A stretch of 64,000 bases of DNA from positions 1 to 64,000 of the forward strand of contig BTUM01000004.1 in the NCBI GenBank assembly GCA_045863235.1. The letters run 5' to 3'. Under the pieces are notes generated by a model that searched no databases, was not told where the DNA came from, and was given only the letters and a program-made list of their open reading frames with translations. This document shows, piece after piece, positions 1-64,000 of the stretch (position 1 is its first letter; each line of letters starts with the position of its first letter). Source of the stretch: Candidatus Xenobia bacterium. GTDB taxonomy: Bacteria; Vulcanimicrobiota; Xenobia; Xenobiales; QWHO01. The position numbers were made by a program, and so were the translations under genes.

Positions 1-152
1 CAGTACCTTGCCGAACTCAGAATTTTTTTCAAGGTTGGCTTGCCGAAAGCTCACGCCGCAGCGCCCCCTTCAAGACGTGGCATGCAAGCGGAGTATTGGC
101 CCAGATTCGCTCCCAGAAGGCCCACCTTCCCCGACCCGAGAACAGCCAGGAC

Positions 153-3140
153 ATGGATCTGCTGGCCGAGCTGAGGGGGCGCTCCACAGGAGCGGCGGTG
201 CTGGTGCACGGGCCCTTCGGCGCGGGCAAAACCCACCTGATCAGCGTGCTCGAGCCGCCTCTGCTGGTGGGGGCGGCCTCCCCCGACGGGTCGGAGGCCT
301 TCGAGGCGTTCCGGGCCGCCCTGGCCAGCGCCGATGACGAGCTGCGGCGCACGCTTGTGCGCACCGCTGGCGCCGGTGGGCCGTTCTTCCACCCCCTGGC
401 ACCGCAGCTCTTCCCGCCACCCAGGCTGGAGCCGCCCGAGGCCTGGTTGGAAGCCGCCTCCCACTGGTTGTGCCAGGTCTCCCGAGAGCATCCCGGGCTG
501 ATACTGGCCTTAGACGACGCCCAGTGGCTGGACGAGCCATCCCGAATGCTGGTGCAATGCCTGGTGCCGCGCCTGGCCAGCGCTCCCCTGGTCCTGCTGC
601 TGGCCTCCGAAAGCGACGAGCCAGCTCTGACCCAGTTCCAACGCCTGCCTCTCAAGCCCGAGGAGAGCCCACTGCTGGCCCGCGAGCTTCAGCACGAGAA
701 CGAGAGCATGGATCTCGAGTCCCTCGTCACCAGCCGACTGGCCAGGATGCAGGAGCAGACGCTGGAGGCCCTGCGCGACGCGGCCCTGCTGGGCACTTAC
801 TTTCCCCTCGAGAAGGCCCTCGAGCCGGCTTTGCAGGCCCGACTGCTCGAGGAGGTGCGACCCGGCCTGTTTCGTCTTATGCACCCGCGCGTCCGGGATA
901 CGCTGCTGGCCAACCTCGATCCCCAGGACCTGCGCCAGCGGCACCAGCGGTTGGGAGCGCCCGGCCGCGGCACGCTCTTCACCCGCGCTCGCCACGTGCG
1001 GGCCGCCGAGCAGACCGGAACGAACGTGCACCAGACGTGTCTTGCGGCCGGTCTCCAGGCGCTCGAGCAGGGGGCGCCGGAGACCGCCCGCGAGTTCTTG
1101 CTGGCCGCCCGCAAGGCCGCTCCCGAGACAACCGACGCGACTTTGCTCAGAGCCCTGGGCCAATCCTGTGCCGCCACCGGACGTCTGGAGGAAGCGCGTC
1201 AGGCGCTGCGAGCGGCTCTGGAGGCAGAGAGCGACCTGCCCACCCGCACCCGGCTGGCTCTGCGACTGGCCCAGTTGGGGCTGCCCGAAAGCGCCCGGGC
1301 TGAGCTCTTGACCCGTGCCCTGCGTGAGAACGGACTGGAGCCCCCCACAGGCTCCTGGCCCGGCATCTTGCGCTCGGCCCTGCGCTGGCTCGGCCCCCGC
1401 AGGCCAGAAAGCTCCAGCCTTCGGGTCGAGGTCATGGGCCTGGCGGCGCTCTGGGCCGCCAGCGAGGTCACCCCTGGACCGCTGCTCGAAGCGGGACTGG
1501 AGGCCTGGCGCCTCAGCCGCCGGTTGGGTCTCTCGCGCGAGAAAGTCCGCCTCAGCTGCGACCTGATGCTCCTGTCGGGTCTGCTCGGATTCGAGCGCCT
1601 GGCCCGCCATTTCCACGGGGTGGCCAGCCGCGAGGCAAGCCAGCTGGCCGACCCGCCAACCCTGGCTCGCACGCGGGTCATGAGCGCCATCACCTCGCAC
1701 TTTTTGGGCCATCCTCTGGAGGCCGAGCTGGAGCTGAGCAAGCACCTCACCGAGCAGGGCCACTGGCTGAGCACGCGCGACTTCCTGTTCGCCTGCAACG
1801 ACCTCTGCTGGAACCTGATGCTGCGGGGCCAGACCCGGCAGGCGCTGCAGTTCGTCGAGCGGGCCCGCGAGCGAGTGCGCCCCTCCCCCGGCAGCCAGGC
1901 CGACCTGGACACGTTGAGCACCTACGTGGTCTCGCTCTCGAGCACGCTGGGACGGGTGCGGGAGGCTTTGGAGACCCTGACCAGCATCCAGGAGCGTTTC
2001 AAGCACGCCCCTCCCCTGCTGCAGGCCAGCCTCTACGGGCACGCGGTGCGCTACTACCTCGAGCAAGACGAGCTGGGCGCCCCGCTGGAGGAGCTTCTGG
2101 GCCGTTTTGCGGCTTTGCAGCTGCCCCCCGCCTGGGTGCCGGTCCACCGGCGCTACTTCTACATCAGCCAGGCCCAGGCGCGGCTGGCCCAGTGCGAGGC
2201 CATCGAGTCCGGCCCGACTCCCGAGTCGTTGGCGCGCCTGAAGACTGCTCTGGAGGAGCTGCGCCGGGCAGCCCGCCCGCCCATCCTGCGAGCCCACCTG
2301 CTGGTGCTGCAGGCCAGCTGGAGCCGGCTCAACGGCCACCTGGAGAGAGCCTTGCGCCAGGTGGAGAAGGCTGAGCGTCTGGCCGACCGACTCGATGCTC
2401 CCGAGATCAACTTCTGGGCCGCCCGCGAGCGGGCTCTGATCAACCGCCTGCAGAGCAATCATGCTGCCAGCTTGCGCTATGCCGAGCTGGCTCACTGGTT
2501 GGCCGGCCTGCAAGGCTGGACCAACAGGGCCCGCCGAATCCGCCGTGAGTTCTCGCTGGGCGCCCTGGTCGCCCGGGAGACTCAGGCCAGCACCACGGCC
2601 TCGCTGGCCACCGAGCGCAGCCGGGCAGAGCGCCTGCAACAGGCCATGCGCCAGTTCCGCGAGGTGCACCAGATGGCCACCACCGACTCTCTGACCGGCA
2701 TCCCCAACCGACGCTTCTTCTTCGAGCAGGCCGAGGAGGTCTGGGCCGATCCGGCCCGGCCCGTGGCGGCCATCTTGCTGGACGTGGATCACTTCAAGCG
2801 GATCAACGACACTTACGGGCACGCCGAGGGCGACCAGGTGCTCAAGGCGGTGGCCGCGACCTGCGCCGGCTGCCTGCGCCAGGGCGACCTGCTCGGACGC
2901 TACGGAGGGGAAGAATTCGCCATCCTGCTCAGCGACGTGCGCGAAGAGGAGGCCCGGGCCAGCGCCGAACGCGTGCGGGCCGCCCTGGAGGCGGCTGCGG
3001 TGGGTACGTTGCGCGTCACCGCCAGCCTGGGAGTGGCCTGCCGGCGCGACGAGGGGGAGCTCTCCGACCTGCTGCGCCGGGCAGACGAGGCTCTCTACCG
3101 GGCCAAGGCGGCTGGGCGCAACCGGGTCGAGCTGGGCTGA
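153..3140 (+). CDS. Diguanylate cyclase with N-terminal AAA/STAND-like P-loop region and TPR-like helical region
   Basis: Walker A GPFGAGKT, Walker B-like LALDDAQW, long helical middle, C-terminal TDSLTGIPNRR...RQGDLLGRYGGEEF. Start placed at ATG 153 (ORF track opens at TTG 96). Confidence 0.85.
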   Translation: MDLLAELRGRSTGAAVLVHGPFGAGKTHLISVLEPPLLVGAASPDGSEAFEAFRAALASADDELRRTLVRTAGAGGPFFHPLAPQLFPPPRLEPPEAWLEAASHWLCQVSREHPGLILALDDAQWLDEPSRMLVQCLVPRLASAPLVLLLASESDEPALTQFQRLPLKPEESPLLARELQHENESMDLESLVTSRLARMQEQTLEALRDAALLGTYFPLEKALEPALQARLLEEVRPGLFRLMHPRVRDTLLANLDPQDLRQRHQRLGAPGRGTLFTRARHVRAAEQTGTNVHQTCLAAGLQALEQGAPETAREFLLAARKAAPETTDATLLRALGQSCAATGRLEEARQALRAALEAESDLPTRTRLALRLAQLGLPESARAELLTRALRENGLEPPTGSWPGILRSALRWLGPRRPESSSLRVEVMGLAALWAASEVTPGPLLEAGLEAWRLSRRLGLSREKVRLSCDLMLLSGLLGFERLARHFHGVASREASQLADPPTLARTRVMSAITSHFLGHPLEAELELSKHLTEQGHWLSTRDFLFACNDLCWNLMLRGQTRQALQFVERARERVRPSPGSQADLDTLSTYVVSLSSTLGRVREALETLTSIQERFKHAPPLLQASLYGHAVRYYLEQDELGAPLEELLGRFAALQLPPAWVPVHRRYFYISQAQARLAQCEAIESGPTPESLARLKTALEELRRAARPPILRAHLLVLQASWSRLNGHLERALRQVEKAERLADRLDAPEINFWAARERALINRLQSNHAASLRYAELAHWLAGLQGWTNRARRIRREFSLGALVARETQASTTASLATERSRAERLQQAMRQFREVHQMATTDSLTGIPNRRFFFEQAEEVWADPARPVAAILLDVDHFKRINDTYGHAEGDQVLKAVAATCAGCLRQGDLLGRYGGEEFAILLSDVREEEARASAERVRAALEAAAVGTLRVTASLGVACRRDEGELSDLLRRADEALYRAKAAGRNRVELG

Positions 3141-3152
3141 TTCATCGTCCCT

Positions 3153-3521
3153 TTAGAACGGGGCCCGGGCCACGAAGTACTTGGTCAGTTTCCTGGTGAC
3201 CTCCCAGATCGTGGTGCAGCCCTGCGGAAAGTGGGCCGAGTCGCCCGCCACCAGGGTTCGGGTGGGGCCGCCAGGGCGGCAGTCGGTGACGGTCAGCTCG
3301 CCCTCCACGATGTAGACGAACTCGTCGTAATCGAAGTGGAACTGGTAGCGCCCGACCTCGCAAGACCAGAATCCGGCGCTGGCGCCCTCGTCGGCGCTCT
3401 GGGCAGTGAAGAGGCAGCGGGCCCGGGGGGAGCCCTCCAGCACCTCCTCGGCCGGCAACTCGATGGAAGGCAACGGGCCTTTCGGCAGCTTGCCGAAGCT
3501 GACGCGGGCGGCGCGGCTCAT
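3153..3521 (-). CDS. DUF861/EutQ-like cupin
   Basis: GFWSCEVG...YDEFVYIVEG...AGDSAHFPQG...WEV signature; start ATG overlaps the stop of the upstream ACAD-like gene (ATGA). Confidence 0.85.
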   Translation of the reverse strand: MSRAARVSFGKLPKGPLPSIELPAEEVLEGSPRARCLFTAQSADEGASAGFWSCEVGRYQFHFDYDEFVYIVEGELTVTDCRPGGPTRTLVAGDSAHFPQGCTTIWEVTRKLTKYFVARAPF

Positions 3522-4750
3522 CCCAACGCCCAGGCGAACATGCCCGTGTAGGGCTCGCTCGAGAGCATGTCGGCACCGAACGAGCGCTCGATCTTGGCCG
3601 TGATGGTGGGGTGCATCGGCCCGAAGTTGATCTGCTCGCTCAGGGCCGCGATGGGATGGTTGGGACTCATCGAGCGGGTGCCGATCAGGTTGCGCGCCCC
3701 GGTCACGATGTGACAGGCGGCGCGAGTGCCGCTGTACTTGATGAGCGAGCCGCAATCCATCAGGTCGTTGGCCACCTTGTCGATCTCCTCGGGAGGGCCC
3801 TGCGAGCGTACCAGCCGGCAGTAGCGGTCGCAGCAGAGCCCGAAGCTGCGGGCCAGGGCCAGCTGCGAGCGAAGCTCCAGCGAGAGCCGGCCCGAGTCGA
3901 CCATGAACCCGTCCACCTCGGCCAGCGGCTCGTCGTCGTCGGTATGCACCGAGTTCGCGAACTTGCGCACCTCCTCCAGGGCCCGGCAGGCCCCTCCCAG
4001 GTACGCGGCCGTCACCAGCGCCTCGAACCAGGCGGTGGCGTAGAAGGAAACGTGATCGGTCAGATCGTCGGAAATGGAGAGCACGTTGCGACTTTTGAGG
4101 CGTAGATTGTTGAACTGGACCGGACGCGTGTCGGTCAGGGCCATGGCCCCCGGAAAGAGCGAGGGCCCCAGCTCGATGGCCGGCTGGTTCTTCAGGTTGA
4201 CGTAGAACATCCCCATCTCCTCGCCCACGAAACCGCTGAACAGAAGGATGTCAGCCTCCGAGGCGATGGACTGAAAACCCTTGCGCCCCGAGCACAGAAA
4301 GCCTCCGTCGCTCTGGGGGATGGCCACCACGTTGCGAAAAGCCTCGTCCTTATGCTTGATGTTCTCGCCAAAGCTGGAGATGGCCATCAGCGAGCGATAG
4401 CGGCGGATGGTATCCACCAGCATCTGGCGCCGTCGCTCGAACTCCGGCACCGAGGGGACAGGCAAGGTTGCCAGGGCAGCCAGGTTGTACTGGTGCATGG
4501 TCAGCCCCACCGCCAGGGGCACCGAGGCCCGGGCCATCAGGTAGAAAGCCTCGTAGGAGCGCACAAAGAGCTCGCCGGCGTCCTCTTGCAGATAGCAGGG
4601 CAGATACGGGATGGAGCTGGCACGCACGGCATCGAAGAAGGTGCGCGACTTCTTGTCGGGGGCAGCAACCTCCACCTTCTCGGCGATCTCGCGCGCCTGG
4701 GCCCGAATGGACTCGCGGTCGATTGCGGGCGGGGCCAGGGTCTTACTCAT
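3518..4750 (-). CDS. Acyl-CoA dehydrogenase-fold flavoprotein, VlmH-like amine N-hydroxylase candidate
   Basis: LAVGLTMH, GFLCSGRKGFQS, AWFEALVTAAYLGGA and C-terminal GPMHP; start MSKTL at 4750 overlaps the upstream stop. Confidence 0.75.
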   Translation of the reverse strand: MSKTLAPPAIDRESIRAQAREIAEKVEVAAPDKKSRTFFDAVRASSIPYLPCYLQEDAGELFVRSYEAFYLMARASVPLAVGLTMHQYNLAALATLPVPSVPEFERRRQMLVDTIRRYRSLMAISSFGENIKHKDEAFRNVVAIPQSDGGFLCSGRKGFQSIASEADILLFSGFVGEEMGMFYVNLKNQPAIELGPSLFPGAMALTDTRPVQFNNLRLKSRNVLSISDDLTDHVSFYATAWFEALVTAAYLGGACRALEEVRKFANSVHTDDDEPLAEVDGFMVDSGRLSLELRSQLALARSFGLCCDRYCRLVRSQGPPEEIDKVANDLMDCGSLIKYSGTRAACHIVTGARNLIGTRSMSPNHPIAALSEQINFGPMHPTITAKIERSFGADMLSSEPYTGMFAWALG

Positions 4751-5648
4751 CGACCGCCGTCTCGGGCTCAGCCTCGGACCCGGATTCATCCTCGCCGTCC
4801 CCGGGCGATACGGCCGGAAGCGCCTGGCGCAGGCCGGAGGCCCCTGCCAGCACCTGGGCCCAGCCGTGATGAAGCTCGCGGGTGGAGCGGTTCTCCTCCA
4901 CGGCGTGCATGCGATTGACGCCCTCCAGGGCGCTCTCCACCACCCGCAGCATGTGCGGGAAGCTGGGATCCTCCGGATGCTCGTCCACCGACTGCTGGAG
5001 CAACGCCTGGGCCTCGAGCAGGGTGAACTCGAGCGGCTGCAAGGCCTGCATCAGCTCCGCCAGCCCCGCTTCTCCCGCCAGGACGCGGGTGTAGGCCTCG
5101 TAGACGGCCATGAACTCGTCGTTGACCTGCACCTGCTCGAACTCGATCTCGTTGGGCTCCGGGTCAGGGATGAGCCGATCGACCTCGCAGTTGGGGCAGG
5201 TCGACTCAGGGCCACTGGAGCCGCATCCGGGACAGATGGGGGTGGATGAAGCGGCCAACTGAGCCAGCTCATCGCAAGACCGCAGAAAACGGCTCGAGCA
5301 ACCTTCCAGCTCCTGCAGAGCGGCAGCGGCGTCACCGTGCCCCTCCAGGGCGTCGTGCATGGTCGCCAGGCTCTGCTCGAGGTTGGCACAGGCAGCCAGG
5401 TTCGATTCGATGAGCGCAAAGAGCGGTCCGTCCAGCCCTCCGGGCCGGTGGTCGAGATGGCCGCGACGCTCTTGCTCGCTGGCCTGAACCCGCTCCCGCA
5501 TGCGTTGCAGGTGGCCGAGCAACTCGGGGTCAGGCTTCTCGAGGCCCTCGCGGAGAAGCTCGAGCAGGCCTTCAAGGCGGTTGGGGTCGGGGCCCTCGGG
5601 GGCTCCGCCGAAAGTGCTGATGAGGTTGTTCAGGTAGCCAGATGCCAT
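4743..5648 (-). CDS. Hypothetical helical protein with central zinc ribbon
   Basis: 301 aa with CPGC...CPNC between two helical halves; overlaps the next gene. Confidence 0.7.
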   Translation of the reverse strand: MASGYLNNLISTFGGAPEGPDPNRLEGLLELLREGLEKPDPELLGHLQRMRERVQASEQERRGHLDHRPGGLDGPLFALIESNLAACANLEQSLATMHDALEGHGDAAAALQELEGCSSRFLRSCDELAQLAASSTPICPGCGSSGPESTCPNCEVDRLIPDPEPNEIEFEQVQVNDEFMAVYEAYTRVLAGEAGLAELMQALQPLEFTLLEAQALLQQSVDEHPEDPSFPHMLRVVESALEGVNRMHAVEENRSTRELHHGWAQVLAGASGLRQALPAVSPGDGEDESGSEAEPETAVDE

Positions 5649-5738
5649 TGGTTTGGCCTTCGCTCGTCAGGCAAAAAGTCCCTGGCCCAGCGCTTGCCGA
5701 GGCTCGGGTTCTTGCCCGTCGCGCATCGCGCGCCATGC

Positions 5739-5767
5739 AAAAAGGGCCCGGATTGCCCGGAGCCCTT
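5739..5767 (-). terminator. Intrinsic terminator
   Basis: Minus strand AAGGGCTCCGG-GCAAT-CCGGGCCCTTTTT just after the stop at 5790. Confidence 0.7.
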
Positions 5768-5789
5768 CGAAGTCAGACCGGGCCGTGAC

Positions 5790-6302
5790 TTAGAAGCCGC
5801 TGCGTCCGAACTGGTTGAGGAAACCGCCCATTCCCGGGTTGGCGCCAGCGGCGGCGTTGTTCTGGGAATTGGCGAGCATCAGTCCGACCATCAAGCCGAG
5901 CAGCATCTGCTGCTGATCCATCCCGCCGAGTTGACCCGCTCCGGCGCCAGCCATCTGGCCCATCGGGTTGCAGCCCTGAGCGTTCCCAGCCCCGGCCATG
6001 GCCATGGCAATCGCCAGGCTGGCATTGTTCTGAAGCGGGTTGGACTGGTTGTTCTGGTTGTTCTTGCCGTTCTTACCGTTCTTGCCGTTCTTGCCATGCT
6101 TGCCGGCTTTGCCATTCTTGCCGTGCTTGCCAGCCTTGCCAGCCTTTCCACCGGCCGCGGCTCCGGCCTCAGCCTGAGCGCCCGAGGACGAGGAGATCGA
6201 GATAGCCAGAGCCATCGAGAAGGCACCCGAAGTGGCCTGGCCGCCACCCGGAGCGCAAAGGGCGGGGTTGTGAAGTCCGGCACCAGCAAGGGTATTGCAC
6301 AT
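5790..6302 (-). CDS. Gly/Ala/Asn/Met-rich low-complexity protein with GK[N/H/A] tripeptide repeats
   Basis: 170 aa ORF with GGAGG RBS, its own terminator and 9-bp tandem repeats at about 6045-6150. Confidence 0.75.
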   Translation of the reverse strand: MCNTLAGAGLHNPALCAPGGGQATSGAFSMALAISISSSSGAQAEAGAAAGGKAGKAGKHGKNGKAGKHGKNGKNGKNGKNNQNNQSNPLQNNASLAIAMAMAGAGNAQGCNPMGQMAGAGAGQLGGMDQQQMLLGLMVGLMLANSQNNAAAGANPGMGGFLNQFGRSGF

Positions 6303-6355
6303 GGTCGTTGTTTCCTCCAGAAGCAGTTTTTATTACTTGAGAGCTTACCAGGGAA

Positions 6356-6385
6356 AAATCGGCAAAACCGGGTCGACAAGTTAAA
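6356..6385 (-). promoter_or_regulatory. Sigma28-like promoter candidate
   Basis: Minus strand TAAC-N16-GCCGATTT; closely similar to the element at 15186-15213. Confidence 0.45.
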
Positions 6386-6551
6386 TCGGTGTAAACTATG
6401 TTGCAGCCAGGTAAAAGATTTCCGAGCCCGCCACTCGGGCGCTGACTGAGGAAAAGGGCGCCGTTGCGACAAACAGAACCTCGGCCCTGCTGTTAACATT
6501 CTCGCTCGGCCCCGGAAGGGCCTGCAGGCGGCCCAGCACGAAACTCAGCTC

Positions 6552-8468
6552 ATGCTGATCCGCAAGTTCGACCGTACCCAGCTCGACTCCGAGCCCCACA
6601 ACGTGCTCTTCAAGGACCTCTACCCCTGGGACGCAATCGGGGAAACCCCGTTCGGCGCCAGCCTGGCCCTGGTCGAGGTGGGCGGCGAGACCATGCTCCA
6701 CAGCCACCATCCGGCGGAAACGTTCTTTATCTGCCAGGGACGGGGCACCATGACGGTCAACGGCGAAACGACCCCGGTCTCCACGGGAGACGTGATCTAC
6801 CTTCCGCCCGGCAGCCAGCACACTCTCAAGAACACCTCCGAGGGCGAATCGCTCATGTTCTTGTCGGTTTTCTGGGACGCCGAGCAGGATGAGGAAGCGG
6901 AGCCCGAGCAGGCGCAGGAGCAGCCCAGGCTGTTCTTCCCCAGCCCCCCTACGCCCAACGGGCCGCTCCACCTCGGCCACCTCAGCGGGCCCTACCTGGC
7001 CGCCGAGGTGCTGCGCCGCTATGACCGCATGCGGGGACTTGCCTCCCGGTATTTGTGCCTGGCCGACGACCATCAGAGCTACGTGGTGCTGCGCTCGGAG
7101 CTCGAAGAGAGCACCCCCGCCGAGACCGCCATCAGGTATGCCGACCAGGCCGTTACCCTGCTCGAGGCCTTCGACGCCGCCCCCGACCTGTGGGTCTTCT
7201 CCAGTCGCGATGAGCGCTACCAGGAGGCGGTGCGTCAGGCGCTCGACCAGCTCAAGCTCGAGGAACGAGAAGAACCGGCCCTCTACTGCCCGAGCTGCGA
7301 GCACTACCTGGTGGACGGCCGAGCGGCCGGAGACTGCCCCCACTGTGGCGAGAGCTGCCGGGGATTCTTGTGCGAGAGTTGCTGCTTGCCCAACCGAACC
7401 ATCGATCTGCTCGAGCCGACTTGCATCGACTGCAAGGCCGCGGCCGCGCTCAAGCCTCTCAAGCAGCTCTTCTTCTCGCTCGAGCCCTGGCGCGAGCGGC
7501 TGCTGGCCTACCACGGCAGCCTGCGCCTGAGCCCCCGCCTCTTGAGCCTGGTAGCCCGCATCGCGCAGCTCAGTCCGCTGGAGCTGACCGCCTCCCACCC
7601 GGGCAGGTGGGGCATCCCCTCCCCGCTGGAAGGCCAGGTCATCTCGCCCTGGCTGGAAGCCGCTCTGGCTCTCCCCTACCTGCGGGCCAGGGCCGGCCTG
7701 GAGGGACCGATGGTGGCCTCGTTCGGGGCTGACAACGCCTTCCTCTACCTCTTCCAGGACCCGGCCGTGGCCCTGGCTCTGGGCCAGCAGCCTGCCGCCC
7801 AGCTCGTGTCCAACGAGCACCTGATGCTCGATGAGCGAAAGATGTCTACCAGCGCCGCCCACGCCCTGAACGCGGCCGCCGTGCTGGAGAAGGTGCCCAG
7901 CGACCTGGTGCGCCTCTTCCTCGCCACCGTACGCCCCGAGCAGGCCGATTCGAGCTGCTCGCTGGAAGCCATGGAGCACTTCCTCCAACAGAGCGTCGTC
8001 CGGCCCTGGCAAGATCTGCTCGAGCGCATCGGGCGCCAGGTCACCGCCGAGGCCGGCTCCAAGGCCCCTGCCGTGGGGGTCTGGAGCCCCGAGCAGTATG
8101 AGTTTCTCGAACGTCTCAACGAGCTGCTGACGCGGGCCGAAAGCGGCTACACCACGGGTTCTCTGCGCGAGGTGGCCCGAGCCCTGCACGAGCTGATCGA
8201 GCGAGTGGCGGCCTTCGAGGCGGCTCAGAGTTATCTGGCCCGGGTCCCGGGCCTGGAGTCCCAGCGAGCCACCGCGCTGGCCCTGATGCTGGCCGCCCTG
8301 CGGCTGCTGGCTACCATCGCCCAACCGCTGATGCCGAGGTTCTCGGCCCTGCTCAACAAGCACCTGGGCTTCCTTAAGCCCGAGCCCTGGCCCGAGGAGG
8401 TGCTCTTCCTCAACCCTGGCCAGCGCATTCTGGCGGCAGCGGGACTGTCGGCCCGGCGCTACTTTTGA
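6552..8468 (+). CDS. Cupin/methionyl-tRNA synthetase-like fusion (Spb40/PyrN/Tri28-type hydrazine synthetase candidate)
   Basis: N-terminal cupin (HSHHPAE...GDVIYLPPGSQH), then PPTPNGPLHLGH, ADDHQSYV, four CxxC zinc-knuckle pairs, KMSTS and a helical anticodon-like domain. Confidence 0.85.
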   Translation: MLIRKFDRTQLDSEPHNVLFKDLYPWDAIGETPFGASLALVEVGGETMLHSHHPAETFFICQGRGTMTVNGETTPVSTGDVIYLPPGSQHTLKNTSEGESLMFLSVFWDAEQDEEAEPEQAQEQPRLFFPSPPTPNGPLHLGHLSGPYLAAEVLRRYDRMRGLASRYLCLADDHQSYVVLRSELEESTPAETAIRYADQAVTLLEAFDAAPDLWVFSSRDERYQEAVRQALDQLKLEEREEPALYCPSCEHYLVDGRAAGDCPHCGESCRGFLCESCCLPNRTIDLLEPTCIDCKAAAALKPLKQLFFSLEPWRERLLAYHGSLRLSPRLLSLVARIAQLSPLELTASHPGRWGIPSPLEGQVISPWLEAALALPYLRARAGLEGPMVASFGADNAFLYLFQDPAVALALGQQPAAQLVSNEHLMLDERKMSTSAAHALNAAAVLEKVPSDLVRLFLATVRPEQADSSCSLEAMEHFLQQSVVRPWQDLLERIGRQVTAEAGSKAPAVGVWSPEQYEFLERLNELLTRAESGYTTGSLREVARALHELIERVAAFEAAQSYLARVPGLESQRATALALMLAALRLLATIAQPLMPRFSALLNKHLGFLKPEPWPEEVLFLNPGQRILAAAGLSARRYF

Positions 8469-9562
8469 TCGCCGTCATCGGGGGCGGGGTGATGGGCGCC
8501 AGCATCGCCTACCACCTGGCCCTCAAGGGCGCCCGCCAGGTGGTGTTGCTGGAGCGGGGGACCCTCTGCTGCGGCGAGACCGCCAAGTCGGGCGGCTTCA
8601 TCCAGACCCACTGGACCAGCCTGGCCGAGACCCGCCTGATCGACTTTTCTCGCACCATCTTCCAGCAGTGGGGAGAGCGTTGCGGCTGGGTCAACTCGGG
8701 CTACCTGCACGTGACCGGCCCCGAGAAGCTCGATTCGGTCAGAGCGGTGCACGACATGTTGCTCTCTGACGGCAAGGAGTCGCACTGGCTGGATCAGCGA
8801 GGCATCAAGACGCTGCAGCCGCTGATGCGGGTGGACGACCTGGTGGGAGCGGCCTACGAGCCCCACAGCGGTTGGGCCGACCCGGTGGCCACCACCCGCC
8901 TGCTGGCGACCCTGGCCCGGGAGCAGGGAGCGGAACTGCGCGAGGGGGTCACGGTGCTGCAGATCGTCCACCGCCACGGAAAGATCATGGGCGTGGAGAC
9001 CGATCAGGGGTTTTTGGAGGCTGAGAAAGTCGTCCTGGCAGCCGGACCCTGGACCCCTGGCCTGCATCCCGACCCGCGGGTGAGGCTGCCCGTCCTGGCC
9101 CGGCGCGGCCAGGTCACTTACATGACCCGCCCGGGAGGGTTGCCCCGGCGCGAGCTGGCCTGCTATGACGAGATCACCGGGCTCTACACCCACTGCGACG
9201 GGGACACCAACCTGGTGGGGATCGACTGGGACTTCGACCCGGTCTACCATCCCGACAGCTACGACCGCGAGCTGGACGCGGACTACCTGGCCGCCGCCCT
9301 GGAAGCCCTGACCCACCGCTTCCCTTCGCTGAGGAGCTCTCAGCTGGTGCGCGGGGTGGTGGGGCTCTACGACTTCACCCCCGATGGCCATCCGGTGGTG
9401 GATGGGCCGCTCGGCATCGAGGGATACTACGTCGCGGCCGGCTTCAGCGGGGCCGGCTTCAAGAGCGCGCCGGCCCTGGGATTGGGAATGGCCGAGCTGG
9501 TGCTGGAAGGGCGAGCCAGCTCGGTCGACCTGGACTTCTTACGGTTGGCTCGATTTGGATGA
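8465..9562 (+). CDS. FAD-dependent oxidoreductase, DAO/sarcosine oxidase family
   Basis: VIGGGVMG dinucleotide motif, YDFTPDGHPVV, GFSGAGFK; TTG start overlaps the stop of the cupin-MetRS gene. Confidence 0.9.
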   Translation: MIAVIGGGVMGASIAYHLALKGARQVVLLERGTLCCGETAKSGGFIQTHWTSLAETRLIDFSRTIFQQWGERCGWVNSGYLHVTGPEKLDSVRAVHDMLLSDGKESHWLDQRGIKTLQPLMRVDDLVGAAYEPHSGWADPVATTRLLATLAREQGAELREGVTVLQIVHRHGKIMGVETDQGFLEAEKVVLAAGPWTPGLHPDPRVRLPVLARRGQVTYMTRPGGLPRRELACYDEITGLYTHCDGDTNLVGIDWDFDPVYHPDSYDRELDADYLAAALEALTHRFPSLRSSQLVRGVVGLYDFTPDGHPVVDGPLGIEGYYVAAGFSGAGFKSAPALGLGMAELVLEGRASSVDLDFLRLARFG

Positions 9563-10003
9563 AGGCCAGAGGAAGGTGATTTCCTCCACGGTCAGACTCT
9601 GCCGGATTGCAGGCGGACAGGTGGCAGCGACCCGAGTGACCCGGAGCCAGAGGCCGCCGGGGGCTCCTTCATAGATCCACTGCTCGGTTCCCGAGTCCTG
9701 GTCCAGGTAAGAGCCGTTCTTGCGCCAGCCGGAAGCCAGAAGGCGAGAATGGGCCTCTGGCAGCTTCATGCCCTGGCGCACGAGGAGACGTTCTCCGAAC
9801 GTCACTTCTTCGCAACCCTCGAATCTTCGTCCTTGAAGAAAGTACGAGGCCAGCTCCTGCTTGCTCTCCTCCCGAGGCACGCCATCCAGACGCAGAACCT
9901 GGGGGACAACCAGGGCGGGCGGAGCGCCGCTCTGCATGCCCAGCAGCCCGCAAGATCCGAGCAGGATCGCCAGGGCCAGCCCATTGGGGCTACATCTCGG
10001 CAT
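9539..10003 (-). CDS. Hypothetical exported protein
   Basis: Hydrophobic N-terminus; start overlaps the upstream gene end. Confidence 0.5.
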   Translation of the reverse strand: MPRCSPNGLALAILLGSCGLLGMQSGAPPALVVPQVLRLDGVPREESKQELASYFLQGRRFEGCEEVTFGERLLVRQGMKLPEAHSRLLASGWRKNGSYLDQDSGTEQWIYEGAPGGLWLRVTRVAATCPPAIRQSLTVEEITFLWPSSKSSQP

Positions 10004-10586
10004 ACATCTTGCGGAACCAGGCCTTCTCGACGAAGCTGACGGTCCAGCCCATCACGCCACCCCAGAAGCCGGAGAAGAGGACGCCCAGGAAGCTGCCGTT
10101 CCCGCTGATCAGGGCCAGAACCCCCCAGGCCAGGCCGACGTAGCTGCCCAACCGCATCGAGTCATACTGGTAGCAGAGCTCGTTCAAAGCTCCGGCGACC
10201 GCGCCCACCACCAGGCCCAGGATGACCTGCTGGGTGAATCCGATGATGAACATCAAACCGCCCCCGATGGCCATACCGGACCATTCGCCCACGATGCTTC
10301 CGAAGAGCCCGCCCCAGAAGGCGTAGTAAAGACCCCAGAAGATGCCCAGGAAAGCTCCCCCGGCGGCTCCGGCGCGCAATCCGTGGACCACGGTCGACTT
10401 GCGCTTGTCGTCTAGCAGCATGCGCTTCTCGGAGGCGCTCACGACCGGTTGGCCCACCTGGGTCTCATCCAGCGCTCCGCTGGGCGGACCCTCCTGACCT
10501 GGAGTGAGCTCCCCCTCGCAGCTGTAGCATTTGGTGTCCGTATCGCGGTTCTGAGAGCCGCAACCCGAGCAGCGAACAAAACCCAT
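9990..10586 (-). CDS. Zinc-ribbon membrane protein
   Basis: N-terminal CSGC...CYSC followed by several Gly-rich hydrophobic helices; start MGFVRC. Confidence 0.7.
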   Translation of the reverse strand: MGFVRCSGCGSQNRDTDTKCYSCEGELTPGQEGPPSGALDETQVGQPVVSASEKRMLLDDKRKSTVVHGLRAGAAGGAFLGIFWGLYYAFWGGLFGSIVGEWSGMAIGGGLMFIIGFTQQVILGLVVGAVAGALNELCYQYDSMRLGSYVGLAWGVLALISGNGSFLGVLFSGFWGGVMGWTVSFVEKAWFRKMYAEM

Positions 10587-10590
10587 GGTC

Positions 10591-11439
10591 TTATCCTTCC
10601 CCCTTCCTGGTGAGTCGCTTCCAGTCGGCCGAGCTGATCGGCCGCCCGCAGGCGCCAAAAACGTCGTGGATCACCCGGGCGCGAGCGAGTCCGGCTGGGT
10701 GGTCGCCATCGTGGTCAGCGTTCAGGACCATCTCCAGGATGGGCAGCGGATCGTAGCCGAGACGAGCGACCATCTCAGAGGCCCGCCGGTCGGCCTCGAA
10801 CTCGACCGTGTGGCTGTAGCTGCGCTCCATCGTCTCCCACTGACGGCCGGTCACGTCGTCCTGCACCATCTCGCCCAGGGCCATGACTCCGAGCAGTCCT
10901 GCCGAATCGCGGCGCTCCACGTGAGCAAGCTCGTGGGCCAGGATGTAGGCGAGCTTGCTCTCGTCGTGGGCGTGGCGCAAAAGCTTCTGGCCCACGAACA
11001 CGGTTTGACCCAGGGCCGAGGCCTCCGAGGGCCGTCCCCAGGCGACCAGCTCGGCCCGGGCCGTGCTCTGGGTCAAGACGCGCCCGAACACGCGCTTGAG
11101 CGCTGGCAAGGCAGCGCGCAGCGAAGGGTCCGGGCGGCCTGAGCTGCCACGAACCTTGACCTCAGCCTCGGCAACCCCGCTCTCCCCCAGGCTTCGTCCC
11201 ACTTCGGCCGCCACCGCCAGCGCCACCGGGGCCCCTCCGGCCACGGCCGGCACAACGCTTCCCAGCACGTGAAAAGCCTGGCGAGCCAGGATCTGGGGGT
11301 CGAAGCGGGGCGGCTTGGCCTGGGATGGAGGCGCCACATGATCGACCGGGTCAGCGCTCGCGGAGGGCGCCACGGGAGGGGTCTCCAGGCGACGCCGGGT
11401 GAGGTCGACATAGGCGGTTGCGAAACAAACCGGGTCCAT
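10591..11439 (-). CDS. M48-family zinc metallopeptidase
   Basis: LAYILAHELAH, YSHTVEFEAD and DHP motifs. Confidence 0.8.
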   Translation of the reverse strand: MDPVCFATAYVDLTRRRLETPPVAPSASADPVDHVAPPSQAKPPRFDPQILARQAFHVLGSVVPAVAGGAPVALAVAAEVGRSLGESGVAEAEVKVRGSSGRPDPSLRAALPALKRVFGRVLTQSTARAELVAWGRPSEASALGQTVFVGQKLLRHAHDESKLAYILAHELAHVERRDSAGLLGVMALGEMVQDDVTGRQWETMERSYSHTVEFEADRRASEMVARLGYDPLPILEMVLNADHDGDHPAGLARARVIHDVFGACGRPISSADWKRLTRKGEG

Positions 11440-11543
11440 CCGTTGTTCAATGATTCGAGAGACCTCTGACCCATGCCTGTCATGGAAGGAGGACCATTCG
11501 GGTAGCCGAACCCCGGCTCAACCCAGTTAGGAAGGGAGCTCAA

Positions 11544-13013
11544 ATGCGAGCCTTCACTGTGCTATTGCTTCTCTGGCTGGCCCTGCCGGCCTTCGCCCAG
11601 TCGGGTGCTAACGTCGTCCCCACCGACGGCACGACGCTGGATAATCCCATGGGGGAGGTCGGCGTCACTTTTCTCGAACCCGTCAACCCGGCCGCCTCGC
11701 GCATCTTGCTCGACGGGGTGGACGTGACCGCCCGGGCGATTTGCACCGATTCCCAGGTGCGCTACCTGCCCTCCCAGGCGCTCAGCATCGGCAAACACGA
11801 AGCTCGGGTGCTGGCCACCGCGGTCTCGGGCCGCTACTTTGATCTCAAGTGGACCTTCAACGTCACCGATCGCAAGTTCAACCCCACTCCCGCCGACGGC
11901 AGCACTCCGAAGGGGGCCCGCCCCGAGATCGGAGCGACCTTCTTTGAGCCGGTCAAGACGACCACCGTCCGACTCTATGTCGACGGCCAGGATGTGACCG
12001 GCATGTCTCGGGTCAGCGACAGCCAGGTGCGCATGCAGCCCGGCTCCGACTTCTCGCCGGGCCGCCACACGGCCCGGGTGACCGCCAACGCCCAGAGCGG
12101 ACGAGCCATCGACGGCAGCTGGTCCTTCACCATCGGCAAGTCGACCGGCAGCCAGGGCGGCCTGTTCAACCCGACTCCCGCCGACGGCAGCAGCCCCAAG
12201 GGAGCCCGGCCCGAGATCGGAGCCACCTTCTATGAGCCGGTCAAGACGACCACCGTCCGGCTCTTCGTGGACGGCCAGGATGTGACCGGAATGTGCCGCG
12301 TCAGCGACAGCCAGGTGCGCATGCAGCCCGGCTCGGACTTCTCGCCCGGCCGCCACACGGCCCGGGTCATGGCCACCACCCAGAGCGGGCAGGCCATCGA
12401 CGGCAATTGGTCTTTCAACATCGTCAACCCCACCGGCAACCAGGGCGGCTCGACCTACCTGGCCAACGTGGTCCCCCGCGGCGTGATCAACAATCGCCGA
12501 CCCGAGGTGGGGGCGACCTTCTCCCAACCGGTGCGCCCCAACTCGGTTCAACTCTACCTCGACGGGGCCACGGTCACCTCCCAGTCCACCGTCACCGATG
12601 GGCAGGTGCGCTTCGACCCGAGCTACGACCTGCGGCCCGGCGAGCACCAGGGGCGGGTGGTCGCGATGACCACCTCCGGACAGCTGATCGATCAGTCCTG
12701 GAGCTTCAGCATCAGCGGCTCGAGCAGCTCGGGCTCGGCCACCGGCGCAGCCGCCAACCCGGCTCCGGCCGACGGCGCCACCATTTCCTCCATCTCCCCC
12801 GAGATCGGAGCAACCTTCCTCGAGCCCGTCCAGACTCAAACGGTGCGGCTCTTCGTCAATGGTCAGGATATGACCCGATCCGCTCAGGTAACCTCCGGCC
12901 AGGTTCGCTATCGGCCCGGATACCTGGCCCCCGGCACCTACAATGCGCGGGTGTTGGGAATGACCACCAGTGGTCGCTCCATCGACCGCGGTTGGCGGTT
13001 TTCCGTACGCTGA
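11544..13013 (+). CDS. Secreted protein of five tandem Ig-like beta-repeat domains
   Basis: Sec signal ending AFA-Q; five units of the form PxDG...PEIGATF...L[YF]VDGxDVT...PGxHxARV...WxF. Confidence 0.8.
   Translation: MRAFTVLLLLWLALPAFAQSGANVVPTDGTTLDNPMGEVGVTFLEPVNPAASRILLDGVDVTARAICTDSQVRYLPSQALSIGKHEARVLATAVSGRYFDLKWTFNVTDRKFNPTPADGSTPKGARPEIGATFFEPVKTTTVRLYVDGQDVTGMSRVSDSQVRMQPGSDFSPGRHTARVTANAQSGRAIDGSWSFTIGKSTGSQGGLFNPTPADGSSPKGARPEIGATFYEPVKTTTVRLFVDGQDVTGMCRVSDSQVRMQPGSDFSPGRHTARVMATTQSGQAIDGNWSFNIVNPTGNQGGSTYLANVVPRGVINNRRPEVGATFSQPVRPNSVQLYLDGATVTSQSTVTDGQVRFDPSYDLRPGEHQGRVVAMTTSGQLIDQSWSFSISGSSSSGSATGAAANPAPADGATISSISPEIGATFLEPVQTQTVRLFVNGQDMTRSAQVTSGQVRYRPGYLAPGTYNARVLGMTTSGRSIDRGWRFSVR
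11877..12420 (+). repeat. Intragenic tandem duplication, 288-bp period
   Basis: TTCAACCC[C/G]ACTCCCGCCGACGGCAGC starts at 11877 and 12165; domains 2 and 3 are nearly identical. Confidence 0.85.
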
Positions 13014-13024
13014 ATCGAGGCAAC

Positions 13025-13065
13025 AAAGGGGCCCGATCTCCGCAGGGAGGCCGGGCCCCTTTTTT
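13025..13065. terminator. Probable bidirectional intrinsic terminator
   Basis: AAAGGGGCCCG...CGGGCCCCTTTTTT between convergent genes. Confidence 0.8.
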
Positions 13066-13082
13066 GTCGGTCGGAGAGAGGG

Positions 13083-15152
13083 CTACCCCCCGGCGGCGTC
13101 CTGGGGGTGTCGACGGATGACCTCGTCCAGGTCCTCTTTGCTGAAGCGGTTCCCCGGGTTATTGAAGGGCCAGATTCCTCCCTGATACGTGATCTCGTCC
13201 ACGGCCTGGAACATGGCCGGGTTGCCCACCAGGAACTGAGCCGCGGCCTTCAAATCGGGAGGAGCACCCGGGCTGTTGGCAATGGCCTGCAGGTCGCCCA
13301 TTCCGATGATGCCGTCGCGCCCGCCCACACCGGAGGCGGTATCGACCAGGTCGAAGTAGCGCTTGAGGATGACCGCGGCCTGGCCCAGCGTCATGGTCTG
13401 AGGGGCCGTCGTCTGGTTGTCGAACTGCGAGAAGTTCTGCACCGCTTCGTGCAGGTCGTTGCGACCGATGATGCCGTCCACGTCGCCTCGCCCGTCGGCC
13501 ACGTCGATAGCGTTGAAGAGAGCGGGGTTGGCCAGTAAGAATTCGCAGGCCTCGCGCAGCTCAGGGGGCGCATTGGGAGCGCGCCCGCCCACGATGGCCT
13601 CGAGATCGCTCTTGCCGATGCGACCATCGGCCCCACCCTGTCCAGCGGCCGTATCCATGATGTCGAAGTTGGCCTGCAGGACGGCGGCGGCGCGAGCCAC
13701 CGTCATAGGAGGACGCTGGGGCTCGGGTTGAGGGTCAGGGGTCGGCTCCGGCACGGGCTCGGGTCGAGTGGCGTCGCCCGAGTTGTTTTGAATGGTGGCG
13801 TCCAGATCACGCATCCCGATGATGCCATCGCGATCGCCTACTCCGGCGGCTGTATCCACCGCGTCGAAGATGGCCGGGTTGTCGAGCAGGAACTGCACGG
13901 CCGCTTTCAGATCAGGGGGAGCGCCCGGAGCAGCGGCCACGGCCTCGAGATCGGTTTTCCCGATGCGACCATCCAGGCCGCCCTGGCCTCCAGCCGCATC
14001 GAGCACCCCGAAGTAACGCTTCAAGATGACGGCCGCCCGGCCTGCGGTCATCTGATCGGGAACCTGATTGTTGCTGTCGAGCTGGGCGTAGTTCTGGATG
14101 GCGGCCGTCAGGTCGTTGCGACCGATGCGCCCGTCCACGTCGCCGCTGCCGGCGGCCACATCCAGAGCATTGAAAAGAGCTCCATTGTCGAGCAAGAAGC
14201 GGCATGCCTGCTGCAACTCGGCCGAGGCGTTGGGGGCGCGCCCGCCCACGATGGCTTCCAGGTCGGGCTTGCCGATGATTCCGTCGGCCCCTCCCAGCCC
14301 GGCGGCCGTGTCCACCAGGTCGAAATTGGCCTGCAGGATGGAAGCTGCGCGAGCCAGGGTCATGGGGCGCTCGGGCTGAGGCTCGGGACCAGGATCGGGA
14401 ACCGGGTCCGGCTCGGGGGCGGGCTCAGGCTCAGGACACGGCTCAGGCTCAGGCTCAGGGCAGGGCTCTGGCTCAGGGCAGGGCTCAGGCTCGGGAGTCG
14501 GGGTTGGGGTTGGGGTTGGGGTTGGGGTTGGAGTCGGAGTCGGAGTAGGGGTGGGAGTTGGAGTCGGGGTGGGAGTTGGAGTTGGAGTTGGAGTTGGAGT
14601 CGGCGTGGGATGCGGATGAGGATGCGGGCAGGGCGGTTGAGGCTGGTGGCCCTGCTGCTGTTGGAGCATCTGAAGCAAAGCCATCAGATTGGCTGGACCC
14701 TGCTGCTGCTGGCCCAGGAGCATCAAGAGCATCATCATGAACTGTTGCTGCTGTTGCTGCATCATCATGAACATCATCATCATGGTGGGGTCCATGCATC
14801 CCCCGCCGGGATAGCCCATCATGCCGGGCATCCCCATTCCCGAGCCCATGCCGGGAAAGCCGAACATCTGCGCCATCAGATTGGTGCCAGGCGCGCCACC
14901 ACCCATGTTCAGGTGGGGCAGCGCAGGCAGGGCTGGGAAGGGACAGCATTGGCGCACTCCCTGGATGTCGGCGCCGCACTGGCTGTAATAGGCTGTGTGA
15001 GCCGCCACCTGGTGAGCCGACATCGACTCCACCGGCACCATTCCGGTCGCCAGGGCCTGCTGCACCGCAGCCATGCGCTGGCTCTGAGCCTCGCGCATCT
15101 GGGGAGAGATCACGACCAGCTGGGGGCCGAAACCGGAAATCGAGTCGCTCAC
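13083..15152 (-). CDS. Met/Gln-rich, Pro-linker protein with four HrpF/NolX-like (EF-hand-like DG.IG..DL) repeats
   Basis: GTG start with GAAGGAG RBS; poly-M/Q region, (PT)n and (PE)n linker, repeats containing PPDLKAAxQFLxxNPAxFxAVD. Confidence 0.8.
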   Translation of the reverse strand: MSDSISGFGPQLVVISPQMREAQSQRMAAVQQALATGMVPVESMSAHQVAAHTAYYSQCGADIQGVRQCCPFPALPALPHLNMGGGAPGTNLMAQMFGFPGMGSGMGMPGMMGYPGGGCMDPTMMMMFMMMQQQQQQFMMMLLMLLGQQQQGPANLMALLQMLQQQQGHQPQPPCPHPHPHPTPTPTPTPTPTPTPTPTPTPTPTPTPTPTPTPTPTPTPEPEPCPEPEPCPEPEPEPCPEPEPAPEPDPVPDPGPEPQPERPMTLARAASILQANFDLVDTAAGLGGADGIIGKPDLEAIVGGRAPNASAELQQACRFLLDNGALFNALDVAAGSGDVDGRIGRNDLTAAIQNYAQLDSNNQVPDQMTAGRAAVILKRYFGVLDAAGGQGGLDGRIGKTDLEAVAAAPGAPPDLKAAVQFLLDNPAIFDAVDTAAGVGDRDGIIGMRDLDATIQNNSGDATRPEPVPEPTPDPQPEPQRPPMTVARAAAVLQANFDIMDTAAGQGGADGRIGKSDLEAIVGGRAPNAPPELREACEFLLANPALFNAIDVADGRGDVDGIIGRNDLHEAVQNFSQFDNQTTAPQTMTLGQAAVILKRYFDLVDTASGVGGRDGIIGMGDLQAIANSPGAPPDLKAAAQFLVGNPAMFQAVDEITYQGGIWPFNNPGNRFSKEDLDEVIRRHPQDAAGG
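14400..14625 (-). repeat. Coding hexanucleotide repeats (Pro-Thr, Pro-Glu)
   Basis: GG[G/A]GT[T/C] and GGCTC[A/G] arrays in frame with the 13083-15152 CDS. Confidence 0.9.
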
Positions 15153-15185
15153 GGTGGGGTCTCCTTCAAACGTTGTCTGAGGTGT

Positions 15186-15213
15186 TTATCGCCCCGACCA
15201 GACGACAAGTAAA
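15186..15213 (-). promoter_or_regulatory. Sigma28-like promoter candidate
   Basis: Minus strand TTAC-N15-GGCGATAA, 33 nt upstream of the GTG start. Confidence 0.5.
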
Positions 15214-15339
15214 CGTCACCATGTTACACTATTATGAACTGACGATTAAACTTTATCGACACCAGAAAAAACCGCTAGCAAAAATAGGTTTTTCCCTCGA
15301 ATATATACACAAAACAGTGTCGAAAGTGAACTGCTCAAC

Positions 15340-16467
15340 TCAGCCTCGTCGACCGAGTCGGAGCAGAGCCAGCACATAGATGGCGACCAGCAAGATCAAC
15401 ATCGGCCACACGAAGCGCACCAGATCCTCCAGCCCCACGCCTTTGAGGATAATTCCCCTCAGAATCTGCAAGAAGTAGGTCAACGGCAAGAGCAGTCCCA
15501 GTTGCTGGGCGAAGTAGGGCATGCCCTCGCGGGGAAACATGAAGCCCGACAAGAGCATGGTGGGCAGATAGAGCAGGAAGCTCATCTGGAGGGCCTGTTG
15601 CTGGTTGCGGGCCAGGGTGGAGACGAGCAGGCCCAGGCCCAGATAGCTGACGATGTGCAGGATGCACAGGCTGTACAGCAAGACCAGGCTGCCGCGAATC
15701 GGGACCTGGAAGAGCAAGACCCCTACCAGAAGGGCGACGCTGATCTGCACGTAGCCCACCAGAACATAGGGGAGCACCTTTCCGATCATCAGCTCAACCG
15801 GCCGAATGGGGGTGGTGACCAGTTGCTCCAGGGTGCCCATCTCGCGCTCGCGTACAATGGCCATGGCCGTCGTCATCATCATGGTCATGGTCAAGATCAC
15901 CCCGATCAGCCCCGGCACGATGTAGTTGGCGGTCACCAGGTCCGGGTTGAACCAGGCCCGCACCTGCACGTCCACGGGCAGTCCGTTGACCCCGTAGCCA
16001 GAGCCGGGACGCTGGTTCTGCAAGAGCAGCTCGAGAGAGCGGGACTGCCCGATACCGTTGGCGTTAGCCAGAGTACTGGTGGCCACCTGAGGATCGGAGG
16101 CATCCACCAGCACCTGAACCCGGGCGGGCTGACGGCGACGAAGATCCGACTCGAACTCAGGATCGATGATCAACCCCACCCGGATGTCGCCTCGATCGAT
16201 GGCCCGGGTCAGCTCGCGGGGATGACCGGCGGTCAGCTTCAAGTCGAAATAGCGCGACTGAGTGAAACTGGCGACCAGCTCGCGGCTGGATCGGGTGTTG
16301 GAGTAGTCCACCAGACCCAGCGGGATGTGCTTGACGTCGGTGTTGATGGCATAGCCGAACAGGGTCAGCTGAATCAAGGGGATGGCCAGCATGACCGCAA
16401 AGGTGAGCCGATCGCGGCGCATCTGGATGAACTCCTTGCCGATGACGGCCAGAATGCGGCGCAGCAT
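15340..16467 (-). CDS. ABC-2 type permease (YbhS/YbhR-like)
   Basis: KEFIQMRRD, IVREREMGTLEQL, LLSGFMFP. Confidence 0.92.
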   Translation of the reverse strand: MLRRILAVIGKEFIQMRRDRLTFAVMLAIPLIQLTLFGYAINTDVKHIPLGLVDYSNTRSSRELVASFTQSRYFDLKLTAGHPRELTRAIDRGDIRVGLIIDPEFESDLRRRQPARVQVLVDASDPQVATSTLANANGIGQSRSLELLLQNQRPGSGYGVNGLPVDVQVRAWFNPDLVTANYIVPGLIGVILTMTMMMTTAMAIVREREMGTLEQLVTTPIRPVELMIGKVLPYVLVGYVQISVALLVGVLLFQVPIRGSLVLLYSLCILHIVSYLGLGLLVSTLARNQQQALQMSFLLYLPTMLLSGFMFPREGMPYFAQQLGLLLPLTYFLQILRGIILKGVGLEDLVRFVWPMLILLVAIYVLALLRLGRRG

Positions 16468-17375
16468 CAGCTGGTCGCCCCCACCAGCGAGATGAAGACG
16501 TCCTCGAGGTTGGGCGTCACGGCCCTCAGCTCGCCTTGCAGCAAGCCCAGGCCGCGCAACTGACGTTCCAGCGAATCAGGCGACCCCTGCCAGACCAGGC
16601 GCACCGAGGTGCCAGCCGGGAAGGGGCTCTCGGCCCCCTCGAGCCGGGCCAGGGCCTCCAGGGCCTGGAGGCGGTCGGTGGGCTGAAACTGATACATCTG
16701 CCCGGCCACGTGCTCTCGCTTGAGCTGCGAAGGGCTTCCCTGAGCGATCACTTTGCCCCCGAAGATGAAGCAGATCCGATCGCAGCGCTCCACCTCGTCC
16801 ATGTAGTGGGTGGTGACCATGACGGTCTTACCGCGCTGGGAAAGGTTCACGATGATCTCCCAGAGGTAGCGGCGCAGGGCCGGATCCACCGCCCCGGTGG
16901 GCTCGTCCAGGAAGACGATCTCGGGATCGTGCACCAGGGCCACCGCGAAGGCCAGGCGCTGGCGGATGCCCCCCGGCAGGTGGATGGCCAGCGTGCGCCG
17001 GTATTCCTTCAGCCGCAGAAGCTCGAGCAACTCCTCCAGGCGCCGCGGGTCGCGAAGTCCGAACAATCCCGAGAAGAAAGTGAGATTCTCCCACACGGTC
17101 AGATCCTCATAGAGCGAGAACTTCTGCGACATGTAGCCCACCCGCGAGCGAATCTCGAGGGCCTGGGTGCGGATGTCCTTGCCGAGCACCGTCCCCTGCC
17201 CCTCACTGACGGGCAGGATGCCGAGCAGCATGCGGATGGTGGTGGACTTGCCCGCACCGTTGGGACCCAGGAAGCCGAAGATGCTACCGGGTTTGATCTG
17301 GAAGCTGACCCGGTCCACCGCCACGAAGTCGCCGAAGCGCCGGGTCAGCTCGTGCACGTCCACGGCGTAGGTCAC
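16467..17375 (-). CDS. ABC transporter ATP-binding protein
   Basis: GPNGAGKST, LPGG (variant signature), FLDEPT; GTG start overlaps the upstream stop. Confidence 0.92.
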   Translation of the reverse strand: MTYAVDVHELTRRFGDFVAVDRVSFQIKPGSIFGFLGPNGAGKSTTIRMLLGILPVSEGQGTVLGKDIRTQALEIRSRVGYMSQKFSLYEDLTVWENLTFFSGLFGLRDPRRLEELLELLRLKEYRRTLAIHLPGGIRQRLAFAVALVHDPEIVFLDEPTGAVDPALRRYLWEIIVNLSQRGKTVMVTTHYMDEVERCDRICFIFGGKVIAQGSPSQLKREHVAGQMYQFQPTDRLQALEALARLEGAESPFPAGTSVRLVWQGSPDSLERQLRGLGLLQGELRAVTPNLEDVFISLVGATS

Positions 17376-18262
17376 GCCGTCACCCGCAAAAAGACGTCCT
17401 CGATGGAATAGGGCACGTGCTCGATGCGGCTGGCCTGAATGCCGGCTTTGAAGAGAAGGCCCCTCACCGATTCCACCGCCCCCTCGAGCTCGTTGACGAA
17501 GACGTGCACCCGGTCGCCGAACAGCTCCACCTCGTATCCTGGCAGGGCGGCCCGGGCACGGAAAGGGGCGTCGCACTCCACCTCGAGCACGAAACCCGGC
17601 AGACTGGCCCGAATCTGGTCGGTGCTGCCCAACCGCACGAAGCGCCCCTGGTGGATGAGAGCCACCCGGTCGAACTGCTCGGCCTCGTCCATATAGGGCG
17701 TGGAGGCCATCACCGTGAGCCCCGACTTCTGCAACTCGAAGACCAGCCCCCAGAACTCTCGCCGCGAGACCGGATCCACCCCGGTGGTGGGCTCGTCCAT
17801 CAAGAGCAGGCGAGGGCGATGGATCAGGCTGCAGAGAAGGGCCAGCTTCTGCTTCATGCCGCCCGAGAGCTGGTCGGCCAGTCGCGTCTTGAAGCGCGCC
17901 AGATCCACCATTTCCAGAAGCTCCTGCTTGAGCTTCACCGAGTCAGGTTGTGCGGGGTAGAGCCGGGCGAAGAAGTCCACGTTCTCCTCCACGGTCAGGT
18001 CGCGATACAGGCTGAAGCGCTGAGGGATGTAGCCGATGGCCTGGCGCACCAGCACCTGGGTGCGGCCCACGTCCTCCCCCATCACCAGCAACTCGCCCTG
18101 CTGCACCGGCAGAATGCCAGCGATCAGCTTGAGCAGGGTGGTCTTGCCGGCTCCGTCCGGTCCCACCAGGCCAAAGACCTCGCCCTCGGGCACCTCGAAG
18201 TCGAGCTGGTTCAGGGCCTGGTTCGGACCGTAGGCGAAGGATACGTTGCGAGCGCGAATCAA
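17372..18262 (-). CDS. ABC transporter ATP-binding protein
   Basis: GPDGAGKTT, LSGGMKQK, MDEPT. Confidence 0.92.
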   Translation of the reverse strand: MIRARNVSFAYGPNQALNQLDFEVPEGEVFGLVGPDGAGKTTLLKLIAGILPVQQGELLVMGEDVGRTQVLVRQAIGYIPQRFSLYRDLTVEENVDFFARLYPAQPDSVKLKQELLEMVDLARFKTRLADQLSGGMKQKLALLCSLIHRPRLLLMDEPTTGVDPVSRREFWGLVFELQKSGLTVMASTPYMDEAEQFDRVALIHQGRFVRLGSTDQIRASLPGFVLEVECDAPFRARAALPGYEVELFGDRVHVFVNELEGAVESVRGLLFKAGIQASRIEHVPYSIEDVFLRVTA

Positions 18263-19533
18263 GGCAACAGCTCCACGTCGGCCGGCAGGCCCGGCCGCAG
18301 CAGCAGCTCAGGGTTGTCCACCTCGACTTTGGCTTTGAAGACCAGGTGGACCCGCTCGGTCTTCGTCTGGATAAACTTGGGGGTAAACTCGGCCTTCTCG
18401 TAGATGCGCACCAGCTTGCCTTCCAGGGGCTTTGGCAGACCGTCAGCCGTGACCCTGGCCTGCTGGCCCAGCTTGACCCGGGTCAGGTCGCTCTCGGGCA
18501 GGTAGATGGTCACCCAGGGCCGGCTCAGCTCGGCGATGCTGACCACGGTGGCACCGGGGGGCACGTTCTCGCCCGGCTCGTAGTTGTTGGTGGAGAGCAC
18601 GATCCCGCTGGCGTCGGCGCTGACCCGGGTGCGCGAGAGCTGGGTCTCGGCCGCTTGGAGCTGGGCCTCGGCCTCGGCCACCTGGCCCTCGGCGGCCTTG
18701 ATCTCCTGAGGACGCGCTCCTTCCAGCATGAGGGCCAGTGCCTGCTCGCGCTCGGCGAGCATGGCTCGGGCCCGGGCGATCTGCTCGGGACGGGTGCCCT
18801 GAGCCAGGTTGCGATAACGGGCTTCGGCCGCCTCGTACTCGGCGCGAGCAGCCTGGCGCTCTTCGCTACGCGGCCCGCGCGAGAGCTTGAGCAGGTTGTC
18901 GCGCGCCTGGCGCTCGGCGGCCACGGCCTGGTCGTAGGCGTTGCGGCGCTGCTCGAACTGCTGGGCCGAGACCGCGCCCTCCTTCTCCAGGCGAAGGTAG
19001 CGCTGGTAGTCGCGCTCCTGGGTCTTGAGGTTGGCCCGGGCCGCCTGCACGGCGGCTCGCGCGGCATCCACGTCCTCGGAGCGATAGCCATGCTCGAGCT
19101 GCAGAGAACGCTGATGAGCCGCCTCGGCGCTCTGCCGGGAAGCCTCCAGCTCTTCGGCTGTGGCTCCGTTGCTGAACAGCTCCAGGTCGGCTCGGGCCTG
19201 CTCCACCCGCTGGCGAGCCTGGTCGATCTCGGCCGGTCGGGCTCCGGCTTTGAGGTTGGCCAGCCGGGCCCGGGCAGCGTCCAGGCGCCCCCGAGCGGCC
19301 TGGACCTCGGCCCGGAGCCGGTCATCCTTGAGGCGGGCGAGCAGGGCTCCCTTCTCGACCGGCTGGCCTTCCTGGACGGTGATCTCCTGCAGCAGGCCAC
19401 CCACCTCGAAAGCCTGCTCCACGGTGGTGGCCTCCACCACGCCCGAGTAGCCCGAGGTGGCTCGCTCCCCACAGCCGAGGCCCAAAACCATGAGGACCAA
19501 CAACAGGAGCGGTCGAAACGTTCTAGTTCTCAC
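18259..19533 (-). CDS. HlyD-family periplasmic adaptor (YbhG-like) with extended coiled coil
   Basis: Possible lipobox LGLGC, repeated GxRxEEI hairpins, AEFTPK motif. Confidence 0.9.
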   Translation of the reverse strand: MRTRTFRPLLLLVLMVLGLGCGERATSGYSGVVEATTVEQAFEVGGLLQEITVQEGQPVEKGALLARLKDDRLRAEVQAARGRLDAARARLANLKAGARPAEIDQARQRVEQARADLELFSNGATAEELEASRQSAEAAHQRSLQLEHGYRSEDVDAARAAVQAARANLKTQERDYQRYLRLEKEGAVSAQQFEQRRNAYDQAVAAERQARDNLLKLSRGPRSEERQAARAEYEAAEARYRNLAQGTRPEQIARARAMLAEREQALALMLEGARPQEIKAAEGQVAEAEAQLQAAETQLSRTRVSADASGIVLSTNNYEPGENVPPGATVVSIAELSRPWVTIYLPESDLTRVKLGQQARVTADGLPKPLEGKLVRIYEKAEFTPKFIQTKTERVHLVFKAKVEVDNPELLLRPGLPADVELLP

Positions 19534-20806
19534 GAGCGGCCTCCAGGAAGGGGGGCAAAGACGTGGCCCGGCGCCACCGGGTCCAGGCCCCCAGATAGTC
19601 GTAACGGGCGTTGAGGAGATCGAGCCGGGCCCGGGTCAGGGCCGACTCGGTGTCGAGCAGCTCGACGTTGACCGAGATGCCCTCCTGATAGCGAAGGCGA
19701 GCCACCCGGGCGGCCTCCTCGGCCTGCTCGAGGCCCTTGCGGGCCACCTCGACCCGCTGATAGCGGGTGGTGAGATCGCTGAAAAGGCGCTCGAGCTCGA
19801 GGCTGACCAGGCGCACCGCCTCGTCGCGGACGGCCTCGAGCTGCTTGACCACCTCTTCGGCCTGGCCGGCGCGCGCCTCGCTCACCCCGCCGTCAAAGAG
19901 CGGAATGGTCAGAGTGAGGCCGGTCACCCACTGGTCGGCCTTGTTGAAGCCCACCGGGTTGCGGCGCTGGTAGCTGGTCTCGAAACCCAGACTTGGATTG
20001 TCTTCAGCCTCAGCCGCCTGAATGCGGGCTCGAGCCGCCTCGACCGACCAGCTCAGAGCAGCCAGCTCGGGTCGCGTGGCCAGGGCCCGCAGCCTGGCCG
20101 CCTGCAGGTCCTGGGGGGGAGGCTGGTCCTCCTCCACCCCGACGAGCTGGGCGCCATCGTCGGGTCGGCCCATCAGCGAGTAGAGCGTGGCCCGGGTGAT
20201 GGTGGCCAGGTTGCGGGCCTCCAACAGCCCCTCCTGGGCCTGGGCCAGCACGGCTTCGTCCCGCACCAGGTCGAAGCGAGGAGCGGCTCCGTTGGCCAGC
20301 AGGCTGCGAGCATTCTGCAGGCCCTCCTGGCGGGCTTTCAGGTTGGCTTCGGCCACGCTGACCCGATCCTGGCTCTTGAGCACCTCCAGGTAGGCCAGGG
20401 TTACCTCCTCCAGCACCCGGTTCTGCTCCCGACTGAGGTCCTCGGTGCGGGCCCTCTGAGCCAGCTCGGCGGCCTGAGTGCGCCAGTGCAGCCTCCCGAA
20501 GGTGTAGACCGCCTGGCGCAGGGCTACTCCCACGCTGTAGTTGAAATTCTCGGTGATCTGGAGGGGAACCGGCCCGAAAGGGACGGCCACGGTGGGGGTC
20601 AGGTAGTTGGTGTTGGCCGTCAGTCCCAGCGTGGGGTTGCCCAGGGTGTAGGCCTCGTCCACCTGATAACCGGCCTCCGCCTCGCGGGCGCGGTACTCGC
20701 GCAGCACGTTGCTGTTCTGGACCGCCAGCTGGCGGGCCTGATCCAGGGTCAACTCCTGGGCCGACGCGCTGAGAGCCAACAGCGCGATGAGGAGGATTCG
20801 CTTCAT
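19523..20806 (-). CDS. TolC-family outer membrane efflux protein
   Basis: Signal peptide, LTLDQA, IPLFDGG, ARLRYQEG. Confidence 0.9.
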   Translation of the reverse strand: MKRILLIALLALSASAQELTLDQARQLAVQNSNVLREYRAREAEAGYQVDEAYTLGNPTLGLTANTNYLTPTVAVPFGPVPLQITENFNYSVGVALRQAVYTFGRLHWRTQAAELAQRARTEDLSREQNRVLEEVTLAYLEVLKSQDRVSVAEANLKARQEGLQNARSLLANGAAPRFDLVRDEAVLAQAQEGLLEARNLATITRATLYSLMGRPDDGAQLVGVEEDQPPPQDLQAARLRALATRPELAALSWSVEAARARIQAAEAEDNPSLGFETSYQRRNPVGFNKADQWVTGLTLTIPLFDGGVSEARAGQAEEVVKQLEAVRDEAVRLVSLELERLFSDLTTRYQRVEVARKGLEQAEEAARVARLRYQEGISVNVELLDTESALTRARLDLLNARYDYLGAWTRWRRATSLPPFLEAAREN

Positions 20807-20936
20807 CTGTCCCCAGTCTACCGGGGTGGGCGGGTCTTCGCCTCGGACCGGGGTTGCAGGCGGGACTCAGACTTTGGTCTGAGTTGGTAGGAGCGCCGTT
20901 GAGGAGCAAGAATTGCTCCGGGCAAAGGGGGGAACG

Positions 20937-21500
20937 ATGAACGGTTTTCTCATGGGAATGGTGGCAGGAGGCTTCGTTCTGGTGGTCGGCCTCTTCGTGG
21001 TGGTCAAGTTCGTGTTGCCCCGTGTGCTGGCCGGAGCGGCCACGAAGTTCGCGCTCTCCTTGTTCGAGGCCAAGGCCTCGGCTCTGCGCCAGGCGAACCT
21101 GGAGGTGCTGGAGATAGGCCCCACCGAGGCCCGCGCCACGGGCCCGGGACGCTGGGTCCGGATGCGACTTCGCCTCACGCCCCGAGCGGGCGAGCAGCCC
21201 GGCTTCACGATGTGGGAGCCGACCGAGCTGGCCCTGTTCCCTGCTTCCCAGGTAGCGGGCGAACAGCTCTCCGTGGAGCAGGTCGAGCAGTCCATCAGCC
21301 CCTTCGAGGTGCGGCTGCTGGAGTGGGATCGTTCCCAGGTTCCCCCGCCGGAGGAGGGCGAGCAAGCCGACGAGACTCCCGACAAGATCGTTGGGCCGGG
21401 AGAGATCGAGCTGATTGCCAACGTTCCCGAAGAAGTGCGCCAGGTGCGGTTGCACTACTACCACGTACTGGTCGGTCCGGTGCTGGAGCTTTCCGCCTAG
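20937..21500 (+). CDS. Hypothetical membrane-anchored protein
   Basis: N-terminal transmembrane helix; GGGGGGAACG precedes the ATG. Confidence 0.65.
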   Translation: MNGFLMGMVAGGFVLVVGLFVVVKFVLPRVLAGAATKFALSLFEAKASALRQANLEVLEIGPTEARATGPGRWVRMRLRLTPRAGEQPGFTMWEPTELALFPASQVAGEQLSVEQVEQSISPFEVRLLEWDRSQVPPPEEGEQADETPDKIVGPGEIELIANVPEEVRQVRLHYYHVLVGPVLELSA

Positions 21501-21506
21501 TTCTCA

Positions 21507-21536
21507 TTGACTCATTGCTAGCCGCAATGATACGTT
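21507..21536 (+). promoter_or_regulatory. Sigma70 promoter with internal operator palindrome
   Basis: TTGACT-N18-TACGTT with extended TG; TCATTGC-N5-GCAATGA at 21512-21530. Confidence 0.7.
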
Positions 21537-21896
21537 ATGAGAATGAGCCTGCTGACCCTGGAAGAAGCCTCTCGCCGCTTGCAGGTCAGTCGAGCGACTC
21601 TCTATCGCTGGTCGAGGCAGGGACGCCTCCGGCTGGTCCAACTCGGGCCCCGAGCCACGCGAGTTCGCGAGGAAGACCTGATCAAGTTGCAGGACCGGGC
21701 AACGCCAGTGCATCCTCCCAGCGACGAGAGCCTCTGGGGAGAAACGCGCGGCCAGGATCTGGGGAGTGCGCTCGAGGCGATCGAGAACGAGATCCCCAGA
21801 CCGGACCTGGAGTCCTATCTGCTCGCCCTGGCCCAGATGGGTACCCCGGTGAGGTGGGACCCGGCGCGGAGTGAACTGGTAACCATCAAGAAGTGA
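21537..21896 (+). CDS. Excisionase-type HTH protein, probable antitoxin
   Basis: LLTLEEASRRLQVSRATLYRW...G.L; stop overlaps the toxin start. True start may be ATG 21543. Confidence 0.75.
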   Translation: MRMSLLTLEEASRRLQVSRATLYRWSRQGRLRLVQLGPRATRVREEDLIKLQDRATPVHPPSDESLWGETRGQDLGSALEAIENEIPRPDLESYLLALAQMGTPVRWDPARSELVTIKK

Positions 21897-22267
21897 TCCC
21901 CGAGCCCGGGATGGTCCTCTGGGTCGCCCTTGGAAGCCGATTGCCGCCCGGTCACGAGCAGAGCGGGGAGCGGCCAGCTCTGGTGGTGGGAGTTCCTGGC
22001 AAGCTGGGCGTTCCAAGGTTTCCGATGCTTCTGGTGGCCCCCATCACCTCGTTTGCCGAGCAGTCCTGGGCCTTACGCTCGCCAGAACTCTATCCCGTCA
22101 TGCAGGCTGGCTCTGCCAGTCTGCCCCGTGCCTCGCTCGTCCTGCTCGACCAGTTGCAATCCATCGACATCCGGCGGGTCCTGCGGTGGCTGGGGACGCT
22201 GAGCAAGCGACAGTATCGCCCCCTTGCCGACAGCCTCAAGACGATGCTCTCTCAGGCAGGCCAGTAG
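21893..22267 (+). CDS. PemK/MazF-family toxin
   Basis: GHEQSGERPALVV, VAPITS, SLVLLDQLQSID. Confidence 0.9.
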   Translation: MIPEPGMVLWVALGSRLPPGHEQSGERPALVVGVPGKLGVPRFPMLLVAPITSFAEQSWALRSPELYPVMQAGSASLPRASLVLLDQLQSIDIRRVLRWLGTLSKRQYRPLADSLKTMLSQAGQ

Positions 22268-23019
22268 CTCCCGGTCTGAAGCTTGTTGCCCACCAGCACC
22301 GAGCTCACCAGGCCCAGGGCAAACCCGGCCACCGCCCCTCCGCCCCCGGCCAGAGCTCCCCCGGCCACCGCTCCCCCCACCGCCGAGGCGGCCAGCGGCC
22401 AGTGGCCCAGCTTGTTCTTCCAGTAGTGGCTGCCGTCGTCGTGCACCACCCGGGCTCCGGGGATCTTCATGAACGAATCCGGGCCGACCGTTTCCTGGCC
22501 CAGCACCTTGTGGACCCGGGTGTCGATCGGGTGCGGGCCGGCCAGAAGAGCCTTGTAAACCAGCTCGGTGCAGGCCACTTCGGTATCGTCGTGCAGGTCG
22601 CCCAGCCCGTCGTAAGCCTTGCCCTCCTGGCTCTGGCAGTAGTCCGAGGCGGCTTTGATGTCTTCGGGCCCTTCGTAGGGAGGGCGCACCAGGGCCACCT
22701 TGAGGCGACCGCTGAAATAGTCCTCCAGCTCAACCCCCTTCACGCCCCGGCCGGTGGCCTCGTAGACCTTGCCATCCTGGGCGTAGAGGGCGGCATGGGT
22801 GTAGCTCGCCTGCACCGTCCAGTACTCCAGCCGGGCCCAGCCCGGGAAGGTGCAGTCACAGGTGAGGATAATGTCGCCCGGCTGCAGGCTCTCTTTGAGG
22901 TGCTCGGCCCGCTCGGGGGAAATTTCGGGGACCGTGGTGGGAATGCGGCGGCCCATGACCTTCATCACCTGCTCGGCCATGGCGCGCTTGAGGCCTCCCC
23001 GAGGAGCGTTGAGCTGCAT
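22252..23019 (-). CDS. YiiX/YebB-like permuted NlpC/P60 hydrolase with C-terminal glycine zipper
   Basis: LQPGDIIL, YTHAALY, GKAYD, CTELV; start placed at MQLNAP (23019). Confidence 0.8.
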   Translation of the reverse strand: MQLNAPRGGLKRAMAEQVMKVMGRRIPTTVPEISPERAEHLKESLQPGDIILTCDCTFPGWARLEYWTVQASYTHAALYAQDGKVYEATGRGVKGVELEDYFSGRLKVALVRPPYEGPEDIKAASDYCQSQEGKAYDGLGDLHDDTEVACTELVYKALLAGPHPIDTRVHKVLGQETVGPDSFMKIPGARVVHDDGSHYWKNKLGHWPLAASAVGGAVAGGALAGGGGAVAGFALGLVSSVLVGNKLQTGSYWPA

Positions 23020-23044
23020 CGCCCCCCAGGCTAAAACGGCGCCC

Positions 23045-24349
23045 TCAAAAAGAGCTGAAGGAGCGCTTGCGCACCGAGACCCCCCCGATCTGGAGCCGGT
23101 CGGTCGACTCGGCGATCTGGCTCGCGGTGCTGACCGCTCCCAGCGTCTCCAGACCGGACATGGTGGCGTCGCCACTCCACTTGCCCAGCACCATGTCCAC
23201 CAGTTGATCCTGGCAGGGCCCCGGCTCTTCCAGAACGGCTCGAAATCGTTCCACGGCCGGGTCGCCCGCGTGACGCTGGAGCAACCCGTTGACGGCGGCG
23301 CGGTGCAAATCCGGGTCGGGAACTCGGCGCAGGAGAGAGCGCCAGAAAGCGGCGCTCTCGGGCAGCTTGCGCCCGGCCAGGTTGCCCTCCAGGGCCAGCA
23401 TCCCATCCGTCAACAGCCTGGCATTTTCCGGAGGGGAGCCCGGAAGCGCCCCGGCAGCCTCTTTCAGAAGGAGGGAAAAATTGCGGCTCCTGAGGGTATC
23501 GAAAAACCAGCTGGAGGACTGCAGGCCCCAGGAGATGTCCTGGCAGGCGCGAGCGAGCGAGCCGGGAGGATCGGGACGATCAGCCATGTCGGCGTAGGCC
23601 GGCCCCTCGCCCAGCATCAGAGCGCGAGCGGCCGAGCCGGCCCCGAGACCCGACCCGATGGCGTGCAACAGGCCGCAAGCCAGCTCGAGGCGATCCCCGT
23701 GACGATCCGTCAAGGCCTGGTGCTGGACCAGCAGACGGTTCACTCGCCCGTCCGACTCCTGCCCGGCCTTCTGCTTGATCTCGGCCAGGGCAAAGTCGGC
23801 CAGGGCCCGAGCAGCGTGTGGATTCTTCTCATGCAACTGGTTCTCGATGTGGCTGCGAGCAGCCCTGGCCCAGGTTGAGGTGTCCGTGACATCGGCGGGC
23901 GACTCGGCCCAGTGCAGCGTTCGAAGCGGCTCCGGGGTACGCCGGGCCAGCTCGCAGCAAAACCGCTGGTAATCCTCGCGGTGGGTGCCGCGAGCCGTTT
24001 CGGCCAGCGCGTCCACCAGGCAGCGAGCCACCTCGGGGCCCCGGCCATCAAAGTCTTCCACGGCCAGAGTCGCAAGAGAGACCTGCAGGCCCAGGCCGCG
24101 AGTGGCCTGCAGCTCGAGCCGCTCCAGAGCGGCTCTGAGCAAGACCAGGCGCTGGGCCGGCATGGAACGTGTGGCCTGGCAGGCGGCCCGAAGTCGACCG
24201 ACCGTGAGGGAAAGCTGAGGATCCGGCGAGGAGTGGGCAACCGTGTCCAGCGTCTGATCCAGCGCCGACAGGGCGCCACGCCGGGTCCAGGCGCTCTGCG
24301 CGCGCGTCTGGCCGGATCGGATGGCCTCACCCCACGGCACCAACTGCAT
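23045..24349 (-). CDS. Hypothetical helical protein with C-terminal IGGVSVRKR motif
   Basis: 434 aa Leu/Ala/Arg-rich ORF that fills the gap between neighbours. Confidence 0.65.
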   Translation of the reverse strand: MQLVPWGEAIRSGQTRAQSAWTRRGALSALDQTLDTVAHSSPDPQLSLTVGRLRAACQATRSMPAQRLVLLRAALERLELQATRGLGLQVSLATLAVEDFDGRGPEVARCLVDALAETARGTHREDYQRFCCELARRTPEPLRTLHWAESPADVTDTSTWARAARSHIENQLHEKNPHAARALADFALAEIKQKAGQESDGRVNRLLVQHQALTDRHGDRLELACGLLHAIGSGLGAGSAARALMLGEGPAYADMADRPDPPGSLARACQDISWGLQSSSWFFDTLRSRNFSLLLKEAAGALPGSPPENARLLTDGMLALEGNLAGRKLPESAAFWRSLLRRVPDPDLHRAAVNGLLQRHAGDPAVERFRAVLEEPGPCQDQLVDMVLGKWSGDATMSGLETLGAVSTASQIAESTDRLQIGGVSVRKRSFSSF

Positions 24350-24410
24350 GACCCGAGCCTAATTGCAGGGGCTCAAGGAATTCTGAAGCCCGGATGGCGA
24401 ATCAAGCAGG

Positions 24411-25754
24411 ATGCAGGTTTCCCCCCTGGGCCCCCTGGGGCCCCAGCCTTCGGCGCAGCGCGCCCCCACGGTCAGTTCGGGGCAGCCTCAGGAATCGTTC
24501 GAGTCCGGCCGCCCCTCGCTGGTCGGGACGGCCCGAGCCCTGCTGCGGCCCGAGGGCAGCGAGCGCTGGCGGGTCAAACTGCCCTTCTCGCTTTCGAACC
24601 GTCCCACCGCCGACCCGCAGGGTAATCTCTACGCTTCGGCCGGCGACGGCACCCTGCGGCGCTTCGACCCGGAAACGGGCAAAGCCCTGTGGACCTTCGC
24701 AAACGAAGGCGGGGCAGGGCACATGACCGATCCCGCTTTCACCGAGGACGGCAAAGTTCTGGTGGTGGCCGACATGCGCCGGGTGTTCGTGCTCGACCGC
24801 GAGACCGGACTGCCCGAGCACGAGGTGGCTCTCGACCACAGCACGCTCTCTCCCCCCGCCCCCGGGCCCAATGGCACGCTGGTGCTGTTCGGAGGGGATG
24901 GGATGTTCGACAAGGACTGGTCCATCTACGCGGTGGATCCGCGCGTGAAGCCCAAGAAGAGCCTGTTTTCCAGGCTGATCGCTCCCATTGCGCTGATCCC
25001 CCACCACGGCACGGTGCACCAGTGGGAGGTCAAGGTCAACGCCCAGCCGGGGATGTTGCCCATCCCCATGACCCCCAAGGGCGACCTGCACCGGCTCGTC
25101 AACCTTCCCAACGGCCTGATCAGCGCCACCACGGGCGACAGCGAGGTGGTGGCGCTGAATCCGACCAGCGGACAAGCGGCCTGGAAGCGCGAGCTGCCGG
25201 GCAGAGGCTTCTACGACCCGGTGCCGGTGGGCGAAGACCAGGTCATGGTGGCCGGCAGCGAGCGGCTCTTCTTCCTCGACGCCCGCACCGGCGAAACGCT
25301 GCGCGAGCAGCCCGTGGATGGCGTGCTGTTTTCGCAGCCCACCTCCGACCGGTCCGGGAACGTCTTCTTCTTCACCGGGCTCGACGAGCTGCATGTCCTG
25401 CGCCAGGACGGCAAGAGCTGGACCGCACGGGGCAAGTTCGAAACTCGCTACTCCCCGGTCGAGGATGACCAGGGGAACCTTTTCGTGGTCAAGGCAGGGG
25501 CGCTCTACTCGCTGAACGCCGAGACAGGCGAGGAGAACTTCCGGCTGACCTGCCCGGGGGAGGTGCGGTCGGCCCCGGCCCTGCTCGCCGATGGCTCGCT
25601 GGCCATCAAGGTAGGCTCGAGCGCGCGCGAGGAGCTGATCGCTCTGCAGAACCCGCTCCAGGCGGCTTTACGCGAGGAAGACCAGGGAGGCGCGGTGCAA
25701 GAAGGCGTGGCCTGGGTACGGATCGGCGGCGTGCAGGTCAAACGACGCGGTTGA
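24411..25754 (+). CDS. PQQ-like beta-propeller protein
   Basis: Repeated (A/F)DxxTGxxxW blades; C-terminal IGGVQVKRR. Confidence 0.85.
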   Translation: MQVSPLGPLGPQPSAQRAPTVSSGQPQESFESGRPSLVGTARALLRPEGSERWRVKLPFSLSNRPTADPQGNLYASAGDGTLRRFDPETGKALWTFANEGGAGHMTDPAFTEDGKVLVVADMRRVFVLDRETGLPEHEVALDHSTLSPPAPGPNGTLVLFGGDGMFDKDWSIYAVDPRVKPKKSLFSRLIAPIALIPHHGTVHQWEVKVNAQPGMLPIPMTPKGDLHRLVNLPNGLISATTGDSEVVALNPTSGQAAWKRELPGRGFYDPVPVGEDQVMVAGSERLFFLDARTGETLREQPVDGVLFSQPTSDRSGNVFFFTGLDELHVLRQDGKSWTARGKFETRYSPVEDDQGNLFVVKAGALYSLNAETGEENFRLTCPGEVRSAPALLADGSLAIKVGSSAREELIALQNPLQAALREEDQGGAVQEGVAWVRIGGVQVKRRG

Positions 25755-25760
25755 GACTGA

Positions 25761-26204
25761 TCACTCGTCCGCGAATGCCTCGAACCCAAACGTCAGTCCA
25801 GTCGCATCGGCCACATTCTTCTGGCGATTGACCGCCCGGTCGCGCGCGCTCTCCTCGGGAATCTCCGGATCGGACGACCGCTGATAAACCGCCGGCTCCT
25901 GGCCGGTCAGGAGGGGCAGCAAGTCGACCTTGCCCCCCTCCCGGGCCATCTCCAGCGGGCTCATCGGAATACAATCCCCCCAGCACTGCAGGTGAGGATC
26001 GGCGCCATGCTTGAGCAGCACCCGCACTCCCTCGAGCTCGTCGCGCCCCACGCACCAGTAAAGCGCACCGAACCAGGTGCCCCAGGTGTCGGTGAAGAGA
26101 CTGTTGTCATTGACGCTCGAGTTGTCCGACTCGAGCAGCTTGTCCAGCAGATCCCAGTGCTGCTCCTCGACAGCCCGCTTGAGCTGAGCCCTAGCGACCG
26201 GCAT
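25761..26204 (-). CDS. Ankyrin-repeat-like protein
   Basis: GVRVLLKHGADP...SPLEMAREGGKVDLLPLL; start MPVARA overlaps the upstream stop. Confidence 0.7.
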   Translation of the reverse strand: MPVARAQLKRAVEEQHWDLLDKLLESDNSSVNDNSLFTDTWGTWFGALYWCVGRDELEGVRVLLKHGADPHLQCWGDCIPMSPLEMAREGGKVDLLPLLTGQEPAVYQRSSDPEIPEESARDRAVNRQKNVADATGLTFGFEAFADE

Positions 26205-26928
26205 AGAGCTTGCCGGACATCGCAAAGGACGTCCCGGCAAGATTCCCCTGCCCCTCCAGCGACAACTGCGCATCCTCGGCCCGGGCCAGGGTCACCGTCT
26301 GCTCGAGGGTGGCCTCACCGAGCTGGCCGGCGATGGAAACCTTGTACTCCCCGTTCTCGGCCTCTGCAAAGCCAATCTGGTGATTGAAACGCTCGTTGCC
26401 CAGCTGACCGTTGCTGGTGACCGAGCTGAGGTCTTCCTCGCCGCTGATCACCTGGGTCAGCGTCAGGTTCCCGACCGAGCCGCGAGCCAGCACGCCCTTC
26501 TCACCGGCGGTCATCTTGACTTCGACCGGGGTGTCTCCGAGTTGAGCGGTCAGGGTCAGCTGACGCTTCTCCTGGTCGATGGCCCAGCTCTCGCGGTAAG
26601 GCAGTCCACCCACCTCGCCCGAAGCGGTCACGGCCTGCTGGGGGTTCTGAGGATTGAAGGTGTAGTTCAGGCTGCCCGGGACCTCGTTGAAGGCCACCTG
26701 CAGCGCGGCCGTGGCCGGACCGTTGCTCATCGAGGAGATGAACATCCCCGTAACGACCACGCTCAACAGGCCGGGGTTCAGGCAGGGCAGCGCCGCAGCT
26801 TCCTGGGCGTTGTCGATGGTGGTCAGATCGAGCGGCTGACTGGCCGCGGGCGCCTCGGCGGGAGGTGCGCTGGCCCGGGCGGGCTGGCTCTGGAACGCGA
26901 TCTGGTTGGGACGAATGGCGGTCAGCAT
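26191..26928 (-). CDS. Hypothetical beta-rich protein
   Basis: GGAGG RBS; Pro/Ala-rich N-terminus then repeated GxxG beta hairpins. Confidence 0.7.
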   Translation of the reverse strand: MLTAIRPNQIAFQSQPARASAPPAEAPAASQPLDLTTIDNAQEAAALPCLNPGLLSVVVTGMFISSMSNGPATAALQVAFNEVPGSLNYTFNPQNPQQAVTASGEVGGLPYRESWAIDQEKRQLTLTAQLGDTPVEVKMTAGEKGVLARGSVGNLTLTQVISGEEDLSSVTSNGQLGNERFNHQIGFAEAENGEYKVSIAGQLGEATLEQTVTLARAEDAQLSLEGQGNLAGTSFAMSGKLYAGR

Positions 26929-27057
26929 GATATGTGAAACCTCCCCTGGAATCTCTCGTATTTTGTGCCTGCATCATGCTCGCGGGACCGGCTGGGATTG
27001 TTGCTGACAGGTGAACATACGGGGAAAGAACCGCTGGCGCTCGAACCGGGCCAGAGC

Positions 27058-27900
27058 ATGGGATCTCTGTTCCGCAAGCCTCCCCCCGCTGAGCCCCCGC
27101 GCACTCTCCAGGAAGCTCTGGGGAAAACACTCAGCGCCCTTTTGGCGGGGCGGGCCACGGTCTGCCAGTACCACGTGCGCAAGAACCTGCTCCCGCCCGA
27201 CTGGATGCTGGGACACTACCGGGTCCGTCAGGGAGAATCGGGGGCCCGGCTCTCCCCCATCGACTACTACCTGCCAACCGTGGAGTCGCCCGAGGAAGCG
27301 ATCGCCTCGATCTCGCAGGCCCTGGCCGTCTATCGCCACCTGGACCGGATCAGCCTGGGGCTGGTCACAGCCTCGCTCGGGCTGGTCGAGGAGACGGTGG
27401 ATGCGGTGCACCGCTATCTCATACGCCACCAGGAGCCCTCCCGACTGGTGGTGGTGATGGGACTTCGCGAGCTAACCCCGGTGATGCAGCGGCTGGCCGC
27501 GCGTCGCGACTTTCCCCGCGTGGGACTGGTGCTCCAGGAGATGTACGACCTGGAGGCACTGGTGCACACTCTGCCTCTGGCCGCTCGCACGGGGGTTCCC
27601 CTGGGCTTCCACACCATTCGCCCCATCAGCGAGTTGCGCGGCAAAGAGGTGCGCGTGGGCTTTCTCAACGCCATGAGCGCCACCTTGATGGCCGGCGCGC
27701 TGCGCCTGACCGAGCCCGAGCTGCGCGAAGTCTGCCGCACCTGGGACGTGCGCTTCGAGCCCGGACAGGTCCGGGCGGAAGGACACAGCCTGCCACTGGC
27801 GGCAGTGCAAGAGCTGGCCGATGCTCACCTGCTGGGCTACGAGTGGAGCAGCGAAGTGCTCGACGAGTTGCAGCGGCATTTTCCGGAGAACTTTCGGTAG
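27058..27900 (+). CDS. Hypothetical protein
   Basis: Protein-like composition; start placed at MGSLF (uncertain). Confidence 0.6.
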   Translation: MGSLFRKPPPAEPPRTLQEALGKTLSALLAGRATVCQYHVRKNLLPPDWMLGHYRVRQGESGARLSPIDYYLPTVESPEEAIASISQALAVYRHLDRISLGLVTASLGLVEETVDAVHRYLIRHQEPSRLVVVMGLRELTPVMQRLAARRDFPRVGLVLQEMYDLEALVHTLPLAARTGVPLGFHTIRPISELRGKEVRVGFLNAMSATLMAGALRLTEPELREVCRTWDVRFEPGQVRAEGHSLPLAAVQELADAHLLGYEWSSEVLDELQRHFPENFR

Positions 27901-27932
27901 GCCAGATTCCGACCTGAAGCGAAAGGGAGCGC

Positions 27933-28556
27933 GTGAGCCAGATCCGCATTCTCATTGCCGACGATCACGCGGTGGTGCGTCAGGGCCTGCGCATGTTTCT
28001 CGAGCTCGACCCCGAGCTGGTGGTCGTGGGCGAGGCCTCGGACGGCCTGGAAGCTCTCGAGAAGGCCCACGAGCTGAAGCCCCACGTGGTGGTGATGGAT
28101 CTTTTGATGCCCCGGCTGGACGGCATCCAGGCCATCGCCCGGCTGCGCCAGGAGCTTCCGGAGGTGGAGGCGGTCGCCCTGACCAGCGTGCTGGATGATG
28201 CCTCGGTGGTGGGCGCGGTGCGAGCGGGGGCCATGGGATACCTGCTCAAGGACGCCCGAGCGGAGGAGCTGTGCCAGGCCATCCGGGCGGCCGCCGCCGG
28301 CCAGGTGCAGCTGTCGCCCCAGGCGGCGGCCCGCCTGCTGCAAGAGATGCGCTCACCCCAGAGCCCCGATCGGCTGACCGAGCGCGAGACCGAAGTGCTG
28401 CGCCTGGTGGCCCGGGGCGAATCCAACCGGGCTATCGCCCAGACCCTGTCCATCGCCGAAAAGACGGTCAAGACCCACGTCAGCAACCTGCTGGCCAAGC
28501 TGGGCCTCTCCAGCCGCACCCAGGCCGCCCTCTATGCGGTGCAGCACAAGCTGTGA
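27933..28556 (+). CDS. NarL/LuxR-family response regulator
   Basis: IADDHAVVR, MDLLMP, LTERETEVL...KTVKTHVSN. Confidence 0.95.
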   Translation: MSQIRILIADDHAVVRQGLRMFLELDPELVVVGEASDGLEALEKAHELKPHVVVMDLLMPRLDGIQAIARLRQELPEVEAVALTSVLDDASVVGAVRAGAMGYLLKDARAEELCQAIRAAAAGQVQLSPQAAARLLQEMRSPQSPDRLTERETEVLRLVARGESNRAIAQTLSIAEKTVKTHVSNLLAKLGLSSRTQAALYAVQHKL

Positions 28557-30070
28557 TCCCCCCTCCGTTCGAGCCGATCGAGAACCTCTTCGACCCCGCC
28601 TTGCTGCCCCATCTCGTCGGAGCCACCCCCGCCGGGGTCGCCGTGCTCGACCCCTGGCGACGAGTCGTCTTCGCCAATCCCGCCGCCTGCGAGATTCTGG
28701 GCCGCACGCTGGGCGAGCTCCAGGCCCAGGACTATGCCCGGTATTTTCCTCTCGAAGAAGGCGAGGAGCTCAAGCGCAGGGTTGCCGATCCGCTCATCCC
28801 TCAGCGCAGGCGCTACCCCACCCGGGTCGTCCGCCCCGACGGCGAGGAGCGCGAGGCCGAGATGCTCCATTTCCACCTGCAACTGCCCACCCGCAAGCTG
28901 GTGGCAGTGGTGCTGCTCGACGTCACCGAAGGACGTCGCCTGGTGCACCGGATGGCCACCCTCACCCACTTTGCCTCCAGCCTGGCCTATCAGGGCAGCC
29001 TGGAGGAGACGCTCGCCTCCCTTGGCAGCAAGGTGGTGCAGACCACTTACGCCCGAGCCTGCTCGGTGGTGCTCCTGGACGAGCGCGGGCTTCGCCCCGG
29101 CTGCCTCACCGGCCTTAACCCCGAGTTCTGGCGAGAGTTCGAGCGCCGCTGGCTGGAAGGCGAGCCTCTGACCGCCAAGCAAGCCATCGAGTCGGGCGGA
29201 GTGGTCGTGGACCGCGACCTGCGCCGGCGCGCGCCCTGGGTCGGGGCCGTGGAATGGGACACGGCCATGGCTGTACCTTTGAAGTTCCGCGGCTGCGTGC
29301 TGGGGGCCCTGACCGGCTACTACCTGGCCAATTGCGCCCTGGGCGAGGCCGAGACGACCTTTCTCCACACCCTGGCCGACCTGGCCGCGGTGGCCGTTGA
29401 GAACGCCCGCCTGATGGAGGAGCTGCGCGAGAAGGCGGCCCTGCAAGAGCGGGCCCGCCTGGCCCGCGAGCTGCACGACTCGGTCTCGCAGGCCCTGTAT
29501 GGCATCACGCTGGGCATCAAGACGGCCCGGGCTCAGCTCGAGCGAGACCCGGCCCGGGCGGCTGAGCCGTTGGAGTATGCTCAGAGCCTGGTGGAGGGCG
29601 CCTCCGAGGAGATGCAGGCCTTGCTCTATTCGCTGAGGCCCGAATCGGTGGACGAGAGCGGGCTGGTGGAAGCGCTGACCCGCCACGCGGCCTCGCTGCG
29701 CTCGCGCCACGGGCTGAGGGTGGAGGAGAGACTGGCTCCCGAGCCCGAGCTGAGCGCCGAGCGCAGGCACGCCCTGGTGCGGGTGGCCTCGGAGGCTCTC
29801 CACAACGTCGTCAAGCACGCCCGTTCCCGGAGCGTGACCATCGAGCTGCGGACCGATGAGCGTCACGTCAGTCTGGTCATCGCCGACGATGGCAGGGGCT
29901 TCGAGCCCGAGCGCGAGTTCCCGGGACATCTAGGTCTGCGGGGCATTCGCGAGCGACTCTCCGGGCTGGGGGGCAGGCTGGTCCTGACCAGCGAGGCGGG
30001 CCGGGGCACTCGCCTCATGGCCGAGCTGCCGGTGAAGGAGTTGCCTGCCGACCCCGCGCAAGCCACCTGA
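28553..30070 (+). CDS. PAS-GAF sensor histidine kinase (HisKA_3)
   Basis: ERARLARELHDSVSQ, EALHNVVKHA, DDGRGF; GTG start overlaps the regulator stop. Confidence 0.92.
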   Translation: MIPPPFEPIENLFDPALLPHLVGATPAGVAVLDPWRRVVFANPAACEILGRTLGELQAQDYARYFPLEEGEELKRRVADPLIPQRRRYPTRVVRPDGEEREAEMLHFHLQLPTRKLVAVVLLDVTEGRRLVHRMATLTHFASSLAYQGSLEETLASLGSKVVQTTYARACSVVLLDERGLRPGCLTGLNPEFWREFERRWLEGEPLTAKQAIESGGVVVDRDLRRRAPWVGAVEWDTAMAVPLKFRGCVLGALTGYYLANCALGEAETTFLHTLADLAAVAVENARLMEELREKAALQERARLARELHDSVSQALYGITLGIKTARAQLERDPARAAEPLEYAQSLVEGASEEMQALLYSLRPESVDESGLVEALTRHAASLRSRHGLRVEERLAPEPELSAERRHALVRVASEALHNVVKHARSRSVTIELRTDERHVSLVIADDGRGFEPEREFPGHLGLRGIRERLSGLGGRLVLTSEAGRGTRLMAELPVKELPADPAQAT

Positions 30071-30071
30071 G

Positions 30072-32339
30072 ATGCGCTGGATGGCTCTGGCAGCCGCCCT
30101 TTTCCTGCTCGTGCTGGCCCGCGGCCAGGCCCCGACTCCGAGCGGACAGCTGGTCTTTCTGGCGGTCCTGGCAGTCGTCCTGGAAATCATGGCCGTTCCC
30201 CTGACCGGGGTGGGATTCTTCTCCTCCGCTTTCGGACCGATCTTCGCACTGGCTCTCATGACCGGGGCCGGCCCGGCGGCCGCCGCCGTGGTGCTGCTCG
30301 CGGGCGTGGGTGTGCGCAGCCTGCTTTACGCCCGCAGCCACGCCGGACCGCGCACGTTGCACGAGGCCCTGGCCGACCTCCTTCCGGCTCTGGCCGCCCT
30401 GGCCGCGGTGGCCTGGCTGACCCCGGCCGGCGGGGGTCCCCTGGCCGGGGTGGGAATCGGTCTGTTGGCCTACCTGCCCCTGGCGCTCGTGCTCCCCGAC
30501 CGGATGCTGGCGCCCTGGGAAAAAGCCGGGCGGGGAGCCTGGGAGCGGCATCGCGAGCTGACCTCGCTCTATGTGGCCGGGGTGGCAGGCCTGGGGCCGG
30601 CCCTGGCGCTCTTGTTTCAAGCCGGGTCGTGGAACGGGCTATGGCTCTGCCCTTTGCTGCTCGGTCTCCACCGGGCCGCTCAGGTGGATCTGCTGCGGCT
30701 CGACCTGCTCGACCGCGAGCGTCTCGAGCTACGCGCTCAGCAGTCGCGCGAGGCGCTGCAGGTCACCCAGACCAGGCTCTCCCAGACCCAGAGCGAGCTT
30801 GGCATCGAGTCGCAAGAGCGCAAGCTGTTGCAGGAGCTGATCGCCTCCATGGCCGGGAGCCCGGACCTCGAGAGCTTGCTGGCACTGATCGGTGGATCCG
30901 TGCGCAAGATGGTGCGCTGCCAGAGCGTTCTGATCTTTCTCAAGGACGACGCGGTCCCACCGGGCTCGATCGTGGAGCGTTGCTGGCAATCGGGCAAGGT
31001 CACCCCGGGCCAGGGGATGAAGGCCGAAGCGGTGGCTGCGGCCCTGCCGATGGAGGGCGAGGGCGTGCTCTATGTTGGCCGCCAGCAAACGGAGTTCAGC
31101 TGGGAGGAGCGTCACTACCTGGTCATCCTGGCCGGGGCCGGCGGCCTTGGAATTCAGTCAGTGCGCCGCTTCGAGGAGGAGCGCCGAGCCCAGCTCAAGC
31201 TGCGGGTGTGGGTGCAGCGCCAGGCCTATCTCCTGGAGGGAGCTCGCGTGCTGGCCGCGGGGCTGGCTCGCGAGGAGATCCTGGAACGCCTGCGCGGACT
31301 GGTGCAGGACACCATCCCTCATGAGCGCGGAGCGTTCTTGGAGCCGGACCGGGGGCAGATCGTCTTGTCCTGGCCGGAGAGCTTCCAGCTCGAGCCGGCC
31401 GCTCGCCAGGCGGCATCGAGCGCAGCCCGACAGGGGGTTCCCGTCACGCAGGACTCGCTGCTGGCCGTCCCCCTGATCCACGAATTCAAGGTGGTAGGGG
31501 TGGTCGTGCTGCATTCCAGCCAGGGTTTCAGCTCCGAGCAGGCTGATGTGCTGCAGACGTTGGCCTACCAGGCGGCGGTTGCCCTGGACAATGCCGCGAC
31601 CCATCGCCAGCTCAAGCTCTCTCAAGCCCAGATGGTCCAGTCTTCGAAGATGGCAGCTGTCGGCCAGCTGGCCGCGGGAGTGGCCCACGAGCTGAACAAT
31701 CCGCTGGGAGCGGTGGTGCTGGCCCTGGAAGGAGCCCGGGTGGCCCTGGACACAGGCAAGCTGGAGCGGATCGGGCCCAAGCTGGACATCTGTGAGCGAG
31801 GGGTGGGGCGCTGCCAGGAGATCGTCTCCAAGCTTCTTTACAGCTCGCGAGGCGGCGAAGCCGTCACCGCTTCGGTGACCCGACTGAACGTGCTGCTGCA
31901 AGACACCCTGACCCTGCTCGGCCCGCAACTGGTGAACCAGGGTATCGAACTGGTCAGCACCAACCCGCCCGACCTGCCCCGAGTGGCGGGCGCATCCAAC
32001 GAGCTTCAGCAAGTCATCACCAGCCTTCTGCAAAATGCCGGTCAGGCGGCCCTGGACCCGGCCGCGAGCTCGCGCCAGGTTCGGCTTTCGACCCGGGCAG
32101 AGGGGGGGATGGTGGTGCTGCGGGTGGAGGATGACGGGCCGGGAATTCCGCCAGAGATTCGGGAGCGCATTTTCGAGCCATTCTTCACCACCCGCCCACC
32201 CGGTCAGGGAACAGGGCTGGGGCTGACCCTGAGTCTGCAGATCGCGCAGGCCTGCGGGGGCAGTCTCCAGCTCGTGCCCGGGACTGGTTCTGGAGCCATC
32301 TTTGAACTGGTCCTGCCGGCCCTGACGACGCCCAACTGA
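30072..32339 (+). CDS. Membrane-bound GAF sensor histidine kinase (NtrB-like)
   Basis: Multi-TM N-terminus, GVAHELNNP, DDGPG, FFTT, GTGLGL. Confidence 0.9.
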   Translation: MRWMALAAALFLLVLARGQAPTPSGQLVFLAVLAVVLEIMAVPLTGVGFFSSAFGPIFALALMTGAGPAAAAVVLLAGVGVRSLLYARSHAGPRTLHEALADLLPALAALAAVAWLTPAGGGPLAGVGIGLLAYLPLALVLPDRMLAPWEKAGRGAWERHRELTSLYVAGVAGLGPALALLFQAGSWNGLWLCPLLLGLHRAAQVDLLRLDLLDRERLELRAQQSREALQVTQTRLSQTQSELGIESQERKLLQELIASMAGSPDLESLLALIGGSVRKMVRCQSVLIFLKDDAVPPGSIVERCWQSGKVTPGQGMKAEAVAAALPMEGEGVLYVGRQQTEFSWEERHYLVILAGAGGLGIQSVRRFEEERRAQLKLRVWVQRQAYLLEGARVLAAGLAREEILERLRGLVQDTIPHERGAFLEPDRGQIVLSWPESFQLEPAARQAASSAARQGVPVTQDSLLAVPLIHEFKVVGVVVLHSSQGFSSEQADVLQTLAYQAAVALDNAATHRQLKLSQAQMVQSSKMAAVGQLAAGVAHELNNPLGAVVLALEGARVALDTGKLERIGPKLDICERGVGRCQEIVSKLLYSSRGGEAVTASVTRLNVLLQDTLTLLGPQLVNQGIELVSTNPPDLPRVAGASNELQQVITSLLQNAGQAALDPAASSRQVRLSTRAEGGMVVLRVEDDGPGIPPEIRERIFEPFFTTRPPGQGTGLGLTLSLQIAQACGGSLQLVPGTGSGAIFELVLPALTTPN

Positions 32340-32377
32340 TGGTGCTCGAAGTCCACTCCGAGGACTTTTATCCAGGG

Positions 32378-32405
32378 CTCCAGGTTTCTTTAGGAATTCC
32401 TCAGG
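32378..32405 (+). promoter_or_regulatory. OmpR/MprA-type direct-repeat site
   Basis: CTCCAGG, CTTTAGG and CCTCAGG at 10-11 bp spacing. Confidence 0.5.
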
Positions 32406-32484
32406 TAAGTGCACCTGGGGGGAGGGTATGATGACGCCGGGTAGTTCATTCGACCTACCCACTCTCTCTGGAGGTTTTACAAGG

Positions 32485-32790
32485 ATGCTTCGCAACTTCG
32501 TTCTCGCCGCCGCCGCCGTCGCGGTCACTTACCTGCCCGCCTCGGCCCAGGTCGGCGTCACCATACAACTCGGCAATCCCTACCCCCCCCCGCCGGTCTA
32601 CTATCCCGTGGCTCAGCCTGTCGTGGTCCAACCGCGACCGGTCATCGTGCAGCCACGGCCGGTGCTGGTGCAACAGCAGCCCGTCTACTACCAAACCCCT
32701 CGTTACTACGGTTCCGACTGTCGACCGGTCAAATACAACAAGAAGCACCATCGCAAGCAGCGCGGTCACCGGGGGCACTGCGACGACTGA
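32485..32790 (+). CDS. Small secreted Pro/Val/Tyr-rich protein with basic His-rich tail
   Basis: GGAGG RBS; signal peptide ending ASA-Q; QPRPV repeats. Confidence 0.75.
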   Translation: MLRNFVLAAAAVAVTYLPASAQVGVTIQLGNPYPPPPVYYPVAQPVVVQPRPVIVQPRPVLVQQQPVYYQTPRYYGSDCRPVKYNKKHHRKQRGHRGHCDD

Positions 32791-32827
32791 TGGGAAGTCC
32801 CCCATCCAGCGTCGAACCACACCCTGA

Positions 32828-33514
32828 GTGACCGACAAAACCGAGACCCGAGTCCGCATCCTGGTCGTCGACGATGAGCCTTCCATCGTCGACTACATCA
32901 GTCTCGGGCTACGCTACGAGGGCTTCGAGGTGGGCTCAGCCGGGGATGGACGACAGGCACTGCAAACCTGGAGAGACTTCCGCCCGGACCTGGTGGTGCT
33001 CGACCGGATGCTTCCCGACGGGGATGGGCTCAGCGTCTGTCGCGAGCTGCGCGCCCTGAGCGAAGTTCCGGTCCTGATGCTGTCAGCCCGGGGCGAAGTT
33101 GAGGATCGGGTAGAGGGCCTGCAGTGCGGGGCCGATGACTACCTACCCAAACCGTTCAAGTTCGAGGAGCTGCTGGCCCGCATCCAGGCTCTGCTTCGCC
33201 GCACCGGGCGTCATAATGACAGGCTCCTGCGTTATGCCGACCTGGAGCTCGATCCATCCACTCGCCGACTCCGAAAATCCGGCGAGGGCATCGAGCTGAC
33301 AGCCCGCGAGTTCGACCTGCTCGAAGCTCTCATGCGCCGCCCCACTCAGGTCCTCACCCGCGAGCAGTTGCTCAGCCAGCTCTGGGGTTTCGACTTCGAG
33401 GGCAACACCAACGTGGTGGAGGTCCACATCAGTTCCTTGCGACAGAAGCTGGGAGACACGGACCGCACCTTGATAAGAACCGTGCGCAGCGTAGGGTATG
33501 CTCTCGGGGGCTGA
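32828..33514 (+). CDS. OmpR-family response regulator (MprA-like)
   Basis: VVDDEP, LDRMLP, GADDYLPKPF, IRTVRSVGY. Confidence 0.95.
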   Translation: MTDKTETRVRILVVDDEPSIVDYISLGLRYEGFEVGSAGDGRQALQTWRDFRPDLVVLDRMLPDGDGLSVCRELRALSEVPVLMLSARGEVEDRVEGLQCGADDYLPKPFKFEELLARIQALLRRTGRHNDRLLRYADLELDPSTRRLRKSGEGIELTAREFDLLEALMRRPTQVLTREQLLSQLWGFDFEGNTNVVEVHISSLRQKLGDTDRTLIRTVRSVGYALGG

Positions 33515-34970
33515 TCCCGGACGCCTCTCGCTGCGCTGGGTTCTGGCCCTGGGTCTGGCGGGGCTGCTGCTTCTATCGCTGAGCGTTCTGGGATTCTCTG
33601 TCCACAGCCTGGTGGCCCGCCACCTCGTTCGAACCGGTGAGTATCGGCTGTCTCGAATGGTAGCCGAGGGTCTGGTGGACGAGTTCGGTCCGCGCGACTG
33701 GCGCCCCGAAGGACAGTTCGAGGCCCCGGCCGAGATACTGACCCGAGCAGACCGATTGACCGAGGCAGTCTCGCTCGTCGAACCCTGGGCCTTTATCCAG
33801 GTCTTGCGACCGGACGGGGCCCTGGTGGCCGAAGCCGAGCCCCGACGCTTTCGGGATTCTGAGCCGTACTCACCTCAAAGTAGCCAGCTGGCCGCCCTGA
33901 TCCCCCTGGCCGAGAACCGGCGCAGCCTGCTCGTTCGCTCGGGCCCACGCACCTGGCAGGTATCTGTTTTCACCCTTGCTCGTAACGGACAACCCAGGGC
34001 CGTAGTGGCGGTCGGCCTGCCCTGGGACCTGTCCCGCGAGCTGCTCGACGCTCTGGCCTGGTACTTCGTGGTGGTGGGTCTGAGCACGCTGCTGCTCTCG
34101 GTAGCGGTGAGTCACTGGCTCGCCTCTCGCCTTTCGCGCCCCCTGGAAATCCTCACCGGGGCGGCCGAGCGGGTTGCTTCAGGCGACCTGAATCCGCCCG
34201 GCCCGCTGGTCGAAAGCACCCGTGAGGTGGCCCGACTGTCCCTTGCTTTCTCGAGAATGGTCGAGAGCCTGCAAAAGTCTCGCGAAAACCAGAAGCAGTT
34301 CGTGGCCGACGCTTCTCACGAGCTGAAGACGCCGCTGACAGCCATCGGAGGCATGCTGGAGATGCTCCGTCGGGGAGCCGACAAGAACCCGCAGGATCGA
34401 GAGCTGGCCCTTTCAACCATGGAGCGAGAGGTGGAGCGAATGGGCCGCCTGGTTGGCGATCTGCTGGCGCTCTCGCGGGCCGAGCAGCGCACCGCCACCC
34501 CGCCGGGAGTGGTGATGCTCCCCCCCTTCCTGGAGGAGATCGCGAGCTACGTGCGCCTCAAACGCATGGATCACATCGTTGAGGTGGACTGTCCTGCAGG
34601 TCTGGCAGTGCTGGCTCAGGCCGAGTCGCTCGACCGAGTGGTCCGAAACCTGGTCAACAATTCGGCCAAGTACACTGCCGCTGGCAAGCGTATCCGCCTT
34701 TCAGCCCGCCGGGAAGGGGCTTTCATTCGCCTGATGGTCGAAGACGAGGGAATCGGGATCGCGCCCGAGGATCTGGAACGGGTCTTTGACCGCTTCTACC
34801 GGGCCGACCCGGCTCGCTCCCGAGGGACAGGGGGCACCGGTCTTGGCCTGCCCATTGCGCGCGCGCTCGTGGATGCCATGCACGGCTCACTTTCCCTGGA
34901 AAGCGAGCCGGCACGCGGAACTCGCGCCATCATCCTGCTCCCCGCCGGAATGCGCTCTGAGGATCTTTAG
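33498..34970 (+). CDS. HAMP-domain sensor histidine kinase
   Basis: Two TM helices, FVADASHELKTP, FDRFYRAD, GGTGLGL. Confidence 0.93.
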   Translation: MLSGADPGRLSLRWVLALGLAGLLLLSLSVLGFSVHSLVARHLVRTGEYRLSRMVAEGLVDEFGPRDWRPEGQFEAPAEILTRADRLTEAVSLVEPWAFIQVLRPDGALVAEAEPRRFRDSEPYSPQSSQLAALIPLAENRRSLLVRSGPRTWQVSVFTLARNGQPRAVVAVGLPWDLSRELLDALAWYFVVVGLSTLLLSVAVSHWLASRLSRPLEILTGAAERVASGDLNPPGPLVESTREVARLSLAFSRMVESLQKSRENQKQFVADASHELKTPLTAIGGMLEMLRRGADKNPQDRELALSTMEREVERMGRLVGDLLALSRAEQRTATPPGVVMLPPFLEEIASYVRLKRMDHIVEVDCPAGLAVLAQAESLDRVVRNLVNNSAKYTAAGKRIRLSARREGAFIRLMVEDEGIGIAPEDLERVFDRFYRADPARSRGTGGTGLGLPIARALVDAMHGSLSLESEPARGTRAIILLPAGMRSEDL

Positions 34971-35004
34971 ATTTTCTTCAGGAAAGCTCCGGGCAGCCTT
35001 CAGC
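34965..35004 (+). promoter_or_regulatory. OmpR/MprA-type direct-repeat site
   Basis: CTTTAGA, CTTCAGG, CTCCGGG and CTTCAGC at exact 11-bp spacing. Confidence 0.55.
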
Positions 35005-35289
35005 CCTTCCGGTTAGGATGACCTTGCTCAGGTTCGTACCCGCGAACCGAGCCCAGCTGCCCCGGTGGTCGCCAGGAACTCCCCAACTGGCGGCCTCCGG
35101 GCCGGCGCCCGGTGACCAGAACCCTGGCCCTTTTGCTCCTCATGGCAGCAAGGGCCGAAAGTGGCGTACGGACGCCATTTCGGCCATCAAAACTCAGCCA
35201 GATGGTCACAATTCGGCAATAATCCTCTAACAAGGAACTGTTACTTTCATGCTATGGGGAGATACACACCCGGAATGGGAGGTCTTCCT

Positions 35290-37533
35290 ATGCTTGCCAA
35301 GAGTTTTTACAGGCTCGCCCTGGCCTGTCTGATCGGGGCGGTCTGCTGGGCCGGCCTGACCGGACGGGCGGGCGCCCAGGAGCTCTATACCGCCGATGAG
35401 CTCGACCAGATCGTCGACTCCATCGCACTCTATCCCGACCCGCTTTTGTCCAACATCCTCAGCGCCGCGGCCTATCCGGATCAGCTTGCCCAGGCCCAGA
35501 AGCTGGTCGCGAGCGGCCAGGGACCGGACGCGGCCCCCGAAGGATGGGACCCGGCCGTCAAGGCCCTGATGGACTTTCCCGAGATCCTGGAAACGCTCAA
35601 CGAGGACAGCCAGTGGACCTCAGCCCTGGCCTTCGCAGCCAGTCACCAGATGAGCGAACTCATGGGGGCGGTCCAGGGGGTGCGTCAGCGAGCCCTTCAG
35701 GCAGGAGCGCTCCAAAGTGGTGACCAGATGCGGGTCCTCCAAGAGGACGGCCTGGTCACCATCCAGCCTACCGATCCGACCCGCGTCTACGTTCCCTCCT
35801 ATGACCCCGACGCCATCGGCGGGATGGACCTGGGCTACAATCTGGTCGACCCGGACTACAATGACTCGGCTTACACCTCTGGTTTCACGAGCGGATTTGC
35901 CACCGGCGCCGTGACCTTCGGGCTGGCAGTGGTGGTTTCGGACTGGTTCTTCAACCGCAACTGCGACTGGTGGAGCGGCTCCATCTGCACCGGCTACTGG
36001 CCCGCCTACCGGCCGACATACGGCTACTGGAATCCCGGCTGCCAGGGCAACTTCCGCCCCTGGCGGCCGGCCGTCAACTACACCTATCGCCCGGCGGCCT
36101 GTCGACCGGTTCGGGTGGTGCGCAACAATACGGTCGTTCGCAACACGAACATCGTGCGCAACAACAACGTGGTTCGCAACAACAACATCGTGCGCAACAA
36201 CAACGTGGTTCGTAACAACAACGTGGTACGCAACAACAACGTGGTTCGTAACAACGTGGTGAACTATGACCGCCGCCCCCACAAGGGCGGACGTCCCGAC
36301 ATCAACAGGCCCCGCAAGCCCGGAAATCGTCCCCACGCCAACTGCGGCAAATGCGGCCGGCAGCACTCCGGCGATTGTGACCGGATCGGCTATGACCGCC
36401 CCGGTCGCCCTGACCGCGATGACAAGCCCGGCTACGACCGGCCCGGTCGCCCCGACCGCGATGACAAGCCCGGCTACGACCGCCCCGGTCGCCCCGACCG
36501 CGACAAGCCCGGCTACGACCGCCCCGGTCGCCCCGACCGCGACGACAGGCCCGGTTACGACCGCCCCGGTCGCCCCGACCGCGACAAGCCAGGAAGCATT
36601 GGCCACGACCGCCCGGGCCGTCCCGACCGCGATGACAAGCCCGGCTACGACCGCCCCGGTCGCCCCGACCGCGACAAGCCCGGCTACGACCGCCCCGGTC
36701 GCCCCGACCGCGACGACAAGCCCGGCTATGACCGCCCCGGTCGCCCCGACCGCGACGACAAGCCCGGCAGCATTGGCCAGGACCGTCCCGGACGTCCCGA
36801 CCGTGAAAAGCCTGGACATGACCGCCCGGGTCGCAACGGCGATGGACTTGCCAATCGACGTCCAGAGGACTGGCGCCGACAGGGCCAGCGTCCCGACTGG
36901 AGCAACCGACCTGATCGGGGCGAGAACCCGGGTGCCCTCGTCAGCATGAACCGTCCCGAGCGGAACAACCAGATCTTCCGCTCTGACCGAAACAAGAACG
37001 ATTTCAACCGCGTGAATCGTCCCCAACGCGGCATGCCGGGCGAGCGCCCTCAGCGCGACTTCAACCGACCCGAGCTGCAGAACTTCCGTCCCAATCGGAT
37101 CGACCGTCCCCAGCGCGACTTCAACCGACCCGAGCGACAGAACCTGCGTCCCAATCGGATCGACCGTCCCCAGCGCGACTTCAACCGACCCGAGCGACAG
37201 AATCTGCGTCCCAATCGGATCGACCGTCCCCAGCGCGACTTCAACCGACCCGAGCGGCAGGACCTCCGTCCCAATCGGATCGACCGTCCCCAGCGCGACT
37301 TCAACCGACCCGAGCGGCAGAACTTCCGTCCCAATCGGATCGACCGTCCCCAGCGCAACATCAACCGTCCCGACCGGCCGCAGCGCCAGGTCGAGCGGCC
37401 TCAGCGCAATTTCAACCGCCCCGTGCGGCAGGTCCAGTCCCGTCCCCAGCGCTCCCCGCAGGTTCGCCAGCCAAGGCCCCAGCGCCAGCCCAGACCTGCA
37501 CGTCAGCCAAATCAGCAACGCAGAAGACGCTAG
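35290..37533 (+). CDS. DUF3300-domain exported protein with long repetitive Arg/Asp/Pro tail
   Basis: GGGAGGT RBS; signal peptide; ELDQIVDSIALYPDPLL...WDPAVKAL...YVPSYDP. Confidence 0.85.
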   Translation: MLAKSFYRLALACLIGAVCWAGLTGRAGAQELYTADELDQIVDSIALYPDPLLSNILSAAAYPDQLAQAQKLVASGQGPDAAPEGWDPAVKALMDFPEILETLNEDSQWTSALAFAASHQMSELMGAVQGVRQRALQAGALQSGDQMRVLQEDGLVTIQPTDPTRVYVPSYDPDAIGGMDLGYNLVDPDYNDSAYTSGFTSGFATGAVTFGLAVVVSDWFFNRNCDWWSGSICTGYWPAYRPTYGYWNPGCQGNFRPWRPAVNYTYRPAACRPVRVVRNNTVVRNTNIVRNNNVVRNNNIVRNNNVVRNNNVVRNNNVVRNNVVNYDRRPHKGGRPDINRPRKPGNRPHANCGKCGRQHSGDCDRIGYDRPGRPDRDDKPGYDRPGRPDRDDKPGYDRPGRPDRDKPGYDRPGRPDRDDRPGYDRPGRPDRDKPGSIGHDRPGRPDRDDKPGYDRPGRPDRDKPGYDRPGRPDRDDKPGYDRPGRPDRDDKPGSIGQDRPGRPDREKPGHDRPGRNGDGLANRRPEDWRRQGQRPDWSNRPDRGENPGALVSMNRPERNNQIFRSDRNKNDFNRVNRPQRGMPGERPQRDFNRPELQNFRPNRIDRPQRDFNRPERQNLRPNRIDRPQRDFNRPERQNLRPNRIDRPQRDFNRPERQDLRPNRIDRPQRDFNRPERQNFRPNRIDRPQRNINRPDRPQRQVERPQRNFNRPVRQVQSRPQRSPQVRQPRPQRQPRPARQPNQQRRRR
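36115..37400 (+). repeat. Three coding tandem-repeat arrays (18 bp, 39/42 bp, 60 bp)
   Basis: VVRNNN units, GYDRPGRPDR(D)DKP units and PQRDFNRPERQNLRPNRIDR units. Confidence 0.9.
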
Positions 37534-37571
37534 GAATTCCGGCCGCACGGCCGGATGCGGAAAACAGGCCT

Positions 37572-37605
37572 GGGAGCCCGGCCACCAGCCGGGCTCCCTC
37601 TTTTC
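37572..37605 (+). terminator. Intrinsic terminator
   Basis: GGGAGCCCGGC-N5-GCCGGGCTCCC-TCTTTT. Confidence 0.8.
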
Positions 37606-37693
37606 ATGACCCGAGCGAATGACACAGATCATCTCGGTCCGAGGGAACATGCCCTAACCTGAGAGTACATCTTACCTGAATAGGGAGGCTCGC

Positions 37694-38254
37694 ATGCCGA
37701 TTCCCCTGGAAATCACCTTCCACGGTGTGGAAAAAGTGCCCGCTCTGGAAGAGCTCATTCGCGAGAAAGCCGAGCGCCTCGAGCACATCAACAAGCGACT
37801 GATGCGCTGTCGGGTCGCCATCGAGAAACCCCACCGCCACAAGCGCCACGGCAGCGGCTGGCGGGTCCGGATCGATCTCACCCTGCCCCCCCGGCAGGAA
37901 CTGGTGATCAAAGAAGAGCCCGGCCTGGGAGCCCCTCCCCAGGAGGACCTCTACCAGGTGGTCACGGAGGCCTTCCACACGGCCGAGCGCAAGCTACGCA
38001 AGATGACCGACAAGATTCGCGGCGAGACCAAACGCCATCCCGCAGCCGAGCCCAACGGAGTGATCAAGCGGGTCTTCGTCGACCACGGCTTTCTGCAAGG
38101 CGAGGGTGGTTATGACGTCTACTTCCACCGAAACAGCCTGCTGGGGATCCCCTTCGAGGAACTGACCGTCGGCACCGCGGTGCACTTCACCGAAGAGGAG
38201 GGCGAGGACGGCCCCCAGGCCTCCACCGTCCACGTGCTGGCACGAGCACGCTGA
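37694..38254 (+). CDS. HPF/RaiA ribosome-associated domain fused to a cold-shock domain
   Basis: PLEITFH...ALEELIREKAERL, then HGFL...DVYFHRNSL...GPQA. Confidence 0.88.
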   Translation: MPIPLEITFHGVEKVPALEELIREKAERLEHINKRLMRCRVAIEKPHRHKRHGSGWRVRIDLTLPPRQELVIKEEPGLGAPPQEDLYQVVTEAFHTAERKLRKMTDKIRGETKRHPAAEPNGVIKRVFVDHGFLQGEGGYDVYFHRNSLLGIPFEELTVGTAVHFTEEEGEDGPQASTVHVLARAR

Positions 38255-38303
38255 GCCCAGGTTGAACTTCGCCGCATCGCCGTGTCACCTCATGCGGCGA
38301 AGT

Positions 38304-38633
38304 TCAAGGCAGCCGTTCCAGTCGCACCCGCACGGAAGCTGCGTCAGGCACCTCGGAGCCGTAATGGCGGCCCAGGTATTCCACCAGGCGCGTCTTCTCG
38401 TGCTGGCTCAACACCGCTCCCCAGCTCTGCATCTTGGTCAAAACCTTATCCCATTGAGCTTGCGAGAGTCGCTGGGCCTGGATCAGCTCAGGGCCGTGGC
38501 AGGCCACGCACCGCGTCACCACTTCCTGTCCCGGGCCCGGGGGCCAGGCGACTGTGGGAGCATTGACCCGAAAGCGCGTCTGGGCCAGCACCGGCAAGAA
38601 CAGGAAGGTAAGCACAATGAGAGAGCGCTTCAT
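38304..38633 (-). CDS. Monoheme cytochrome c, SorB-like
   Basis: Signal peptide, PPGPG...CVACH, W..V..KM..WGA. Confidence 0.85.
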   Translation of the reverse strand: MKRSLIVLTFLFLPVLAQTRFRVNAPTVAWPPGPGQEVVTRCVACHGPELIQAQRLSQAQWDKVLTKMQSWGAVLSQHEKTRLVEYLGRHYGSEVPDAASVRVRLERLP

Positions 38634-39760
38634 CCCACCTCCAAAGTGAGGCTGTCAGCGGTGTTCCACTGGTAGCCTGAGGGGTTCCAGGGGGAGGGAT
38701 CGAGCGGTTGAACCGCTCCCCGGTCGTCGGTGGCCCGCGAGCGCAGAGTGTAGCGCCCCGGCCCGGGGGGCCGCCAGCGGTAGCGAAAGATCCGCCAGCC
38801 ATAGGGAGCCGGCTCGCCCTCCAACTCGGCCATATGCCAGTCGCTCTCTGCCATACCCACATCGACCCGGGTCACCACCGCTTCTCCCCCGCTCCAGGCC
38901 ACCCCCTGGATCTCGACCGTACTCCCTGCCGGGACCCGCGTCCCCTGGGACGGGGTGGCGAACAGTGACTTCACGACCATCTCGGTCATAACGGCCATTT
39001 TCTCAGGGGGGACTTTGGATCCGGGTTCGACCGGCTCGGTGGGATAGCGATAGGCGGTTCGGTAGTAAAACTCGTCAGGTTCCTCGGCAGTCAGGGTGAT
39101 CTTTGAGAGCCACTTGACCCAGTCGTCGCCCACCCAGCCCGGCACCACCAGTCGGGCCGGGTAGCCGTGCAGTTGGGGAAGAGTCTCGCCGTTCATCTGG
39201 TAGGCCACCAGGGTATCCGGGTGAAGGGCCCTCTCCAGCGGGATGGCGCGCACGAAGGGGGGAGCCTTGACCAGCGGCTGATCCAGCCCGCGCAAGACCA
39301 CCCAGCGAGCCTCCGGTCTGGGGCCGGCGCGCTCGAGCAGTTCGACCAGACGGGCGCCGGTCCATTCGGCGTTGCCAACCGCACCCTTCTCCCAGGGAAC
39401 TCCGGCCACTCGGGGGCGAAAGAAGGCCCGCCCGTTGCCCGAGCACTGCAGCACGGCGGTGACGGCGGCTCGAGGAGCGGCCTCCAGCTGGGCCAGTTTC
39501 AGCTCGAATGGTCTCTCCACCAGCCCATCCAGACTGAGGGTCCAGTCGGCAGCTGTCACGGCCGGCTCTGGGTGGTGCGAGCGCAGAAAGAACAACTCGT
39601 TGGGCGTCAGGCGTGTCTGAAATGCCTCCACAGGGGTCTCCAGGTCGAAAGGACGGCTGCTGCGCAAGAGGAGCTCGCGTGGCACGGGAGCGGTGCCGGG
39701 CGAACGCGAGCATCCGGTAAGGGCCAGGGCCGATAGCTTGAGGAACTCGCGACGGTTCAC
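38630..39760 (-). CDS. Molybdopterin sulfite oxidase/dehydrogenase (SorA/SorT-like), Tat-exported
   Basis: NRREFLK Tat motif, FFLRSH, QCSGNGR, HGYPARLVVPGW, WNPSGY. Confidence 0.92.
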   Translation of the reverse strand: MNRREFLKLSALALTGCSRSPGTAPVPRELLLRSSRPFDLETPVEAFQTRLTPNELFFLRSHHPEPAVTAADWTLSLDGLVERPFELKLAQLEAAPRAAVTAVLQCSGNGRAFFRPRVAGVPWEKGAVGNAEWTGARLVELLERAGPRPEARWVVLRGLDQPLVKAPPFVRAIPLERALHPDTLVAYQMNGETLPQLHGYPARLVVPGWVGDDWVKWLSKITLTAEEPDEFYYRTAYRYPTEPVEPGSKVPPEKMAVMTEMVVKSLFATPSQGTRVPAGSTVEIQGVAWSGGEAVVTRVDVGMAESDWHMAELEGEPAPYGWRIFRYRWRPPGPGRYTLRSRATDDRGAVQPLDPSPWNPSGYQWNTADSLTLEVG

Positions 39761-39823
39761 CCCTCGCCCTTCGACCAACCCGGGGAAGGAACCCGCCGAA
39801 CCGGCTGGGAAGGGCCGGCCCTG

Positions 39824-40891
39824 ATGAAAGCGCTGCCCGGACTGGCTACCTCGATCTTGCTGATGCTCATCGCCTTACCTGTGGCCGATGGGCTGGGCCG
39901 CCTGGTGCTGAGACTGACGGGGGTAGAGGGAGGCAGCAGCCCCATCTCGGGAGTGCTGGTGGCCATCTTGCTGGGCCTGCTGGCCCGCAACCTGCTGCCC
40001 TTGCCGGAGCGCCTGGATGCGGGCATCAAGCTGGCCACCACCACGGTGCTGCGCCTCGGGATCGTGCTCGTGGGCATCAAGCTGAGCTTCTTCGACCTTC
40101 TGGTACTGGGAGCGGTGGGCATTCCGGTGGTGGTGACCGCCATCGTCACCGCCTTGATTTCGGTTCACTGGCTGGCGGCTCGCCTCGGACTGAGCCAGCG
40201 TCTGGGCACCCTGATCGCGGCCGGCACCAGCATCTGCGGGATTACCGCTATCGTTTCCACGGCCCCGGCCATCGAGGCCAACGAGCAAGAGGTGGCCTAC
40301 GCCGTGGCCAATGTGGCCCTGTTCGGGCTGTTGGGAATGCTCACTTATCCCTATCTGGCCCACGCCGTCTTCTCCACCCCCGAGCAGGTCGGGCTCTTTC
40401 TGGGCACGGCCGTGCACGATACCTCCCAGGTCATCGGCAGCGCGCTGACCTACAAGGAAGTCTACGGGGCCGATCAGGCCCTCAAGGTGGCCACCGTCAC
40501 CAAGTTGACTCGCAACCTGTTCCTGGCCCTGGTGGTACCTTTCCTGGCCTGGATGCACGCTCGTCGCCAGCAACGTCCGGGTCAGAGAATCGACTTCAAA
40601 AAGCTCCTGCCCACCTTCGTGCTGGGCTTTGTGGCCATGGCGCTGCTGCGAACCGTCGGCGACGCGATGTGGGGGGATGCCGCCACCTGGAAGGTCGTCA
40701 CCCACCAGATCGGGGATGTGTGGGGGTCGAAGTACTGCCTGGGCACCGCCCTGGCGGGCGTGGGGCTCTCGACCCGTTTTGCCGTGTTCCGAGGGGTGGG
40801 GCTCAAGCCGTTTCTGGTGGGATTCTTCGCCGCGGCTCTGGTGGGATTGACGTCCATGACGCTCACTTTGTTCTTAGGAAGAGCACTCTAA
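39824..40891 (+). CDS. YeiH-family putative sulfate exporter
   Basis: GTSICG, GTAVHDTSQV, ATVTKLTR; multi-TM. Confidence 0.9.
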   Translation: MKALPGLATSILLMLIALPVADGLGRLVLRLTGVEGGSSPISGVLVAILLGLLARNLLPLPERLDAGIKLATTTVLRLGIVLVGIKLSFFDLLVLGAVGIPVVVTAIVTALISVHWLAARLGLSQRLGTLIAAGTSICGITAIVSTAPAIEANEQEVAYAVANVALFGLLGMLTYPYLAHAVFSTPEQVGLFLGTAVHDTSQVIGSALTYKEVYGADQALKVATVTKLTRNLFLALVVPFLAWMHARRQQRPGQRIDFKKLLPTFVLGFVAMALLRTVGDAMWGDAATWKVVTHQIGDVWGSKYCLGTALAGVGLSTRFAVFRGVGLKPFLVGFFAAALVGLTSMTLTLFLGRAL

Positions 40892-40920
40892 AGCGCAAGG
40901 CCTCTGGTCGTGCACTTTAC

Positions 40921-40949
40921 AACGCGCCGGAACTGCGTTCCGGCGCGTT
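40921..40949. terminator. Perfect 13-bp hairpin, probable terminator
   Basis: AACGCGCCGGAAC-TGC-GTTCCGGCGCGTT; U tail is weak. Confidence 0.55.
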
Positions 40950-41130
40950 CGTCAGATTGTGCCCATGTGCAAGACCAGAGTGCGAGCACATGAGTCCGAC
41001 CTCTACAGTCTTCTCGGGCGTCTCCCATCCAAAAACGGTGCCAACAGGATCCGACTGCAACGAATCCTGTGGGTGCAGATTGGCTTGATTTGTTAAAATT
41101 CTGTGACATACTGGGGGAGTGGAGGTTGGC

Positions 41131-43341
41131 ATGCGCCTGATAAGTTCGTCTCGAAGAGCCTTCTACTTCCCGTCGCTGCTGATGCTGTCGGTGCTGTTGG
41201 CGATGTTGACCACGGCAGCCATCTCGCTGGTGACGTCGGATCAACGGGCGTCCAGCAAGCTGACCGGTAATGACGCGGCCCTGAAAGCGGCCGACGCGGG
41301 CCTGCGCTACGCCCAGGCCCGCCTGGGGGAGGACCCGAGCTGGCGAGGAGATGGCAACACCCTGGTGGTCAACACGCCCGACCTGGCCGTGCGCGAGAAC
41401 TACGGCAACGTGATCGGGGCCATCCGAGCAACGGGCGGGGAATGGGCCCAGTTCCGCATTCGCTTCAACTACCAGGATGATGCGGTGGGCAACCAGGACG
41501 GCCTGCCCGACCCCGTGATGTGGGTCGACAATCCCTTCGTTTCAATCAACAACGTGCTGGGCGGGGCCGCGGCTCCCGTGCCCCGGGCCGATGGTGCCAA
41601 CTTCGCGGTGACCCCGGCCAGCCAGACCCCCTATGAGGTGCCGCTGGGAACCGTCTGCGTGCTGGTGGAGGGAAGGGCCGGACCGGCTCTGCGCCAGTTG
41701 GACTCGACCAATCTCGATCCACCCCTGGCCGCCGGTCACGGGGTGACCCGCCGGGTGGTGGAGGCGTATCTGCGCGTCAACAGCGTCCCCAATACCGACG
41801 CCGCGGCCATGGCTGCCGGCAACATCCAGGTCGACCTGAACACCAAGGAGATGACGGTCGAGGACGACTCGGCGGGCGTTCCGCGGCTGCGCAGCAAGTC
41901 GGAGATCTCGGTCAACGGCGGAGCCGCCACCAACCTCAAGGCCGACAATGGCGAAACCCAGTCGGGCAGCGGCAACCTGACTGCCAACTACGACGCGAAC
42001 AAGGTCACCCCCAAAACGGAGGATCCGAACGCGGGTTTCTATCAGCTCACCTGGAACGACGTGAAGAAGGCCACCGCCTCCGACCCCACCATCGCGGCCG
42101 GGACCTACGTGCTGTGGCAGGATGGCACGTTCCATTACTATGACATGAATTACGACGCTTACAAGGCCTACATCGAGGGGAACCCCGGTGACGTGGGGCA
42201 GGTATTGACGGCCACCGACCTGCCATCGAGCTTCCAGGTCGATACCAACGACCCCCTCAAGCCCAAGCTGACCATCACCGGCAATACTTTCGTGCAGCCC
42301 ACCGGAGCCTCCGACCAGTTCAACCTGATCCCGCGCGAGGGCGCCAAGGAGGATCCGGACTCGGCCGGCGGCGGCGGAGCCCTGACCTACGCCCAGCAGC
42401 AAGATGCCGTCATCCAGAACGTTTTACCCGGGCTGTCCTTCAACTATGTGAGCACACCCAGCCACAACGTCAGCTGGACCGTGCCCCTGGCCGGCCCGGT
42501 CCCGGGAGGCATTCAAGAGTACATCCATCCCTCTGGCACCGGGCAGGGCTGGGCAGGCTACCTGCGCTTGACCGACAACGGGGATGGAACCGGAACCCTC
42601 GTGCTGGATGATCGCGCCACCCTCGACCTCAACCCACGCCTGAACACCAACCCGGTGGGCGCGTTGCAGCGAGCCATGACCATCGCCAACGGAAATGGCG
42701 ACCAGGCCGTGCTCCAGGTCGCAGCCGCTATCGCCGGGACCACCGGTGGCGCCGCCGTCAGCCAGGGCATTGACCTGGGAGGAGCCATCACCGATACCCT
42801 CAAGCCCGACAACATCAAGATCGAGTTCAAGCCCCCCAGCGGCACCTCGGCCATCCTCTCGGCCAACGGCGATGTGCGGCTCGGCAGCAACGTCACCGGC
42901 GAGGGCGGCTCCATCACCTCCGGTGGAACCATCCGTCTCATCGGCGCCGGCACCGACCTCTCGGCCAGCCTGACGGACGGACTGAACCTCTACGCCAAGG
43001 GCGACATCGTGCTCTCCTCTCTCAAGCAGAAGTCGGACACCGAGTACGAGTTCAAGGACTTCAAAATGAAAGGGGTTATCTATACCTGGGGCAACTTCAC
43101 GGCCAAGGTCGGCCTGGAGAACAATGCCCAGGTCACCAAGTGGGGCAAGTTCTCCCTGGAAGGAGCCCTGGTGGCTTACGGCGGCGACCCCGCCGGCTCG
43201 CCGGGCAACCTGGGCGGGGGCAACATCTACATCAAGGCTGATGAGGCCAAACTGAAGTTTGATCCGGCCTACCTGGTGCAGATCAACCAGAATCCTCCCC
43301 CGGGGGCACTCTCCCAGTCCTTCTATGCGGTCTACCGTTAG
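41131..43341 (+). CDS. PilX-like large pilus assembly/adhesin protein
   Basis: Basic leader then hydrophobic helix, ALKAADAGLRYA motif, beta-rich C-terminus ending FDPAYL. Confidence 0.7.
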   Translation: MRLISSSRRAFYFPSLLMLSVLLAMLTTAAISLVTSDQRASSKLTGNDAALKAADAGLRYAQARLGEDPSWRGDGNTLVVNTPDLAVRENYGNVIGAIRATGGEWAQFRIRFNYQDDAVGNQDGLPDPVMWVDNPFVSINNVLGGAAAPVPRADGANFAVTPASQTPYEVPLGTVCVLVEGRAGPALRQLDSTNLDPPLAAGHGVTRRVVEAYLRVNSVPNTDAAAMAAGNIQVDLNTKEMTVEDDSAGVPRLRSKSEISVNGGAATNLKADNGETQSGSGNLTANYDANKVTPKTEDPNAGFYQLTWNDVKKATASDPTIAAGTYVLWQDGTFHYYDMNYDAYKAYIEGNPGDVGQVLTATDLPSSFQVDTNDPLKPKLTITGNTFVQPTGASDQFNLIPREGAKEDPDSAGGGGALTYAQQQDAVIQNVLPGLSFNYVSTPSHNVSWTVPLAGPVPGGIQEYIHPSGTGQGWAGYLRLTDNGDGTGTLVLDDRATLDLNPRLNTNPVGALQRAMTIANGNGDQAVLQVAAAIAGTTGGAAVSQGIDLGGAITDTLKPDNIKIEFKPPSGTSAILSANGDVRLGSNVTGEGGSITSGGTIRLIGAGTDLSASLTDGLNLYAKGDIVLSSLKQKSDTEYEFKDFKMKGVIYTWGNFTAKVGLENNAQVTKWGKFSLEGALVAYGGDPAGSPGNLGGGNIYIKADEAKLKFDPAYLVQINQNPPPGALSQSFYAVYR

Positions 43342-43822
43342 CAGCAAGCCCAGCGGACTCTCCCTGGCCGAGCTGATGGTCGCGGTTGGCTTCTTTGCGG
43401 TCGCCATCCTGGCCATCCTCGGCCTGACCGTGTCGGTGCTGCGCACCGATAGCAAGTCCAGCGAGAGCGCGGCGGGAGCTTTGATGGCCGACCGTCTGCT
43501 GCAGCGAACCATCGCCCGGGTCAAGGGGGACGCGGCAGCGCGCGCCAATTTCTGGGACAACGAGCACCTGACCCCCCCCTGGGAGCAGGGCGTGGCCAGG
43601 AGCACCAGCGGCAACGACTTCAACTACGTCATCTATGCCACCACCGTCGTCGGGGTGGGAGGCGCTCCGGTCGGGTCGGTGGCTCCCAACAACCGCCTCA
43701 AGAAGGTGGATGTGCTGGTCTGGTGGTTCAACGCCAACCCGACCGACCGGGCGGGCTACGGAAAGCTCAACACCCGCATCACCCAGCTGGTATCGGAGGC
43801 CGAGACCGTTGCGCCCCCGTAA
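43325..43822 (+). CDS. PilV-like minor pilin
   Basis: Prepilin motif G-LSLAELMVA; LKKVDVLVWW. Confidence 0.8.
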   Translation: MRSTVSSKPSGLSLAELMVAVGFFAVAILAILGLTVSVLRTDSKSSESAAGALMADRLLQRTIARVKGDAAARANFWDNEHLTPPWEQGVARSTSGNDFNYVIYATTVVGVGGAPVGSVAPNNRLKKVDVLVWWFNANPTDRAGYGKLNTRITQLVSEAETVAPP

Positions 43823-44621
43823 TCGCGGGGCCTCGCTGGTGGAGCTGGCGGTCGGAGTGGCCATCTTCATGCTGTTGAGCCTGCTGATGGTAGCCGCTCT
43901 CAAGACGGGCAATCAGGTCTGGACGCGCAGCATGGCCAGTTCCTCGGGCCAGACCGAGTTGCGCAAGGCCTATTCGAGCCTGAGCTCGGACCTTCGCCGC
44001 AGCCGCTTCGACAGGGTGGCCCGCCGCACGGTTCCCGCCAGCCTGGGCGGCGGGGGCTTCGACGGGGATGCCATCTGGTTTTTGACCTGCGAAGATCCAA
44101 ACACCGGGCTGATGATGAAGAAGGCGGACGGAAGCGCCTTCTGGCAGCGCAACATCCTCTACTACACCATCGTTCCCACCGGCCACAATGCTCTCTATGG
44201 CTTCACCTGCGGGGGCGGCGCCGACGCCGATGGCTACGACGACCGCTGCCCCCACAAAATGTTGATCCGGCAGGTCATCGATCTGCCCCCGGCCACCAAT
44301 CCGGCCGACGAGACGACGGAAGAGCCCCTGCTGACGGCCGCCCAGGTTGCCCCCTACCTGATTGCCCCGGTAGGGTTTGACGTCTCCGGGATCGTCGGAC
44401 CGGGCACCGAGCAGGTGGAGGTGCGAGCCCACAGCCTGCTCTGTTTCAAAACGGCACTGGCACCCGATGCAAACTTCCCGGGCGAGGTTCTGGTCGACCT
44501 GCGGGCTGCCCGCATCCAAGAAGCGCGGCGAGCCGTCCAGGTGGGCAGCGCCCCCCTCGACGGGTATGACATCAGCCTGGAGTTCTCTGTCTTCCCTGCC
44601 CCGGCTCCGCCGGCTCCCTGA
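43809..44621 (+). CDS. PilW/PulJ-like minor pilin
   Basis: Prepilin motif RG-ASLVELAV; TTG start overlaps the previous gene. Confidence 0.8.
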   Translation: MRPRNRGASLVELAVGVAIFMLLSLLMVAALKTGNQVWTRSMASSSGQTELRKAYSSLSSDLRRSRFDRVARRTVPASLGGGGFDGDAIWFLTCEDPNTGLMMKKADGSAFWQRNILYYTIVPTGHNALYGFTCGGGADADGYDDRCPHKMLIRQVIDLPPATNPADETTEEPLLTAAQVAPYLIAPVGFDVSGIVGPGTEQVEVRAHSLLCFKTALAPDANFPGEVLVDLRAARIQEARRAVQVGSAPLDGYDISLEFSVFPAPAPPAP

Positions 44622-44631
44622 GCGACGCAGG

Positions 44632-44922
44632 TCAGGACGACTTCGGCAGACACCCCTGGGCGCAGGTCACCTTCTTGGTGCCGAAGCGCGAGCAGCGGCT
44701 CACGCAGACATGCTCGGGGGCGTCGGAGGTGACCAGTAGCTCCCAGTAGTCGGGCCGCCTGACCACCTCGATCTGGACGTCCTCACCATTCTCCGGGCAG
44801 CGAACGCGCTGCTCCTCACGCACCCACGGCAGCTCATGTGCGGACAGATACCAGACAAGGCCGACCCCTGCCGCCACCGCCGTGATAGCCACCCCGAGGG
44901 GAACAAAATAGACAAGCGACAT
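44632..44922 (-). CDS. Small membrane-anchored Cys-rich protein
   Basis: TM helix then CPENG...CSRF...TCAQGC; start uncertain. Confidence 0.6.
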   Translation of the reverse strand: MSLVYFVPLGVAITAVAAGVGLVWYLSAHELPWVREEQRVRCPENGEDVQIEVVRRPDYWELLVTSDAPEHVCVSRCSRFGTKKVTCAQGCLPKSS

Positions 44923-45024
44923 CTCGCTCACCCCTTCCGCCATGGTGATCGTCATGGTAACCCCAGCCGGCGGGCGAGTCATTGATCCCTCTCAAACTTG
45001 GTCCGAAATCGCGAAGCTGACCGG

Positions 45025-46554
45025 TCAGGGCAACTCGCCCAGCCCGAGGAGCCCGAACACCTGATCAAAGTAGAGCAGGTAGTGTTTGGGCATCTCGTTT
45101 CCCACATTGACGATCTGCCCATTGACATCGACGGCGTATCCATGGACCTTCTCGGTCAGAAAGATGGTCTTCTCGCCCTGAGTGGTCGCCATGCTCGCCG
45201 TGATGGTGTTCTGAAGAACGGAGGCATCGTTGCGGATCAGATAAGAAGGGAAAGGCAGCGACTGCACACTGCTACTCGCTCCTGTGTCCAGCAGCGAATT
45301 CCACAAAGCCGGGGCCGGTCCGCCTGAGAACTGATAGGTAATGGGCACGGCGGCGTCATCCCAGAACAGGGTGGAGGCAGGCGGCGTGCCGCCGGTCAGG
45401 CCCGAATCATCGCTCTGGGTCGGGGGCAGTTGCACAGTAGCAAAGTCTGTCGGATTAAAGGAGCCAAAGCGGATCTCGTGCCCGGGGCGATTCAGGACGA
45501 AGCCCTGGTTGTAGGGCTCGGGGAAGAAGATGCGGGGGGTTACCGAGCTATTCAAGCGCAAACCAAAAATCGCGTTGTTGCGGCCTCCCCCGCTCACGAC
45601 ATCGTCCTCCACGACCAGGATGGGGATCATCGCCACAGTGGAGAGCACGGTGTCTTCGCTGTTGAGCAGCTCGACCCGGGCGTAGCCCAGCTTTCCGGGA
45701 CGCGGATTGGTACCGTGGGCATAGGTGATGGTTACATTCGTATCGGTCATGGTCACATCCGGGCCGATGTGGCTCTGACCCACCACCAGGGCTCCAGAGC
45801 CCGTGTCCAACTCGGTGAAGACGCGTTTACCGCCCCCGACGCGAATGTGGATCCCGGTTTTGTGGCCATAGTCCAGAGTGGGGACGGACACGAAGCCCTG
45901 ACCGATGGTGAGAACCGCCTGAGCTTCCAGTGCGCCAAAGCGAGCCAGGATCAGGGCGCTCCCGGCAGCCAGTGCCTGGGCCTCGCCCAGTTCATTGACC
46001 CTGGCCACGTTCGGCTCGCTGGACTCCCAATCCACCCCATGGCTGACGTCCACCTCGTCGCCCCCTGGCAGAGTGGCCCGTGCTTTGAAGGTGGTCCTGC
46101 CTCCCACCTCGGCCTGGGAAATCGGGGGTGTGACACTAAGGGACTCAGGTTTCTGAAGGTGGGAAAAAGTCACCCTGGACGTGCTCCCACGGGTGACGGT
46201 CACCCGCTGATGGCCCGCTCCCACGGCCTTGCCGGAGCGGTCTTTGAACACCAACACCACGTGGTAGTCGGCCGACTCGTCGACCAGGAGATCGACCTGT
46301 TGAACGGAGCTGGCATTGCTCAGAGTGAGCTTGCGCTGGACCAGCGCGCCGTCTTCCCTGCGCAGCGCCACATCGAACTGGGCCACCTGGCGGCCAAGAT
46401 CCACCTTGACAATGGTGAGCGAGACCAGCGCCGGCGGTGCAGCTGTCAAATTGGCGGGATCGGCGGGGAGGTCGCCCCCGCAGGCAACCACCAGTACGAT
46501 GAGAGCAATCAACAGGCTTCGCACTTCAAACCTCGCATCAGGCAGCCCGTTCAC
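45025..46554 (-). CDS. Lipoprotein with Big_2 Ig-like domain and two-lobed aspartic-peptidase-like domain
   Basis: Lipobox VVAC; WESSEPNVA; ELDTGS and LLDTGAS. Confidence 0.7.
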   Translation of the reverse strand: MNGLPDARFEVRSLLIALIVLVVACGGDLPADPANLTAAPPALVSLTIVKVDLGRQVAQFDVALRREDGALVQRKLTLSNASSVQQVDLLVDESADYHVVLVFKDRSGKAVGAGHQRVTVTRGSTSRVTFSHLQKPESLSVTPPISQAEVGGRTTFKARATLPGGDEVDVSHGVDWESSEPNVARVNELGEAQALAAGSALILARFGALEAQAVLTIGQGFVSVPTLDYGHKTGIHIRVGGGKRVFTELDTGSGALVVGQSHIGPDVTMTDTNVTITYAHGTNPRPGKLGYARVELLNSEDTVLSTVAMIPILVVEDDVVSGGGRNNAIFGLRLNSSVTPRIFFPEPYNQGFVLNRPGHEIRFGSFNPTDFATVQLPPTQSDDSGLTGGTPPASTLFWDDAAVPITYQFSGGPAPALWNSLLDTGASSSVQSLPFPSYLIRNDASVLQNTITASMATTQGEKTIFLTEKVHGYAVDVNGQIVNVGNEMPKHYLLYFDQVFGLLGLGELP

Positions 46555-46621
46555 GGGCCTCGGGCTCTCGGCCTGTTTGGCTGATCCGCAGCGCGGCCGG
46601 CCAGCACCCAGGCCCCACCCT

Positions 46622-47191
46622 CTAAGGCCGAGCCAGAGCCAGCTCCGGATACAGGTTGCGATACTGCTCCCGGTGCACCAGAACCGAACTCACGAAGGCA
46701 CGGGTCTCGGGGTAGCCGATCTCATCCAGGCTCAAACGTCCGTCTGGGCCGCGCCAGCGCTCGACGTTGGACGGGCCTCCGTTGTAAGCCGCCAGGGAGC
46801 TAACCAGGTCGCCCTCGTAGCGGTCGAGCAGGGTGCGCAGGTAGCTCGTACCCAGGCGCAGGTTCAGGTCGGGGGTAGCCAGGTTGAGGGGTCCGTTCAG
46901 GCCCTGGCGGCGGGCCATCTCGTCGGCCGTGCCGGGCATCAGCTGCATCAACCCTACAGCTCCCACGGGGCTTACGGCCCGGGGCGAGAAGCGACTTTCC
47001 TGATACACGACGGCCGCCACCAGGTAGGGGTCGAGCTGGTTGGAACGGGCCTGGCGTATCAGCTCGCTGCGGTAGGCCAGGGGATAGAGACAACGCTGAA
47101 ACGAGGGGAACAGGGTGAGCAGGGGGAGCACACACAGGCCGAGCCAGAATCCGTGTCGTCTGTTGAGCAACCGCAAAAGCCGCCTTTTCAA
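46622..47191 (-). CDS. Lytic transglycosylase (SLT domain)
   Basis: QESRF, GAVGLMQLMP, AAYNGG, YPETRAFV; TTG start overlaps the coaE stop. Confidence 0.92.
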   Translation of the reverse strand: MKRRLLRLLNRRHGFWLGLCVLPLLTLFPSFQRCLYPLAYRSELIRQARSNQLDPYLVAAVVYQESRFSPRAVSPVGAVGLMQLMPGTADEMARRQGLNGPLNLATPDLNLRLGTSYLRTLLDRYEGDLVSSLAAYNGGPSNVERWRGPDGRLSLDEIGYPETRAFVSSVLVHREQYRNLYPELALARP

Positions 47192-47778
47192 GCCTCCACC
47201 CGCTGCAGCCACGTGGACTCGATCTGGCGCACCGTCTCCTCCGGCGAGCCGGAATTATCGATCACCACGTCGGCTCGCTGGAGCCGCTCGCCGGCGGACA
47301 TCTGGGCGCTTCGCCGGGCCTCGGCCTGTTGAGCTGAGAGACCGTCACGTCGCATGAGACGCTCGAGTTGCACCTCAGGACGAACGTGAACTACCCAGAC
47401 CTGATCGACATACCGTTCGCCCCCATGCTCGAGGAGGAGGGGCGCTACCAGGACCACAACGGGATGGGTACGTGAATGTTCTCCAAGCTGGTGATGAATT
47501 TCCTTCCAAATCGCAGGATGGGTAATCTGGTTCAGGCGCTCCAAGGCCTGCGGATCACCGAAAACCCTGCCAGCCAGGCCCTTGCGATCGAGCTGGCCGT
47601 CGCTTTGCAGGATGTCGGGCCCGAAAGCTTCAACCAGTTGACCCAGCACCGGACTGCCAGGCCCGGTCACCTCGCGGCTGACCTGATCGGCATCGACCAG
47701 GGCCGCGCCACGACGAGACAACTCATCGGCCACCAGGCTCTTGCCGCTGGCAATCCCCCCGGTCAGCCCGATGATCAC
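47188..47778 (-). CDS. coaE: Dephospho-CoA kinase
   Basis: IGLTGGIASGKS, DAD, LDRKGL, ITHP. Confidence 0.96.
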   Translation of the reverse strand: MIIGLTGGIASGKSLVADELSRRGAALVDADQVSREVTGPGSPVLGQLVEAFGPDILQSDGQLDRKGLAGRVFGDPQALERLNQITHPAIWKEIHHQLGEHSRTHPVVVLVAPLLLEHGGERYVDQVWVVHVRPEVQLERLMRRDGLSAQQAEARRSAQMSAGERLQRADVVIDNSGSPEETVRQIESTWLQRVEA

Positions 47779-47783
47779 CTGCG

Positions 47784-49283
47784 TCAGGCGTTCTCTTCGG
47801 CGGGTGCTTCCGACGAGGGTTCCTCGGCCGGGGCCGCGGACGCAACTTCGGGCTCCATCGCTTCAGCTTGGGGTTGGACGGTTGTCTCGACGAGCGGAAC
47901 CTCGACCACCTCAGCCACCGGAGCCGGAGCAGGCTCGGGGGCCGACTCCGACCTGGGGGCAGGTTTGGGCTTCTCCTCCTGGGCCGCGCTCTGGCCCAGC
48001 AGCTGGGCCTTCAAGGCATCCGGCAAACGATCGCCCAGAGTGAACCCGGTCGAGGAGTCTCCACCCCGATCCCGGTACTCGGCTGGCATGGCCATGCCCG
48101 GGTTCGCCTGACGCAGGGAGAGCGTGATCCGACGCGTGTCGGGGTTCACGTCCAGCACCTTCACCTTGACCTCTTGCTCGGGTTTGAGAATGTCCTGGGG
48201 CTTTCCCACCCGGAAGTCGGCCAGCTCATTGATCGGGATCAAACCCTCCACACCATCGGCAATCTCGACAAACACATAGTTCTTGACCAGCTTGCTGACC
48301 TTGCCGGGTACGATACTGCCCTCTTTGAAATTCTCTGTGATGGTCATCCACGGGTCCGGACGAGCCTGCTTGAGCGACAGCGAGATGCGCTCCTTGGACT
48401 TATTGATGCTGAGGATGCGCACATCCACCTTCTCGCCCACCCGCACCACCTCGCTGGGGTGCTTGATGCGCTTCCAGGCCAGCTCGGAAATGTGCACCAG
48501 GCCGTCCACGCCGCCCAGGTTGATGAAAGCGCCGAAGTTGGTCAGTCGAGCCACGGTTCCACTGACGATCTGGCCCTCGTCCAGGTCGCCCATGGTGCGC
48601 TCCTTCATCTTGGAGCGCTCCTCCATCAAGGCGTTCTTGCGAGAGAGCACCACCTTGCGGCGAGCCTTGTCCACCTCGACCACCTTCAGCTCGAGCACCT
48701 CACCGACGTAGTCGGACAGGTCGTGCACCGGGCGCAGGTCGACGTGGGAGGCGGGCACGAAGCCGCGCAGCCCCAGATCGACGATCAGTCCGCCTTTGAC
48801 CTGCTCGGTGCAAGTGGCCGTGAGCGTCTGGCCCGTTTCCTGGGCCTTGAGCACGCGCAGCCAGGCTGACTCGAGGTCGGCCCGCTTCTTACTCAGGATC
48901 AGGACGCCCTCGGAGTCTTCCACACGCTGGACCACCACGTCGATGGTCTCGCCCACTTTGACGACTTCCTCGGGCGGCAGGTTGCGATGGCTCAGCTGGC
49001 CAACCGGGATCTTGCCCTCGGTCTTGTAGCCCACGTCGACCAGGACGCCGTCTGCGTCGACCCTCACCACCACGCCCGACAGGAACTCTCCAGGCGCGAT
49101 CTTCTTGAACGAATCCTCATAGGCCATGGCCGAGGCCATATCGGCGCCCGGAGTGGTGCCCTCCTGGGGGGCCGGAGTCGCTGCCTCGGCGGCTTCCTCG
49201 GTGGCGGCCGGAGTTTCGGCGGCCTGCGCGACGGCTTCGGCCTCGGGCTGCTGCTCGGTGGATTCGGTCTGGGTGTTGGTCAT
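47784..49283 (-). CDS. rpsA: 30S ribosomal protein S1 (four S1 domains, acidic termini)
   Basis: VDVGYKTEG, GLRGFVPAS, FGAFINLGGVDGLVHISE; AAAGGAG RBS. Confidence 0.96.
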   Translation of the reverse strand: MTNTQTESTEQQPEAEAVAQAAETPAATEEAAEAATPAPQEGTTPGADMASAMAYEDSFKKIAPGEFLSGVVVRVDADGVLVDVGYKTEGKIPVGQLSHRNLPPEEVVKVGETIDVVVQRVEDSEGVLILSKKRADLESAWLRVLKAQETGQTLTATCTEQVKGGLIVDLGLRGFVPASHVDLRPVHDLSDYVGEVLELKVVEVDKARRKVVLSRKNALMEERSKMKERTMGDLDEGQIVSGTVARLTNFGAFINLGGVDGLVHISELAWKRIKHPSEVVRVGEKVDVRILSINKSKERISLSLKQARPDPWMTITENFKEGSIVPGKVSKLVKNYVFVEIADGVEGLIPINELADFRVGKPQDILKPEQEVKVKVLDVNPDTRRITLSLRQANPGMAMPAEYRDRGGDSSTGFTLGDRLPDALKAQLLGQSAAQEEKPKPAPRSESAPEPAPAPVAEVVEVPLVETTVQPQAEAMEPEVASAAPAEEPSSEAPAEENA

Positions 49284-49525
49284 GGCGCTGGTTGCTCCTT
49301 TCGATGTGGCTCTGCTACGACAGAGCCGGTCAGTTGTTACTGTGGTCGGCGGTGGGATTGCTGCGAAGCGTGCAGCGCTCGCCCGGGAAGTTCCCCTCGA
49401 AGAGAAAATTCGCCCCGCTTCTCGTTTTCCTGTCTAACGCGACGAAAAAATCGCGTTGGGACAAATATTCAAGCCAATTTTGCCGCTCCATTGTGCGCGA
49501 ACGACCAACCGATCTCCTGCTAGGA

Positions 49526-49700
49526 GCGCAGCCGGAAACCCCCTTGACACGGTTTTCCGGCTGCGCGACGCCCAACATGTTGTGCTAGAAGTTCGGCGCC
49601 TACAACATCTTGTGGTGGCGGAGGTTCCCTCCGACACCACAGGGGGTTTGCGGCCGGACTTCTAGCGGCGCAAACCCTTTGACAAAGTTTACCGGCCGCG
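49526..49700. other. Multi-hairpin structured intergenic element (ncRNA or rpsA leader candidate)
   Basis: Several nested or alternative inverted repeats (see findings). Confidence 0.45.
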
Positions 49701-49711
49701 GCGACGCCCGA

Positions 49712-49751
49712 AAGCGAAGAAGTCGGGCCTCCCGTTCAGGAGCGCCCGACT
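49712..49751 (-). terminator. Probable terminator after polA-like gene
   Basis: Minus strand GAAGTCGGGC...GCCCGACTTC followed by TTCGCTTT. Confidence 0.6.
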
Positions 49752-49774
49752 TCCCAGCCGTCTCCAGAAAGAGG

Positions 49775-52579
49775 CTACCGACGTGCCACGGGCTCGGCCT
49801 CGATACGGCGCGGCTGAGCCCAATTGGGACCGTGCAGCACCTCGACGGCCACCGGCACATCCAGTTGCCGCACGCTCTCCATGATGCGGGCCACTTCGCG
49901 AGCCAGCGACTCCTTCTGCTTCGGCTCGATCTCGAAGATCAGCTCGTCGCGCAGTTGCATCGCCAACATTCCGGGCAGGCTACCCTCACGCTGACGATGG
50001 ACGATCTGCACCATGGCCGTCTTGAGCAGGTCGGCGGCCGAGGCCTGCACGGCTGCGCCTCGAGCAGTGCGCTCAGCTGTGTCTCGAATGTCGGAGTTGC
50101 GGCTGGTCAGTTCGGGCATCGGACGGCGTCGACTCTGCAAGCTGGTTACCCAGCCCCGAGTGCGAGCCTCCTCCAACTGCTGGTCCAGGAACCGCTTGAG
50201 CTGAGGATACTTCTCGGCGAAGCGTCCCTGAAACTGCTCCAGACGACTGGAGGCGTCCGCGGCGGTAATGCCCTGGCGCCGGGCCAGGCGGTGCACGCCG
50301 GCCAGGCTCAGGGCCACTTCGCGGGCGTCCTTCAGCACGTCCTCGTCCACCTCTGCGGGAGCCACTTCCAGGAGCTCGGAAGCCAGCTTGCGCGCGGCAT
50401 CCTCGGAACGGGTGAAGCTCTTGAGCAGACCGCTCTCCTTGGAAAGGTGGGCAGCCAGGCGCAGGTCAAGTTGGGCGTAGCGCACGCCCAGCAGAATGCG
50501 CTTGCGGTCACGCGGGATCAGCGCGCCCTTGAAGTGGGTGCGCAGCTCGTCTCGAATGCTCAGGTTGGGCAACTCTTCCACTTCAGCCAGAAGCCGGTTG
50601 AAGGTGGCGACCGCTCCCCCTACCAGGCTCGGGCCCATCCACTGGATACGCTCGGAGGAGGTGACCAGGTGGTCAGCCGAGCGCAACAGCCAGCCGTGGC
50701 GCGGGTGCACCAGCCGGGGCAGGGCTTCGAGATAATAGGCGCGCAGCTCCTTGAGCGCCCGCCAATCGCGAACCAGGTTGCCAATCTCGTGCTGCTCGGA
50801 CACCTGAACCAGCAGCTCAGGGCCGACGGTGGCGCCGTTCTTGGGCCGGTTCAGGACCTGCAGGCCCATCCGATCGAAGAGCACCTCGGTGAGGTCCTTG
50901 GGTGACTCGAGGTCGAACTTCTCGCCTGCGTAGGCGAAGATCTGGCTCTCCAGATCGCGGGTCAAGCGATCGATGTGATCGGAGAAGTCGTCCAGACGGC
51001 CCGCGTCCAGCCCGACTCCGTTCTTCTCCATCGAAGCGGCCACCCAGACCATCGGCATCTCGATCTCTTCGAACGACTCGAGCAGATCGCTCTCGGCCAG
51101 CCGGTCCTCGAGAATTCGGGCCAAGCGGCCCAGACCAAGCACACGGAGACCGGCCCAGGGGGTCAGCTCGTCGGCTGGCACCTCGGACAGGCGGCGGGCG
51201 CCAGGGCCCCGGCCGAGCAACTCGGACTCGCTGGGGATGTCCACCCCGTAGCGGCGTCCAATCTCGTCGAGCCAGAAGTTGCCTTCCACCGAATCGAGCT
51301 GGTGGGCGGCCACGGCTACGTCGAAGAAGCTGGACTGAGGCCAGTCGCCCTCCACTCCGTCGAGCAGCAGGGCCCCACGCAGGTTGTGGACGTACTTGCG
51401 ACGATCCTCGCGCTCCAAGGCGGGACGCAGGAGCTCGATAGCCGCAGCGGGCTTCATATCCGTCTTGCGGGTGCCCAGCGGGACCACCAGAGCTTGCTGC
51501 TCGTTGGCGGACACAGCCAACCCGACCAGGTCGCTGCCGCTTCCCAGCCACAGGATGGACAGCGGTCCGTCGCCTTGAGCGATGCGACCGAGCGACTCCT
51601 TGGCCTCTGCGCCCTTGGCAAAGCGGATCTCGACCGGTAGAACTTCAGCGTGGGAGCCATTCCCGTTGCCATTGCCGTTGCTATTGCCGTTGCCATTGGC
51701 CGCACCCGACTCGAGCGATTCGAGCAGCTCCTCCACCTCCAGGCGACGGAAGACGTCCTTGACGCGAGCCGGGAAGTGCAGCTTGTAGCTGAACTTCTCC
51801 CAGCAGACATCCAGCTCGAGATCGGTGCGGATGGTTGCCCGAGTCTTGAAATCGAGCGCCAGATCACGGTTCTCCGAGAGCGGGTTGCGCCACTTGGCAG
51901 GCAGCAGCTGGAGCGAGTTGAGCAGATCCTCCAGGCTGCCGTGCTGAGAGAGAAGCTTCTTGGCGGTCACCTCGCCGATACCAGGAACGCCGGTGATGTT
52001 GTCCGAGGAGTCGCCGGCCAGAGCACGCAGGTCGGCCAACTGGGCCGGGCTCAGGTTGAAGCGCTTGCGCACGAGATCATCATCGTAGACCAGCATGTCC
52101 GAGATACCGCGCCGGGTCGTGAGCACGCGCACGTTGGGGCGAACCAGTTGCAACAGGTCGAGATCACCCGAGATGATCATCACCTGCATCCCCTCTTCCG
52201 CGGCCATGCGCGAGAGGGTCCCGATGCAGTCGTCGGCCTCGTGGCCGCGGACCCGGTAGACCTGCACCCCGAAGGCGCGGATCAGATCTTCGATGAGAGG
52301 GAGCTGATGTGCCAGCTCTTCAGGCATCTCCATCCGCTGCGCATTGTAGTCTTGATAGCTGCGCACCCGCTCGGTGGGCACGCCTTTGTCGAAAGCCACC
52401 GCGACGTGCGTGGGCTTTTGCATCTGCACCAGCTTGATGAACATGTCGGCGAAACCGACCACGGCGTTCGTGGGGGTGCCAGAAGTGGTCTTGGTCGGAG
52501 GAACCGCGTAGAAAGCGCGATAGGCCAGACCGTTGCCATCAATGAGAAGCAGTTTCCTGCTGTCGGACTCCATATGCAT
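49775..52579 (-). CDS. polA: DNA polymerase I-like protein with conserved 5'-3' nuclease carboxylates and degenerate polymerase motifs
   Basis: LIDGNGLAYRAFYA, EADD, SGDLDLLQ, GDSSDN; polymerase domain reads RYAQLDLR and QLRDEL. Confidence 0.88.
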   Translation of the reverse strand: MHMESDSRKLLLIDGNGLAYRAFYAVPPTKTTSGTPTNAVVGFADMFIKLVQMQKPTHVAVAFDKGVPTERVRSYQDYNAQRMEMPEELAHQLPLIEDLIRAFGVQVYRVRGHEADDCIGTLSRMAAEEGMQVMIISGDLDLLQLVRPNVRVLTTRRGISDMLVYDDDLVRKRFNLSPAQLADLRALAGDSSDNITGVPGIGEVTAKKLLSQHGSLEDLLNSLQLLPAKWRNPLSENRDLALDFKTRATIRTDLELDVCWEKFSYKLHFPARVKDVFRRLEVEELLESLESGAANGNGNSNGNGNGNGSHAEVLPVEIRFAKGAEAKESLGRIAQGDGPLSILWLGSGSDLVGLAVSANEQQALVVPLGTRKTDMKPAAAIELLRPALEREDRRKYVHNLRGALLLDGVEGDWPQSSFFDVAVAAHQLDSVEGNFWLDEIGRRYGVDIPSESELLGRGPGARRLSEVPADELTPWAGLRVLGLGRLARILEDRLAESDLLESFEEIEMPMVWVAASMEKNGVGLDAGRLDDFSDHIDRLTRDLESQIFAYAGEKFDLESPKDLTEVLFDRMGLQVLNRPKNGATVGPELLVQVSEQHEIGNLVRDWRALKELRAYYLEALPRLVHPRHGWLLRSADHLVTSSERIQWMGPSLVGGAVATFNRLLAEVEELPNLSIRDELRTHFKGALIPRDRKRILLGVRYAQLDLRLAAHLSKESGLLKSFTRSEDAARKLASELLEVAPAEVDEDVLKDAREVALSLAGVHRLARRQGITAADASSRLEQFQGRFAEKYPQLKRFLDQQLEEARTRGWVTSLQSRRRPMPELTSRNSDIRDTAERTARGAAVQASAADLLKTAMVQIVHRQREGSLPGMLAMQLRDELIFEIEPKQKESLAREVARIMESVRQLDVPVAVEVLHGPNWAQPRRIEAEPVARR

Positions 52580-52728
52580 TTGATTCTCCCATAGCTCACC
52601 CGCGTGTTCTGACGCTTCTCGATTACAGAGCGTCAGACTCCGGCGGGACGGCAAAGGCCCGCGGTGAGACCCCCCACACACGGGCCAGGGCGCAATCTCA
52701 ATAAATTGCGTGCCGGGCGATATTTGCG

Positions 52729-52757
52729 ATTGTAGATTCTGACCTGGACCCGGACAA
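52729..52757 (-). promoter_or_regulatory. Sigma70 promoter of polA-like gene
   Basis: Minus strand TTGTCC-N17-TACAAT; palindrome CGCAAT-N8-ATTGCG downstream at 52691-52710. Confidence 0.6.
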
Positions 52758-52889
52758 GGGGCCCCCGTCAGGGGCGCCTATGTTCTGCGACCGAGGGGGT
52801 AATCCCTTCCCCCCGGGAGAAACTCGCCTGCACCAGCGGGGGCTTGGCGTTCAGGCCTCAACCGCCCAAAAAGGTGTTCGTAGCGCCCC

Positions 52890-54947
52890 TCAGGAAGCCG
52901 GGGCGACCATGGTTTCTTGGTTCTCCAGGACCAGGGCGTCGGCCACGATCTCGGCGATGTCGCGGGTATCGATCTCGCCCGCCAGATCCTTGCGTCCCAG
53001 GGCATCGCTCATCATCGTCAGACAGAACGGGCAAGCCGAGGCGATCATCTTGGGCTTCTTGGGCAGATCGAGGGCGTCTTGCAGGCGCAGGTCGTTGACC
53101 TTCACCCCGTGCTCCTCCATCCACATCCGCCCGCCGCCGGCGCCACAGCAACGACCTCTCTCGCGGGACAACTCCATCTCCTCCAGGCGCACGCCCGTGG
53201 CCGCCAGAACCTCCCGGGGCTGCTCATAGATGTCGTTGTAGCGCCCGAGATAGCAAGAGTCGTGATAGGTGGCCTCGGTAGGCTCGCCAAAGCGCACTTT
53301 GATTCTGCCTTCCTTCATCAGGTCCTGGATCAGCTGGGAGTGATGCTGCACGACGTAGTCCCCGCCAAACTGGGGATACTCGTTCTTGATGGTGTTGAAG
53401 CAGTGGGGGCAGGCCGCCACCACACGCTTGACGTTGTAGCGGTTCATGGTCTCGACGTTCTGCTGGGCCAGCACCTGGTACAGAAACTCGTTGCCGATGC
53501 GGCGGGCGGGATCGCCGCTGCAGCCCTCCTCCTTGCCCAGAATGGCGAATTTCAAGCCAGCCGCCCGCATGATCTTGACCAGGGCCATGCTGACCTTCTT
53601 GTTACGCTCATCGAACGATCCAGCGCATCCCACCCAGTAGAGCACGTCAATCTCTCCGGGCTCGTCGGCCATCTCCTTGACCTCGAGGTCCTTGGCCCAG
53701 TCGGCCCGCTGCGAAAAGCCGATCCCCCAGGGATTGGAGTTGTTCTCCATGTTCTTGAAAGCTCGCTGCACCTCTTGCGGGAAGCGGCCTTCCACCTGGA
53801 CCAGGTAGCGACGCATGTCGACGATCTCTTGCACGTACTCGATGAAGACCGGACAGGCCTGCTCACAAGCGCGGCAGGTGGTGCAGGCGAAGAGAGCCTC
53901 TTCCGACACGGCCGGTATCGAATTCTGCAGCACCCTCAGCTCCTGGGTGGGCTCCTTGCCAGCCCGCTTGTCGATGACTCCCTGCCCGTGCTCGACCAGC
54001 TCCTCGCGCAGCTGCTCGGAGATCTTCTTGGGGTGGAGAGGTTTTTCGCTGGCAAAGGCCGGGCAGACCGAGGTGCAGCGCCCGCACTCGGTGCACGAGA
54101 GCCAGTCGTGGTAATTCTTCCAGGTCATCTGGTCGAGAGTGGAGGTTCCGTATTCCTCGTTCTCCAGGTCGAGCTTGGTCAGCTCGCCGTAAGGGCGTTT
54201 CTTGTTGAAGTAGACGTTGGGGATGCCGGTGATGATGTGGAGGTGTTTGGAGTAAGGGAGGTAGGCTCCGAAGCCGAGCACCAGAGCCAGATTGATCCAC
54301 CAGGACACCTCGCGAATCGTGCTCAGGGTGGCCGGGTCTCCTCCCGCCACGCCGGCAAAGCTGGCGTAGAGATTGGAGGTAATGGGGTGGGTGCGCATCA
54401 TCAGGGTGTATTCCTCGGGCGTGAGGGAGGACATCAAGTGCACGCCCACGTCGGCCGCTCCCCAGACCAGCTCCACTACCATCAAACTCCAGATCAGCGC
54501 GAGGATGAGCAGAGCGTCGCCGGAAGGCTCGGGGAACTTGGGCCGAATCACCACCCGGCGCCAGACCGCCATGAAGACGCCGACCATGACCAGCACGATG
54601 AAGCACTCTTTGATGATGGAGTAGAAGGCGCCCAGGGGCTCGTTCACGGCCAGCAGCGGCAGATTGAACTCAGGACCGAAGAAACCTCGCAGGATCAAGG
54701 TCGAATTGGCGATGACCAGAACGCAGAAACCCCAGAAGATCAGGGCGTGGAGGATACCTCCGTAGGCCCTCTTGAGCAGGCGCTTCTGGCCGAAAGCGAA
54801 CACGAGCACATCGGCGATCCGCTCACCGGGTTTGTCAAAGCGGTTGTCAGGCTTGCCCGCCTTGATGAAGCGATACAGCTTCAGCGCCTGACGAAGAAAC
54901 AGAGTAGCGGCAACCGCCACCATCAGGGTCGATACTAAGATTCGCAT
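52890..54947 (-). CDS. Membrane Fe-S oxidoreductase, FadF/heterodisulfide-reductase-related
   Basis: TM N-terminus, CTECGRCTSVCP and CTTCRACEQACP, CCG domains (YHDSCYLGR, CCGAGGG, CPFC). Confidence 0.92.
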   Translation of the reverse strand: MRILVSTLMVAVAATLFLRQALKLYRFIKAGKPDNRFDKPGERIADVLVFAFGQKRLLKRAYGGILHALIFWGFCVLVIANSTLILRGFFGPEFNLPLLAVNEPLGAFYSIIKECFIVLVMVGVFMAVWRRVVIRPKFPEPSGDALLILALIWSLMVVELVWGAADVGVHLMSSLTPEEYTLMMRTHPITSNLYASFAGVAGGDPATLSTIREVSWWINLALVLGFGAYLPYSKHLHIITGIPNVYFNKKRPYGELTKLDLENEEYGTSTLDQMTWKNYHDWLSCTECGRCTSVCPAFASEKPLHPKKISEQLREELVEHGQGVIDKRAGKEPTQELRVLQNSIPAVSEEALFACTTCRACEQACPVFIEYVQEIVDMRRYLVQVEGRFPQEVQRAFKNMENNSNPWGIGFSQRADWAKDLEVKEMADEPGEIDVLYWVGCAGSFDERNKKVSMALVKIMRAAGLKFAILGKEEGCSGDPARRIGNEFLYQVLAQQNVETMNRYNVKRVVAACPHCFNTIKNEYPQFGGDYVVQHHSQLIQDLMKEGRIKVRFGEPTEATYHDSCYLGRYNDIYEQPREVLAATGVRLEEMELSRERGRCCGAGGGRMWMEEHGVKVNDLRLQDALDLPKKPKMIASACPFCLTMMSDALGRKDLAGEIDTRDIAEIVADALVLENQETMVAPAS

Positions 54948-55155
54948 GCTCGAGATACTCCGCCGGATGGCCCGAGAGATCGGTCAAAGTGAAGTGTTGA
55001 AGGTTTTGCAGGAATCTGCCATGGAGGCGCCCCCCGAAGGAGAGGCAAAACCCGTAACGCTCAACACATTATCGCGGGTTTGCTGTCGGGGCGCGTGAGT
55101 CCTTTTCCAACTTGGACTTGTCATCGGGCGGGTGCGGTCCCTATACTGAGGCGAT

Positions 55156-56061
55156 TTGTTGCCCGGAAAGCCCGTCTGGCGCAGCCCCAATGGCTCGCTC
55201 TACCTCGCCTCGCTCTTCTTCGCTTTGATGGGGGTCTGCATCAAGCTGCTGACAGGTTCTGACGCCTCCACACACGGGTTGGGCTGGCGCCTGGCTGGAA
55301 GCCACGACATGGATGCGGTTCCCATCGCCTTCTACCGCTCCCTGTTTCCGGCCCTGGCGCTGCTGCCCTGGCTCTGGCACGATCTCTTCAAGAGCGAGAC
55401 CCGACGCCATCTCCCCGTGCTCATCCTGCGAGGGCTGGCGGGCGGGGGAGCCATGGTGGCCTACTTTGTGGCGATCGACCGCACCGAGCTCTCGACCGCG
55501 GTGCTGCTCAACTACACCTCCCCGGTCTGGGCCGCCCTGCTGGCCGGCTACTTCCTCAAGGAGAGCGTGCCGCGCAACATCTACCTGGCCTTTCCGGTGG
55601 CCTTTAGCGGGGTTTACTTCCTGACCGGAGGGGCCGGGGACGCGCCCGAGCCAGGCCGCATGGTGGGTTACCTGGCGGGCCTGGGCTCGGCTGTGCTGGC
55701 CGGTATCGCCTATACCTCGGTCCGCCAGCTCAGCTCCCACGTCTCGGCCCTCATGGTCGTCTTCTGGTTCTCGCTCGTGAGCTGCGTGATGTTGCTGCCC
55801 TGGCTACCTGCCCACCCTCTTCCCTCCCCCGGCGAATGGGTGCTGTTGCTGCTGGCCGGGATCTTCGCGGGTGTAGCTCAGTGGACCATGACCATCGGCT
55901 ATCAGCTCAACAAGGCCGCCCGGGCCAGCACCATGAACATCGCCACGGTGGCCATCACGTCTTTGCTGGCCATCACCCTGCTCGGTGAGCGTTTCACCCC
56001 TCGCGACGGGGTGGGGATGCTTTTGATCCTGCTCGGCCTGGTGATCGCCTCGCGGCGCTAA
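55156..56061 (+). CDS. DMT/EamA-family transporter
   Basis: About ten TM helices, LNYTSPVW...LKE, LLGE. Confidence 0.88.
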   Translation: MLPGKPVWRSPNGSLYLASLFFALMGVCIKLLTGSDASTHGLGWRLAGSHDMDAVPIAFYRSLFPALALLPWLWHDLFKSETRRHLPVLILRGLAGGGAMVAYFVAIDRTELSTAVLLNYTSPVWAALLAGYFLKESVPRNIYLAFPVAFSGVYFLTGGAGDAPEPGRMVGYLAGLGSAVLAGIAYTSVRQLSSHVSALMVVFWFSLVSCVMLLPWLPAHPLPSPGEWVLLLLAGIFAGVAQWTMTIGYQLNKAARASTMNIATVAITSLLAITLLGERFTPRDGVGMLLILLGLVIASRR

Positions 56062-56254
56062 CCCACTCGGGACGCTCTTGGGTCAAGGGACCGACCTGCC
56101 TGGCGGCCTCGAAGGGGTGCCCAAAGCAGACGTAGACGACCACCACACCCATTGCCAGAAAACGGAGCCCTGAGGGAAGAAGCCCCGGTTTGCAGAGCTC
56201 GAGCGAGCCCCCTAAAACGGAAGCATAGCATAACGCCCGCCAGATCGTGCTCAT
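55994..56254 (-). CDS. Possible small membrane protein
   Basis: 86 aa with hydrophobic segments; overlaps the 3' end of the DMT gene. Confidence 0.3.
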   Translation of the reverse strand: MSTIWRALCYASVLGGSLELCKPGLLPSGLRFLAMGVVVVYVCFGHPFEAARQVGPLTQERPEWVSAARRSPGRAGSKASPPRREG

Positions 56255-56324
56255 CTTGTGAGCAGGATAGCTGACGGGCAGTCAAGCCAGCGGCAAGGCC
56301 CCTGCAGCAGGGGTCAAGGAGCCG

Positions 56325-57581
56325 TCAAGCCGCAGCCGAAGCAGCCTCCGACTGAGGAGCCGCCTGCTTGGCAGCCTCGGGCTGAGGAGCAGCTGACTGC
56401 TTGGCAGCCGCCTCTTCGGCCTGCTTCTTCATCTCCAGGGCTTTGCGCACGGCCGCGCCCGGATCGACCAGGCCCTTGCCCTGCAGGATCGGCATCATGT
56501 CGGGGCGCGGCTCGGCCGTGTCCTTGAGCACCTGGATGACCTCGCGGGCGCTCAGGTTGGGGTTGGCTTGCACCACCAGGGCGGCCACGCCGGCAGTCAC
56601 CGGGGTAGCCATCGAGGTGCCCGAAAGCAGCACGTAGTAGTCGCCCAGCTTGGCCACGTTGGCGTGGTCGATCTCCGAGCCCGGCGAGCGGTGGGAAACC
56701 ATGTTCACGCCCGGGGCGGCGATGTCGGGCTTGATGTTCTTGTCGCGAGTGGTCGGGCCGCGGCTCGAGAAGAAGGCCATGGTGTCGTCGTCATGCGTGG
56801 CCGTGTTCTTGTCGTCGTAGGCGCCCACCGTGAGCACCTCGGCGCCGACGGCCGGGGTGCCGATGGTCTCGCGGGCCGGCCCGGAGTTGCCAGCGGCCAC
56901 CACGGGCACGATGCCGGCGTCCAGGGCGGCCTTCACGGCCAGCACCACCACGTCGTCTTTCTCCTTGAGGTTGGAGCCAGCGCCCAGGCTCAAGCTGATG
57001 ACCTTGATGTTGTAGCGGTCCTTGTTCTCGATGGCCCACTGCACGCCCTTAATGACGTTGGCCAGCGAGCCCCCACCCTGTCCATCGAGCACCTTGACGC
57101 CGATGATGTTGGCCTCGAAAGCCGGGCCCTTGAACTTGCCGTTGGCCTTGGTGCCGTCGCCAGCTACCAGGCCGGCGCAGTGGCTGCCGTGCCCATTGTC
57201 GTCATAGGCATTCTCGACGCCGTCCCGTCCATTGCAGTAGTCTTTGAAGGCCACCAGGCGGTCGCCCAGGTCGGGGTGGGGATACACGCCCGTGTCCACC
57301 ACGGCCACCCCGATCCCCTTGCCGGTGAAGCCCAGGTCCCAGGCGTCCTGCACCGTGAGCACTTCCTTGACCGCGTCGATGCGGTCAACCGGGCGCGGCA
57401 GCTTGCTCGCGAGCGGCGTCAACTCCATCGGGGTGACGTAGCTGACGGTGCTCTGGGTGACGATCTCCGGGGCCGAGCGCGTGAACGACTCCTGCGGCTG
57501 CTCTTCGGCGCGAGCCGAGTCGGCGCGCTTGGGAGCCGTGAATGCGACTCGAGAGATGTCGTTGATCGATGTGCAAGTCAT
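56325..57581 (-). CDS. S8 subtilisin-like serine peptidase (AprX-like), no signal peptide
   Basis: VVDTG, HGSHCAG, AAGNSG, SGTSMATP; AGGAGG RBS before MTCTS. Confidence 0.92.
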   Translation of the reverse strand: MTCTSINDISRVAFTAPKRADSARAEEQPQESFTRSAPEIVTQSTVSYVTPMELTPLASKLPRPVDRIDAVKEVLTVQDAWDLGFTGKGIGVAVVDTGVYPHPDLGDRLVAFKDYCNGRDGVENAYDDNGHGSHCAGLVAGDGTKANGKFKGPAFEANIIGVKVLDGQGGGSLANVIKGVQWAIENKDRYNIKVISLSLGAGSNLKEKDDVVVLAVKAALDAGIVPVVAAGNSGPARETIGTPAVGAEVLTVGAYDDKNTATHDDDTMAFFSSRGPTTRDKNIKPDIAAPGVNMVSHRSPGSEIDHANVAKLGDYYVLLSGTSMATPVTAGVAALVVQANPNLSAREVIQVLKDTAEPRPDMMPILQGKGLVDPGAAVRKALEMKKQAEEAAAKQSAAPQPEAAKQAAPQSEAASAAA

Positions 57582-57688
57582 AGCCGGATAAACCTCCTGA
57601 GGGTGGGTGGACCTCTGCGCAGAGAATCTAGCACGGGAGGGTGGTCTGGTTGGGTAACAGGTTGTTACCAAAATGCCAGAGAGTTCGC

Positions 57689-57717
57689 TTGACGCCCGGG
57701 AGGCCCCCATGCATAAT
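57689..57717 (+). promoter_or_regulatory. Sigma70 promoter of glgB
   Basis: TTGACG-N17-CATAAT; upstream palindrome GGTAACA-GGT-TGTTACC at 57653-57669. Confidence 0.65.
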
Positions 57718-57752
57718 GCAGGCAACTCTGATAGTGTAAGGGGGACAAGGTA

Positions 57753-59705
57753 ATGACCTTGCTCTTGGAGAAGCCCATCGTGATGGGTGAGTTGGACAAG
57801 CACCTGTGGTGCCAGGGAAATCACTTCCGCGCCTACAACAACCTGGGCGCCCACTTCATTGCCCCCTCCACCGTGCGCTTCGCCGTCTGGGCCCCCAACG
57901 CCCACTACGTTTCCGTGGTAGGCGACTTCAATGGCTGGAACCCGGGAGCCCACCCCCTCTCTTTGGACCGGGACACCGGGATCTGGAGCGGACTGGCCGA
58001 GGGACTGAGCCAGGGGCAGGCCTACAAATACTGGGTGCAGGCCACCAACCGCCGCCACTCCGAGCGTTGCGACCCCTTCGGATTCTGGGCCGAGAACCGG
58101 CCCAGCACCGCCTCACGCCTGTGGGACCTCAAGGGCTACTCGTGGAGCGACCAGGAGTGGATGACAAATCGGGCGGCCACGCCCATCCTGGAGCAGCCCC
58201 TGAACCTGTATGAGGTCCACCTGGGCTCATGGATGAAGGACATCTTCGCCAACCGCTGGCTGACCTACCGCGAGATCGCCCCGAAACTGGCCGAGTATTG
58301 CCGCTCGATGGGCTACACCCACGTCGAGCTCCTGCCCATCACCGAGCACCCTTATGACGGCTCCTGGGGCTACCAGTGCACCGGATACTTCGCCCCCACC
58401 GCGCGCTTTGGCAATCCGGACGACTTCCGCTTCCTGGTGGACACGCTCCACCAGGCCGGCATCGGCGTAGTGCTCGACTGGGTGCCGGCTCACTTCCCCC
58501 GCGACGGCCACGCCCTGGCTTACTTCGACGGCACCCACCTCTACGAGCACTCCGACCCCCGCCAGGGCGCCCATCCCGACTGGGGCACGCTGATCTTCAA
58601 CTACGGACGCCACGAGGTGCGCAACTTCCTGATCTCAAGCGCCCTGTTCTGGCTCGACCAGTACCATATCGACGGGCTGCGCGTGGACGCGGTGGCCTCC
58701 ATGCTCTACCTCGACTACGGACGCGCCCACGGCGAGTGGGTCCCCAACCAGTGGGGCGGCCGCGAGAACCTGGAGGCGGTGGAGTTCCTCAAGCGCTTCA
58801 ACCAGGCCGTGGCCGAGCACCAGCCCGGCACCTTCACCCTGGCCGAGGAGTCCACGTCCTGGCCGGCGGTGACCCACCCGGTCGATCAGGGCGGACTCGG
58901 CTTCACCTTCAAGTGGAACATGGGCTGGATGCACGACAACCTGGAGTACATCCAGAAAGACCCCATCCACCGCAAGTACCACCACCGCAACCTGACCTTC
59001 GGCATGATGTATCACTACTCGGAGAAGTTCATTCTGCCGTTCTCGCACGACGAGGTCGTGCACTTGAAGAAGGCCATGCTGGCCAAGATGCCCGGCGACC
59101 TCTGGCAGCAGTTCGCCAACCTGCGCTTGCTCTACGGCTACAAGGCCGGCTTCCCGGGCAAGAAACTCGACTTCATGGGCGGCGAGTTCGGGCAGTGGAA
59201 CGAGTGGAACCACGAGCGCGAGCTCGACTGGCACCTCCTGCGCTTCGACGAGCATCGCCAGCTGCGCGACTGGTCGGCGGCCCTCAACCGGCTGGTGCGC
59301 GACGAGCCCGCGCTCCACCAGGCCGACTACCATTGCGAAGGATTCGAGTGGGTCTCCTGCGACGAGTGGGAGCAGAGCATCGTCTCCTTCCTGCGCTATC
59401 CCAAAGACCAGCAAGAGGCACTGCTGTTCGTGGCCAACTTTACGCCGGTGGCCTACACGGCCCACCCCGTGGGCCTGCCCTGGGGCGGCGAGTGGATCCC
59501 CGTGCTCAGCTCGGACTGGGAAGAGTTCGGAGGCAGCGGCCTGGGTCATCGCCAGCCGGTGACCGTGGAGCAGACCCCCTGGAACGGGCGCCACTGGTCG
59601 ACCCGGCTGGTGGTTCCGCCCCTGGGAGTGGTCATTCTGCGCTCCCAGCGTCCGTTGCTGGAGGTTAACAAAAAGGTCGAGGACCCCCAGCCCGTTCAAG
59701 CTTAA
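57753..59705 (+). CDS. glgB: 1,4-alpha-glucan branching enzyme
   Basis: [41 protein letters not shown]. Confidence 0.97.
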
Positions 59706-59715
59706 ACTCCGGCCT

Positions 59716-60900
59716 GTGAACGTGATCGTGCGCGCCGCCGATCCGCGCCGTGAGGCCGGACTGGCTAACGAGCTGAAGCGAGCGGGGGCCACCGCTCTGG
59801 TGGAGCTGCCCCTGGTGGACGGCTATGCCGCCCGGGTGGACGATGCGCAGCTCGACGAGCTGCGCAGGAGTGGCCTCAAGGTCGTGCCCGATCAGGCCTT
59901 CCACCTCGAAGAGCTCCCCCGGCCCGAGCAGCCCGGCCTGGAGATGGACTCGGCCGCACGCACCCTCGGTCTGCAGCAGCTCTGGGATCAAGGGCTCACC
60001 GGCAAAGGCGTGGCCATCGCTGTCATCGACACGGGGGTGGCTCCCCATCCCGACTTCTCAGGCCGCATCAGCGCTTTTGTGGACCTGGTGAACAACCGCA
60101 AGGACCCTTACGACGACCGCGGTCACGGCACCCACGTGGCTGGCATCGCGGTGGGCAGCGGCAAGGCCTCCCAGGGCAAATACTCGGGCGCGGCTCCGGA
60201 AGCGAACCTGGTGGCCCTCAAGGTGTTCGACCACGAGGGCAACACGAACTCCTCGCTGATCATCAAGGCTATCCAGTTTGCCGTCGAGAACAAAGAGCGC
60301 CTGGGCATCCGGGTGCTCAACATCTCGATTGGCGCCCCGCCCCAGATGAGCGCCCTGGACGATCCGGTGGTGCAGGCGGTGGAAGCCGCCACCCGTTCCG
60401 GCCTCCTCGTGGTTTGCGCGTCCGGCAATCGGGGACCCTGGCCGGACACCATCGACACCCCGGGCATCGCCCCCTCGGCCCTGACGGTGGGAGCCACCAA
60501 CGACATGAACACTCCCGACCTGAAGGACGACAAGGTCTCCCGCTTCAGCGGCTCGGGGCCCACCCCGATCGACAAGATCATGAAGCCCGATCTGGTGGCT
60601 CCCGGCGAGAACATCGTCTCCACCGGGCTCAAGGGCGACTACGTGGAGCAGTCGGGCACCTCGATGGCCACCCCGCTGGTCTCGGGCATCGCCGCCCTGC
60701 TCTATCAGGCCCACCCCCAGGTGCAGCCCAAGCAGATGAAATCGACCCTCAAGGGCACCGCCCAGAGGATCCGCAGCTACATCGAAGAGGTGCAGGGCAA
60801 GGGCGTGATCCAGCCGCTCAAGGCGAAGGCCGCCCTGGCCGGTACGCCCACCAGGGTGGCCGCAGACGTGCTCGCAACTCGGGTGGAGCCCCCACGGTAA
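59716..60900 (+). CDS. S8 subtilisin-like serine peptidase (AprX-like)
   Basis: VIDTG, HGTHVAG, SGTSMATP; short prodomain. Confidence 0.92.
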   Translation: MNVIVRAADPRREAGLANELKRAGATALVELPLVDGYAARVDDAQLDELRRSGLKVVPDQAFHLEELPRPEQPGLEMDSAARTLGLQQLWDQGLTGKGVAIAVIDTGVAPHPDFSGRISAFVDLVNNRKDPYDDRGHGTHVAGIAVGSGKASQGKYSGAAPEANLVALKVFDHEGNTNSSLIIKAIQFAVENKERLGIRVLNISIGAPPQMSALDDPVVQAVEAATRSGLLVVCASGNRGPWPDTIDTPGIAPSALTVGATNDMNTPDLKDDKVSRFSGSGPTPIDKIMKPDLVAPGENIVSTGLKGDYVEQSGTSMATPLVSGIAALLYQAHPQVQPKQMKSTLKGTAQRIRSYIEEVQGKGVIQPLKAKAALAGTPTRVAADVLATRVEPPR

Positions 60901-61121
60901 GCCTGCGGCTCGAGCCTCGTTTGTGCTGACGCGACCAATTCTACGATCTCGACCAGGACGGTCGCTCCCGTCCCGAGGAGGTCAGAACGCTGGCCGAGCT
61001 GGGAGTGGTGGAGTTGAGCTGTCGCGGCCGCCAAGGCCGCTCTGACGAGGGGGTTCGCTTTGCCGACGGCCGAGTTCGGCCGACCTATGACTGGGTGGGC
61101 GAGGACCCTGACCGGCGCAGG

Positions 61122-61726
61122 CTAGATCGGCCGCCAGCTCGCGCTGGCGTGCCTGACGCATCGCCTCGTCGGGAACTTGATCGCCTCGAAGTCGCTCCAG
61201 GCTGCAGCCACCACGCACTCCAGGCCCTCGGCGGTCAAGAGGCCCATCCGATTCAGTTGGATGGCCGCTCCCACGCAGGTATCGAAGAAAAGCAGTCCTT
61301 GCCGCTGGCATCGCTCGAGCCGCTCGGGGTCGAGCGGCCTGACCCGGTGGATCAACCCCGCCCGCACGTGCTCGGGAAAGCGCTCCAGGGCCTGGCCGAT
61401 GAACTCCGGGTCGGCCTGCCCGCGGTCTCCGAACATCACGATCGGCATCTCCGGGTAGAGTTTGCGGTTCCTGGCGGTAGGGGGAGTTCGGCTCCCCGTC
61501 AGGGCCCTGGAGCTCCAGTCGAGTTGACCGACTGCAGCTGCTCACGAATGGCGAAGGAGCCTGGCATGAAGCTCAAGCGCATGTTCCGCCGTCGGCTGGG
61601 CGCGCTGGGGGCGTGCGCCAGGCTGCCGGTCAGCATGCTCGCCTCCGGCGCACGCAGGCAACGGGCCACTTTCTCACGGAGCTGCGGTAGCGCTCGAAGT
61701 TGCGCCACTTGCGCCGCCGGACCCAA
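61122..61726 (-). pseudogene. Fragmented App1/DUF2183-like phosphatase
   Basis: RKLYPEMPIVMFGDRGQADPE...FPEHVRAGLIHRV resembles the DUF2183 C-terminal GDxGQxD motif; the upstream part is not contiguous. Confidence 0.45.
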
Positions 61727-61870
61727 TCTCAGCGTCAGATTCCTTCAACAAGGGCTCTCCAGGGAGGCCAGCGGGCCGCGCTCCCGCCAGCAACCCCACT
61801 CAAACCGATCGGCCCAAGAATCTTCTGACCCGAAGACAGGGGGATCGATTTCCTAACGCCTCTTCGCGGG

Positions 61871-62251
61871 CTACGCGGCTGGCGGCTGCTGCTCGAGCGC
61901 CTCGAGCCGGCGGATCACGGCGGCCAGCTCGTCCTTCGTGGCCACCTGCCGGCGGAGCTCGAGGACCATCTGCTCGAGCGCGCCGAACAGCTTTGCCCAG
62001 CGGTCCTCGGTGTTCTTCAGGCGCGCCTCGGACTTCGACTGCTCGTCAGCTACGCCGTCGACCTTTTCCGAGATTGTCTGCATCTGCTTGCCCATCTGCA
62101 GCATCTGATCGCCGAGCAGGCGCATCATTCCGCCCACTTCCCGAGTCTTGTCCCGCTGCACGACGAGGCCGGCCAGCAGGTCCTGATGGTCGCTGGTCTG
62201 CTGCTGCTTCAGCTCTTGAATCTCTTGTTGCAACTGATTGAACTTGTCCAC
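61871..62251 (-). CDS. Coiled-coil hypothetical protein
   Basis: GTG start 9 nt after AAGGAGC; heptad-rich, ends RRLEALE. Confidence 0.65.
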   Translation of the reverse strand: MDKFNQLQQEIQELKQQQTSDHQDLLAGLVVQRDKTREVGGMMRLLGDQMLQMGKQMQTISEKVDGVADEQSKSEARLKNTEDRWAKLFGALEQMVLELRRQVATKDELAAVIRRLEALEQQPPAA

Positions 62252-62489
62252 ACTGCTGGCGCTCCTTGAACATTTGCTCCAGGACCGACCGCACCCAGGC
62301 AACTCCGCCCTGCTCATGCAACCCAGGCAAAAACCTCTGGTTCTGCGCGAACCATGAGTTGCGGCGCGCCGTAACGGTTAGGCTTTGTTGACGCGTACTT
62401 GCGAGGGCGTCCCCCGCCGCGCTTTGGGAGAGTTACACGGTCGGTCACTCCCTCAGCATATACCTGAAGTCAGAAATTCGGCCTTGCAC

Positions 62490-62585
62490 TTTAATATCCT
62501 CGAGGCGCGATTCATCCTCAGCGACTACCGGCGCAGATACAACGACGAGCGACCCCACAGCTCGCTTGGGTATTTGAAACCAACG
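62490..62585 (+). mobile_element. IS3-family transposase C-terminal remnant
   Basis: EARFILSDYRRRYNDERPHSSLGYLKP, the integrase-core C-terminal signature. Confidence 0.7.
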
Positions 62586-62735
62586 GAGGCCATCACGGAC
62601 GCGAGCGGGGCTGTCGTGGCCCGCTACGAGTTCGACGCGTGGGGGGCCCAGCTCGGCTCCAGCTCGCCTTCTCGGGAGGGTTCAGCAACGGCTACGTGGG
62701 CGGTACGCACGGACGCGACCACCAGGCTCCTACGC
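62586..62735 (+). pseudogene. Rhs core remnant
   Basis: AITDASGAVVARYEFDAWG, then GFSNGYVGG and VRTDATT in different frames. Confidence 0.6.
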
Positions 62736-63079
62736 TCAACGGACCCTGGCCGGAGGCTTAAGGCCATGGAGCACTCCTGACCCGGTCACCATGAAGCCAG
62801 GTCGCCGGGCAGGCCGTCGCGCCCGGCCATCGCTTCGGCCAGGTGGCGCTGGAAGGTCTTGCCCGAAGTCTCAGACAGTGTCACGCTGTCTGCCATCGGC
62901 TCGAGGTCGCCCGGTTGGCCGTCTCGTCCGGCCAGGGCCAGAGCCAGTTGGTAGGTGAAGCGGTCGCGCCCGCCGGGCTGTCCGAATAACGAATTTCCGT
63001 TCACCAAAATGCACCCGCCAGATCCCAAAATCTTGTTCTATCTCTCTCTAAGCAGAACATAGGCAACAAGCCTGAAAGA

Positions 63080-63811
63080 ATGCTGAAAGAGGCGGCGAAG
63101 ATCCTTACCGTGCGGTTCTTTCTCCCCATCGCTCTTCTGCTTCTCGTGGGCCTGGCCCAGGATTGGCGCCGTTTAGAGCCGATTTCCCCGCCTCCAGCGG
63201 GGATGGTGCTCGTTCCGGCGGGCGAGTTCTGGATGGGCAGCGATGACCCCCGGGCCGACGAGGAGTCGCGGCCCCTGCACAGGGTCCGACTGCCGGCTTT
63301 CTACATCGACCGCACCGAGGTGACCAACCGCCAGGTGCGCTCGGTCAAGCCGGACTTCGCCTTCCCCGAGGGGCGCGAGGACCATCCGGCCACTGGCCTG
63401 ACCCGAGAGCAAGCCGAGCAGGTGCTGTCGGCCCTGGGCAAGCGCCTGCCCACCGGGGCCGAGTGGGAGAAGGCGGCCCGGGGCGAGGATGCTCGCACCT
63501 ACCCCTGGGGCGAGCATCCTCCCGAGGGGAGAGCCAACGTGGGGCGCATCGGCGAGCACAAGTGCGCCAGCCTCTCCCTGCAACCGGTGGGGAGCTATCC
63601 TCAGGGAGCCAGCCCTTACGGCTGCCTGGACATGATCGGCAACGCCTTCGAGTGGGTCTCTGACGACCACCCCGGCCCTCCCGTGCGCCACATCCTGCGC
63701 GGGGGGGCCATCGGCTACCCCGAGCGCTACTGCACCACCTACGCCGTGACCATCGAGGACACCGGCGTTACCTGAAACGAAGTCGGTTTTCGCGGAGCGA
63801 AGACACCATGA
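63080..63811 (+). CDS. FGE/SUMF1-fold exported protein with in-frame TGA (candidate selenocysteine) at 63773-63775
   Basis: MVLVPAGEFWMGS, FYIDRTEVTN, RLPTGAEWEKAARG, DMIGNAFEW, RGG; after TGA the frame continues NEVGFRGAKTP to a stop at 63809-63811. Confidence 0.8.
63786..63804 (+). promoter_or_regulatory. Candidate bacterial SECIS hairpin
   Basis: GUUUUCGC-GGA-GCGAAGAC; 18 nt separate the UGA from the loop. Confidence 0.55.
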
Positions 63812-64000
63812 CCTTGACAAAGCTGGTTCTGAAGGCGCTCTTGCTGGTGCTCCTGGGTTACACCCTGGGCACCCTGATCGTGTTCTGCCGCCTGCGCCCC
63901 CTGGTGGTGCTGCTCTACGCGGCCCCGGTCGGCCTGCTGCTCTATCTCTTGGCCCGCAAGATCCGCTCGCTGGGGCCGGCCAGGGAGCCCGAACGGGAAT
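63808..64000 (+). CDS. Membrane protein, truncated by window end
   Basis: MTLTKLVLKALLLVLLGYTLG...; ATG overlaps TGA 63809-63811; open to the window end. Confidence 0.65.
   Translation, partial: MTLTKLVLKALLLVLLGYTLGTLIVFCRLRPLVVLLYAAPVGLLLYLLARKIRSLGPAREPERE

Follow-up and report, generated by a model that had tools for sequence, protein, structure and literature searches.

Gene content and conservation of the locus

The window analysed here is a stretch of 64,000 nucleotides from a Candidatus Xenobia bacterium, in which two divergent operons are separated by an intergenic region at 6303..6551. The plus-strand operon encodes a hydrazine synthetase (HS; 6552..8468), in which an N-terminal zinc-cupin is joined to a MetRS-like domain (638 amino acids), and a DAO-family FAD oxidoreductase (8465..9562, 365 amino acids). 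Four genes make up the minus-strand operon: a Gly-Lys-repeat protein (5790..6302, 170 amino acids), an acidic protein of 301 amino acids that we call p301 (4743..5648), an ACAD-fold flavoprotein (3518..4750) and a stand-alone Cupin_3 protein (PF05899; 3153..3521, 122 amino acids, E 2.5e-17). Judged by sequence, the locus is a conserved six-gene set around a genuine HS. An earlier, sequence-only reading of this DNA had described four genes, overlooking p301 and the repeat protein between the ACAD-like and HS genes, and the "minimal stand-alone" pathway that it proposed leaves out these two conserved components. Its view that the lineage is non-actinobacterial agrees with the nearest named records, which are labelled Vulcanimicrobiota or Eremiobacteraeota. 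Likewise, no NRPS, PKS or ACP was found among the scanned window ORFs with GC3 support, and the module contains no ACP, AMP-ligase or succinyltransferase.

All six parts occur together in 8 of 15 related loci, and two further loci are split forms in which p301 and the ACAD-like gene lie on another contig of the same genome. The DAO gene adjoins HS in 13 of the 15 and Cupin_3 is present in 12. At L014 and L017, Cupin_3, HS and DAO are present, and the ACAD-like gene, p301 and the repeat protein are not on the available stretch, which covers 7.6 kb upstream in L014 and just 3.8 kb in L017. In L048 and L049, HS is accompanied only by a distant ACAD-like gene (31-34% identity); DAO, Cupin_3 and the repeat protein are absent, and the last of these was not found in their genomes either. 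Across 61 related genomes, HS and the ACAD-like gene are each present in 16; both are found in 15, neither in 44, and each occurs singly in one. This co-inheritance is compatible with the ACAD-like protein being an N-hydroxylase or acting after N-N bond formation. Three genomes of genus g2 (G009, G011 and G033; 94-96% complete) have neither HS nor the ACAD-like gene.

A hydrazine synthetase distinct from methionyl-tRNA synthetase

The cupin-MetRS fusion recognised in the sequence-only reading is borne out by Pfam, with Cupin_2 at residues 40-107 (E 4.8e-16) and tRNA-synt_1g at 135-492 (E 1.2e-42), and all of the motifs it named are in place. The synthetase motifs are HLGH (140-143), DDHQSYV (from 172) and KMSTS (430-434); the cupin has H50-S-H52-H-P-A-E56, and H90 lies within GSQHTL. 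E56 and H90 are retained in all aligned members of the clade, and H52 in most. The available text of PMC8664883 gives H50, H52, E56 and H90 of PyrN as the cupin metal ligands and catalytic glutamate.

The top solved relative is PyrN-C (9vq4/9l8v; 5.1e-59, 203 bits), compared with 2.5e-27 and 99 bits for the best MetRS match. In a tree of 50 rows (47 HS and 3 MetRS), the HS family is split from MetRS at a support of 100, and the window protein nests within the HS family in a 21-row clade (also 100); the genes beside nearby family members in the tree encode a canonical N-hydroxylase and an oxidase. In the whole genome, a full, separate metG on contig C5 scores 496.9 bits, against 143 bits for the HS gene. 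Given the better match to PyrN-C, the tree position and the separate metG, the product of 6552-8468 is, on sequence grounds, a member of the HS family and not a housekeeping MetRS. The clade comprises at least 90 metagenome protein clusters at 45% identity or more; its named members are mostly Eremiobacterota/Vulcanimicrobiota, with some Myxococcota.

PyrN, the HS of pyrazomycin (9L8V, 9VQ4, 9VQJ, 9VR2), aligns with the window HS at HLGH, KFSTG/KMSTS, a D-N pair and the zinc-knuckle cysteines. Unlike PyrN, in which two arginines (R390 and R425) hold glutamate according to the available text of a preprint (10.1101/2025.08.22.671884), the window HS has L372 and Y399 at the aligned positions, and thus would not be a glutamate enzyme. 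Its pocket code, SPDQWANY (as defined in the available part of PMC12376268), is an exact match to no characterised code; the nearest is the glycine type, TPDQWMNH, with five of eight residues in common. Position six varies within the clade (A/V/L/M/I). D394 and N395 are conserved; their PyrN counterparts hold free N6-hydroxylysine by its alpha-amino and carboxyl groups, so that a free amino acid would also be a fitting substrate here.

The coupled DAO-type flavoprotein

Translational coupling of the oxidase to the fusion gene, as originally proposed, is evident at the TTGA, where the TTG start of the DAO gene overlaps the stop codon of HS; relatives likewise show the DAO match starting at the end of the HS match. 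The protein matches PF01266 at 216.8 bits. Its PDB matches include 1y56_B (2.8e-33) as well as dimethylglycine dehydrogenase (2e-28). Oxidases of N-methyltryptophan, sarcosine and glycine are the closest relatives that bear a name, and the NCBIfam N-methyl-L-tryptophan oxidase model scores 117.7 bits, under the model cut-off. It shares its Pfam family with the HS-linked oxidases (Spb39/Tri27 type), four of which likewise match PF01266 (63-171 bits), but close kinship to those compared is not evident: identity to an HS-linked Bacillus oxidase is 24.5% (1.5e-22), the match to the Sinorhizobium HS-linked oxidase is weak and partial (1e-6), and BLAST gives no match to that of Streptomyces SAT1.

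An ACAD-fold candidate for the missing N-hydroxylase

All characterised cupin-MetRS HSs are, to our knowledge, supplied by a class B (SidA/IucD-type) N-hydroxylase. The window indeed lacks a lysine/ornithine N-monooxygenase, as had been noted, and no SidA/IucD-type enzyme was found in the whole genome or in 19 related loci. The top PF13434 score genome-wide is 19.8 bits, for an ArsO-like flavoprotein on contig C81; four HS-linked N-hydroxylases score 291-352 bits. Searched by tblastn with these four, the genome, the window and the 19 loci all gave no match at E<=1e-3. A SidA/IucD/PvdA-type gene is co-localised with HS in none of the 15 related loci, and is present in all seven annotated plasmid HS loci.

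The gene product most likely to fill this role is the ACAD-fold flavoprotein. Its ORF spans 3518-4789 on the minus strand, but the length of its homologues (about 400-410 amino acids) points to M14, at 4750, as the likely start, which gives a protein of 410 residues. The family is small, with 63 matches among 5.8 billion protein clusters. Searched against the PDB, its profile matches DszC (4.9e-16), KijD3 (1.7e-5) and MCAD (7e-5), and among dehydrogenases cyclohexanecarboxyl-CoA dehydrogenase (6.9e-8) and 2z1q (1.1e-5), which ranks first in that search among annotated acyl-CoA dehydrogenases whose type is known. An AF2 model (mean pLDDT 91.6) retrieves DszC/TdsC and a flavin monooxygenase at Foldseek ranks 1-15, with ACADs close behind (4e-15). 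The sole NCBIfam match is DszC, and the only Pfam ACAD domain detected is Acyl-CoA_dh_1, at 18.3 bits and under the cut-off of 22.4. A near-invariant H380 (410-residue numbering) aligns with DszC His391, which we take to be catalytic. By profile and modelled fold, the protein is closest to the group-D oxygenases (DszC/TdsC, KijD3, DnmZ, ORF36, MsuC) rather than to dehydrogenases, with an identity to group-D enzymes of only about 20%. Since it is nearest to DszC-type monooxygenases and is co-inherited with HS, an N-hydroxylase is probably present after all, assigned to this protein by elimination and fold. ACAD-type N-hydroxylases have precedents in N-N pathways, namely VlmH/VlmR and, as proposals, AlaD/AlnG (PMC11705231, available text). 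A Pfam scan of the ORFs found no flavin reductase within the module.

The repeat protein, p301 and Cupin_3

The Gly-Lys-repeat protein (GC3 0.76) begins with a conserved IAIAI-type segment, followed by 9-14 Gly-Lys(-X) repeats, a conserved C-terminal helix and a final ...F-G-R-x-G-F. In an alignment of 12 homologues, the clearest shared feature is the lysine run. Between the L041 and L042 copies there are 50 synonymous and 3 non-synonymous codon changes, indicating purifying selection. Homologues number 22 among 5.8 billion protein clusters, and no functional name is attached to any of them. The gene occurs in 13 of the 61 related genomes, all 13 of which carry HS and the ACAD-like gene, and in none of the 44 genomes without the module. 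Where modules are split, it keeps its linkage to HS or to p301 and the ACAD-like gene; in G027 it lies beside HS, with p301 and the ACAD-like gene elsewhere. A collagen-like identity was considered and rejected: the PF01391 score of 18.5 bits falls short of the cut-off, 27.2, and the repeats of distant homologues are Gly-Lys dipeptides, not triplets.

On the minus strand, a GGAGG precedes the ATG of the repeat protein by 9 nucleotides, and the intergenic region has one sigma-70-like match on the plus strand (6373-6402), a match to the consensus only. About 30 nucleotides past the repeat-protein stop is a weakly supported terminator-like hairpin with a T-run (5747..5761, minus strand), the consensus scan having found three such sites against 1.5 expected in shuffles. 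Contigs from RNA libraries of three studies stop at 6313-6315, where a DNA contig continues, and two of them span the repeat-protein gene alone; this is no more than a weak hint.

Downstream, p301 (GC3 0.83) adjoins the repeat-protein gene, the ACAD-like gene or both in related loci. It has a pair of helical bundles, a zinc ribbon (CxxC...CxxC) at its centre (AF2 mean pLDDT 80.8), invariant residues P-C-x2-C...C-x2-C...R-L, and no match in Pfam or NCBIfam. The ATG of Cupin_3 overlaps the ACAD-like stop. The sequence-only reading was right that an ACAD-fold protein and a second cupin lie divergently upstream of HS, but its 200-residue cupin ORF (3153-3755) is too long, as coding-type GC3 (0.91) is confined to the last 122 residues. 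Cupin_3 matches 3bcw (3.8e-8) and also TM1112 in the PDB; His metal ligands are absent, with no His cluster among the residues invariant in 13 homologues.

A proposed pathway and its alternatives

The observations above concern the families, folds and motifs of the proteins and the linkage and co-inheritance of their genes; all of the chemistry, the identity of the N-hydroxylase and the choice of substrates are our inference. The reading that we favour, on balance and with some reserve, is a six-gene hydrazine-forming module of two sub-modules. In the first, the repeat protein, p301 and the DszC-like monooxygenase would generate an N-hydroxylated primary amine, the ACAD-fold enzyme standing in for the SidA/IucD-type N-hydroxylase of characterised systems and relying on an unlinked reductase for its reduced flavin. 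HS, the flavoprotein of DAO type and Cupin_3 form the second. Here the MetRS-like domain of HS would adenylate a small amino acid and O-acylate the hydroxylamine with it, after which the zinc-cupin domain (H50, H52, E56, H90) would rearrange the ester to create the N-N bond. The sarcosine-oxidase-like flavoprotein would then oxidise one of the C-N bonds flanking the hydrazine, and hydrolysis, perhaps via Cupin_3, would free it. The amine may be a free amine or amino acid; quite possibly, it is instead supplied by the lysine epsilon-amino groups in the Gly-Lys tract, in which case p301 would be the adaptor of the repeat protein.

Taken to its full extent, the latter option becomes protein-templated hydrazine formation, a tentative idea that we consider unlikely as a complete account: a p301-guided DszC-like enzyme would hydroxylate the 9-14 lysines of the repeat protein, HS would build the N-N bonds, and the flavoprotein and Cupin_3 would cleave. 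Either hydrazinoacetate would be released, leaving allysine, or glyoxylate would be released, leaving N6-aminolysine residues. We know of no protein-modifying HS.

The best-surviving alternative, possible though short of likely, is that the module makes small molecules only, the ACAD-like enzyme hydroxylating a free amine and the repeat protein and p301 forming a co-regulated accessory pair (a scaffold, regulator or reactive-aldehyde sink). Characterised HSs all use free N-hydroxy amino acids in the available text of PMC11705231, the conserved D394 and N395 are in keeping with this, and no repeat protein is visible at four loci of the same clade (L014, L017, L048, L049). However, the restriction of the repeat protein to module genomes, the purifying selection on it and its place beside HS in G027 are harder to reconcile with an accessory role, as is the lysine run that its homologues share, the known pathway taking its nitrogen from lysine N6.

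We find it doubtful that HS and DAO follow the Spb/Tri cassette, taking a free N-hydroxy amino acid from an unlinked enzyme, with the ACAD-fold protein working after N-N bond formation to turn the hydrazine into a hydrazone or diazo-type product. The model for this is Tri22, an ACAD homologue that converts carrier-bound hydrazinoacetate to a hydrazone, and AzsF, which is 65.9% identical to it; in the available portions of the sources, Tri22/AzsF is the sole characterised ACAD homologue of HS clusters, a dehydrogenase acting after N-N formation (10.1101/2021.05.12.443849; PMC10445470). At the fold level, the ACAD-like family aligns with the AzsF-type protein (hhalign probability 94.9%), and other flavin monooxygenases in the genome, such as the ArsO-like protein on C81, could provide the hydroxylamine. 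However, the AzsF-type protein of an azaserine-like cluster is a canonical ACAD (Pfam scores of 128.3, 76.2 and 36.4 bits, the first against 18.3 here) and remote from ours (BLASTP E 0.018), whose nearest relatives are oxygenases. In addition, Tri22 requires an ACP, an AMP-ligase and a succinyltransferase, all three missing from the module, and the genome-wide absence of a SidA-type enzyme also counts against this scheme.

Very improbable is a locus that forms no N-N bond, in which the adenylating domain would perform some other ligation, for example aminoacylating the repeat-protein lysines, and the flavoproteins would be unrelated redox tailoring enzymes. The available text of the triacsin preprint (10.1101/2021.05.12.443849) reports product in vitro from the MetRS-like domain alone, which means that the two HS domains do not share out the work rigidly; against this, the catalytic glutamate and zinc ligands of the cupin are conserved in the clade, and the protein nests within the HS family, next to members with canonical N-hydroxylase and oxidase neighbours. 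Finally, a housekeeping or back-up MetRS with a chance cupin domain is refuted, as the NCBIfam metG models that match HS at 160-167 bits do so far under their cut-offs of 336-587, and the separate metG, the PyrN-C match and the tree all contradict it.

Relation to known systems and significance

The hydrazinoacetate cassette Spb38-40/Tri26-28 consists of a lysine N6-hydroxylase, a DAO-type oxidase and a cupin-MetRS HS. The window module resembles it in the motifs of the didomain HS, in the DAO-family flavoprotein coupled to HS and in five of eight glycine-type pocket residues. It differs in lacking a SidA/IucD-type hydroxylase, in an oxidase distant from the HS-linked oxidases compared, in its additional DszC-like monooxygenase, p301, Cupin_3 and Gly-Lys-repeat protein, and in having no ACP, ligase or NRPS downstream. 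Valanimycin biosynthesis (VlmH/VlmR, VlmA, VlmO) offers a parallel in pathway logic, as an ACAD-type monooxygenase there gives a hydroxylamine that is O-aminoacylated and converted to a hydrazine (PMC11705231, available text); unlike the present module, it has no cupin-MetRS protein, VlmA making the ester from seryl-tRNA and the membrane protein VlmO rearranging it. In actinopyridazinone (Apy) biosynthesis, the oxidase can cut on the amino-acid side so that the hydrazine stays on the amine donor (same source and extent). By analogy, such cleavage would be in keeping with an enzyme that resembles sarcosine oxidase and has an N-substituted glycine as its substrate, although Apy differs in using the class B N-hydroxylase Apy11, free diaminobutyrate and alanine. 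A small conserved gene at the operon head, a terminator-like hairpin, an adjacent helical non-catalytic protein and then enzymes recall RiPP-like or scaffold-peptide logic, as an analogy only; neither a known RiPP recognition element nor a leader/core architecture nor a protease came to light.

Full-text searches, with Matsuda's 2024 clade analysis outside their scope, found no paper describing the pairing of HS with an ACAD-like or lysine-repeat protein. According to the available text of 10.1101/2025.08.22.671884, at least one published mining effort kept only HS homologues co-localised with a putative N-hydroxylase, so a clade like the present one can be filtered out. In this clade, HS travels with another class of flavoenzyme and a lysine-repeat protein that was seen nowhere else. 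If the ACAD-fold protein is indeed the N-hydroxylase, the routes to biological hydrazines would be wider and a new biocatalyst pair would be at hand. If the lysine-repeat protein is a substrate, it would be the first tie of N-N chemistry to ribosomal proteins, and protein templating, if true, would make this the first HS acting on a protein and give N-N bond biosynthesis its first scaffold or product of ribosomal origin.

Gene content of the locus

The interval 3153-9562 holds six genes, two on the plus strand and four on the minus strand. As the window is GC-rich (62-70%), open reading frames were judged by their third-position GC content (GC3). On the plus strand, a 638-aa candidate hydrazine synthetase (HS; 6552-8468), in which a cupin (Cupin_2, E 4.8e-16) is fused to a MetRS-like domain (tRNA-synt_1g, E 1.2e-42), is followed by a 365-aa DAO-family flavoprotein (8465-9562; 216.8 bits), whose TTG start overlaps the HS stop (TTGA). 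On the minus strand, the gene transcribed first (6302 to 5790) encodes a Gly-Lys-repeat protein of 170 aa. Next come p301 (5648 to 4743), which is acidic, 301 aa long and bears a CxxC...CxxC zinc ribbon, then an ACAD-fold protein (4750 to 3518) and a 122-aa stand-alone cupin of the Cupin_3 type (3521 to 3153), the ATG of which overlaps the stop of the ACAD-fold gene. The sequence-only reading had overlooked the p301 and repeat-protein genes and drawn the small cupin too long; every motif that it named in HS is there, and, in agreement with it, no NRPS, PKS or ACP gene was found among the GC3-supported reading frames of the window that were scanned.

Two further frames, 5337-6449(+) and 5891-6499(-), were dismissed as non-coding (GC3 of 0.67 and 0.59). 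The stretch 3' of the DAO gene (9539-11439; a 154-aa ORF, a Zn-ribbon membrane protein and an M48 peptidase) is conserved in the genus only and was not counted with the six genes. On the other side, a plus-strand gene (3-3140) for a large signalling protein, with an AAA_16 ATPase, TPR repeats and a C-terminal GGDEF diguanylate cyclase, ends 12 nucleotides short of the Cupin_3 stop, and is kept there solely in the closest relative (L038).

The remainder of the window has the content of a typical chromosome, with genes for, among others, PolA, an S1 protein, efflux and two-component systems. A 689-aa putative reading frame at 13083-15152(-), which failed the GC3 filter, matches type III secretion translocators (T3SS_HrpK1, E 1.6e-24; NolX, E 1.8e-13). 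Positions 36001-38000 are an outlier in composition, with a GC skew (-0.167) and an AT skew (+0.281) well removed from those elsewhere in the window; a ribosome-hibernation/cold-shock fusion ORF lies at 37658-38254. Six sequencing runs contain half or more of the sampled words, and all six are metagenomes, of sludge, bioreactors, wastewater or digesters; we make no claim on the habitat of the locus, because one of the six may be the window's own source.

Membership in the hydrazine synthetase family, and the pocket code

Among solved structures, HS comes closest to the C-terminal domain of PyrN (9vq4 and 9l8v; 5e-59), the pyrazomycin HS whose structures are reported in the preprint 10.1101/2025.08.22.671884, compared with 2.5e-27 for the best true MetRS. 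The cupin domain has H50, H52, E56 and H90, corresponding to the four residues mutated in PyrN, where E56 is essential (PMC8664883). For a tree of 50 rows, the window and 13 related loci were combined with 26 database matches (picked from the 120 listed so as to cover the identity range), seven plasmid-borne HS and three housekeeping MetRS. In this tree, built by a 'quick' method with several long branches flagged, the 47 HS rows split from MetRS at 100% SH-aLRT, and the window HS falls in a 21-row clade (100*) outside which lie the HS of Streptomyces, Sinorhizobium and Bacillus. A separate metG is present on contig C5, scoring 496.9 bits on PF09334 versus 142.6 for the HS gene, and the NCBIfam metG models give HS 160-167 bits, far under their cut-offs. 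Two checks that the sequence-only reading had proposed thus came out in its favor: the protein does not cluster with housekeeping MetRS, nor is it the sole MetRS-like gene of the genome, and for these reasons the fusion protein is almost certainly a member of the HS family. The earlier observation is confirmed, and its interpretation is supported in part and extended.

At the eight pocket positions defined by Matsuda (quoted in PMC12376268), HS has S131, P132, D172, Q175, W367, A370, N395 and Y399. Glycine enzymes carry TPDQWMNH (the code borne by the three Streptomyces and Sinorhizobium rows of our alignment), the code for threonine is SADQWYGH and that of PyrN SFVQALNR; from comparison with these codes, a small amino acid is the predicted substrate of HS.

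Neighborhood and co-inheritance

Fifteen distinct related loci were compared (duplicates: L010=L050, L011=L047, L012=L039, L013=L046, L015=L040 and L016=L044). Seven (L038-L044) have the window's arrangement, with Cupin_3, ACAD-like, p301 and repeat-protein genes divergent from HS-DAO, and inspection of ORFs found the repeat-protein gene in all seven; L047 has the same genes with Cupin_3 placed after DAO. Two loci (L045 and L046) have only HS-DAO-Cupin_3, two (L014 and L017) HS-DAO with a divergent Cupin_3, and two (L048 and L049) HS and then a distant ACAD-like gene; L050 is cut at a contig start. L045 and L046 are split forms of the same set. Genome G005 carries the repeat-protein, p301 and ACAD-like genes side by side on a separate contig (L064), and in G027 three repeat-protein genes adjoin HS (two in L046, the third found by genome match), with p301 and the ACAD-like gene at the start of a different contig (L065). 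Pfam scans of the flanks of the related loci found no further shared genes, NRPS, PKS or PF13434.

Across 61 related genomes, HS of the window's clade and the ACAD-like gene each occur in 16, together in 15, and neither in 44; as the genomes are kin, these counts are descriptive and carry no statistical test. HS occurs without the ACAD-like gene only in G003 (64% complete, with the locus at a contig edge), and the reverse only in G021 (75% complete). Within one genus (g2), four genomes have both genes and three (G009, G011 and G033; 94-96% complete) have neither. The repeat protein is present in 13 of the 61 genomes, every one among the 15 with both genes; p301 matches at E <= 1e-60 occur in 14, with weaker paralogues throughout both families. 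In a large protein collection, 20 of 63 ACAD-like matches have a longest contig equal in size to that of an HS match, and so do 9 of 22 repeat-protein matches with respect to HS/ACAD-like matches, an indirect sign that these genes share contigs. The six genes very probably form one functional module.

Parts of the module are duplicated in some relatives. The p301/ACAD-like pair stands in two tandem copies in G019 (L040, C149, 2115-7259), and G017 has a second repeat-protein/p301 pair (L044, C80, 1635-3061). An extra repeat-protein-like gene, in each case adjoining a p301 copy with one in-frame stop, is found at G007:C14:11142-12283 and G031:C18:71455-72596. L046, from a bacterial MAG, has an ORF (G027:C115, 3454-4452(-)) with a match to ubiquitin of the eukaryotic type (PF00240, E 1.1e-31). 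Two third-party MAG records, L010 and L016 (HS 86% and 54% identical to the window's), are labeled 'uncultured Burkholderiales'; their contigs also occur in genomes assigned to the genus and order to which the window itself belongs, other relatives are labeled Vulcanimicrobiota, and the two labels look doubtful.

DAO, Cupin_3 and p301

The closest matches of DAO are a P. horikoshii 'sarcosine oxidase' chain (1y56_B, 2.8e-33), dimethylglycine dehydrogenase, N-methyltryptophan oxidase and glycine oxidase. Such enzymes oxidize N-substituted amino acids at the C-N bond. Identity to the HS-linked oxidase of Bacillus is just 24.5%, and the matches to other HS-linked oxidases are weaker still. Cupin_3 lacks a His cluster.

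In p301, the zinc ribbon is predicted to be flanked by two helical bundles. The protein has no Pfam or NCBIfam match, and in a protein atlas it meets solely Vulcanimicrobiota clusters without a functional name (0.86; structure TM <0.5). In a search against 48,161 chains that bore chiefly on the N-terminal half, the AF2 model matches generic four-helix bundles only, over residues 1-138, and the top match (Z 13.0) is within the range common for helical bundles. The two p301 paralogues of the window's genome lie in unrelated neighborhoods. When the ACAD-like protein was modeled in complex with p301 and with the repeat protein as the scored chain, the median was 0.68, versus 0.76 for a control in which the ACAD-like chain was replaced; this speaks neither for nor against binding of the repeat protein.

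A candidate N-hydroxylase

We examined seven annotated plasmid HS loci out of 107 matching records (Bacillus, two; Streptomyces, two; Sinorhizobium, Pantoea and Rhizobium). All seven have a SidA/IucD/PvdA monooxygenase within 7 kb of HS, and six have an FAD oxidoreductase. On the PF13434 profile, four of the hydroxylases score 291-352 bits, whereas the top score of the window's genome, which is 97.6% complete, is 19.8 bits, from an ArsO-like/Pyr_redox_3 protein on C81; in five other genomes that bear the module, no score exceeds 35.6 bits. With those four hydroxylases as tblastn queries, no match at E<=1e-3 was obtained in the window, the whole genome or 19 related loci. A lysine/ornithine N-monooxygenase, which the sequence-only reading did not see in the window, was thus not found in the genome either.

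The ACAD-fold protein is barely visible to Pfam (18.3 bits, under the cut-off), and its sole NCBIfam match is DszC. A profile of 34 family members matched DszC at 4.9e-16, two further ACAD-type-2 or monooxygenase entries at 1.3e-11, KijD3 at 1.7e-5 and MCAD at 7e-5. Foldseek with the AF2 model (pLDDT 91.6) placed DszC/TdsC on top (1.6e-16, TM 0.75) and true ACADs next, at 4e-15. A nearly invariant His of the family aligns with the catalytically important His391 of DszC. Other N-N pathways have N-hydroxylases of the ACAD type, whether established (VlmH/VlmR) or proposed (AlaD/AlnG) (PMC11705231).

The protein might instead oxidize the hydrazine product, as does the ACAD homologue Tri22/AzsF, described as acting on carrier-bound hydrazinoacetate in the preprint 10.1101/2021.05.12.443849 and in PMC10445470. 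An AzsF-type protein encoded by a Streptomyces plasmid, within an azaserine-like cluster, scores as a canonical ACAD (128, 76 and 36 bits), and its BLASTP match to the window's protein reaches only E 0.018 (hhalign probability 94.9%); the latter is therefore not of the AzsF type, though it may still act in that role. By a modest margin over even odds, we favor the ACAD-fold enzyme as the module's N-hydroxylase.

G013 has a second ACAD-like paralogue, 41-43% identical (L066, G013:C6, 1-8162), flanked by lysine-pathway genes (aspartate-semialdehyde dehydrogenase and aspartokinase to one side, dihydrodipicolinate synthase to the other), after which come aroA and aroE. Chance may account for this placement, or it may point to a connection with lysine.

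The repeat protein and the proposed route

Twelve homologues of the repeat protein have in common an N-terminal segment and a tract in which 9-14 lysines are arranged as Gly-Lys-X or Gly-Lys repeats; all close with a C-terminal helix and an ending of the F-G-R-x-G-F type. Between L041 and L042, the genes have 52 third-position differences versus 2+2 at positions 1 and 2 (50 synonymous and 3 non-synonymous codon changes), and the protein is under purifying selection. In the window, GGAGG stands 9 nucleotides upstream of the ATG and a terminator-like hairpin follows the stop.

RNA-library contigs from three studies stop at 6313-6315; a DNA-run contig spans 3324 to 7067. Two of those RNA runs have a contig of about 540 nucleotides over the repeat-protein gene alone (5779-6313 and 5772-6315), with a k-mer depth of 26 versus 2-12 for the same runs' other contigs of the locus, although contig depth does not measure expression. 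The shared ends are a weak hint, and parts of the locus with no RNA contig are not counted as silent. One RNA-run contig (X3) is missing 9 nucleotides at 6045 and so has one repeat fewer with the frame kept, which suggests that the length of the Gly-Lys tract differs between strains.

As set out in PMC8664883 and PMC11705231, the established HS route runs from a hydroxylamine to an O-aminoacyl ester, cupin-mediated N-N rearrangement and cleavage by a flavoprotein. The steps of the module would follow in the same order; the departure would lie in which enzyme provides the hydroxylamine, and possibly in what bears the amine. That the lysines of the repeat protein are the amine substrate is a tentative idea, with the odds rather against it. 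Should the repeat protein prove to be the one acted on, the module could turn out to be categorically new.

Follow-up and report, generated by a model that had tools for sequence, protein, structure and literature searches.

The window, by which we mean the whole 64,000-nucleotide stretch of DNA that was analysed, contains a conserved cassette of six genes: a synthetase, an oxidase of the DAO family, an enzyme with the fold of the acyl-CoA dehydrogenases (ACAD), a cupin_3 protein, a protein referred to here as orf301, and a gene with Gly-Lys (GK) repeats. Its features are these.

3153..3521, minus strand: cupin_3 protein (PF05899), 122 aa, its start overlapping the ACAD stop
3518..4750, minus strand: ACAD-fold flavin monooxygenase, predicted N-hydroxylase, 410 aa (from sequence, model and alignment)
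4743..5648, minus strand: orf301, helical bundle with a CxxC..CxxC zinc ribbon, its stop overlapping the ACAD start; candidate adaptor
5737..5761, minus strand: hairpin and U run resembling an intrinsic terminator, after the GK gene
5790..6302, minus strand: Gly-Lys-repeat (GK) protein, 170 aa, GK[AHN] core at about 6060-6149; candidate precursor or substrate
6552..8468, plus strand: cupin-MetRS-like hydrazine synthetase, 638 aa, cupin H50/H52/E56/H90, pocket SPDQWANY (Gly-like)
8465..9562, plus strand: DAO-family FAD oxidoreductase, 365 aa, predicted C-N-cleaving oxidase in the role of Spb39

Convergent on the cassette, at 96-3140 (plus strand), is the gene of an AAA-ATPase/TPR/GGDEF protein, which is a neighbour in the closest relatives only. 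The 689-aa protein encoded at 13083-15152 (minus strand) is rich in Met and Gln at its N-terminus and has long PT and PEPCPE repeats as well as repeated units at its C-terminus.

Fifteen genome loci and 15 metagenome loci, partly redundant, were compared. Their source records are labelled Vulcanimicrobiota/Eremiobacterota, 'bacterium' or 'Burkholderiales'. Four (L002, L007, L009 and L010) are titled 'uncultured Burkholderiales'; these labels look wrong, for the genomes that match them belong to the order of the window. A single layout recurs, in which the oxidase and the synthetase lie on one strand and the Lys-rich gene, orf301, the ACAD gene and usually cupin_3 run divergently from them. The orf301 gene precedes the ACAD gene in 14 of 15 loci, and a complete GK orthologue precedes orf301 in 12 of the 15 genome loci; of the other three, one is cut (L011), one has no flank (L014) and one is without a GK gene (L002). 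The synthetase is within ten of the 15 genome loci, and four of the other five genomes carry it on another contig. No decarboxylase, transporter, carrier protein, ligase or NRPS is conserved in the cassette. A protease or exporter is likewise not conserved among the compared loci, although these could act in trans. One locus (L003:6086-11230) has the tandem order orf301-ACAD-cupin_3-orf301-ACAD, orf301 and ACAD being duplicated together.

What kind of enzyme is encoded at 3518-4750? The reading frame of 410 aa is uninterrupted, and its AlphaFold model (pLDDT 91) has the three-domain ACAD fold. The preliminary description, made from the letters alone, had seen here a relative of VlmH, the valanimycin N-hydroxylase, that might serve as a replacement hydroxylase. 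The motifs it named are present, LTMH at residues 83-86 and AWFEALVTAAYLGGA at 240-254. MHP is also there (residues 379-381), although 'terminal' was a loose word for a position some 30 residues before the protein end. GGxG and [IV]YEGT are both missing from the protein, as had been stated. The gene is conserved, with 56 homologues at 31-93% identity; H86, S161, W241, F242 and P381 are invariant in all 53 aligned sequences, and H380 and E243 are kept in 52. The family is found in other phyla too (64 representatives at 50% clustering, E up to 1e-30); the wide homologue search covered 1.84 billion representatives and had a weak tail at E ~1e-7. No characterised member was present among the solved structures searched. 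In the ESM Atlas the protein falls in generic ACAD clusters, the cluster records for distant members of the family have generic names and few taxa, and plasmid searches with five such members (P0098, P0112, P0144, P0077 and P0079) gave no matches. One member, P0061, is 810 aa long and consists of two tandem copies of the family with an altered HP motif.

The best solved relatives are the DszC/TdsC monooxygenases and not canonical acyl-CoA dehydrogenases, which the preliminary description had named as the finding that would speak against it. DszC is the top solved sequence match (E 4e-13 in one profile search), and elsewhere its profile E-value is 3e-18 versus 4e-9 to 2e-8 for the best dehydrogenases. 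His380 aligns with DszC His391 and Ser161 with DszC Ser163, the Ser near flavin N5; the enzyme has both the His and the Ser of group D (two-component) flavin monooxygenases. DszC His391 is reported to assist the formation of the C4a-hydroperoxyflavin (PMC11134501, from the part of the text available). In the wide alignment the YEG Glu of true dehydrogenases falls on the invariant Pro381. The enzyme thus does not have the marks of a true acyl-CoA dehydrogenase, for it lacks the YEG catalytic Glu and GGxG. Judged from the alignment, its residue set is that of a flavin monooxygenase of the two-component kind. The flavin reductase family PF01613 is missing from the contig of the ACAD gene, in agreement with the preliminary description, and two PF01613 genes lie elsewhere in the same genome, on contigs C20 and C5. 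While the enzyme keeps the equivalents of His391 and Ser163, it differs from DszC/TdsC in its identity of about 20%, in its NCBIfam score of 27 bits against a cut-off of 850, and in a locus without sulfur-metabolism context.

Is the enzyme a VlmH? A member from the weak tail of the wide search led to Streptomyces plasmid genes inside valanimycin-type clusters, which carry DUF2156, flavin reductase, VlmB-like and serS genes and, in L093, a decarboxylase. The azoxy clusters L089 and L093 are of this valanimycin type; they lie on linear plasmids of Streptomyces and have vlmA, vlmO, vlmB and vlmR-type neighbours. VlmH was compared through such synteny-defined orthologues, including that of L093, and not through VlmH itself. 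The VlmH motifs given in the preliminary description were borne out in the orthologue, as TMH, WFELLITSAYVG (WFELL..S.YVG) and FHPP, so that the ACAD protein and the VlmH orthologue have in common the fold and the motifs TMH (84-86), WFE..AY.G and HP. The profile-profile probability between the two families is 99.1%, and the local identity is 25% over 201 residues. The global identity is 22.5-23.5% with VlmH, 23.8% with a DszC-like protein and 21.5% with a true ACAD. Against the profile of the ACAD family VlmH obtains 51-58 bits, true ACADs 56 and the DszC-like protein 66; against the VlmH profile the ACAD protein obtains 56 bits and true ACADs 12-17. In trees of 86 and 25 rows, both of them quick searches that covered neither true DszC nor KijD3, ChmG or AlnG sequences, the ACAD family and VlmH are two separate clades (100 SH-aLRT) and true ACADs form a clade of their own. 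The nearest rows to VlmH are other proteins, and its sisterhood with the ACAD family is borderline (p-AU 0.050). VlmH orthology was rejected on identity, profile scores and trees, and the special kinship proposed at first does not survive: at about 23% the identity is like that to the DszC-like protein. The 'azoxy-pathway chemistry' of the same proposal is reduced to analogy, as vlmA, vlmB, vlmO and the decarboxylase are not among the conserved genes of the cassette, and neither is vlmR. Unlike VlmH, the ACAD gene has neither these nor a reductase beside it. The enzyme may work like VlmH from outside the VlmH family. A VlmH-like gene was also seen on the Nostoc plasmid pC052_E (L091), together with a nitric oxide synthase oxygenase, an aminotransferase, and a glycosyl- and a formyltransferase.

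The cupin-MetRS near the ACAD gene proved to be real (6552-8468, plus strand). It has the cupin H/H/E/H residues, a MetRS-like domain closest to that of PyrN, and the HLGH and KxSTx motifs; its best match in the PDB is PyrN-C (E 5e-59 vs 2.5e-27 for MetRS). The ligands H50/H52/E56/H90 are present in all 14 orthologues and are the residues that were mutated in PyrN, according to the available text of PMC8664883. Likewise, 14 of 14 orthologues have the eight-residue pocket code [SA]PDQW[AVILM]NY, and the code reported for the Gly pocket of Spb40/AzsN is TPDQWMNH (PMC12376268, in the portion available). The pocket of the synthetase is nearest to this code, and glycine is therefore predicted as its amino acid. 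PyrN is described, in the accessible part of bioRxiv 2025.08.22.671884, as having a cavity that is open and a specificity for hydroxylamines that is relaxed, and the residues tied there to its binding of free N6-OH-lysine are N143, E286, D420, N421 and E284. The synthetase keeps the first four and loses E284 only. As far as sequence goes, the kept and lost residues are compatible with free and peptidyl lysine alike and do not decide between them.

In the standard route, as the available text of PMC13274452 has it, Lys is hydroxylated by Spb38 and Gly is coupled by Spb40, after which the action of Spb39 sets free hydrazinoacetate along with aminoadipate semialdehyde. The gene at 8465-9562 belongs to the DAO family by profile, and its likeness to Spb39 is one of predicted role. 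In some genomes cupin_3 moves beside the DAO gene, and in two genomes the two are fused, which suggests that cupin_3 works with the oxidase; the fusions are in genus g6 (L078:7549-9054 and L079:8172-9626). The cassette resembles the hydrazinoacetate cassettes Spb38/Spb40/Spb39, AzsL/N/S, FuzD-G and NngK/M/L in its FAD oxidoreductase and in its cupin-MetRS with intact ligands and Gly-like pocket. It differs from the Spb38/40/39 kind in that ACAD, a Lys-rich gene, orf301 and cupin_3 are found where PF13434 would be expected, and in having no conserved NRPS, carrier or ligase.

The ACAD family was matched in 16 of 301 genomes of the phylum, all 16 of them in the order of the window (40 genomes). 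Synthetase orthologues are found in 16 genomes and oxidase orthologues in 16. Fifteen genomes have all three, and the suggested co-occurrence with cupin-MetRS is thus seen in 15 of the 16 ACAD genomes, counts that are not independent since all the genomes compared are kin. Two genomes depart from this pattern: G083, which is 75% complete and has the ACAD alone, and G109, which is 64% complete and has a contig that starts inside the synthetase. Three genomes of the same family, G057, G063 and G105, are 94-96% complete and have none of the three genes. The genes of the cassette are dispersed in genus g6; an ACAD paralogue of 29-33% identity lies directly behind the synthetase (L043, L045) and a second ACAD gene elsewhere in the genome. 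The link between ACAD and synthetase survives rearrangement in this divergent genus. A B3/4 (tRNA-editing-like) domain gene is directly upstream of the second ACAD gene in G093 (L044:10754-11896), and in the genome of the window B3/4 matches are on other contigs only; tRNA deacylases are mentioned, in the text available of PMC13149037, as markers of non-canonical amino acid clusters. Elsewhere in the phylum, two genomes from a different family (G236 and G278; L082-L085) have cupin and MetRS-like genes, mostly split, and no ACAD-family match.

None of the 40 genomes of the order has a match at E 1e-8 to PF13434, the Lys/Orn N-monooxygenase family of Spb38, and the genome of the window has one partial match at E 1e-3. 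The search covered this single class of N-oxygenase, the other classes being diiron, P450 and CreE-type enzymes among others. The absence of PF13434 leaves ACAD as the only conserved oxygenase candidate of the cassette. Mining for hydrazine synthetases has been filtered on a neighbouring N-hydroxylase gene, according to the part seen of bioRxiv 2025.08.22.671884, and clusters with an ACAD-labelled enzyme may thereby be overlooked.

The gene at 5790-6302 is the only small gene of the GK kind in its genome. All ten lysines of its 170-aa product are in one GK[AHN] core, and in 18 GK proteins 211 of 227 lysines fall within one 45-residue window. The cores are (GKx)n or (GK)n in mixed synonymous codons and sit between conserved flanks, and the proteins end in a tail of the F-x-x-x-(G)F type. 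A collagen-like triple helix was rejected as the reason for the repeat, the Pfam Collagen match being weak and several orthologues having (GK)n and not triplets. As the sequences read, it is lysine density, not the triplet, that the repeats conserve. The gene is present in tandem in several loci, with three copies in L021 and L022, two in L025, and two or three in L033. Of the 16 genomes with the ACAD, 14 have GK repeats, whereas (GKx)5 is absent from all 24 genomes of the order that lack the ACAD. Eight of about 55 listed short GK matches in enzyme-less genomes were examined; six are in unrelated proteins, one of these being the tail of a ribosomal L6-like protein, and two are tiny GK peptides. 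Tiny Gly/Lys-rich peptides of 51-80 aa were noted at L106:2726-2881, at L110:1436-1627 and in an upstream ORF of L053, and two of this set share with the GK protein the layout of a core followed by a hydrophobic helix. In RNA run X2 a 535-nt contig (5779-6313) covers the GK gene at a depth of 26, versus 2-6 for six other cassette contigs; such contigs cannot rank genes, DNA carry-over is uncontrolled, and the figure is not counted as evidence.

RiPP clusters generally have a small precursor gene, with its core between conserved flanks, and a recognition protein. The cassette resembles them, in genomic layout only, in its repetitive core, tandem copies, terminator before the enzyme genes and candidate recognition protein, and is unlike them in having no conserved protease or exporter.

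The candidate for recognition is orf301, for which domain searches gave no known family and the ESM Atlas only hypothetical proteins of Vulcanimicrobiota, below 0.9. A model of the complex of ACAD and orf301 scores 0.72, and the best control 0.01. Among solved pairs 116 of 157 attain the score mark, and among mismatched pairs 2 of 215, counts that are roughly valid here, where our own alignments were used. The model runs have at least 93% contact agreement and a partner pLDDT of at least 77. In the modelled interface residues 106-120 and 219-222 of ACAD face residues 200-215 of orf301, with conserved residues on both sides. On this model, ACAD is predicted to bind orf301. The genome of the window has two paralogues of orf301 (C15:40528-41421 and C56:34930-35757 of G000), the latter following a 156-aa low-complexity ORF without GK repeats.

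From the fold, the active-site residues, the gene order and the co-occurrence we conclude, with a probability of roughly 0.78, that the ACAD-fold protein is the N-hydroxylase of a conserved hydrazine-forming cassette. The replacement hydroxylase of the preliminary description stands at that same level, neither dehydrogenase-like matches nor a missing cupin-MetRS having told against it and PF13434 being absent from all 40 genomes; its kinship with VlmH is the part that falls away. But which amine is hydroxylated? The GK gene and orf301, both absent from the preliminary description, bear on this question. The leading reading is that the enzyme acts on the lysines of the GK protein, with orf301, its partner in the model, delivering that protein; the odds of this full version appear to be slightly under even.

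In that case, reduced flavin would come from a flavin reductase encoded elsewhere, His380 would support the C4a-hydroperoxyflavin, and Lys N6 would be hydroxylated. The MetRS-like domain would then adenylate a small amino acid, probably Gly, and esterify the N-OH, and the zinc cupin would rearrange the ester to form the N-N bond. Finally, the DAO-family oxidase and cupin_3 would cut the C-N bond, so that hydrazinoacetate is given off and an allysine aldehyde is left in the protein. The zinc-ribbon protein orf301 would be the adaptor that recruits ACAD to the GK core. A ribosomal protein would thus be the scaffold for N-N bond formation, with as many as ten or so of its sites carrying N6-(carboxymethylamino)lysine before hydrazinoacetate is released, a picture that we hold tentatively, at not quite an even chance. 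An ACAD-fold N-oxygenase acting on a protein-tethered amine has a precedent in ChmG (PMC10849742) and a putative second one in AlnG (PMC7347517), as the available parts of these papers describe them. In gene content, the cassette differs from those of the ACAD-fold N-oxygenases ChmG, AlnG and KijD3/DnmZ in having no carrier-protein or TDP-sugar genes.

Or, does the same chemistry take place on a free amine? The substrate would then be free lysine or a diamine, N-hydroxylated in the way that isobutylamine is by VlmH, and the cassette would yield hydrazinoacetate as Spb38/40/39 do. The part of orf301 would be that of an activator or scaffold, and the GK gene would be a neighbour or would encode a protein that is secreted separately. 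This reading is less likely than the first, but close behind it. In the reviewed literature, as far as its available text extends, the characterised hydrazine synthetases all use free N-hydroxy amino acids or amines, and the retained equivalents of D420, N421 and E286 are in keeping with such a substrate. Several loci argue against the GK protein as substrate. G065 and G093 (99% and 98% complete) have two family ACADs, synthetase and oxidase with no long GK repeat, G065 having short Gly/Lys-rich peptides only, one of them before an orf301 homologue. G105 lacks the enzymes and yet has an irregular Lys-rich gene ahead of its orf301 homologue, G063 keeps a 51-aa GK peptide without any cassette enzyme, pairs of GK and orf301 are found away from any ACAD (the second copy of L007, L054 and L057), and L002 has orf301 and ACAD with no GK gene in 0.6 kb of flank. 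That orf301 is part of a larger lineage-specific family also counts against the GK protein as substrate. A hairpin with a U-rich 3' side follows the GK stop in 16 of 17 spacers (a raw count, with one spacer mis-cut) and parts the GK gene from orf301; however, the shortest spacers, in several loci, leave only about 18-30 nt between terminator and orf301 start, which suggests read-through. Against a free amine speaks also the predicted binding of ACAD to orf301, whose gene comes after that of the GK protein, since an enzyme for free amines has no evident need of such a partner. The regular GK core moreover tracks the enzymes in 14 of 16 genomes and expands in tandem, and the cassette has no conserved decarboxylase, transporter, carrier protein or ligase of its own.

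It is improbable that ACAD is instead an oxygenase of a later step, which oxidises the hydrazine to a hydrazone, azo or azoxy compound or hydroxylates C or S, the hydroxylamine coming from another enzyme class. Its closest solved relatives are S-oxygenases, its family is outside the VlmH clade, the two family members in G065 and G093 would allow two different steps, and PF13434 is the one N-oxygenase class excluded. However, the synthetase needs an N-hydroxy substrate and ACAD is the sole oxygenase-type gene conserved in the cassette, with the MH, WFE..AY.G and HP motifs in common with VlmH. That the gene is an ordinary acyl-CoA or acyl-ACP dehydrogenase, as its database label says, tied to the cassette by inheritance alone, is very improbable given its lack of the YEG Glu and GGxG, its His at the DszC position, the separate clade of true ACADs, and a link to the synthetase that survives rearrangement.

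In the literature searched there is no RiPP with hydrazine synthetase chemistry. The same literature, including the available text of PMC11705231, PMC13755311 and PMC13149037, showed no pairing of a hydrazine synthetase with either an ACAD-fold hydroxylase or a ribosomal precursor; subscription papers could mention such a pairing. VlmH is named among hydroxylamine suppliers in general in the part available of one of two reviews (PMC11705231/PMC13755311). A hydrazine cassette with an ACAD-fold enzyme in place of the usual Lys/Orn N-monooxygenase is likely to be new, and there is a near-even chance that the cassette holds new post-translational chemistry. If the Lys-rich protein is the substrate, protein lysine N6-hydroxylation and N-N bond formation would join the known post-translational chemistry, and the leftover allysine aldehydes could cross-link the GK protein. 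The cassette would then represent a hydrazine post-translational modification, or a class of RiPP, across two families of an uncultured order.

Follow-up and report, generated by a model that had tools for sequence, protein, structure and literature searches.

A probable polymerase-dead DNA polymerase I retained throughout an order of Candidatus Eremiobacterota/Vulcanimicrobiota

DNA polymerase I (Pol I) is near-universal in bacteria. Its polymerase site is regarded in surveys as conserved without exception. In the sections of Czernecki et al. cited here (PMC10201439), the catalytic residues are conserved in every PolA subfamily, and in those of Timinskas et al. (PMC12926913) an exonuclease-dead enzyme is the sole dead form of Pol I described and the present phylum is unmentioned. 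A literature search, mainly of freely available papers, returned no polymerase-dead Pol I class. Polymerase-dead members are known, in the portions of the literature cited, in the B and Y families and in PolX (PMC9226535). In noncanonical PolX, the polymerase and dNTP sites are substituted or deleted and the fused nuclease is kept (Prostova et al., PMC9226535, sections cited). The passages used (PMC12926913, PMC7544198) describe ImuB/iPolY and the C-terminal half of Pol epsilon as inactive polymerases that selection maintains next to an active one of a different type.

The order described here appears to break the rule. Its protein shares with bacterial Pol I (PolA1; E. coli, Taq, Bst, M. smegmatis Pol1) the three-domain layout, the fold and the ancestral locus, and its 3′-5′ exonuclease is vestigial, as in about half of Pol I according to the sections cited (PMC12926913); it differs in lacking the motif A Asp, in a broken O helix, in an 18-residue insertion and in an Asn at the conserved flap endonuclease (FEN) Lys. 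The likeness to noncanonical PolX is limited by a different family and fold, and PolX is accessory, whereas the order's gene, known here from sequence, is the only Pol I orthologue that two of the three families (f1, f2 and f3) have. Unlike ImuB/iPolY and Pol epsilon, this pseudo-Pol I is unlinked to a partner, and in genus g4 it is retained independently of PolB. The stand-alone FENs FenA/YpcP and E. coli ExoIX have the same FEN fold (Z 30-31), and ExoIX has an eroded second metal site, like the pseudo-Pol I of family f3; the pseudo-Pol I, however, carries a fused dead Klenow part of 600 residues, is without the conserved Lys and occurs beside a canonical stand-alone FEN. An order that retains a dead Pol I would mean that a function of Pol I is separable from synthesis. 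It also exposes an annotation error, the genes being labelled DNA polymerase I or hypothetical.

The polA locus and its protein

The window, a stretch of 64,000 nucleotides, carries the polA orthologue on the minus strand at 49775..52579, identified by its open reading frame, Pfam matches and alignments; the features below lie on the same strand. The frame is unbroken over 934 residues, in agreement with the about 930 codons of the initial annotation. Pfam places a 5′-3′ exonuclease at residues 9-266 and DNA_pol_A at 529-921, and the protein stays under the two curated Pol I cut-offs, scoring 636 bits where 720 are required and 584 where 600 are. In the 97.6% complete source genome this is the one PF00476 match, so that the search for a second polA returned none. 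The Pol I architecture is complete by Pfam and by the model, with an N-terminal FEN, a 3′-5′ exonuclease-like domain and a family A polymerase domain. The FEN domain (residues 8-290; 51710..52558) is followed by an Asn-Gly low-complexity linker (residues 295-309; 51653..51697), which is genus-specific and varies in length. The 3′-5′ exonuclease domain, which is vestigial (residues 315-480; 51140..51637), is without the proofreading motif, which is also missing from that domain of intact Pol I relatives, and the catalytically degenerate polymerase-fold domain of thumb, palm and fingers (residues 481-920; 49820..51139) completes the chain. The AlphaFold model has a mean pLDDT of 86.6 and preserves both folds: the nuclease domain matches FenA with a Z of 31 and an rmsd of 2.3, and residues 314-924 match the Klenow part of Bst Pol I with a Z of 29.9 and an rmsd of 3.8 over 557 residues.

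Downstream of polA lie rpsA (ribosomal protein S1; 47784..49283) and coaE (dephospho-CoA kinase; 47188..47778), both ancestral neighbours by Pfam and synteny. The order polA-rpsA-coaE is common to the degenerate locus and five intact Pol I loci of the phylum, which identifies the degenerate gene as the housekeeping copy and rules out a mobile or prophage origin. In the nuclease-domain tree, degenerate Pol I is sister to the intact members of the class (support 88/86). The degenerate gene is the vertically inherited housekeeping polA of this order of Ca. Eremiobacterota/Vulcanimicrobiota.

The good promoter noted earlier is present as a sigma-70-like match, TTGTCC-17-TACAAT at 52729..52757 (one match upstream of polA vs 0.2 ± 0.4 by chance), and is a consensus match only. 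A search of Rfam and for tRNAs near polA gave no match, and a crude look for palindromes showed no operator shared upstream of polA, polB and damage genes. RNA-library contigs span polA in four runs, and contigs alone cannot show transcription.

Lesions of the polymerase site

Forty genomes of the order were compared (f1, n=5; f2, n=16; f3, n=19), with 36 genes aligned in full and four read as fragments at the motifs. Motif A reads RYAQLDLR from residue 700, and its catalytic Asp is replaced by Arg700 (codon CGC; 50480..50482), which lines up with D610 of Taq and D684 of M. smegmatis when counted along HMMER alignments; the initial reading of this substitution is borne out. The motif A Asp is present in 0/40 genomes. 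The position is Glu in five, all five with Asn at the motif C Asp, and no compensating acidic residue near motif A is conserved among the order's orthologues. Motif B (the O helix; 50297..50335), described initially as unrecognisable, has indeed lost its Arg, Tyr and aromatic residues together with three positions: the pattern R-x3-K-x3-F/Y-G-x2-Y-G of active enzymes is missing, with K and Y gone. Its three-residue deletion, like the 18-residue insertion in motif 2, occurs in all 36 aligned orthologues. Motif C (49943..49957) had been read correctly as QLRDE; both carboxylates, D878 and E879, survive in this protein and the His is lost in all orthologues, the Asp being kept in 21/36 and Asn in 15/36.

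TGRLSS, initially reported as absent, is remodelled rather than gone. Its Arg, R644, is retained in 36/36 and is followed by the insertion, predicted to be helical, that runs to R662 (50594..50650); residues 640-668 are modelled as helices with a pLDDT of 55-90. R644 and R662 are 18 residues apart, and a tandem duplication of motif 2 was considered as the source of the insertion; the case is weak, the second copy ranking only 3-31 of ~900 windows in f1 and f2 and lower in f3.

Of 89 columns that are near-invariant in 30 intact Pol I proteins, 22 are retained in the degenerate clade. DNA and dNTP contacts were taken from the M. smegmatis Pol1 list in the cited part of PMC7102940 and transferred by hand via the alignment. 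By this mapping the metal contacts are lost and so are the dNTP contacts (H713 to A729, R733 to L749, and K737 mostly hydrophobic), and the N/F of motif B is deleted in 36/36. Judged from these residues, neither the catalytic metal nor the incoming dNTP can be bound canonically by the degenerate Pol I, and the Pol I of the order is almost certainly polymerase-dead. Weak or non-canonical polymerization through D705 or through D878/E879 would draw on the presence of both motif C carboxylates here and of D705 at the position of the motif A Glu; it is highly improbable, since position 705 is acidic in just 10/36, D878 is Asn in 15/36 and the dNTP-binding helix is shortened in 36/36.

The template and primer contacts behave differently from the dNTP contacts. 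R820 (R837 here), R646 (R644) and K582 (K580) are invariant in 36/36. K580 belongs to the thumb tip RPKNG (50834..50848), whose R578, P579 and K580 are invariant in 36/36, and the template-gripping R837 lies in the conserved fingers segment SRN..R...ER.AR (50060..50104). In the clade, acidic residues occupy three DNA contacts of the thumb (N558 to D556, Q564 to D562, R615 to E611), so canonical duplex binding by the degenerate Klenow part is probably weakened. The DNA-binding scaffold suggested at the outset is therefore supported in part, by the invariant R837, R644 and K580, and is tempered by the acidic thumb positions.

Sequencing error, named in the initial annotation as a possible refutation, is discarded. 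Same-genus genomes share the motif, and a contig from an independent run covering 49755-51981 differs at one position, 51203. A pseudogene is equally discarded, the Klenow part being full-length in 36/36 with a low, non-neutral dN/dS.

Spread, selection and the 5′ nuclease

The degenerate polA occurs in 40/40 genomes of the order examined. Intact Pol I is absent from f1 (5/5) and f3 (19/19); in f2, the degenerate gene is present in 16/16 and an extra intact Pol I is found elsewhere in 15/16. This intact f2 Pol I branches away from the vertical polA of the phylum and was hence imported. Class-level relatives (G040, G041, G043) have intact Pol I. In a protein search, considering the best 120 of 338 matches, the motif A Asp was found in 0/42 close homologues vs 78/78 next matches; the insertion and the motif B deletion occurred in 42/42, and 78/78 were canonical at motifs A and C. 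At 50% identity, a profile search with the dead region placed the degenerate form in eight clusters; of the best 150, the remaining 142 appear canonical, with 127 fitting all four patterns and 15 missing one or two strict patterns and showing no insertion where printed.

The Klenow part spans 592-623 amino acids in 36/36 orthologues; in one genome (G026) the 5′ part of polA lies in a separate frame. For residues 481-920, dN/dS is 0.015-0.167 in 14/16 pairs, two being saturated, and intact Pol I gives 0.063-0.147 in six pairs; the values are pairwise Nei-Gojobori estimates and rough, several dS exceeding 1. On these alignments, the dead domain remains complete, and strong purifying selection acts on it, much as on active Pol I. 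The proposal of a pseudo-polymerase thus stands, with the Asp lost throughout, no compensating acid conserved and selection acting on the dead domain, and the check in relatives finds the same substitutions order-wide. Between families, the dead domain is 33% identical and the nuclease 62%, compared with 47% and 44% in intact Pol I (five representatives each), which indicates that constraint on the dead domain has relaxed over long times. The domain might then be a passive appendage whose folding is needed for the stability of the fused 5′ nuclease, the most conserved part (62% vs 33%) and mostly the one with the lowest dN/dS. Stand-alone FENs, however, show that the nuclease needs no partner, 600 extra residues are present in 36/36 with surface Arg/Lys and the insertion invariant, and dN/dS matches that of active Pol I; passive retention is accordingly quite unlikely.

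All nine carboxylates of the 5′ nuclease are present in this protein, as first reported, and the model of the domain matches FenA. The reading of YNAQR at the conserved Tyr-Lys-x-x-Arg is confirmed: the Arg is kept and the Lys (T5 Lys83, FenA Lys76) is replaced by Asn79 (52343..52345). The position is Asn in 35/35 orthologues of the order and Lys in 28/28 intact Pol I. At the first metal site, D14, D64, D116, D117 and D139 are invariant in 35/35, and E114 is found in 29/35 (Gln in 6/35). The second-site carboxylates D141, D190 and D193 are found across the clade in 21/36, 36/36 and 13/36, with Gly/Glu at D141 in 15/36 and Gln/Glu at D193 in 23/36; the site erodes in family f3. A further 5′-nuclease match exists in 24/24 f1/f3 genomes and in 15/16 f2 genomes, and the conserved Lys is kept in all 12 stand-alone FENs examined.

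In the sections of the FEN literature cited, the conserved Lys has a 1000-fold effect in T5 FEN and an about 3- to 5-fold effect in FenA (PMC5934675); FenA requires all three metals, and losing the D141/D193 equivalents abolishes its activity. According to the cited part of PMC3783174, the first site alone suffices for flap cleavage by ExoIX, in which the D141 position is occupied by the same Gly. Mutation of both polymerase Asp residues leaves M. smegmatis Pol1 its 5′ exonuclease activity, according to the section used (PMC7102940). By analogy, Lys79Asn may cripple the nuclease. Together with the eroding second site and the separate FEN, it suggests that the pseudo-Pol I is probably an attenuated nuclease and not the only FEN of the cell. 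Retention as a flap nuclease, the explanation offered initially, agrees with the preserved first site; given the non-canonical nuclease and the additional stand-alone flap nuclease, it is not enough.

Both active sites might instead be off or repurposed, leaving a non-catalytic factor that binds DNA or RNA structures in a role beyond intact Pol I or a stand-alone FEN. The order-wide Asn79 and the replacements at D141, D193 and E114 would agree with this, as would new invariant residues, the 18-residue insertion and the presence of the gene in 16/16 f2 genomes, 15 with imported intact Pol I and 15 with a stand-alone FEN. Against it, the five first-site Asp residues and D190 are invariant, and ExoIX manages flap cleavage by its first site despite the same Gly. 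Full loss of catalysis is thus unlikely, and an attenuated nuclease is preferred.

A degenerate Pol I also occurs in another class, in 4/4 genomes, with different lesions and no insertion; PolB is present in 4/4. One of them (G049) keeps the motif A Asp and shows Glu in place of the motif C Asp. The two dead groups come together in the full-length tree (97) and apart in the nuclease tree, and the RpsA tree is undecided (p-AU 0.43). Given the class assignment and the unlike lesions, two origins of dead Pol I are favoured. In the three genomes tested, a stand-alone FEN is absent from this class and its Pol I has a canonical nuclease, which provides a useful internal control.

PolB and the division of Pol I functions

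The source genome encodes DnaE, DnaE2, DinB, PolX, LigD and one PolB, located at C27:14187-16469; of these, only PolB tracks the loss of Pol I. Co-occurrence was scored in 131 genomes of the phylum at least 88% complete, with a Pol I cut-off of 400 bits. Among the 22/131 without Pol I above 400 bits, PolB is found in 21, and in the remaining one (G018) the PolB gene runs off the contig end. PolB also occurs in 19/109 other genomes: 8/13 of f2, G041, G071 and 9/9 of f20 (one, G125, counted only). Most of the 109 are classed by score, with 30 intact proteins read at the motifs. No statistic is given for the association because 67 of the 109 come from one family; kin are not independent, and one or two origins only are represented. 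PolB is likewise present in 11/96 genomes with only intact Pol I, and its presence is insufficient for Pol I loss.

The PolB protein has about 750 amino acids and homologues in many phyla. Its polymerase motifs are intact in 21/21 (E-x-DTDG, DxxSLYPS and KxxxNSFYG). In the sections cited, Kazlauskas et al. (PMC7544198) give the motif C glutamate as the mark of G3 bacterial PolB, a Pol-epsilon-N-like clade; the glutamate before DTDG hence makes the order's PolB 'G3-like', by motif. The order's PolB shares with G3 PolB this glutamate and intact polymerase motifs, and differs in proofreading motifs that are eroded within the order and intact in 3/3 from the second class. Such erosion is odd for an accurate gap filler. 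The cited sections of Timinskas et al. (PMC12926913) call G3 PolB uncharacterised, and those of Kazlauskas et al. (PMC7544198) assign it no cellular role; within the literature covered, the present setting offers this bacterial relative of Pol epsilon its first testable role.

The PolB tree follows the genera of dead polA. PolB has no conserved neighbours across the order and is unlinked to polA, and no beta-clamp binding motif is conserved within its last 45 residues. In genus g4, PolB is found in 0/6 genomes, and in 0/5 by profile, and an imported intact Pol I is present. Co-occurrence and matching trees would suit a scaffold recruiting PolB, as ImuB does for DnaE2. This is very unlikely, however: the genes are unlinked, and in g4 the dead domain is still at a dN/dS of 0.036-0.056 without PolB. 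When a complex between residues 340-755 of PolB and 400-925 of the pseudo-Pol I was predicted, the score was 0.00, which counts neither way.

The suggestion that another enzyme fills gaps has gained a specific candidate in the G3-like PolB. PolX, PolY, LigD-Pol or AEP as a general substitute is rejected: although the source genome has PolX, DinB, DnaE2 and LigD, genus g3 (genomes of 2.2-2.9 Mb) has PolX in 0/10 and PolY in 0/10 and, in the five tested, a single DnaE and no match to LigD-Pol or AEP. With Pol I dead, the DnaE holoenzyme might fill primer gaps, PolB serving repair or lesion bypass and being co-inherited by chance. The cited sections report that bacteria are viable without the Pol I polymerase function given a remaining 5′ nuclease (PMC12926913), and the part of a review used here proposes PolC as gap filler in B. 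subtilis (PMC13220808); PolB alongside intact Pol I in 19/109 genomes and the few independent origins point the same way. Set against this, PolB is kept wherever intact Pol I is missing, including the small g3 genomes, and it is absent from g4, within the order the one genus with nothing but imported Pol I as an alternative. Gap filling by DnaE is on balance rather unlikely.

Genomes with the pseudo-Pol I also encode a stand-alone flap nuclease, and they have a G3-like PolB or an intact Pol I acquired by import. The preferred reading, a pseudo-polymerase dating from the ancestor of the order with the three jobs of Pol I divided among separate proteins, has about an even chance as a whole. Primer and repair gaps would be filled by the G3-like PolB, the likelier part of the scheme and somewhat probable in itself, and the stand-alone FEN would do much of the flap cutting. 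The pseudo-Pol I could act as a junction-binding protein: at nicks or flaps, its dead Klenow part would grip the template and the primer end and offer both to the protein's own 5′ nuclease, attenuated and reliant on the first metal site; this step falls slightly short of even. Retention in 16/16 f2 genomes, beside intact Pol I in 15/16, and under selection in g4 without PolB indicates a job that Pol I does not take over and for which PolB is not required, leaving room for a new non-catalytic role.

Tentatively, G3 PolB may have displaced the Pol I polymerase in the phylum, possibly twice, giving a lagging-strand maturation like that of archaea and eukaryotes, with a B-family polymerase and a separate FEN; the old Pol I would have been rebuilt with its palm insertion as a non-polymerising junction-binding factor that imported Pol I cannot replace. 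In genus g3, PolB is the only polymerase found besides DnaE, which makes Okazaki gap filling without Pol I directly testable there.

Flanks of polA

Three hairpins make up the fold of the 150-nt polA leader (window 52580-52730, minus strand; z -3.7): the first, a palindrome, sits immediately 3' of the -10 box, and the last is positioned immediately 5' of the ribosome-binding site. Upstream lies an Fe-S/CCG oxidoreductase gene (52890-54947, minus strand). Among the families with dead Pol I, this gene precedes polA at 17 of 18 other f1/f2 loci tested, the remaining locus being truncated by a contig end, and at none of the f3 loci among those tested. The gap between polA and its downstream neighbour rpsA holds a dispersed 150-bp repeat (49516-49666) consisting of two long hairpins, with 18 near-full copies in the same genome and 110 blast matches; an Rfam search with it returned no match. 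A shorter form of the repeat, skipping 49573-49639, is present in two RNA-library contigs.

Stand-alone flap nucleases

Two stand-alone 5' flap nucleases (FENs) are encoded elsewhere in this genome. One (contig C62:23320-24246, minus strand) is located directly 3' of a putative tRNA gene, recognised by eye only. The other (C2:88356-89222), carrying the motif EAEDVI, is two genes away from ligD (C2:90477-92975).

DNA polymerases in related genomes

In genus g3, the region upstream of dnaE was checked in G006, G008, G010, G012 and G016. Four of the five have a small, distinct reading frame there, 172-201 aa long, that weakly matches Pol III alpha and lies some 1.1-1.2 kb away from the match to dnaE. 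Some genomes of g4, the genus with an imported intact Pol I, carry an additional intact Pol I (L024 in G035, G007:C3 and G023:C70). The G035 protein, the only one of this set placed in the tree, clusters with family f15 and is a second import. In a second class (G049, G055, G060 and G061; loci L065-L067 and L104-L107), Pol I is degenerate in a different way, with a canonical nuclease, and the Pol-epsilon-related, G3-like PolB has intact proofreading motifs.

Follow-up and report, generated by a model that had tools for sequence, protein, structure and literature searches.

An apparently uncatalogued family of bacterial selenoproteins on the FGE/C-type-lectin fold

A gene in Candidatus Xenobia bacterium almost certainly encodes a real selenoprotein, as judged from its sequence and those of its relatives, with UGA codon 232 read as selenocysteine (Sec). 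The gene lies near the end of the window, the 64,000-nucleotide stretch of contig BTUM01000004.1 that was analysed. It apparently represents a well-supported, uncatalogued selenoprotein family on the FGE/C-type-lectin fold that would use the known bacterial Sec mechanism. The wider proposal, a Sec protein that would carry out a selenol/thiol redox step in the cell envelope at Sec232, resolved by Cys162, is given a probability of about 0.55. The features of the locus are collected in Table 1.

Table 1. Features of the selenoprotein locus, in window coordinates
Feature	Position	Strand	Basis or remark
CDS of the predicted 243-aa selenoprotein (FGE-sulfatase / C-type-lectin fold)	63080..63811	+	True stop TGA 63809-63811; Pfam, predicted structure, structural matches
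Signal peptide or anchor, basic then hydrophobic, ~residues 1-27	63080..63160	+	Boundary by eye from sequence
Cys162 (HKCAS loop), candidate resolving Cys	63563..63565	+	Cys in 43/43 truncated (Sec) forms and 52/70 Cys forms; loop pLDDT ~70
RGGAIGY motif	63698..63718	+	Ala210 at the position of the FGE catalytic Ser; Tyr213 where the CxxxxC insert of FGE begins
Cys218 (RYCTT), not conserved	63731..63733	+	Cys in 22/43 Sec forms and 8/70 Cys forms
Family signature E226-x4-T231-U232-N-E-V-G-F-R	63755..63793	+	E226 and T231 in 113/113 homologues
In-frame UGA, predicted Sec232	63773..63775	+	Conserved TGA in orthologues, Cys in homologues, hairpin conservation
SECIS hairpin, 8-bp stem and GGA loop	63786..63804	+	Stem 63786-63793 pairs with 63797-63804; loop 63794-63796, 18 nt after the UGA
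Start of 82-aa hydrophobic ORF, overlapping the stop	63808..64000 (L001:3808-4053)	+	Translationally coupled; an amino-acid permease then follows beyond the window

Reading frame, hairpin and Sec machinery

The first-pass annotation, made from the letters alone, had proposed a selenoprotein from an ORF that stops just before a GFR motif, and the frame is as it described. The ORF of 231 residues (63080-63775, forward strand) ends at TGA 63773-63775, which stands 11 codons upstream of the true end; with UGA 232 read as Sec, the protein continues as NEVGFRGAKTP up to TGA 63809-63811, and this stop overlaps the ATG of the next ORF (ATGA 63808-63811). Read-through extends the match to PF03781 from model positions 3-193 to positions 3-254 of 255, and the selenoprotein scores 127.9 bits against a Pfam gathering cut-off of 23.3, in keeping with the FGE/SUMF1 fold named at the outset. 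The TGA is not a sequencing error, a doubt that had also been raised, because the codon is covered by three independent assemblies (X1, X2 and X3, contigs from three other studies), none of them listed with a different letter at it, and the same TGA stands in 16 other genomes of the class. Contigs from RNA runs (X3, X14) cover the gene, a type of contig that cannot show transcription. At the other end of the protein, 51 of the 53 homologues that could be scored have a hydrophobic stretch at the N-terminus, with a lipobox in some. This comparative evidence shows an export signal, and the selenoprotein is probably exported or membrane-anchored in the cell envelope, as the annotation had supposed.

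The hairpin downstream of the UGA is also there as first drawn, with its 8-bp stem and its GGA loop 18 nt after the codon (63786-63804), and it meets the bacterial SECIS consensus. So do 419 of the 3239 long TGA-ending ORFs in this genome of 66% GC when the general bSECIS model is applied, and 39 pass a stricter shape. On its own the hairpin does not stand out from chance (z = -1.2; 21 of 200 shuffles fold as well), and its energy was rejected as stand-alone evidence, being not significant in either the shuffles or the genome-wide scan. It is the conservation of the hairpin across sequences, not the hairpin itself, that is evidence.

That conservation was read from loci collected with a degenerate pattern that allowed TGA, TGC or TGT at the Sec codon. 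The pattern gave 74 loci in GTDB genomes, from which five were dropped as chance, leaving 26 TGA and 43 TGY genes; 14 of the 26 come from the same genomes as the class orthologues described below. At the fixed register, 26/26 TGA genes have a stem of 7 bp or more (7-9 bp) versus 3/43 TGY genes, and the hairpin reaches -7.5 in 25 of the 26, the remaining one standing at -6.7. Codons +5, +6 and +8 are TTT, CGC and GCG in every one of the 26, though the pattern permitted alternatives. The same codons vary in the 43 TGY genes (TTC 24 and TTT 19, four different Arg codons, and seven codons at +8), and TTT makes up only 21% of the Phe codons in the Xenobia genome. In the alignment of the TGA genes, 99.5% of cells pair, against 35-69% in slid controls, with a structure taken from one aligned sequence, which favours it. 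One stem pair is seen as U-A, A-U and C-G, which are compensatory changes. The locus thereby offers a clean natural case of an RNA signal that freezes synonymous codons within a conserved protein motif.

Metagenomic loci extend the comparison. The pattern found 80, of which five were dropped as chance, giving 16 TGA and 59 TGY loci. A relaxed hairpin test is passed by 14 of the 16 TGA loci versus 8 of the 59 TGY loci, the latter weakly (-1.1 to -4.0 kcal/mol), and 14 of the 16 obey the rule of an early G in the loop. Eleven TGA loci keep the register. In three others (L131, L186 and L189) the stem is shifted by one base, TTC and CGG codons replacing TTT and AAR, and 7-8 bp are kept; the last two (L136 and L151) have a stem with a 5-nt loop that lacks the early G, possibly a non-canonical SECIS.

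The host carries the full decoding machinery that the proposal called for: selA, selB and selD are present above curated cut-offs, selD itself with an in-frame TGA, and selC, the tRNA-Sec, scores 68.7 bits and is the sole tRNA with anticodon TCA in the genome. A motif scan returned further Sec candidates whose hairpin loops lie at +18 (FdhA), +19 (MsrA), +17 (an AhpC/TSA protein) and +19 (an exported CxxU protein) after the UGA, so the +18 spacing of the present gene matches local usage; the SelD hairpin is placed differently. It is scarcely credible that codon reassignment or leaky read-through puts Trp, Gly or Cys, in place of Sec, at the UGA. TGA is an ordinary stop in this genome (3239 long ORFs), including at the selenoprotein gene's own end, no tRNA other than tRNA-Sec has a TCA anticodon, and none of the 120 protein matches listed has Trp or Gly at the column.

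Several of these other genes are of interest in their own right. FdhA (G000:C36:51285, reverse strand), a Sec-type MsrA with an N-terminal hydrophobic segment (G000:C77:24950, reverse strand; L222) and an AhpC/TSA UxxC protein (G000:C14:17116, reverse strand; L221) each have a SECIS-like hairpin. The exported CxxU protein (G000:C13:64029, forward strand; L220:174-710) has 179 residues, the sequence TTCPV-U-KYG and its hairpin loop at +19; it matches nothing in Pfam or NCBIfam and may belong to the catalogued 'redoxin family' or be another uncatalogued selenoprotein. In one relative, the selA match (G007:C21:69523-70815) is reported with one internal TGA, which may be the terminal stop only. 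In the Xenobia genome, ARAGORN reports AGC, ACC and AAC among the tRNA anticodons, which is unusual in bacteria.

Homologues at the Sec column

A protein search that used no motif found 17 orthologue-level matches in 44 genomes of the class, in two families and at 46-100% identity. Each carries a single TGA, always in the same column, and [NHDK][DE]VGFRGAK comes after it, with codons that vary synonymously; selA is present in all 17 genomes. More widely, the Sec column in the 120 protein matches listed holds Cys in 70, while 50 end exactly before it and none has another residue (ends read from protein records); the alignment of homologues thus yields the Cys/UGA pairing that the first-pass annotation had looked for. 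The 70 Cys forms comprise 68 that match the GFR expression and two with TCNDV and a variant ending. Among 353 generic domains of the fold used as a control, Cys occurs in this column three times, one of them in a family member. That set came from a profile search over 1.84 billion representatives; multi-domain FGE-repeat proteins overwhelmed its results, which were used for control only.

The 50 matches that end at the column are, as annotated in the databases, proteins that stop there, and the hairpin alone is not significant; both would suit a UGA that is a true stop, leaving a truncated or dead protein of 231 residues and a hairpin that is incidental or a terminator. This is very improbable. 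The domain would lose its terminal GFR strand, the codon is TGA and never TAA or TAG in 17/17 motif-free orthologues (46-95% identity), the peptide after it is kept while its codons change synonymously, and the column aligns to Cys alone. No terminator-like or promoter-like site was found at the selenoprotein locus. Decoding of the UGA as Sec would instead correct a systematic mis-annotation, in which 50 of the 120 matches listed are about 12 residues too short.

The machinery follows the codon. None of the TGA genomes tested lacks both selA and selB: of the 26 in GTDB, 24 have selA and the remaining two selB, accompanied in one case by selD and selC. Among the 43 TGY genomes, whose completeness is not given, selA is present in 17. 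The TGA forms occur mainly in Vulcanimicrobiota/Eremiobacterota and Armatimonadota (Chthonomonadales, Armatimonas), and the Cys forms in Verrucomicrobiota, Hydrogenedentota, Lentisphaerota, Nitrospirota and other Armatimonadota, according to record titles. When the pattern was searched across the phylum, 17 of 401 genomes had the motif, all of them from two families, and it was not found in the other 384 searched; the ESM Atlas returned only unnamed PF03781 clusters.

A tree was built from 67 family rows and two paralogues, with the Sec column removed and five fragments left out. The Sec/Cys label needs two changes on this tree, and the TGA genes form essentially one clade, so that the TGA counts are not independent of one another. 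Given a weakly supported outgroup position (85/74), the pattern reads as one gain of Sec from Cys and one reversion. The putative revertant (L107, genome G109) is a Cys form nested in the Sec clade that lacks the stem; its genome keeps selABCD, and its SelD is also a Cys form. Reversion after loss of the Sec machinery was considered and rejected for this genome, where the TAG in selA is the normal gene end and selB, selD and selC are present.

Fold, cleft and proposed chemistry

The AlphaFold model (114 sequences) has a mean pLDDT of 94.8, the loop of Cys162 being lowest at ~70. Its best structural match is CalU17 (Z 27.8, rmsd 1.9, 205 aligned residues), and EgtB, SUMF2, FGE and TvpA follow within ~2 Z units (Z 25-28, Foldseek and VIA matches), so the fold does not discriminate between functions. 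The fold of C-type lectins (CLec) is presented as a general scaffold for ligand binding in the available text of PMC5006420.

Comparison with human FGE places Sec232 at Ala358, on the rim of the substrate cleft, with Glu226 at Asn352, Thr231 at Ser357 and Glu234 at Asn360 (alignments numbered from the C336S and C341S entries). In the accessible text of PMC9241360, Ala358 and Asn360 are among the active-site contacts of a docked peptide. For T. curvata FGE, the part of PMC6676471 consulted has Ser290 binding a substrate Arg and Phe194 adjoining the catalytic Cys269; by numbering offset, Ser290 is probably the equivalent of Ser357, and Phe194 would fall in the loop that carries Cys162. The placing of Sec near the FGE active site in the first-pass annotation thus held, at the rim of the cleft. 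The Cu-binding pair of FGE (human C336 and C341) is absent, and the family has RGGAxGY with no CxxxxC. Since this catalytic Cys pair is missing, comparative evidence shows that the family is not an FGE/SUMF1 enzyme, and Sec232 does not replace an FGE catalytic Cys.

Residue conservation was assessed in 113 of the 120 homologues (43 truncated or Sec forms and 70 Cys forms), with the generic domains as control. The position of the FGE catalytic Ser (human S333) is Ala in 112 of the 113, and that of the FGE Trp (W299) is Trp in 108 and Phe in the Xenobia protein. Tyr213 is invariant, as are Glu226 and Thr231, and the signature E-x4-T-[C/U]-[NH]-[DE], which FGE and SUMF2 lack, is seldom seen in generic domains. 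Two Cys residues had been suggested as partners of the Sec. The one in HKCAS, Cys162, is the likely partner through a predicted Sec-Cys bond, although a resolving Cys is not universal, as 18 of the 70 Cys forms have no Cys in the loop; the one in RYCTT, Cys218, was rejected for want of conservation (Table 1).

In the proposed mechanism, SelB bound to the hairpin would insert Sec at UGA 232, and translation would then run on through the GFR strand, closing the fold; the comparative data support this decoding step strongly. The FGE-type C-type-lectin fold would be the scaffold of an exported or membrane-anchored protein, with Sec232 (Cys in the non-Sec relatives) as a conserved nucleophile on the cleft rim beside invariant Thr231, Glu226, Asp/Glu234 and Tyr213. 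A cleft-bound substrate that is oxidised or electrophilic, for instance a disulfide, a sulfoxide or a peroxide, may be attacked by the selenolate. The adduct would be resolved by Cys162, which sits on the adjacent mobile loop, to a selenenylsulfide that envelope reductants would re-reduce by analogy with MsrA or 2-Cys peroxiredoxins.

The same cleft could be read as a new metal site, in which Sec232 is a ligand for a soft metal (Cu, Zn, Hg or similar), completed by Cys162, Glu226 and Asp/Glu234, in a metalloenzyme, metal chaperone or scavenger. Cu(I) in FGE is bound through two Cys located in this cleft (PMC5324649 and PMC6676471, available parts), several catalogued selenoproteins bind metal (Table 1 of PMC13188914, as accessible), and invariant Glu, Asp, Tyr and Thr surround Sec232. 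However, the FGE CxxxxC pair is absent, just one chalcogen residue is universal and no metal-transport gene neighbourhood recurs among 96 flanking proteins, and the metal site is judged unlikely, at about one chance in five.

Some FGE-fold proteins, such as CalU17 and CarF, act in natural-product self-protection. The Xenobia protein might similarly be a covalent trap or detoxifier, its cleft binding a reactive small molecule that Sec/Cys232 captures or cleaves. CalU17 is the top structural match, and the gene stands alone with no conserved operon and encodes a probably exported protein; yet the next four matches lie within ~2 Z of CalU17, and no biosynthetic cluster recurs nearby among the 96 flanking proteins. 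This role is rather improbable.

The neighbourhood as a whole is uninformative about partners: six-frame ORF clustering and Pfam searches of the 96 flanking proteins (95 of 126 picked, plus the window's downstream permease) found no conserved neighbour or redox partner, and synteny holds at genus level only. Two of the 96 are redoxin-like and one is a sulfatase neighbour. The 82-residue ORF has no family match in its first 64 residues, and the linkage to the permease is seen in this genus only. Just upstream, at window positions 62385-62780 on the forward strand, an ORF fuses a fragment of an IS3-type integrase core with an RHS-repeat fragment and looks like mobile-element debris; on the same side of the gene in L082, a close relative, lies a fragment of a DDE transposase.

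Because Sec marks a functional residue, it locates the active site of an FGE-like subfamily that is widespread and has no name, and whose Cys forms are open to direct expression and assay. A bolder version of the envelope redox reading is tentative and somewhat doubtful: the protein may be a cell-surface enzyme and the first selenoenzyme to use the C-type-lectin/FGE fold. A ligand-binding scaffold would then have gained an E-x4-T-U catalytic site that is new and has no relation to the thioredoxin fold, with undescribed envelope redox or C-S/C-Se chemistry. If so, its production would depend on selenium supply, since the Sec precedes the strand that closes the fold.

Comparison with known selenoproteins and FGE-fold proteins

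The first-pass annotation did not know this as an established selenoprotein family, and the catalogues agree. PF03781 is absent from the 119 families in Table 1 of the 2026 catalogue (PMC13188914, available text searched whole), where the families of Haft and Tolstoy 2025 are covered as table rows. SUMF1, formylglycine, EgtB and sulfatase are all missing as terms from the deep-Sep paper and its four supplements (PMC12013277), and from the accessible text and supplement of BSepDB, perhaps excluding Table S2 (PMC13326102), and the planctomycete candidate table, as available, holds no FGE-fold selenoprotein (PMC4807772). A full-text literature search for the FGE fold together with selenoproteins, covering papers outside subscription, returned nothing relevant, and no selenoprotein model of NCBIfam 20.0 matches the Xenobia protein or three homologues. 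The gene would thus add a selenoprotein family on a fold missing from the 2026 catalogue, in whose accessible text most characterised selenoproteins are thioredoxin-like (PMC13188914).

With the catalogued bacterial bSECIS genes (FdhA, SelD, MsrA, Prx and others among the 119 families) the gene has in common an in-frame UGA, Cys/Sec pairing and a selABCD host, and its hairpin fits their consensus model in spacing (18 nt), loop (3 nt with a G), stem (8 bp) and energy (-7.8 to -9.2 kcal/mol). In contrast with them, the protein has no CxxU or UxxC motif, its domain is not in their table and its Sec lies 11 residues from the C-terminus, so that the SECIS encodes the last strand of the fold.

With FGE (SUMF1; PDB 1y1e, 2q17 and 6s07) the protein shares the fold (Z ~25, rmsd 2.6), the GNxxEW, RGG and GFR motifs and the cleft. 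It is shorter than FGE, lacks the Cu-binding CxxxxC insert, and has Ala at Ser333 and Sec at Ala358 rather than at a catalytic Cys. The sulfoxide and selenoxide synthases EgtB, OvoA, SenA and OvsA have a C-terminal FGE-like domain in common with it, whereas the Xenobia protein is single-domain. These synthases use selenium in the substrate and are not known to use it as a protein residue. Scores against the NCBIfam models of the EgtB/OvoA/SenA/OvsA type are far below cut-off (41.8 versus 360 bits; 37.8 versus 420), as they are for all the EgtB, SenA, PvdO and GldK equivalogs (PvdO 29.7 versus 500 bits). The single-domain FGE-fold proteins CalU17, PvdO, CarF, ToxD, SUMF2 and the DGR target TvpA have the fold in common with the Xenobia protein (Z 21.6-27.8), at 26-32% identity.
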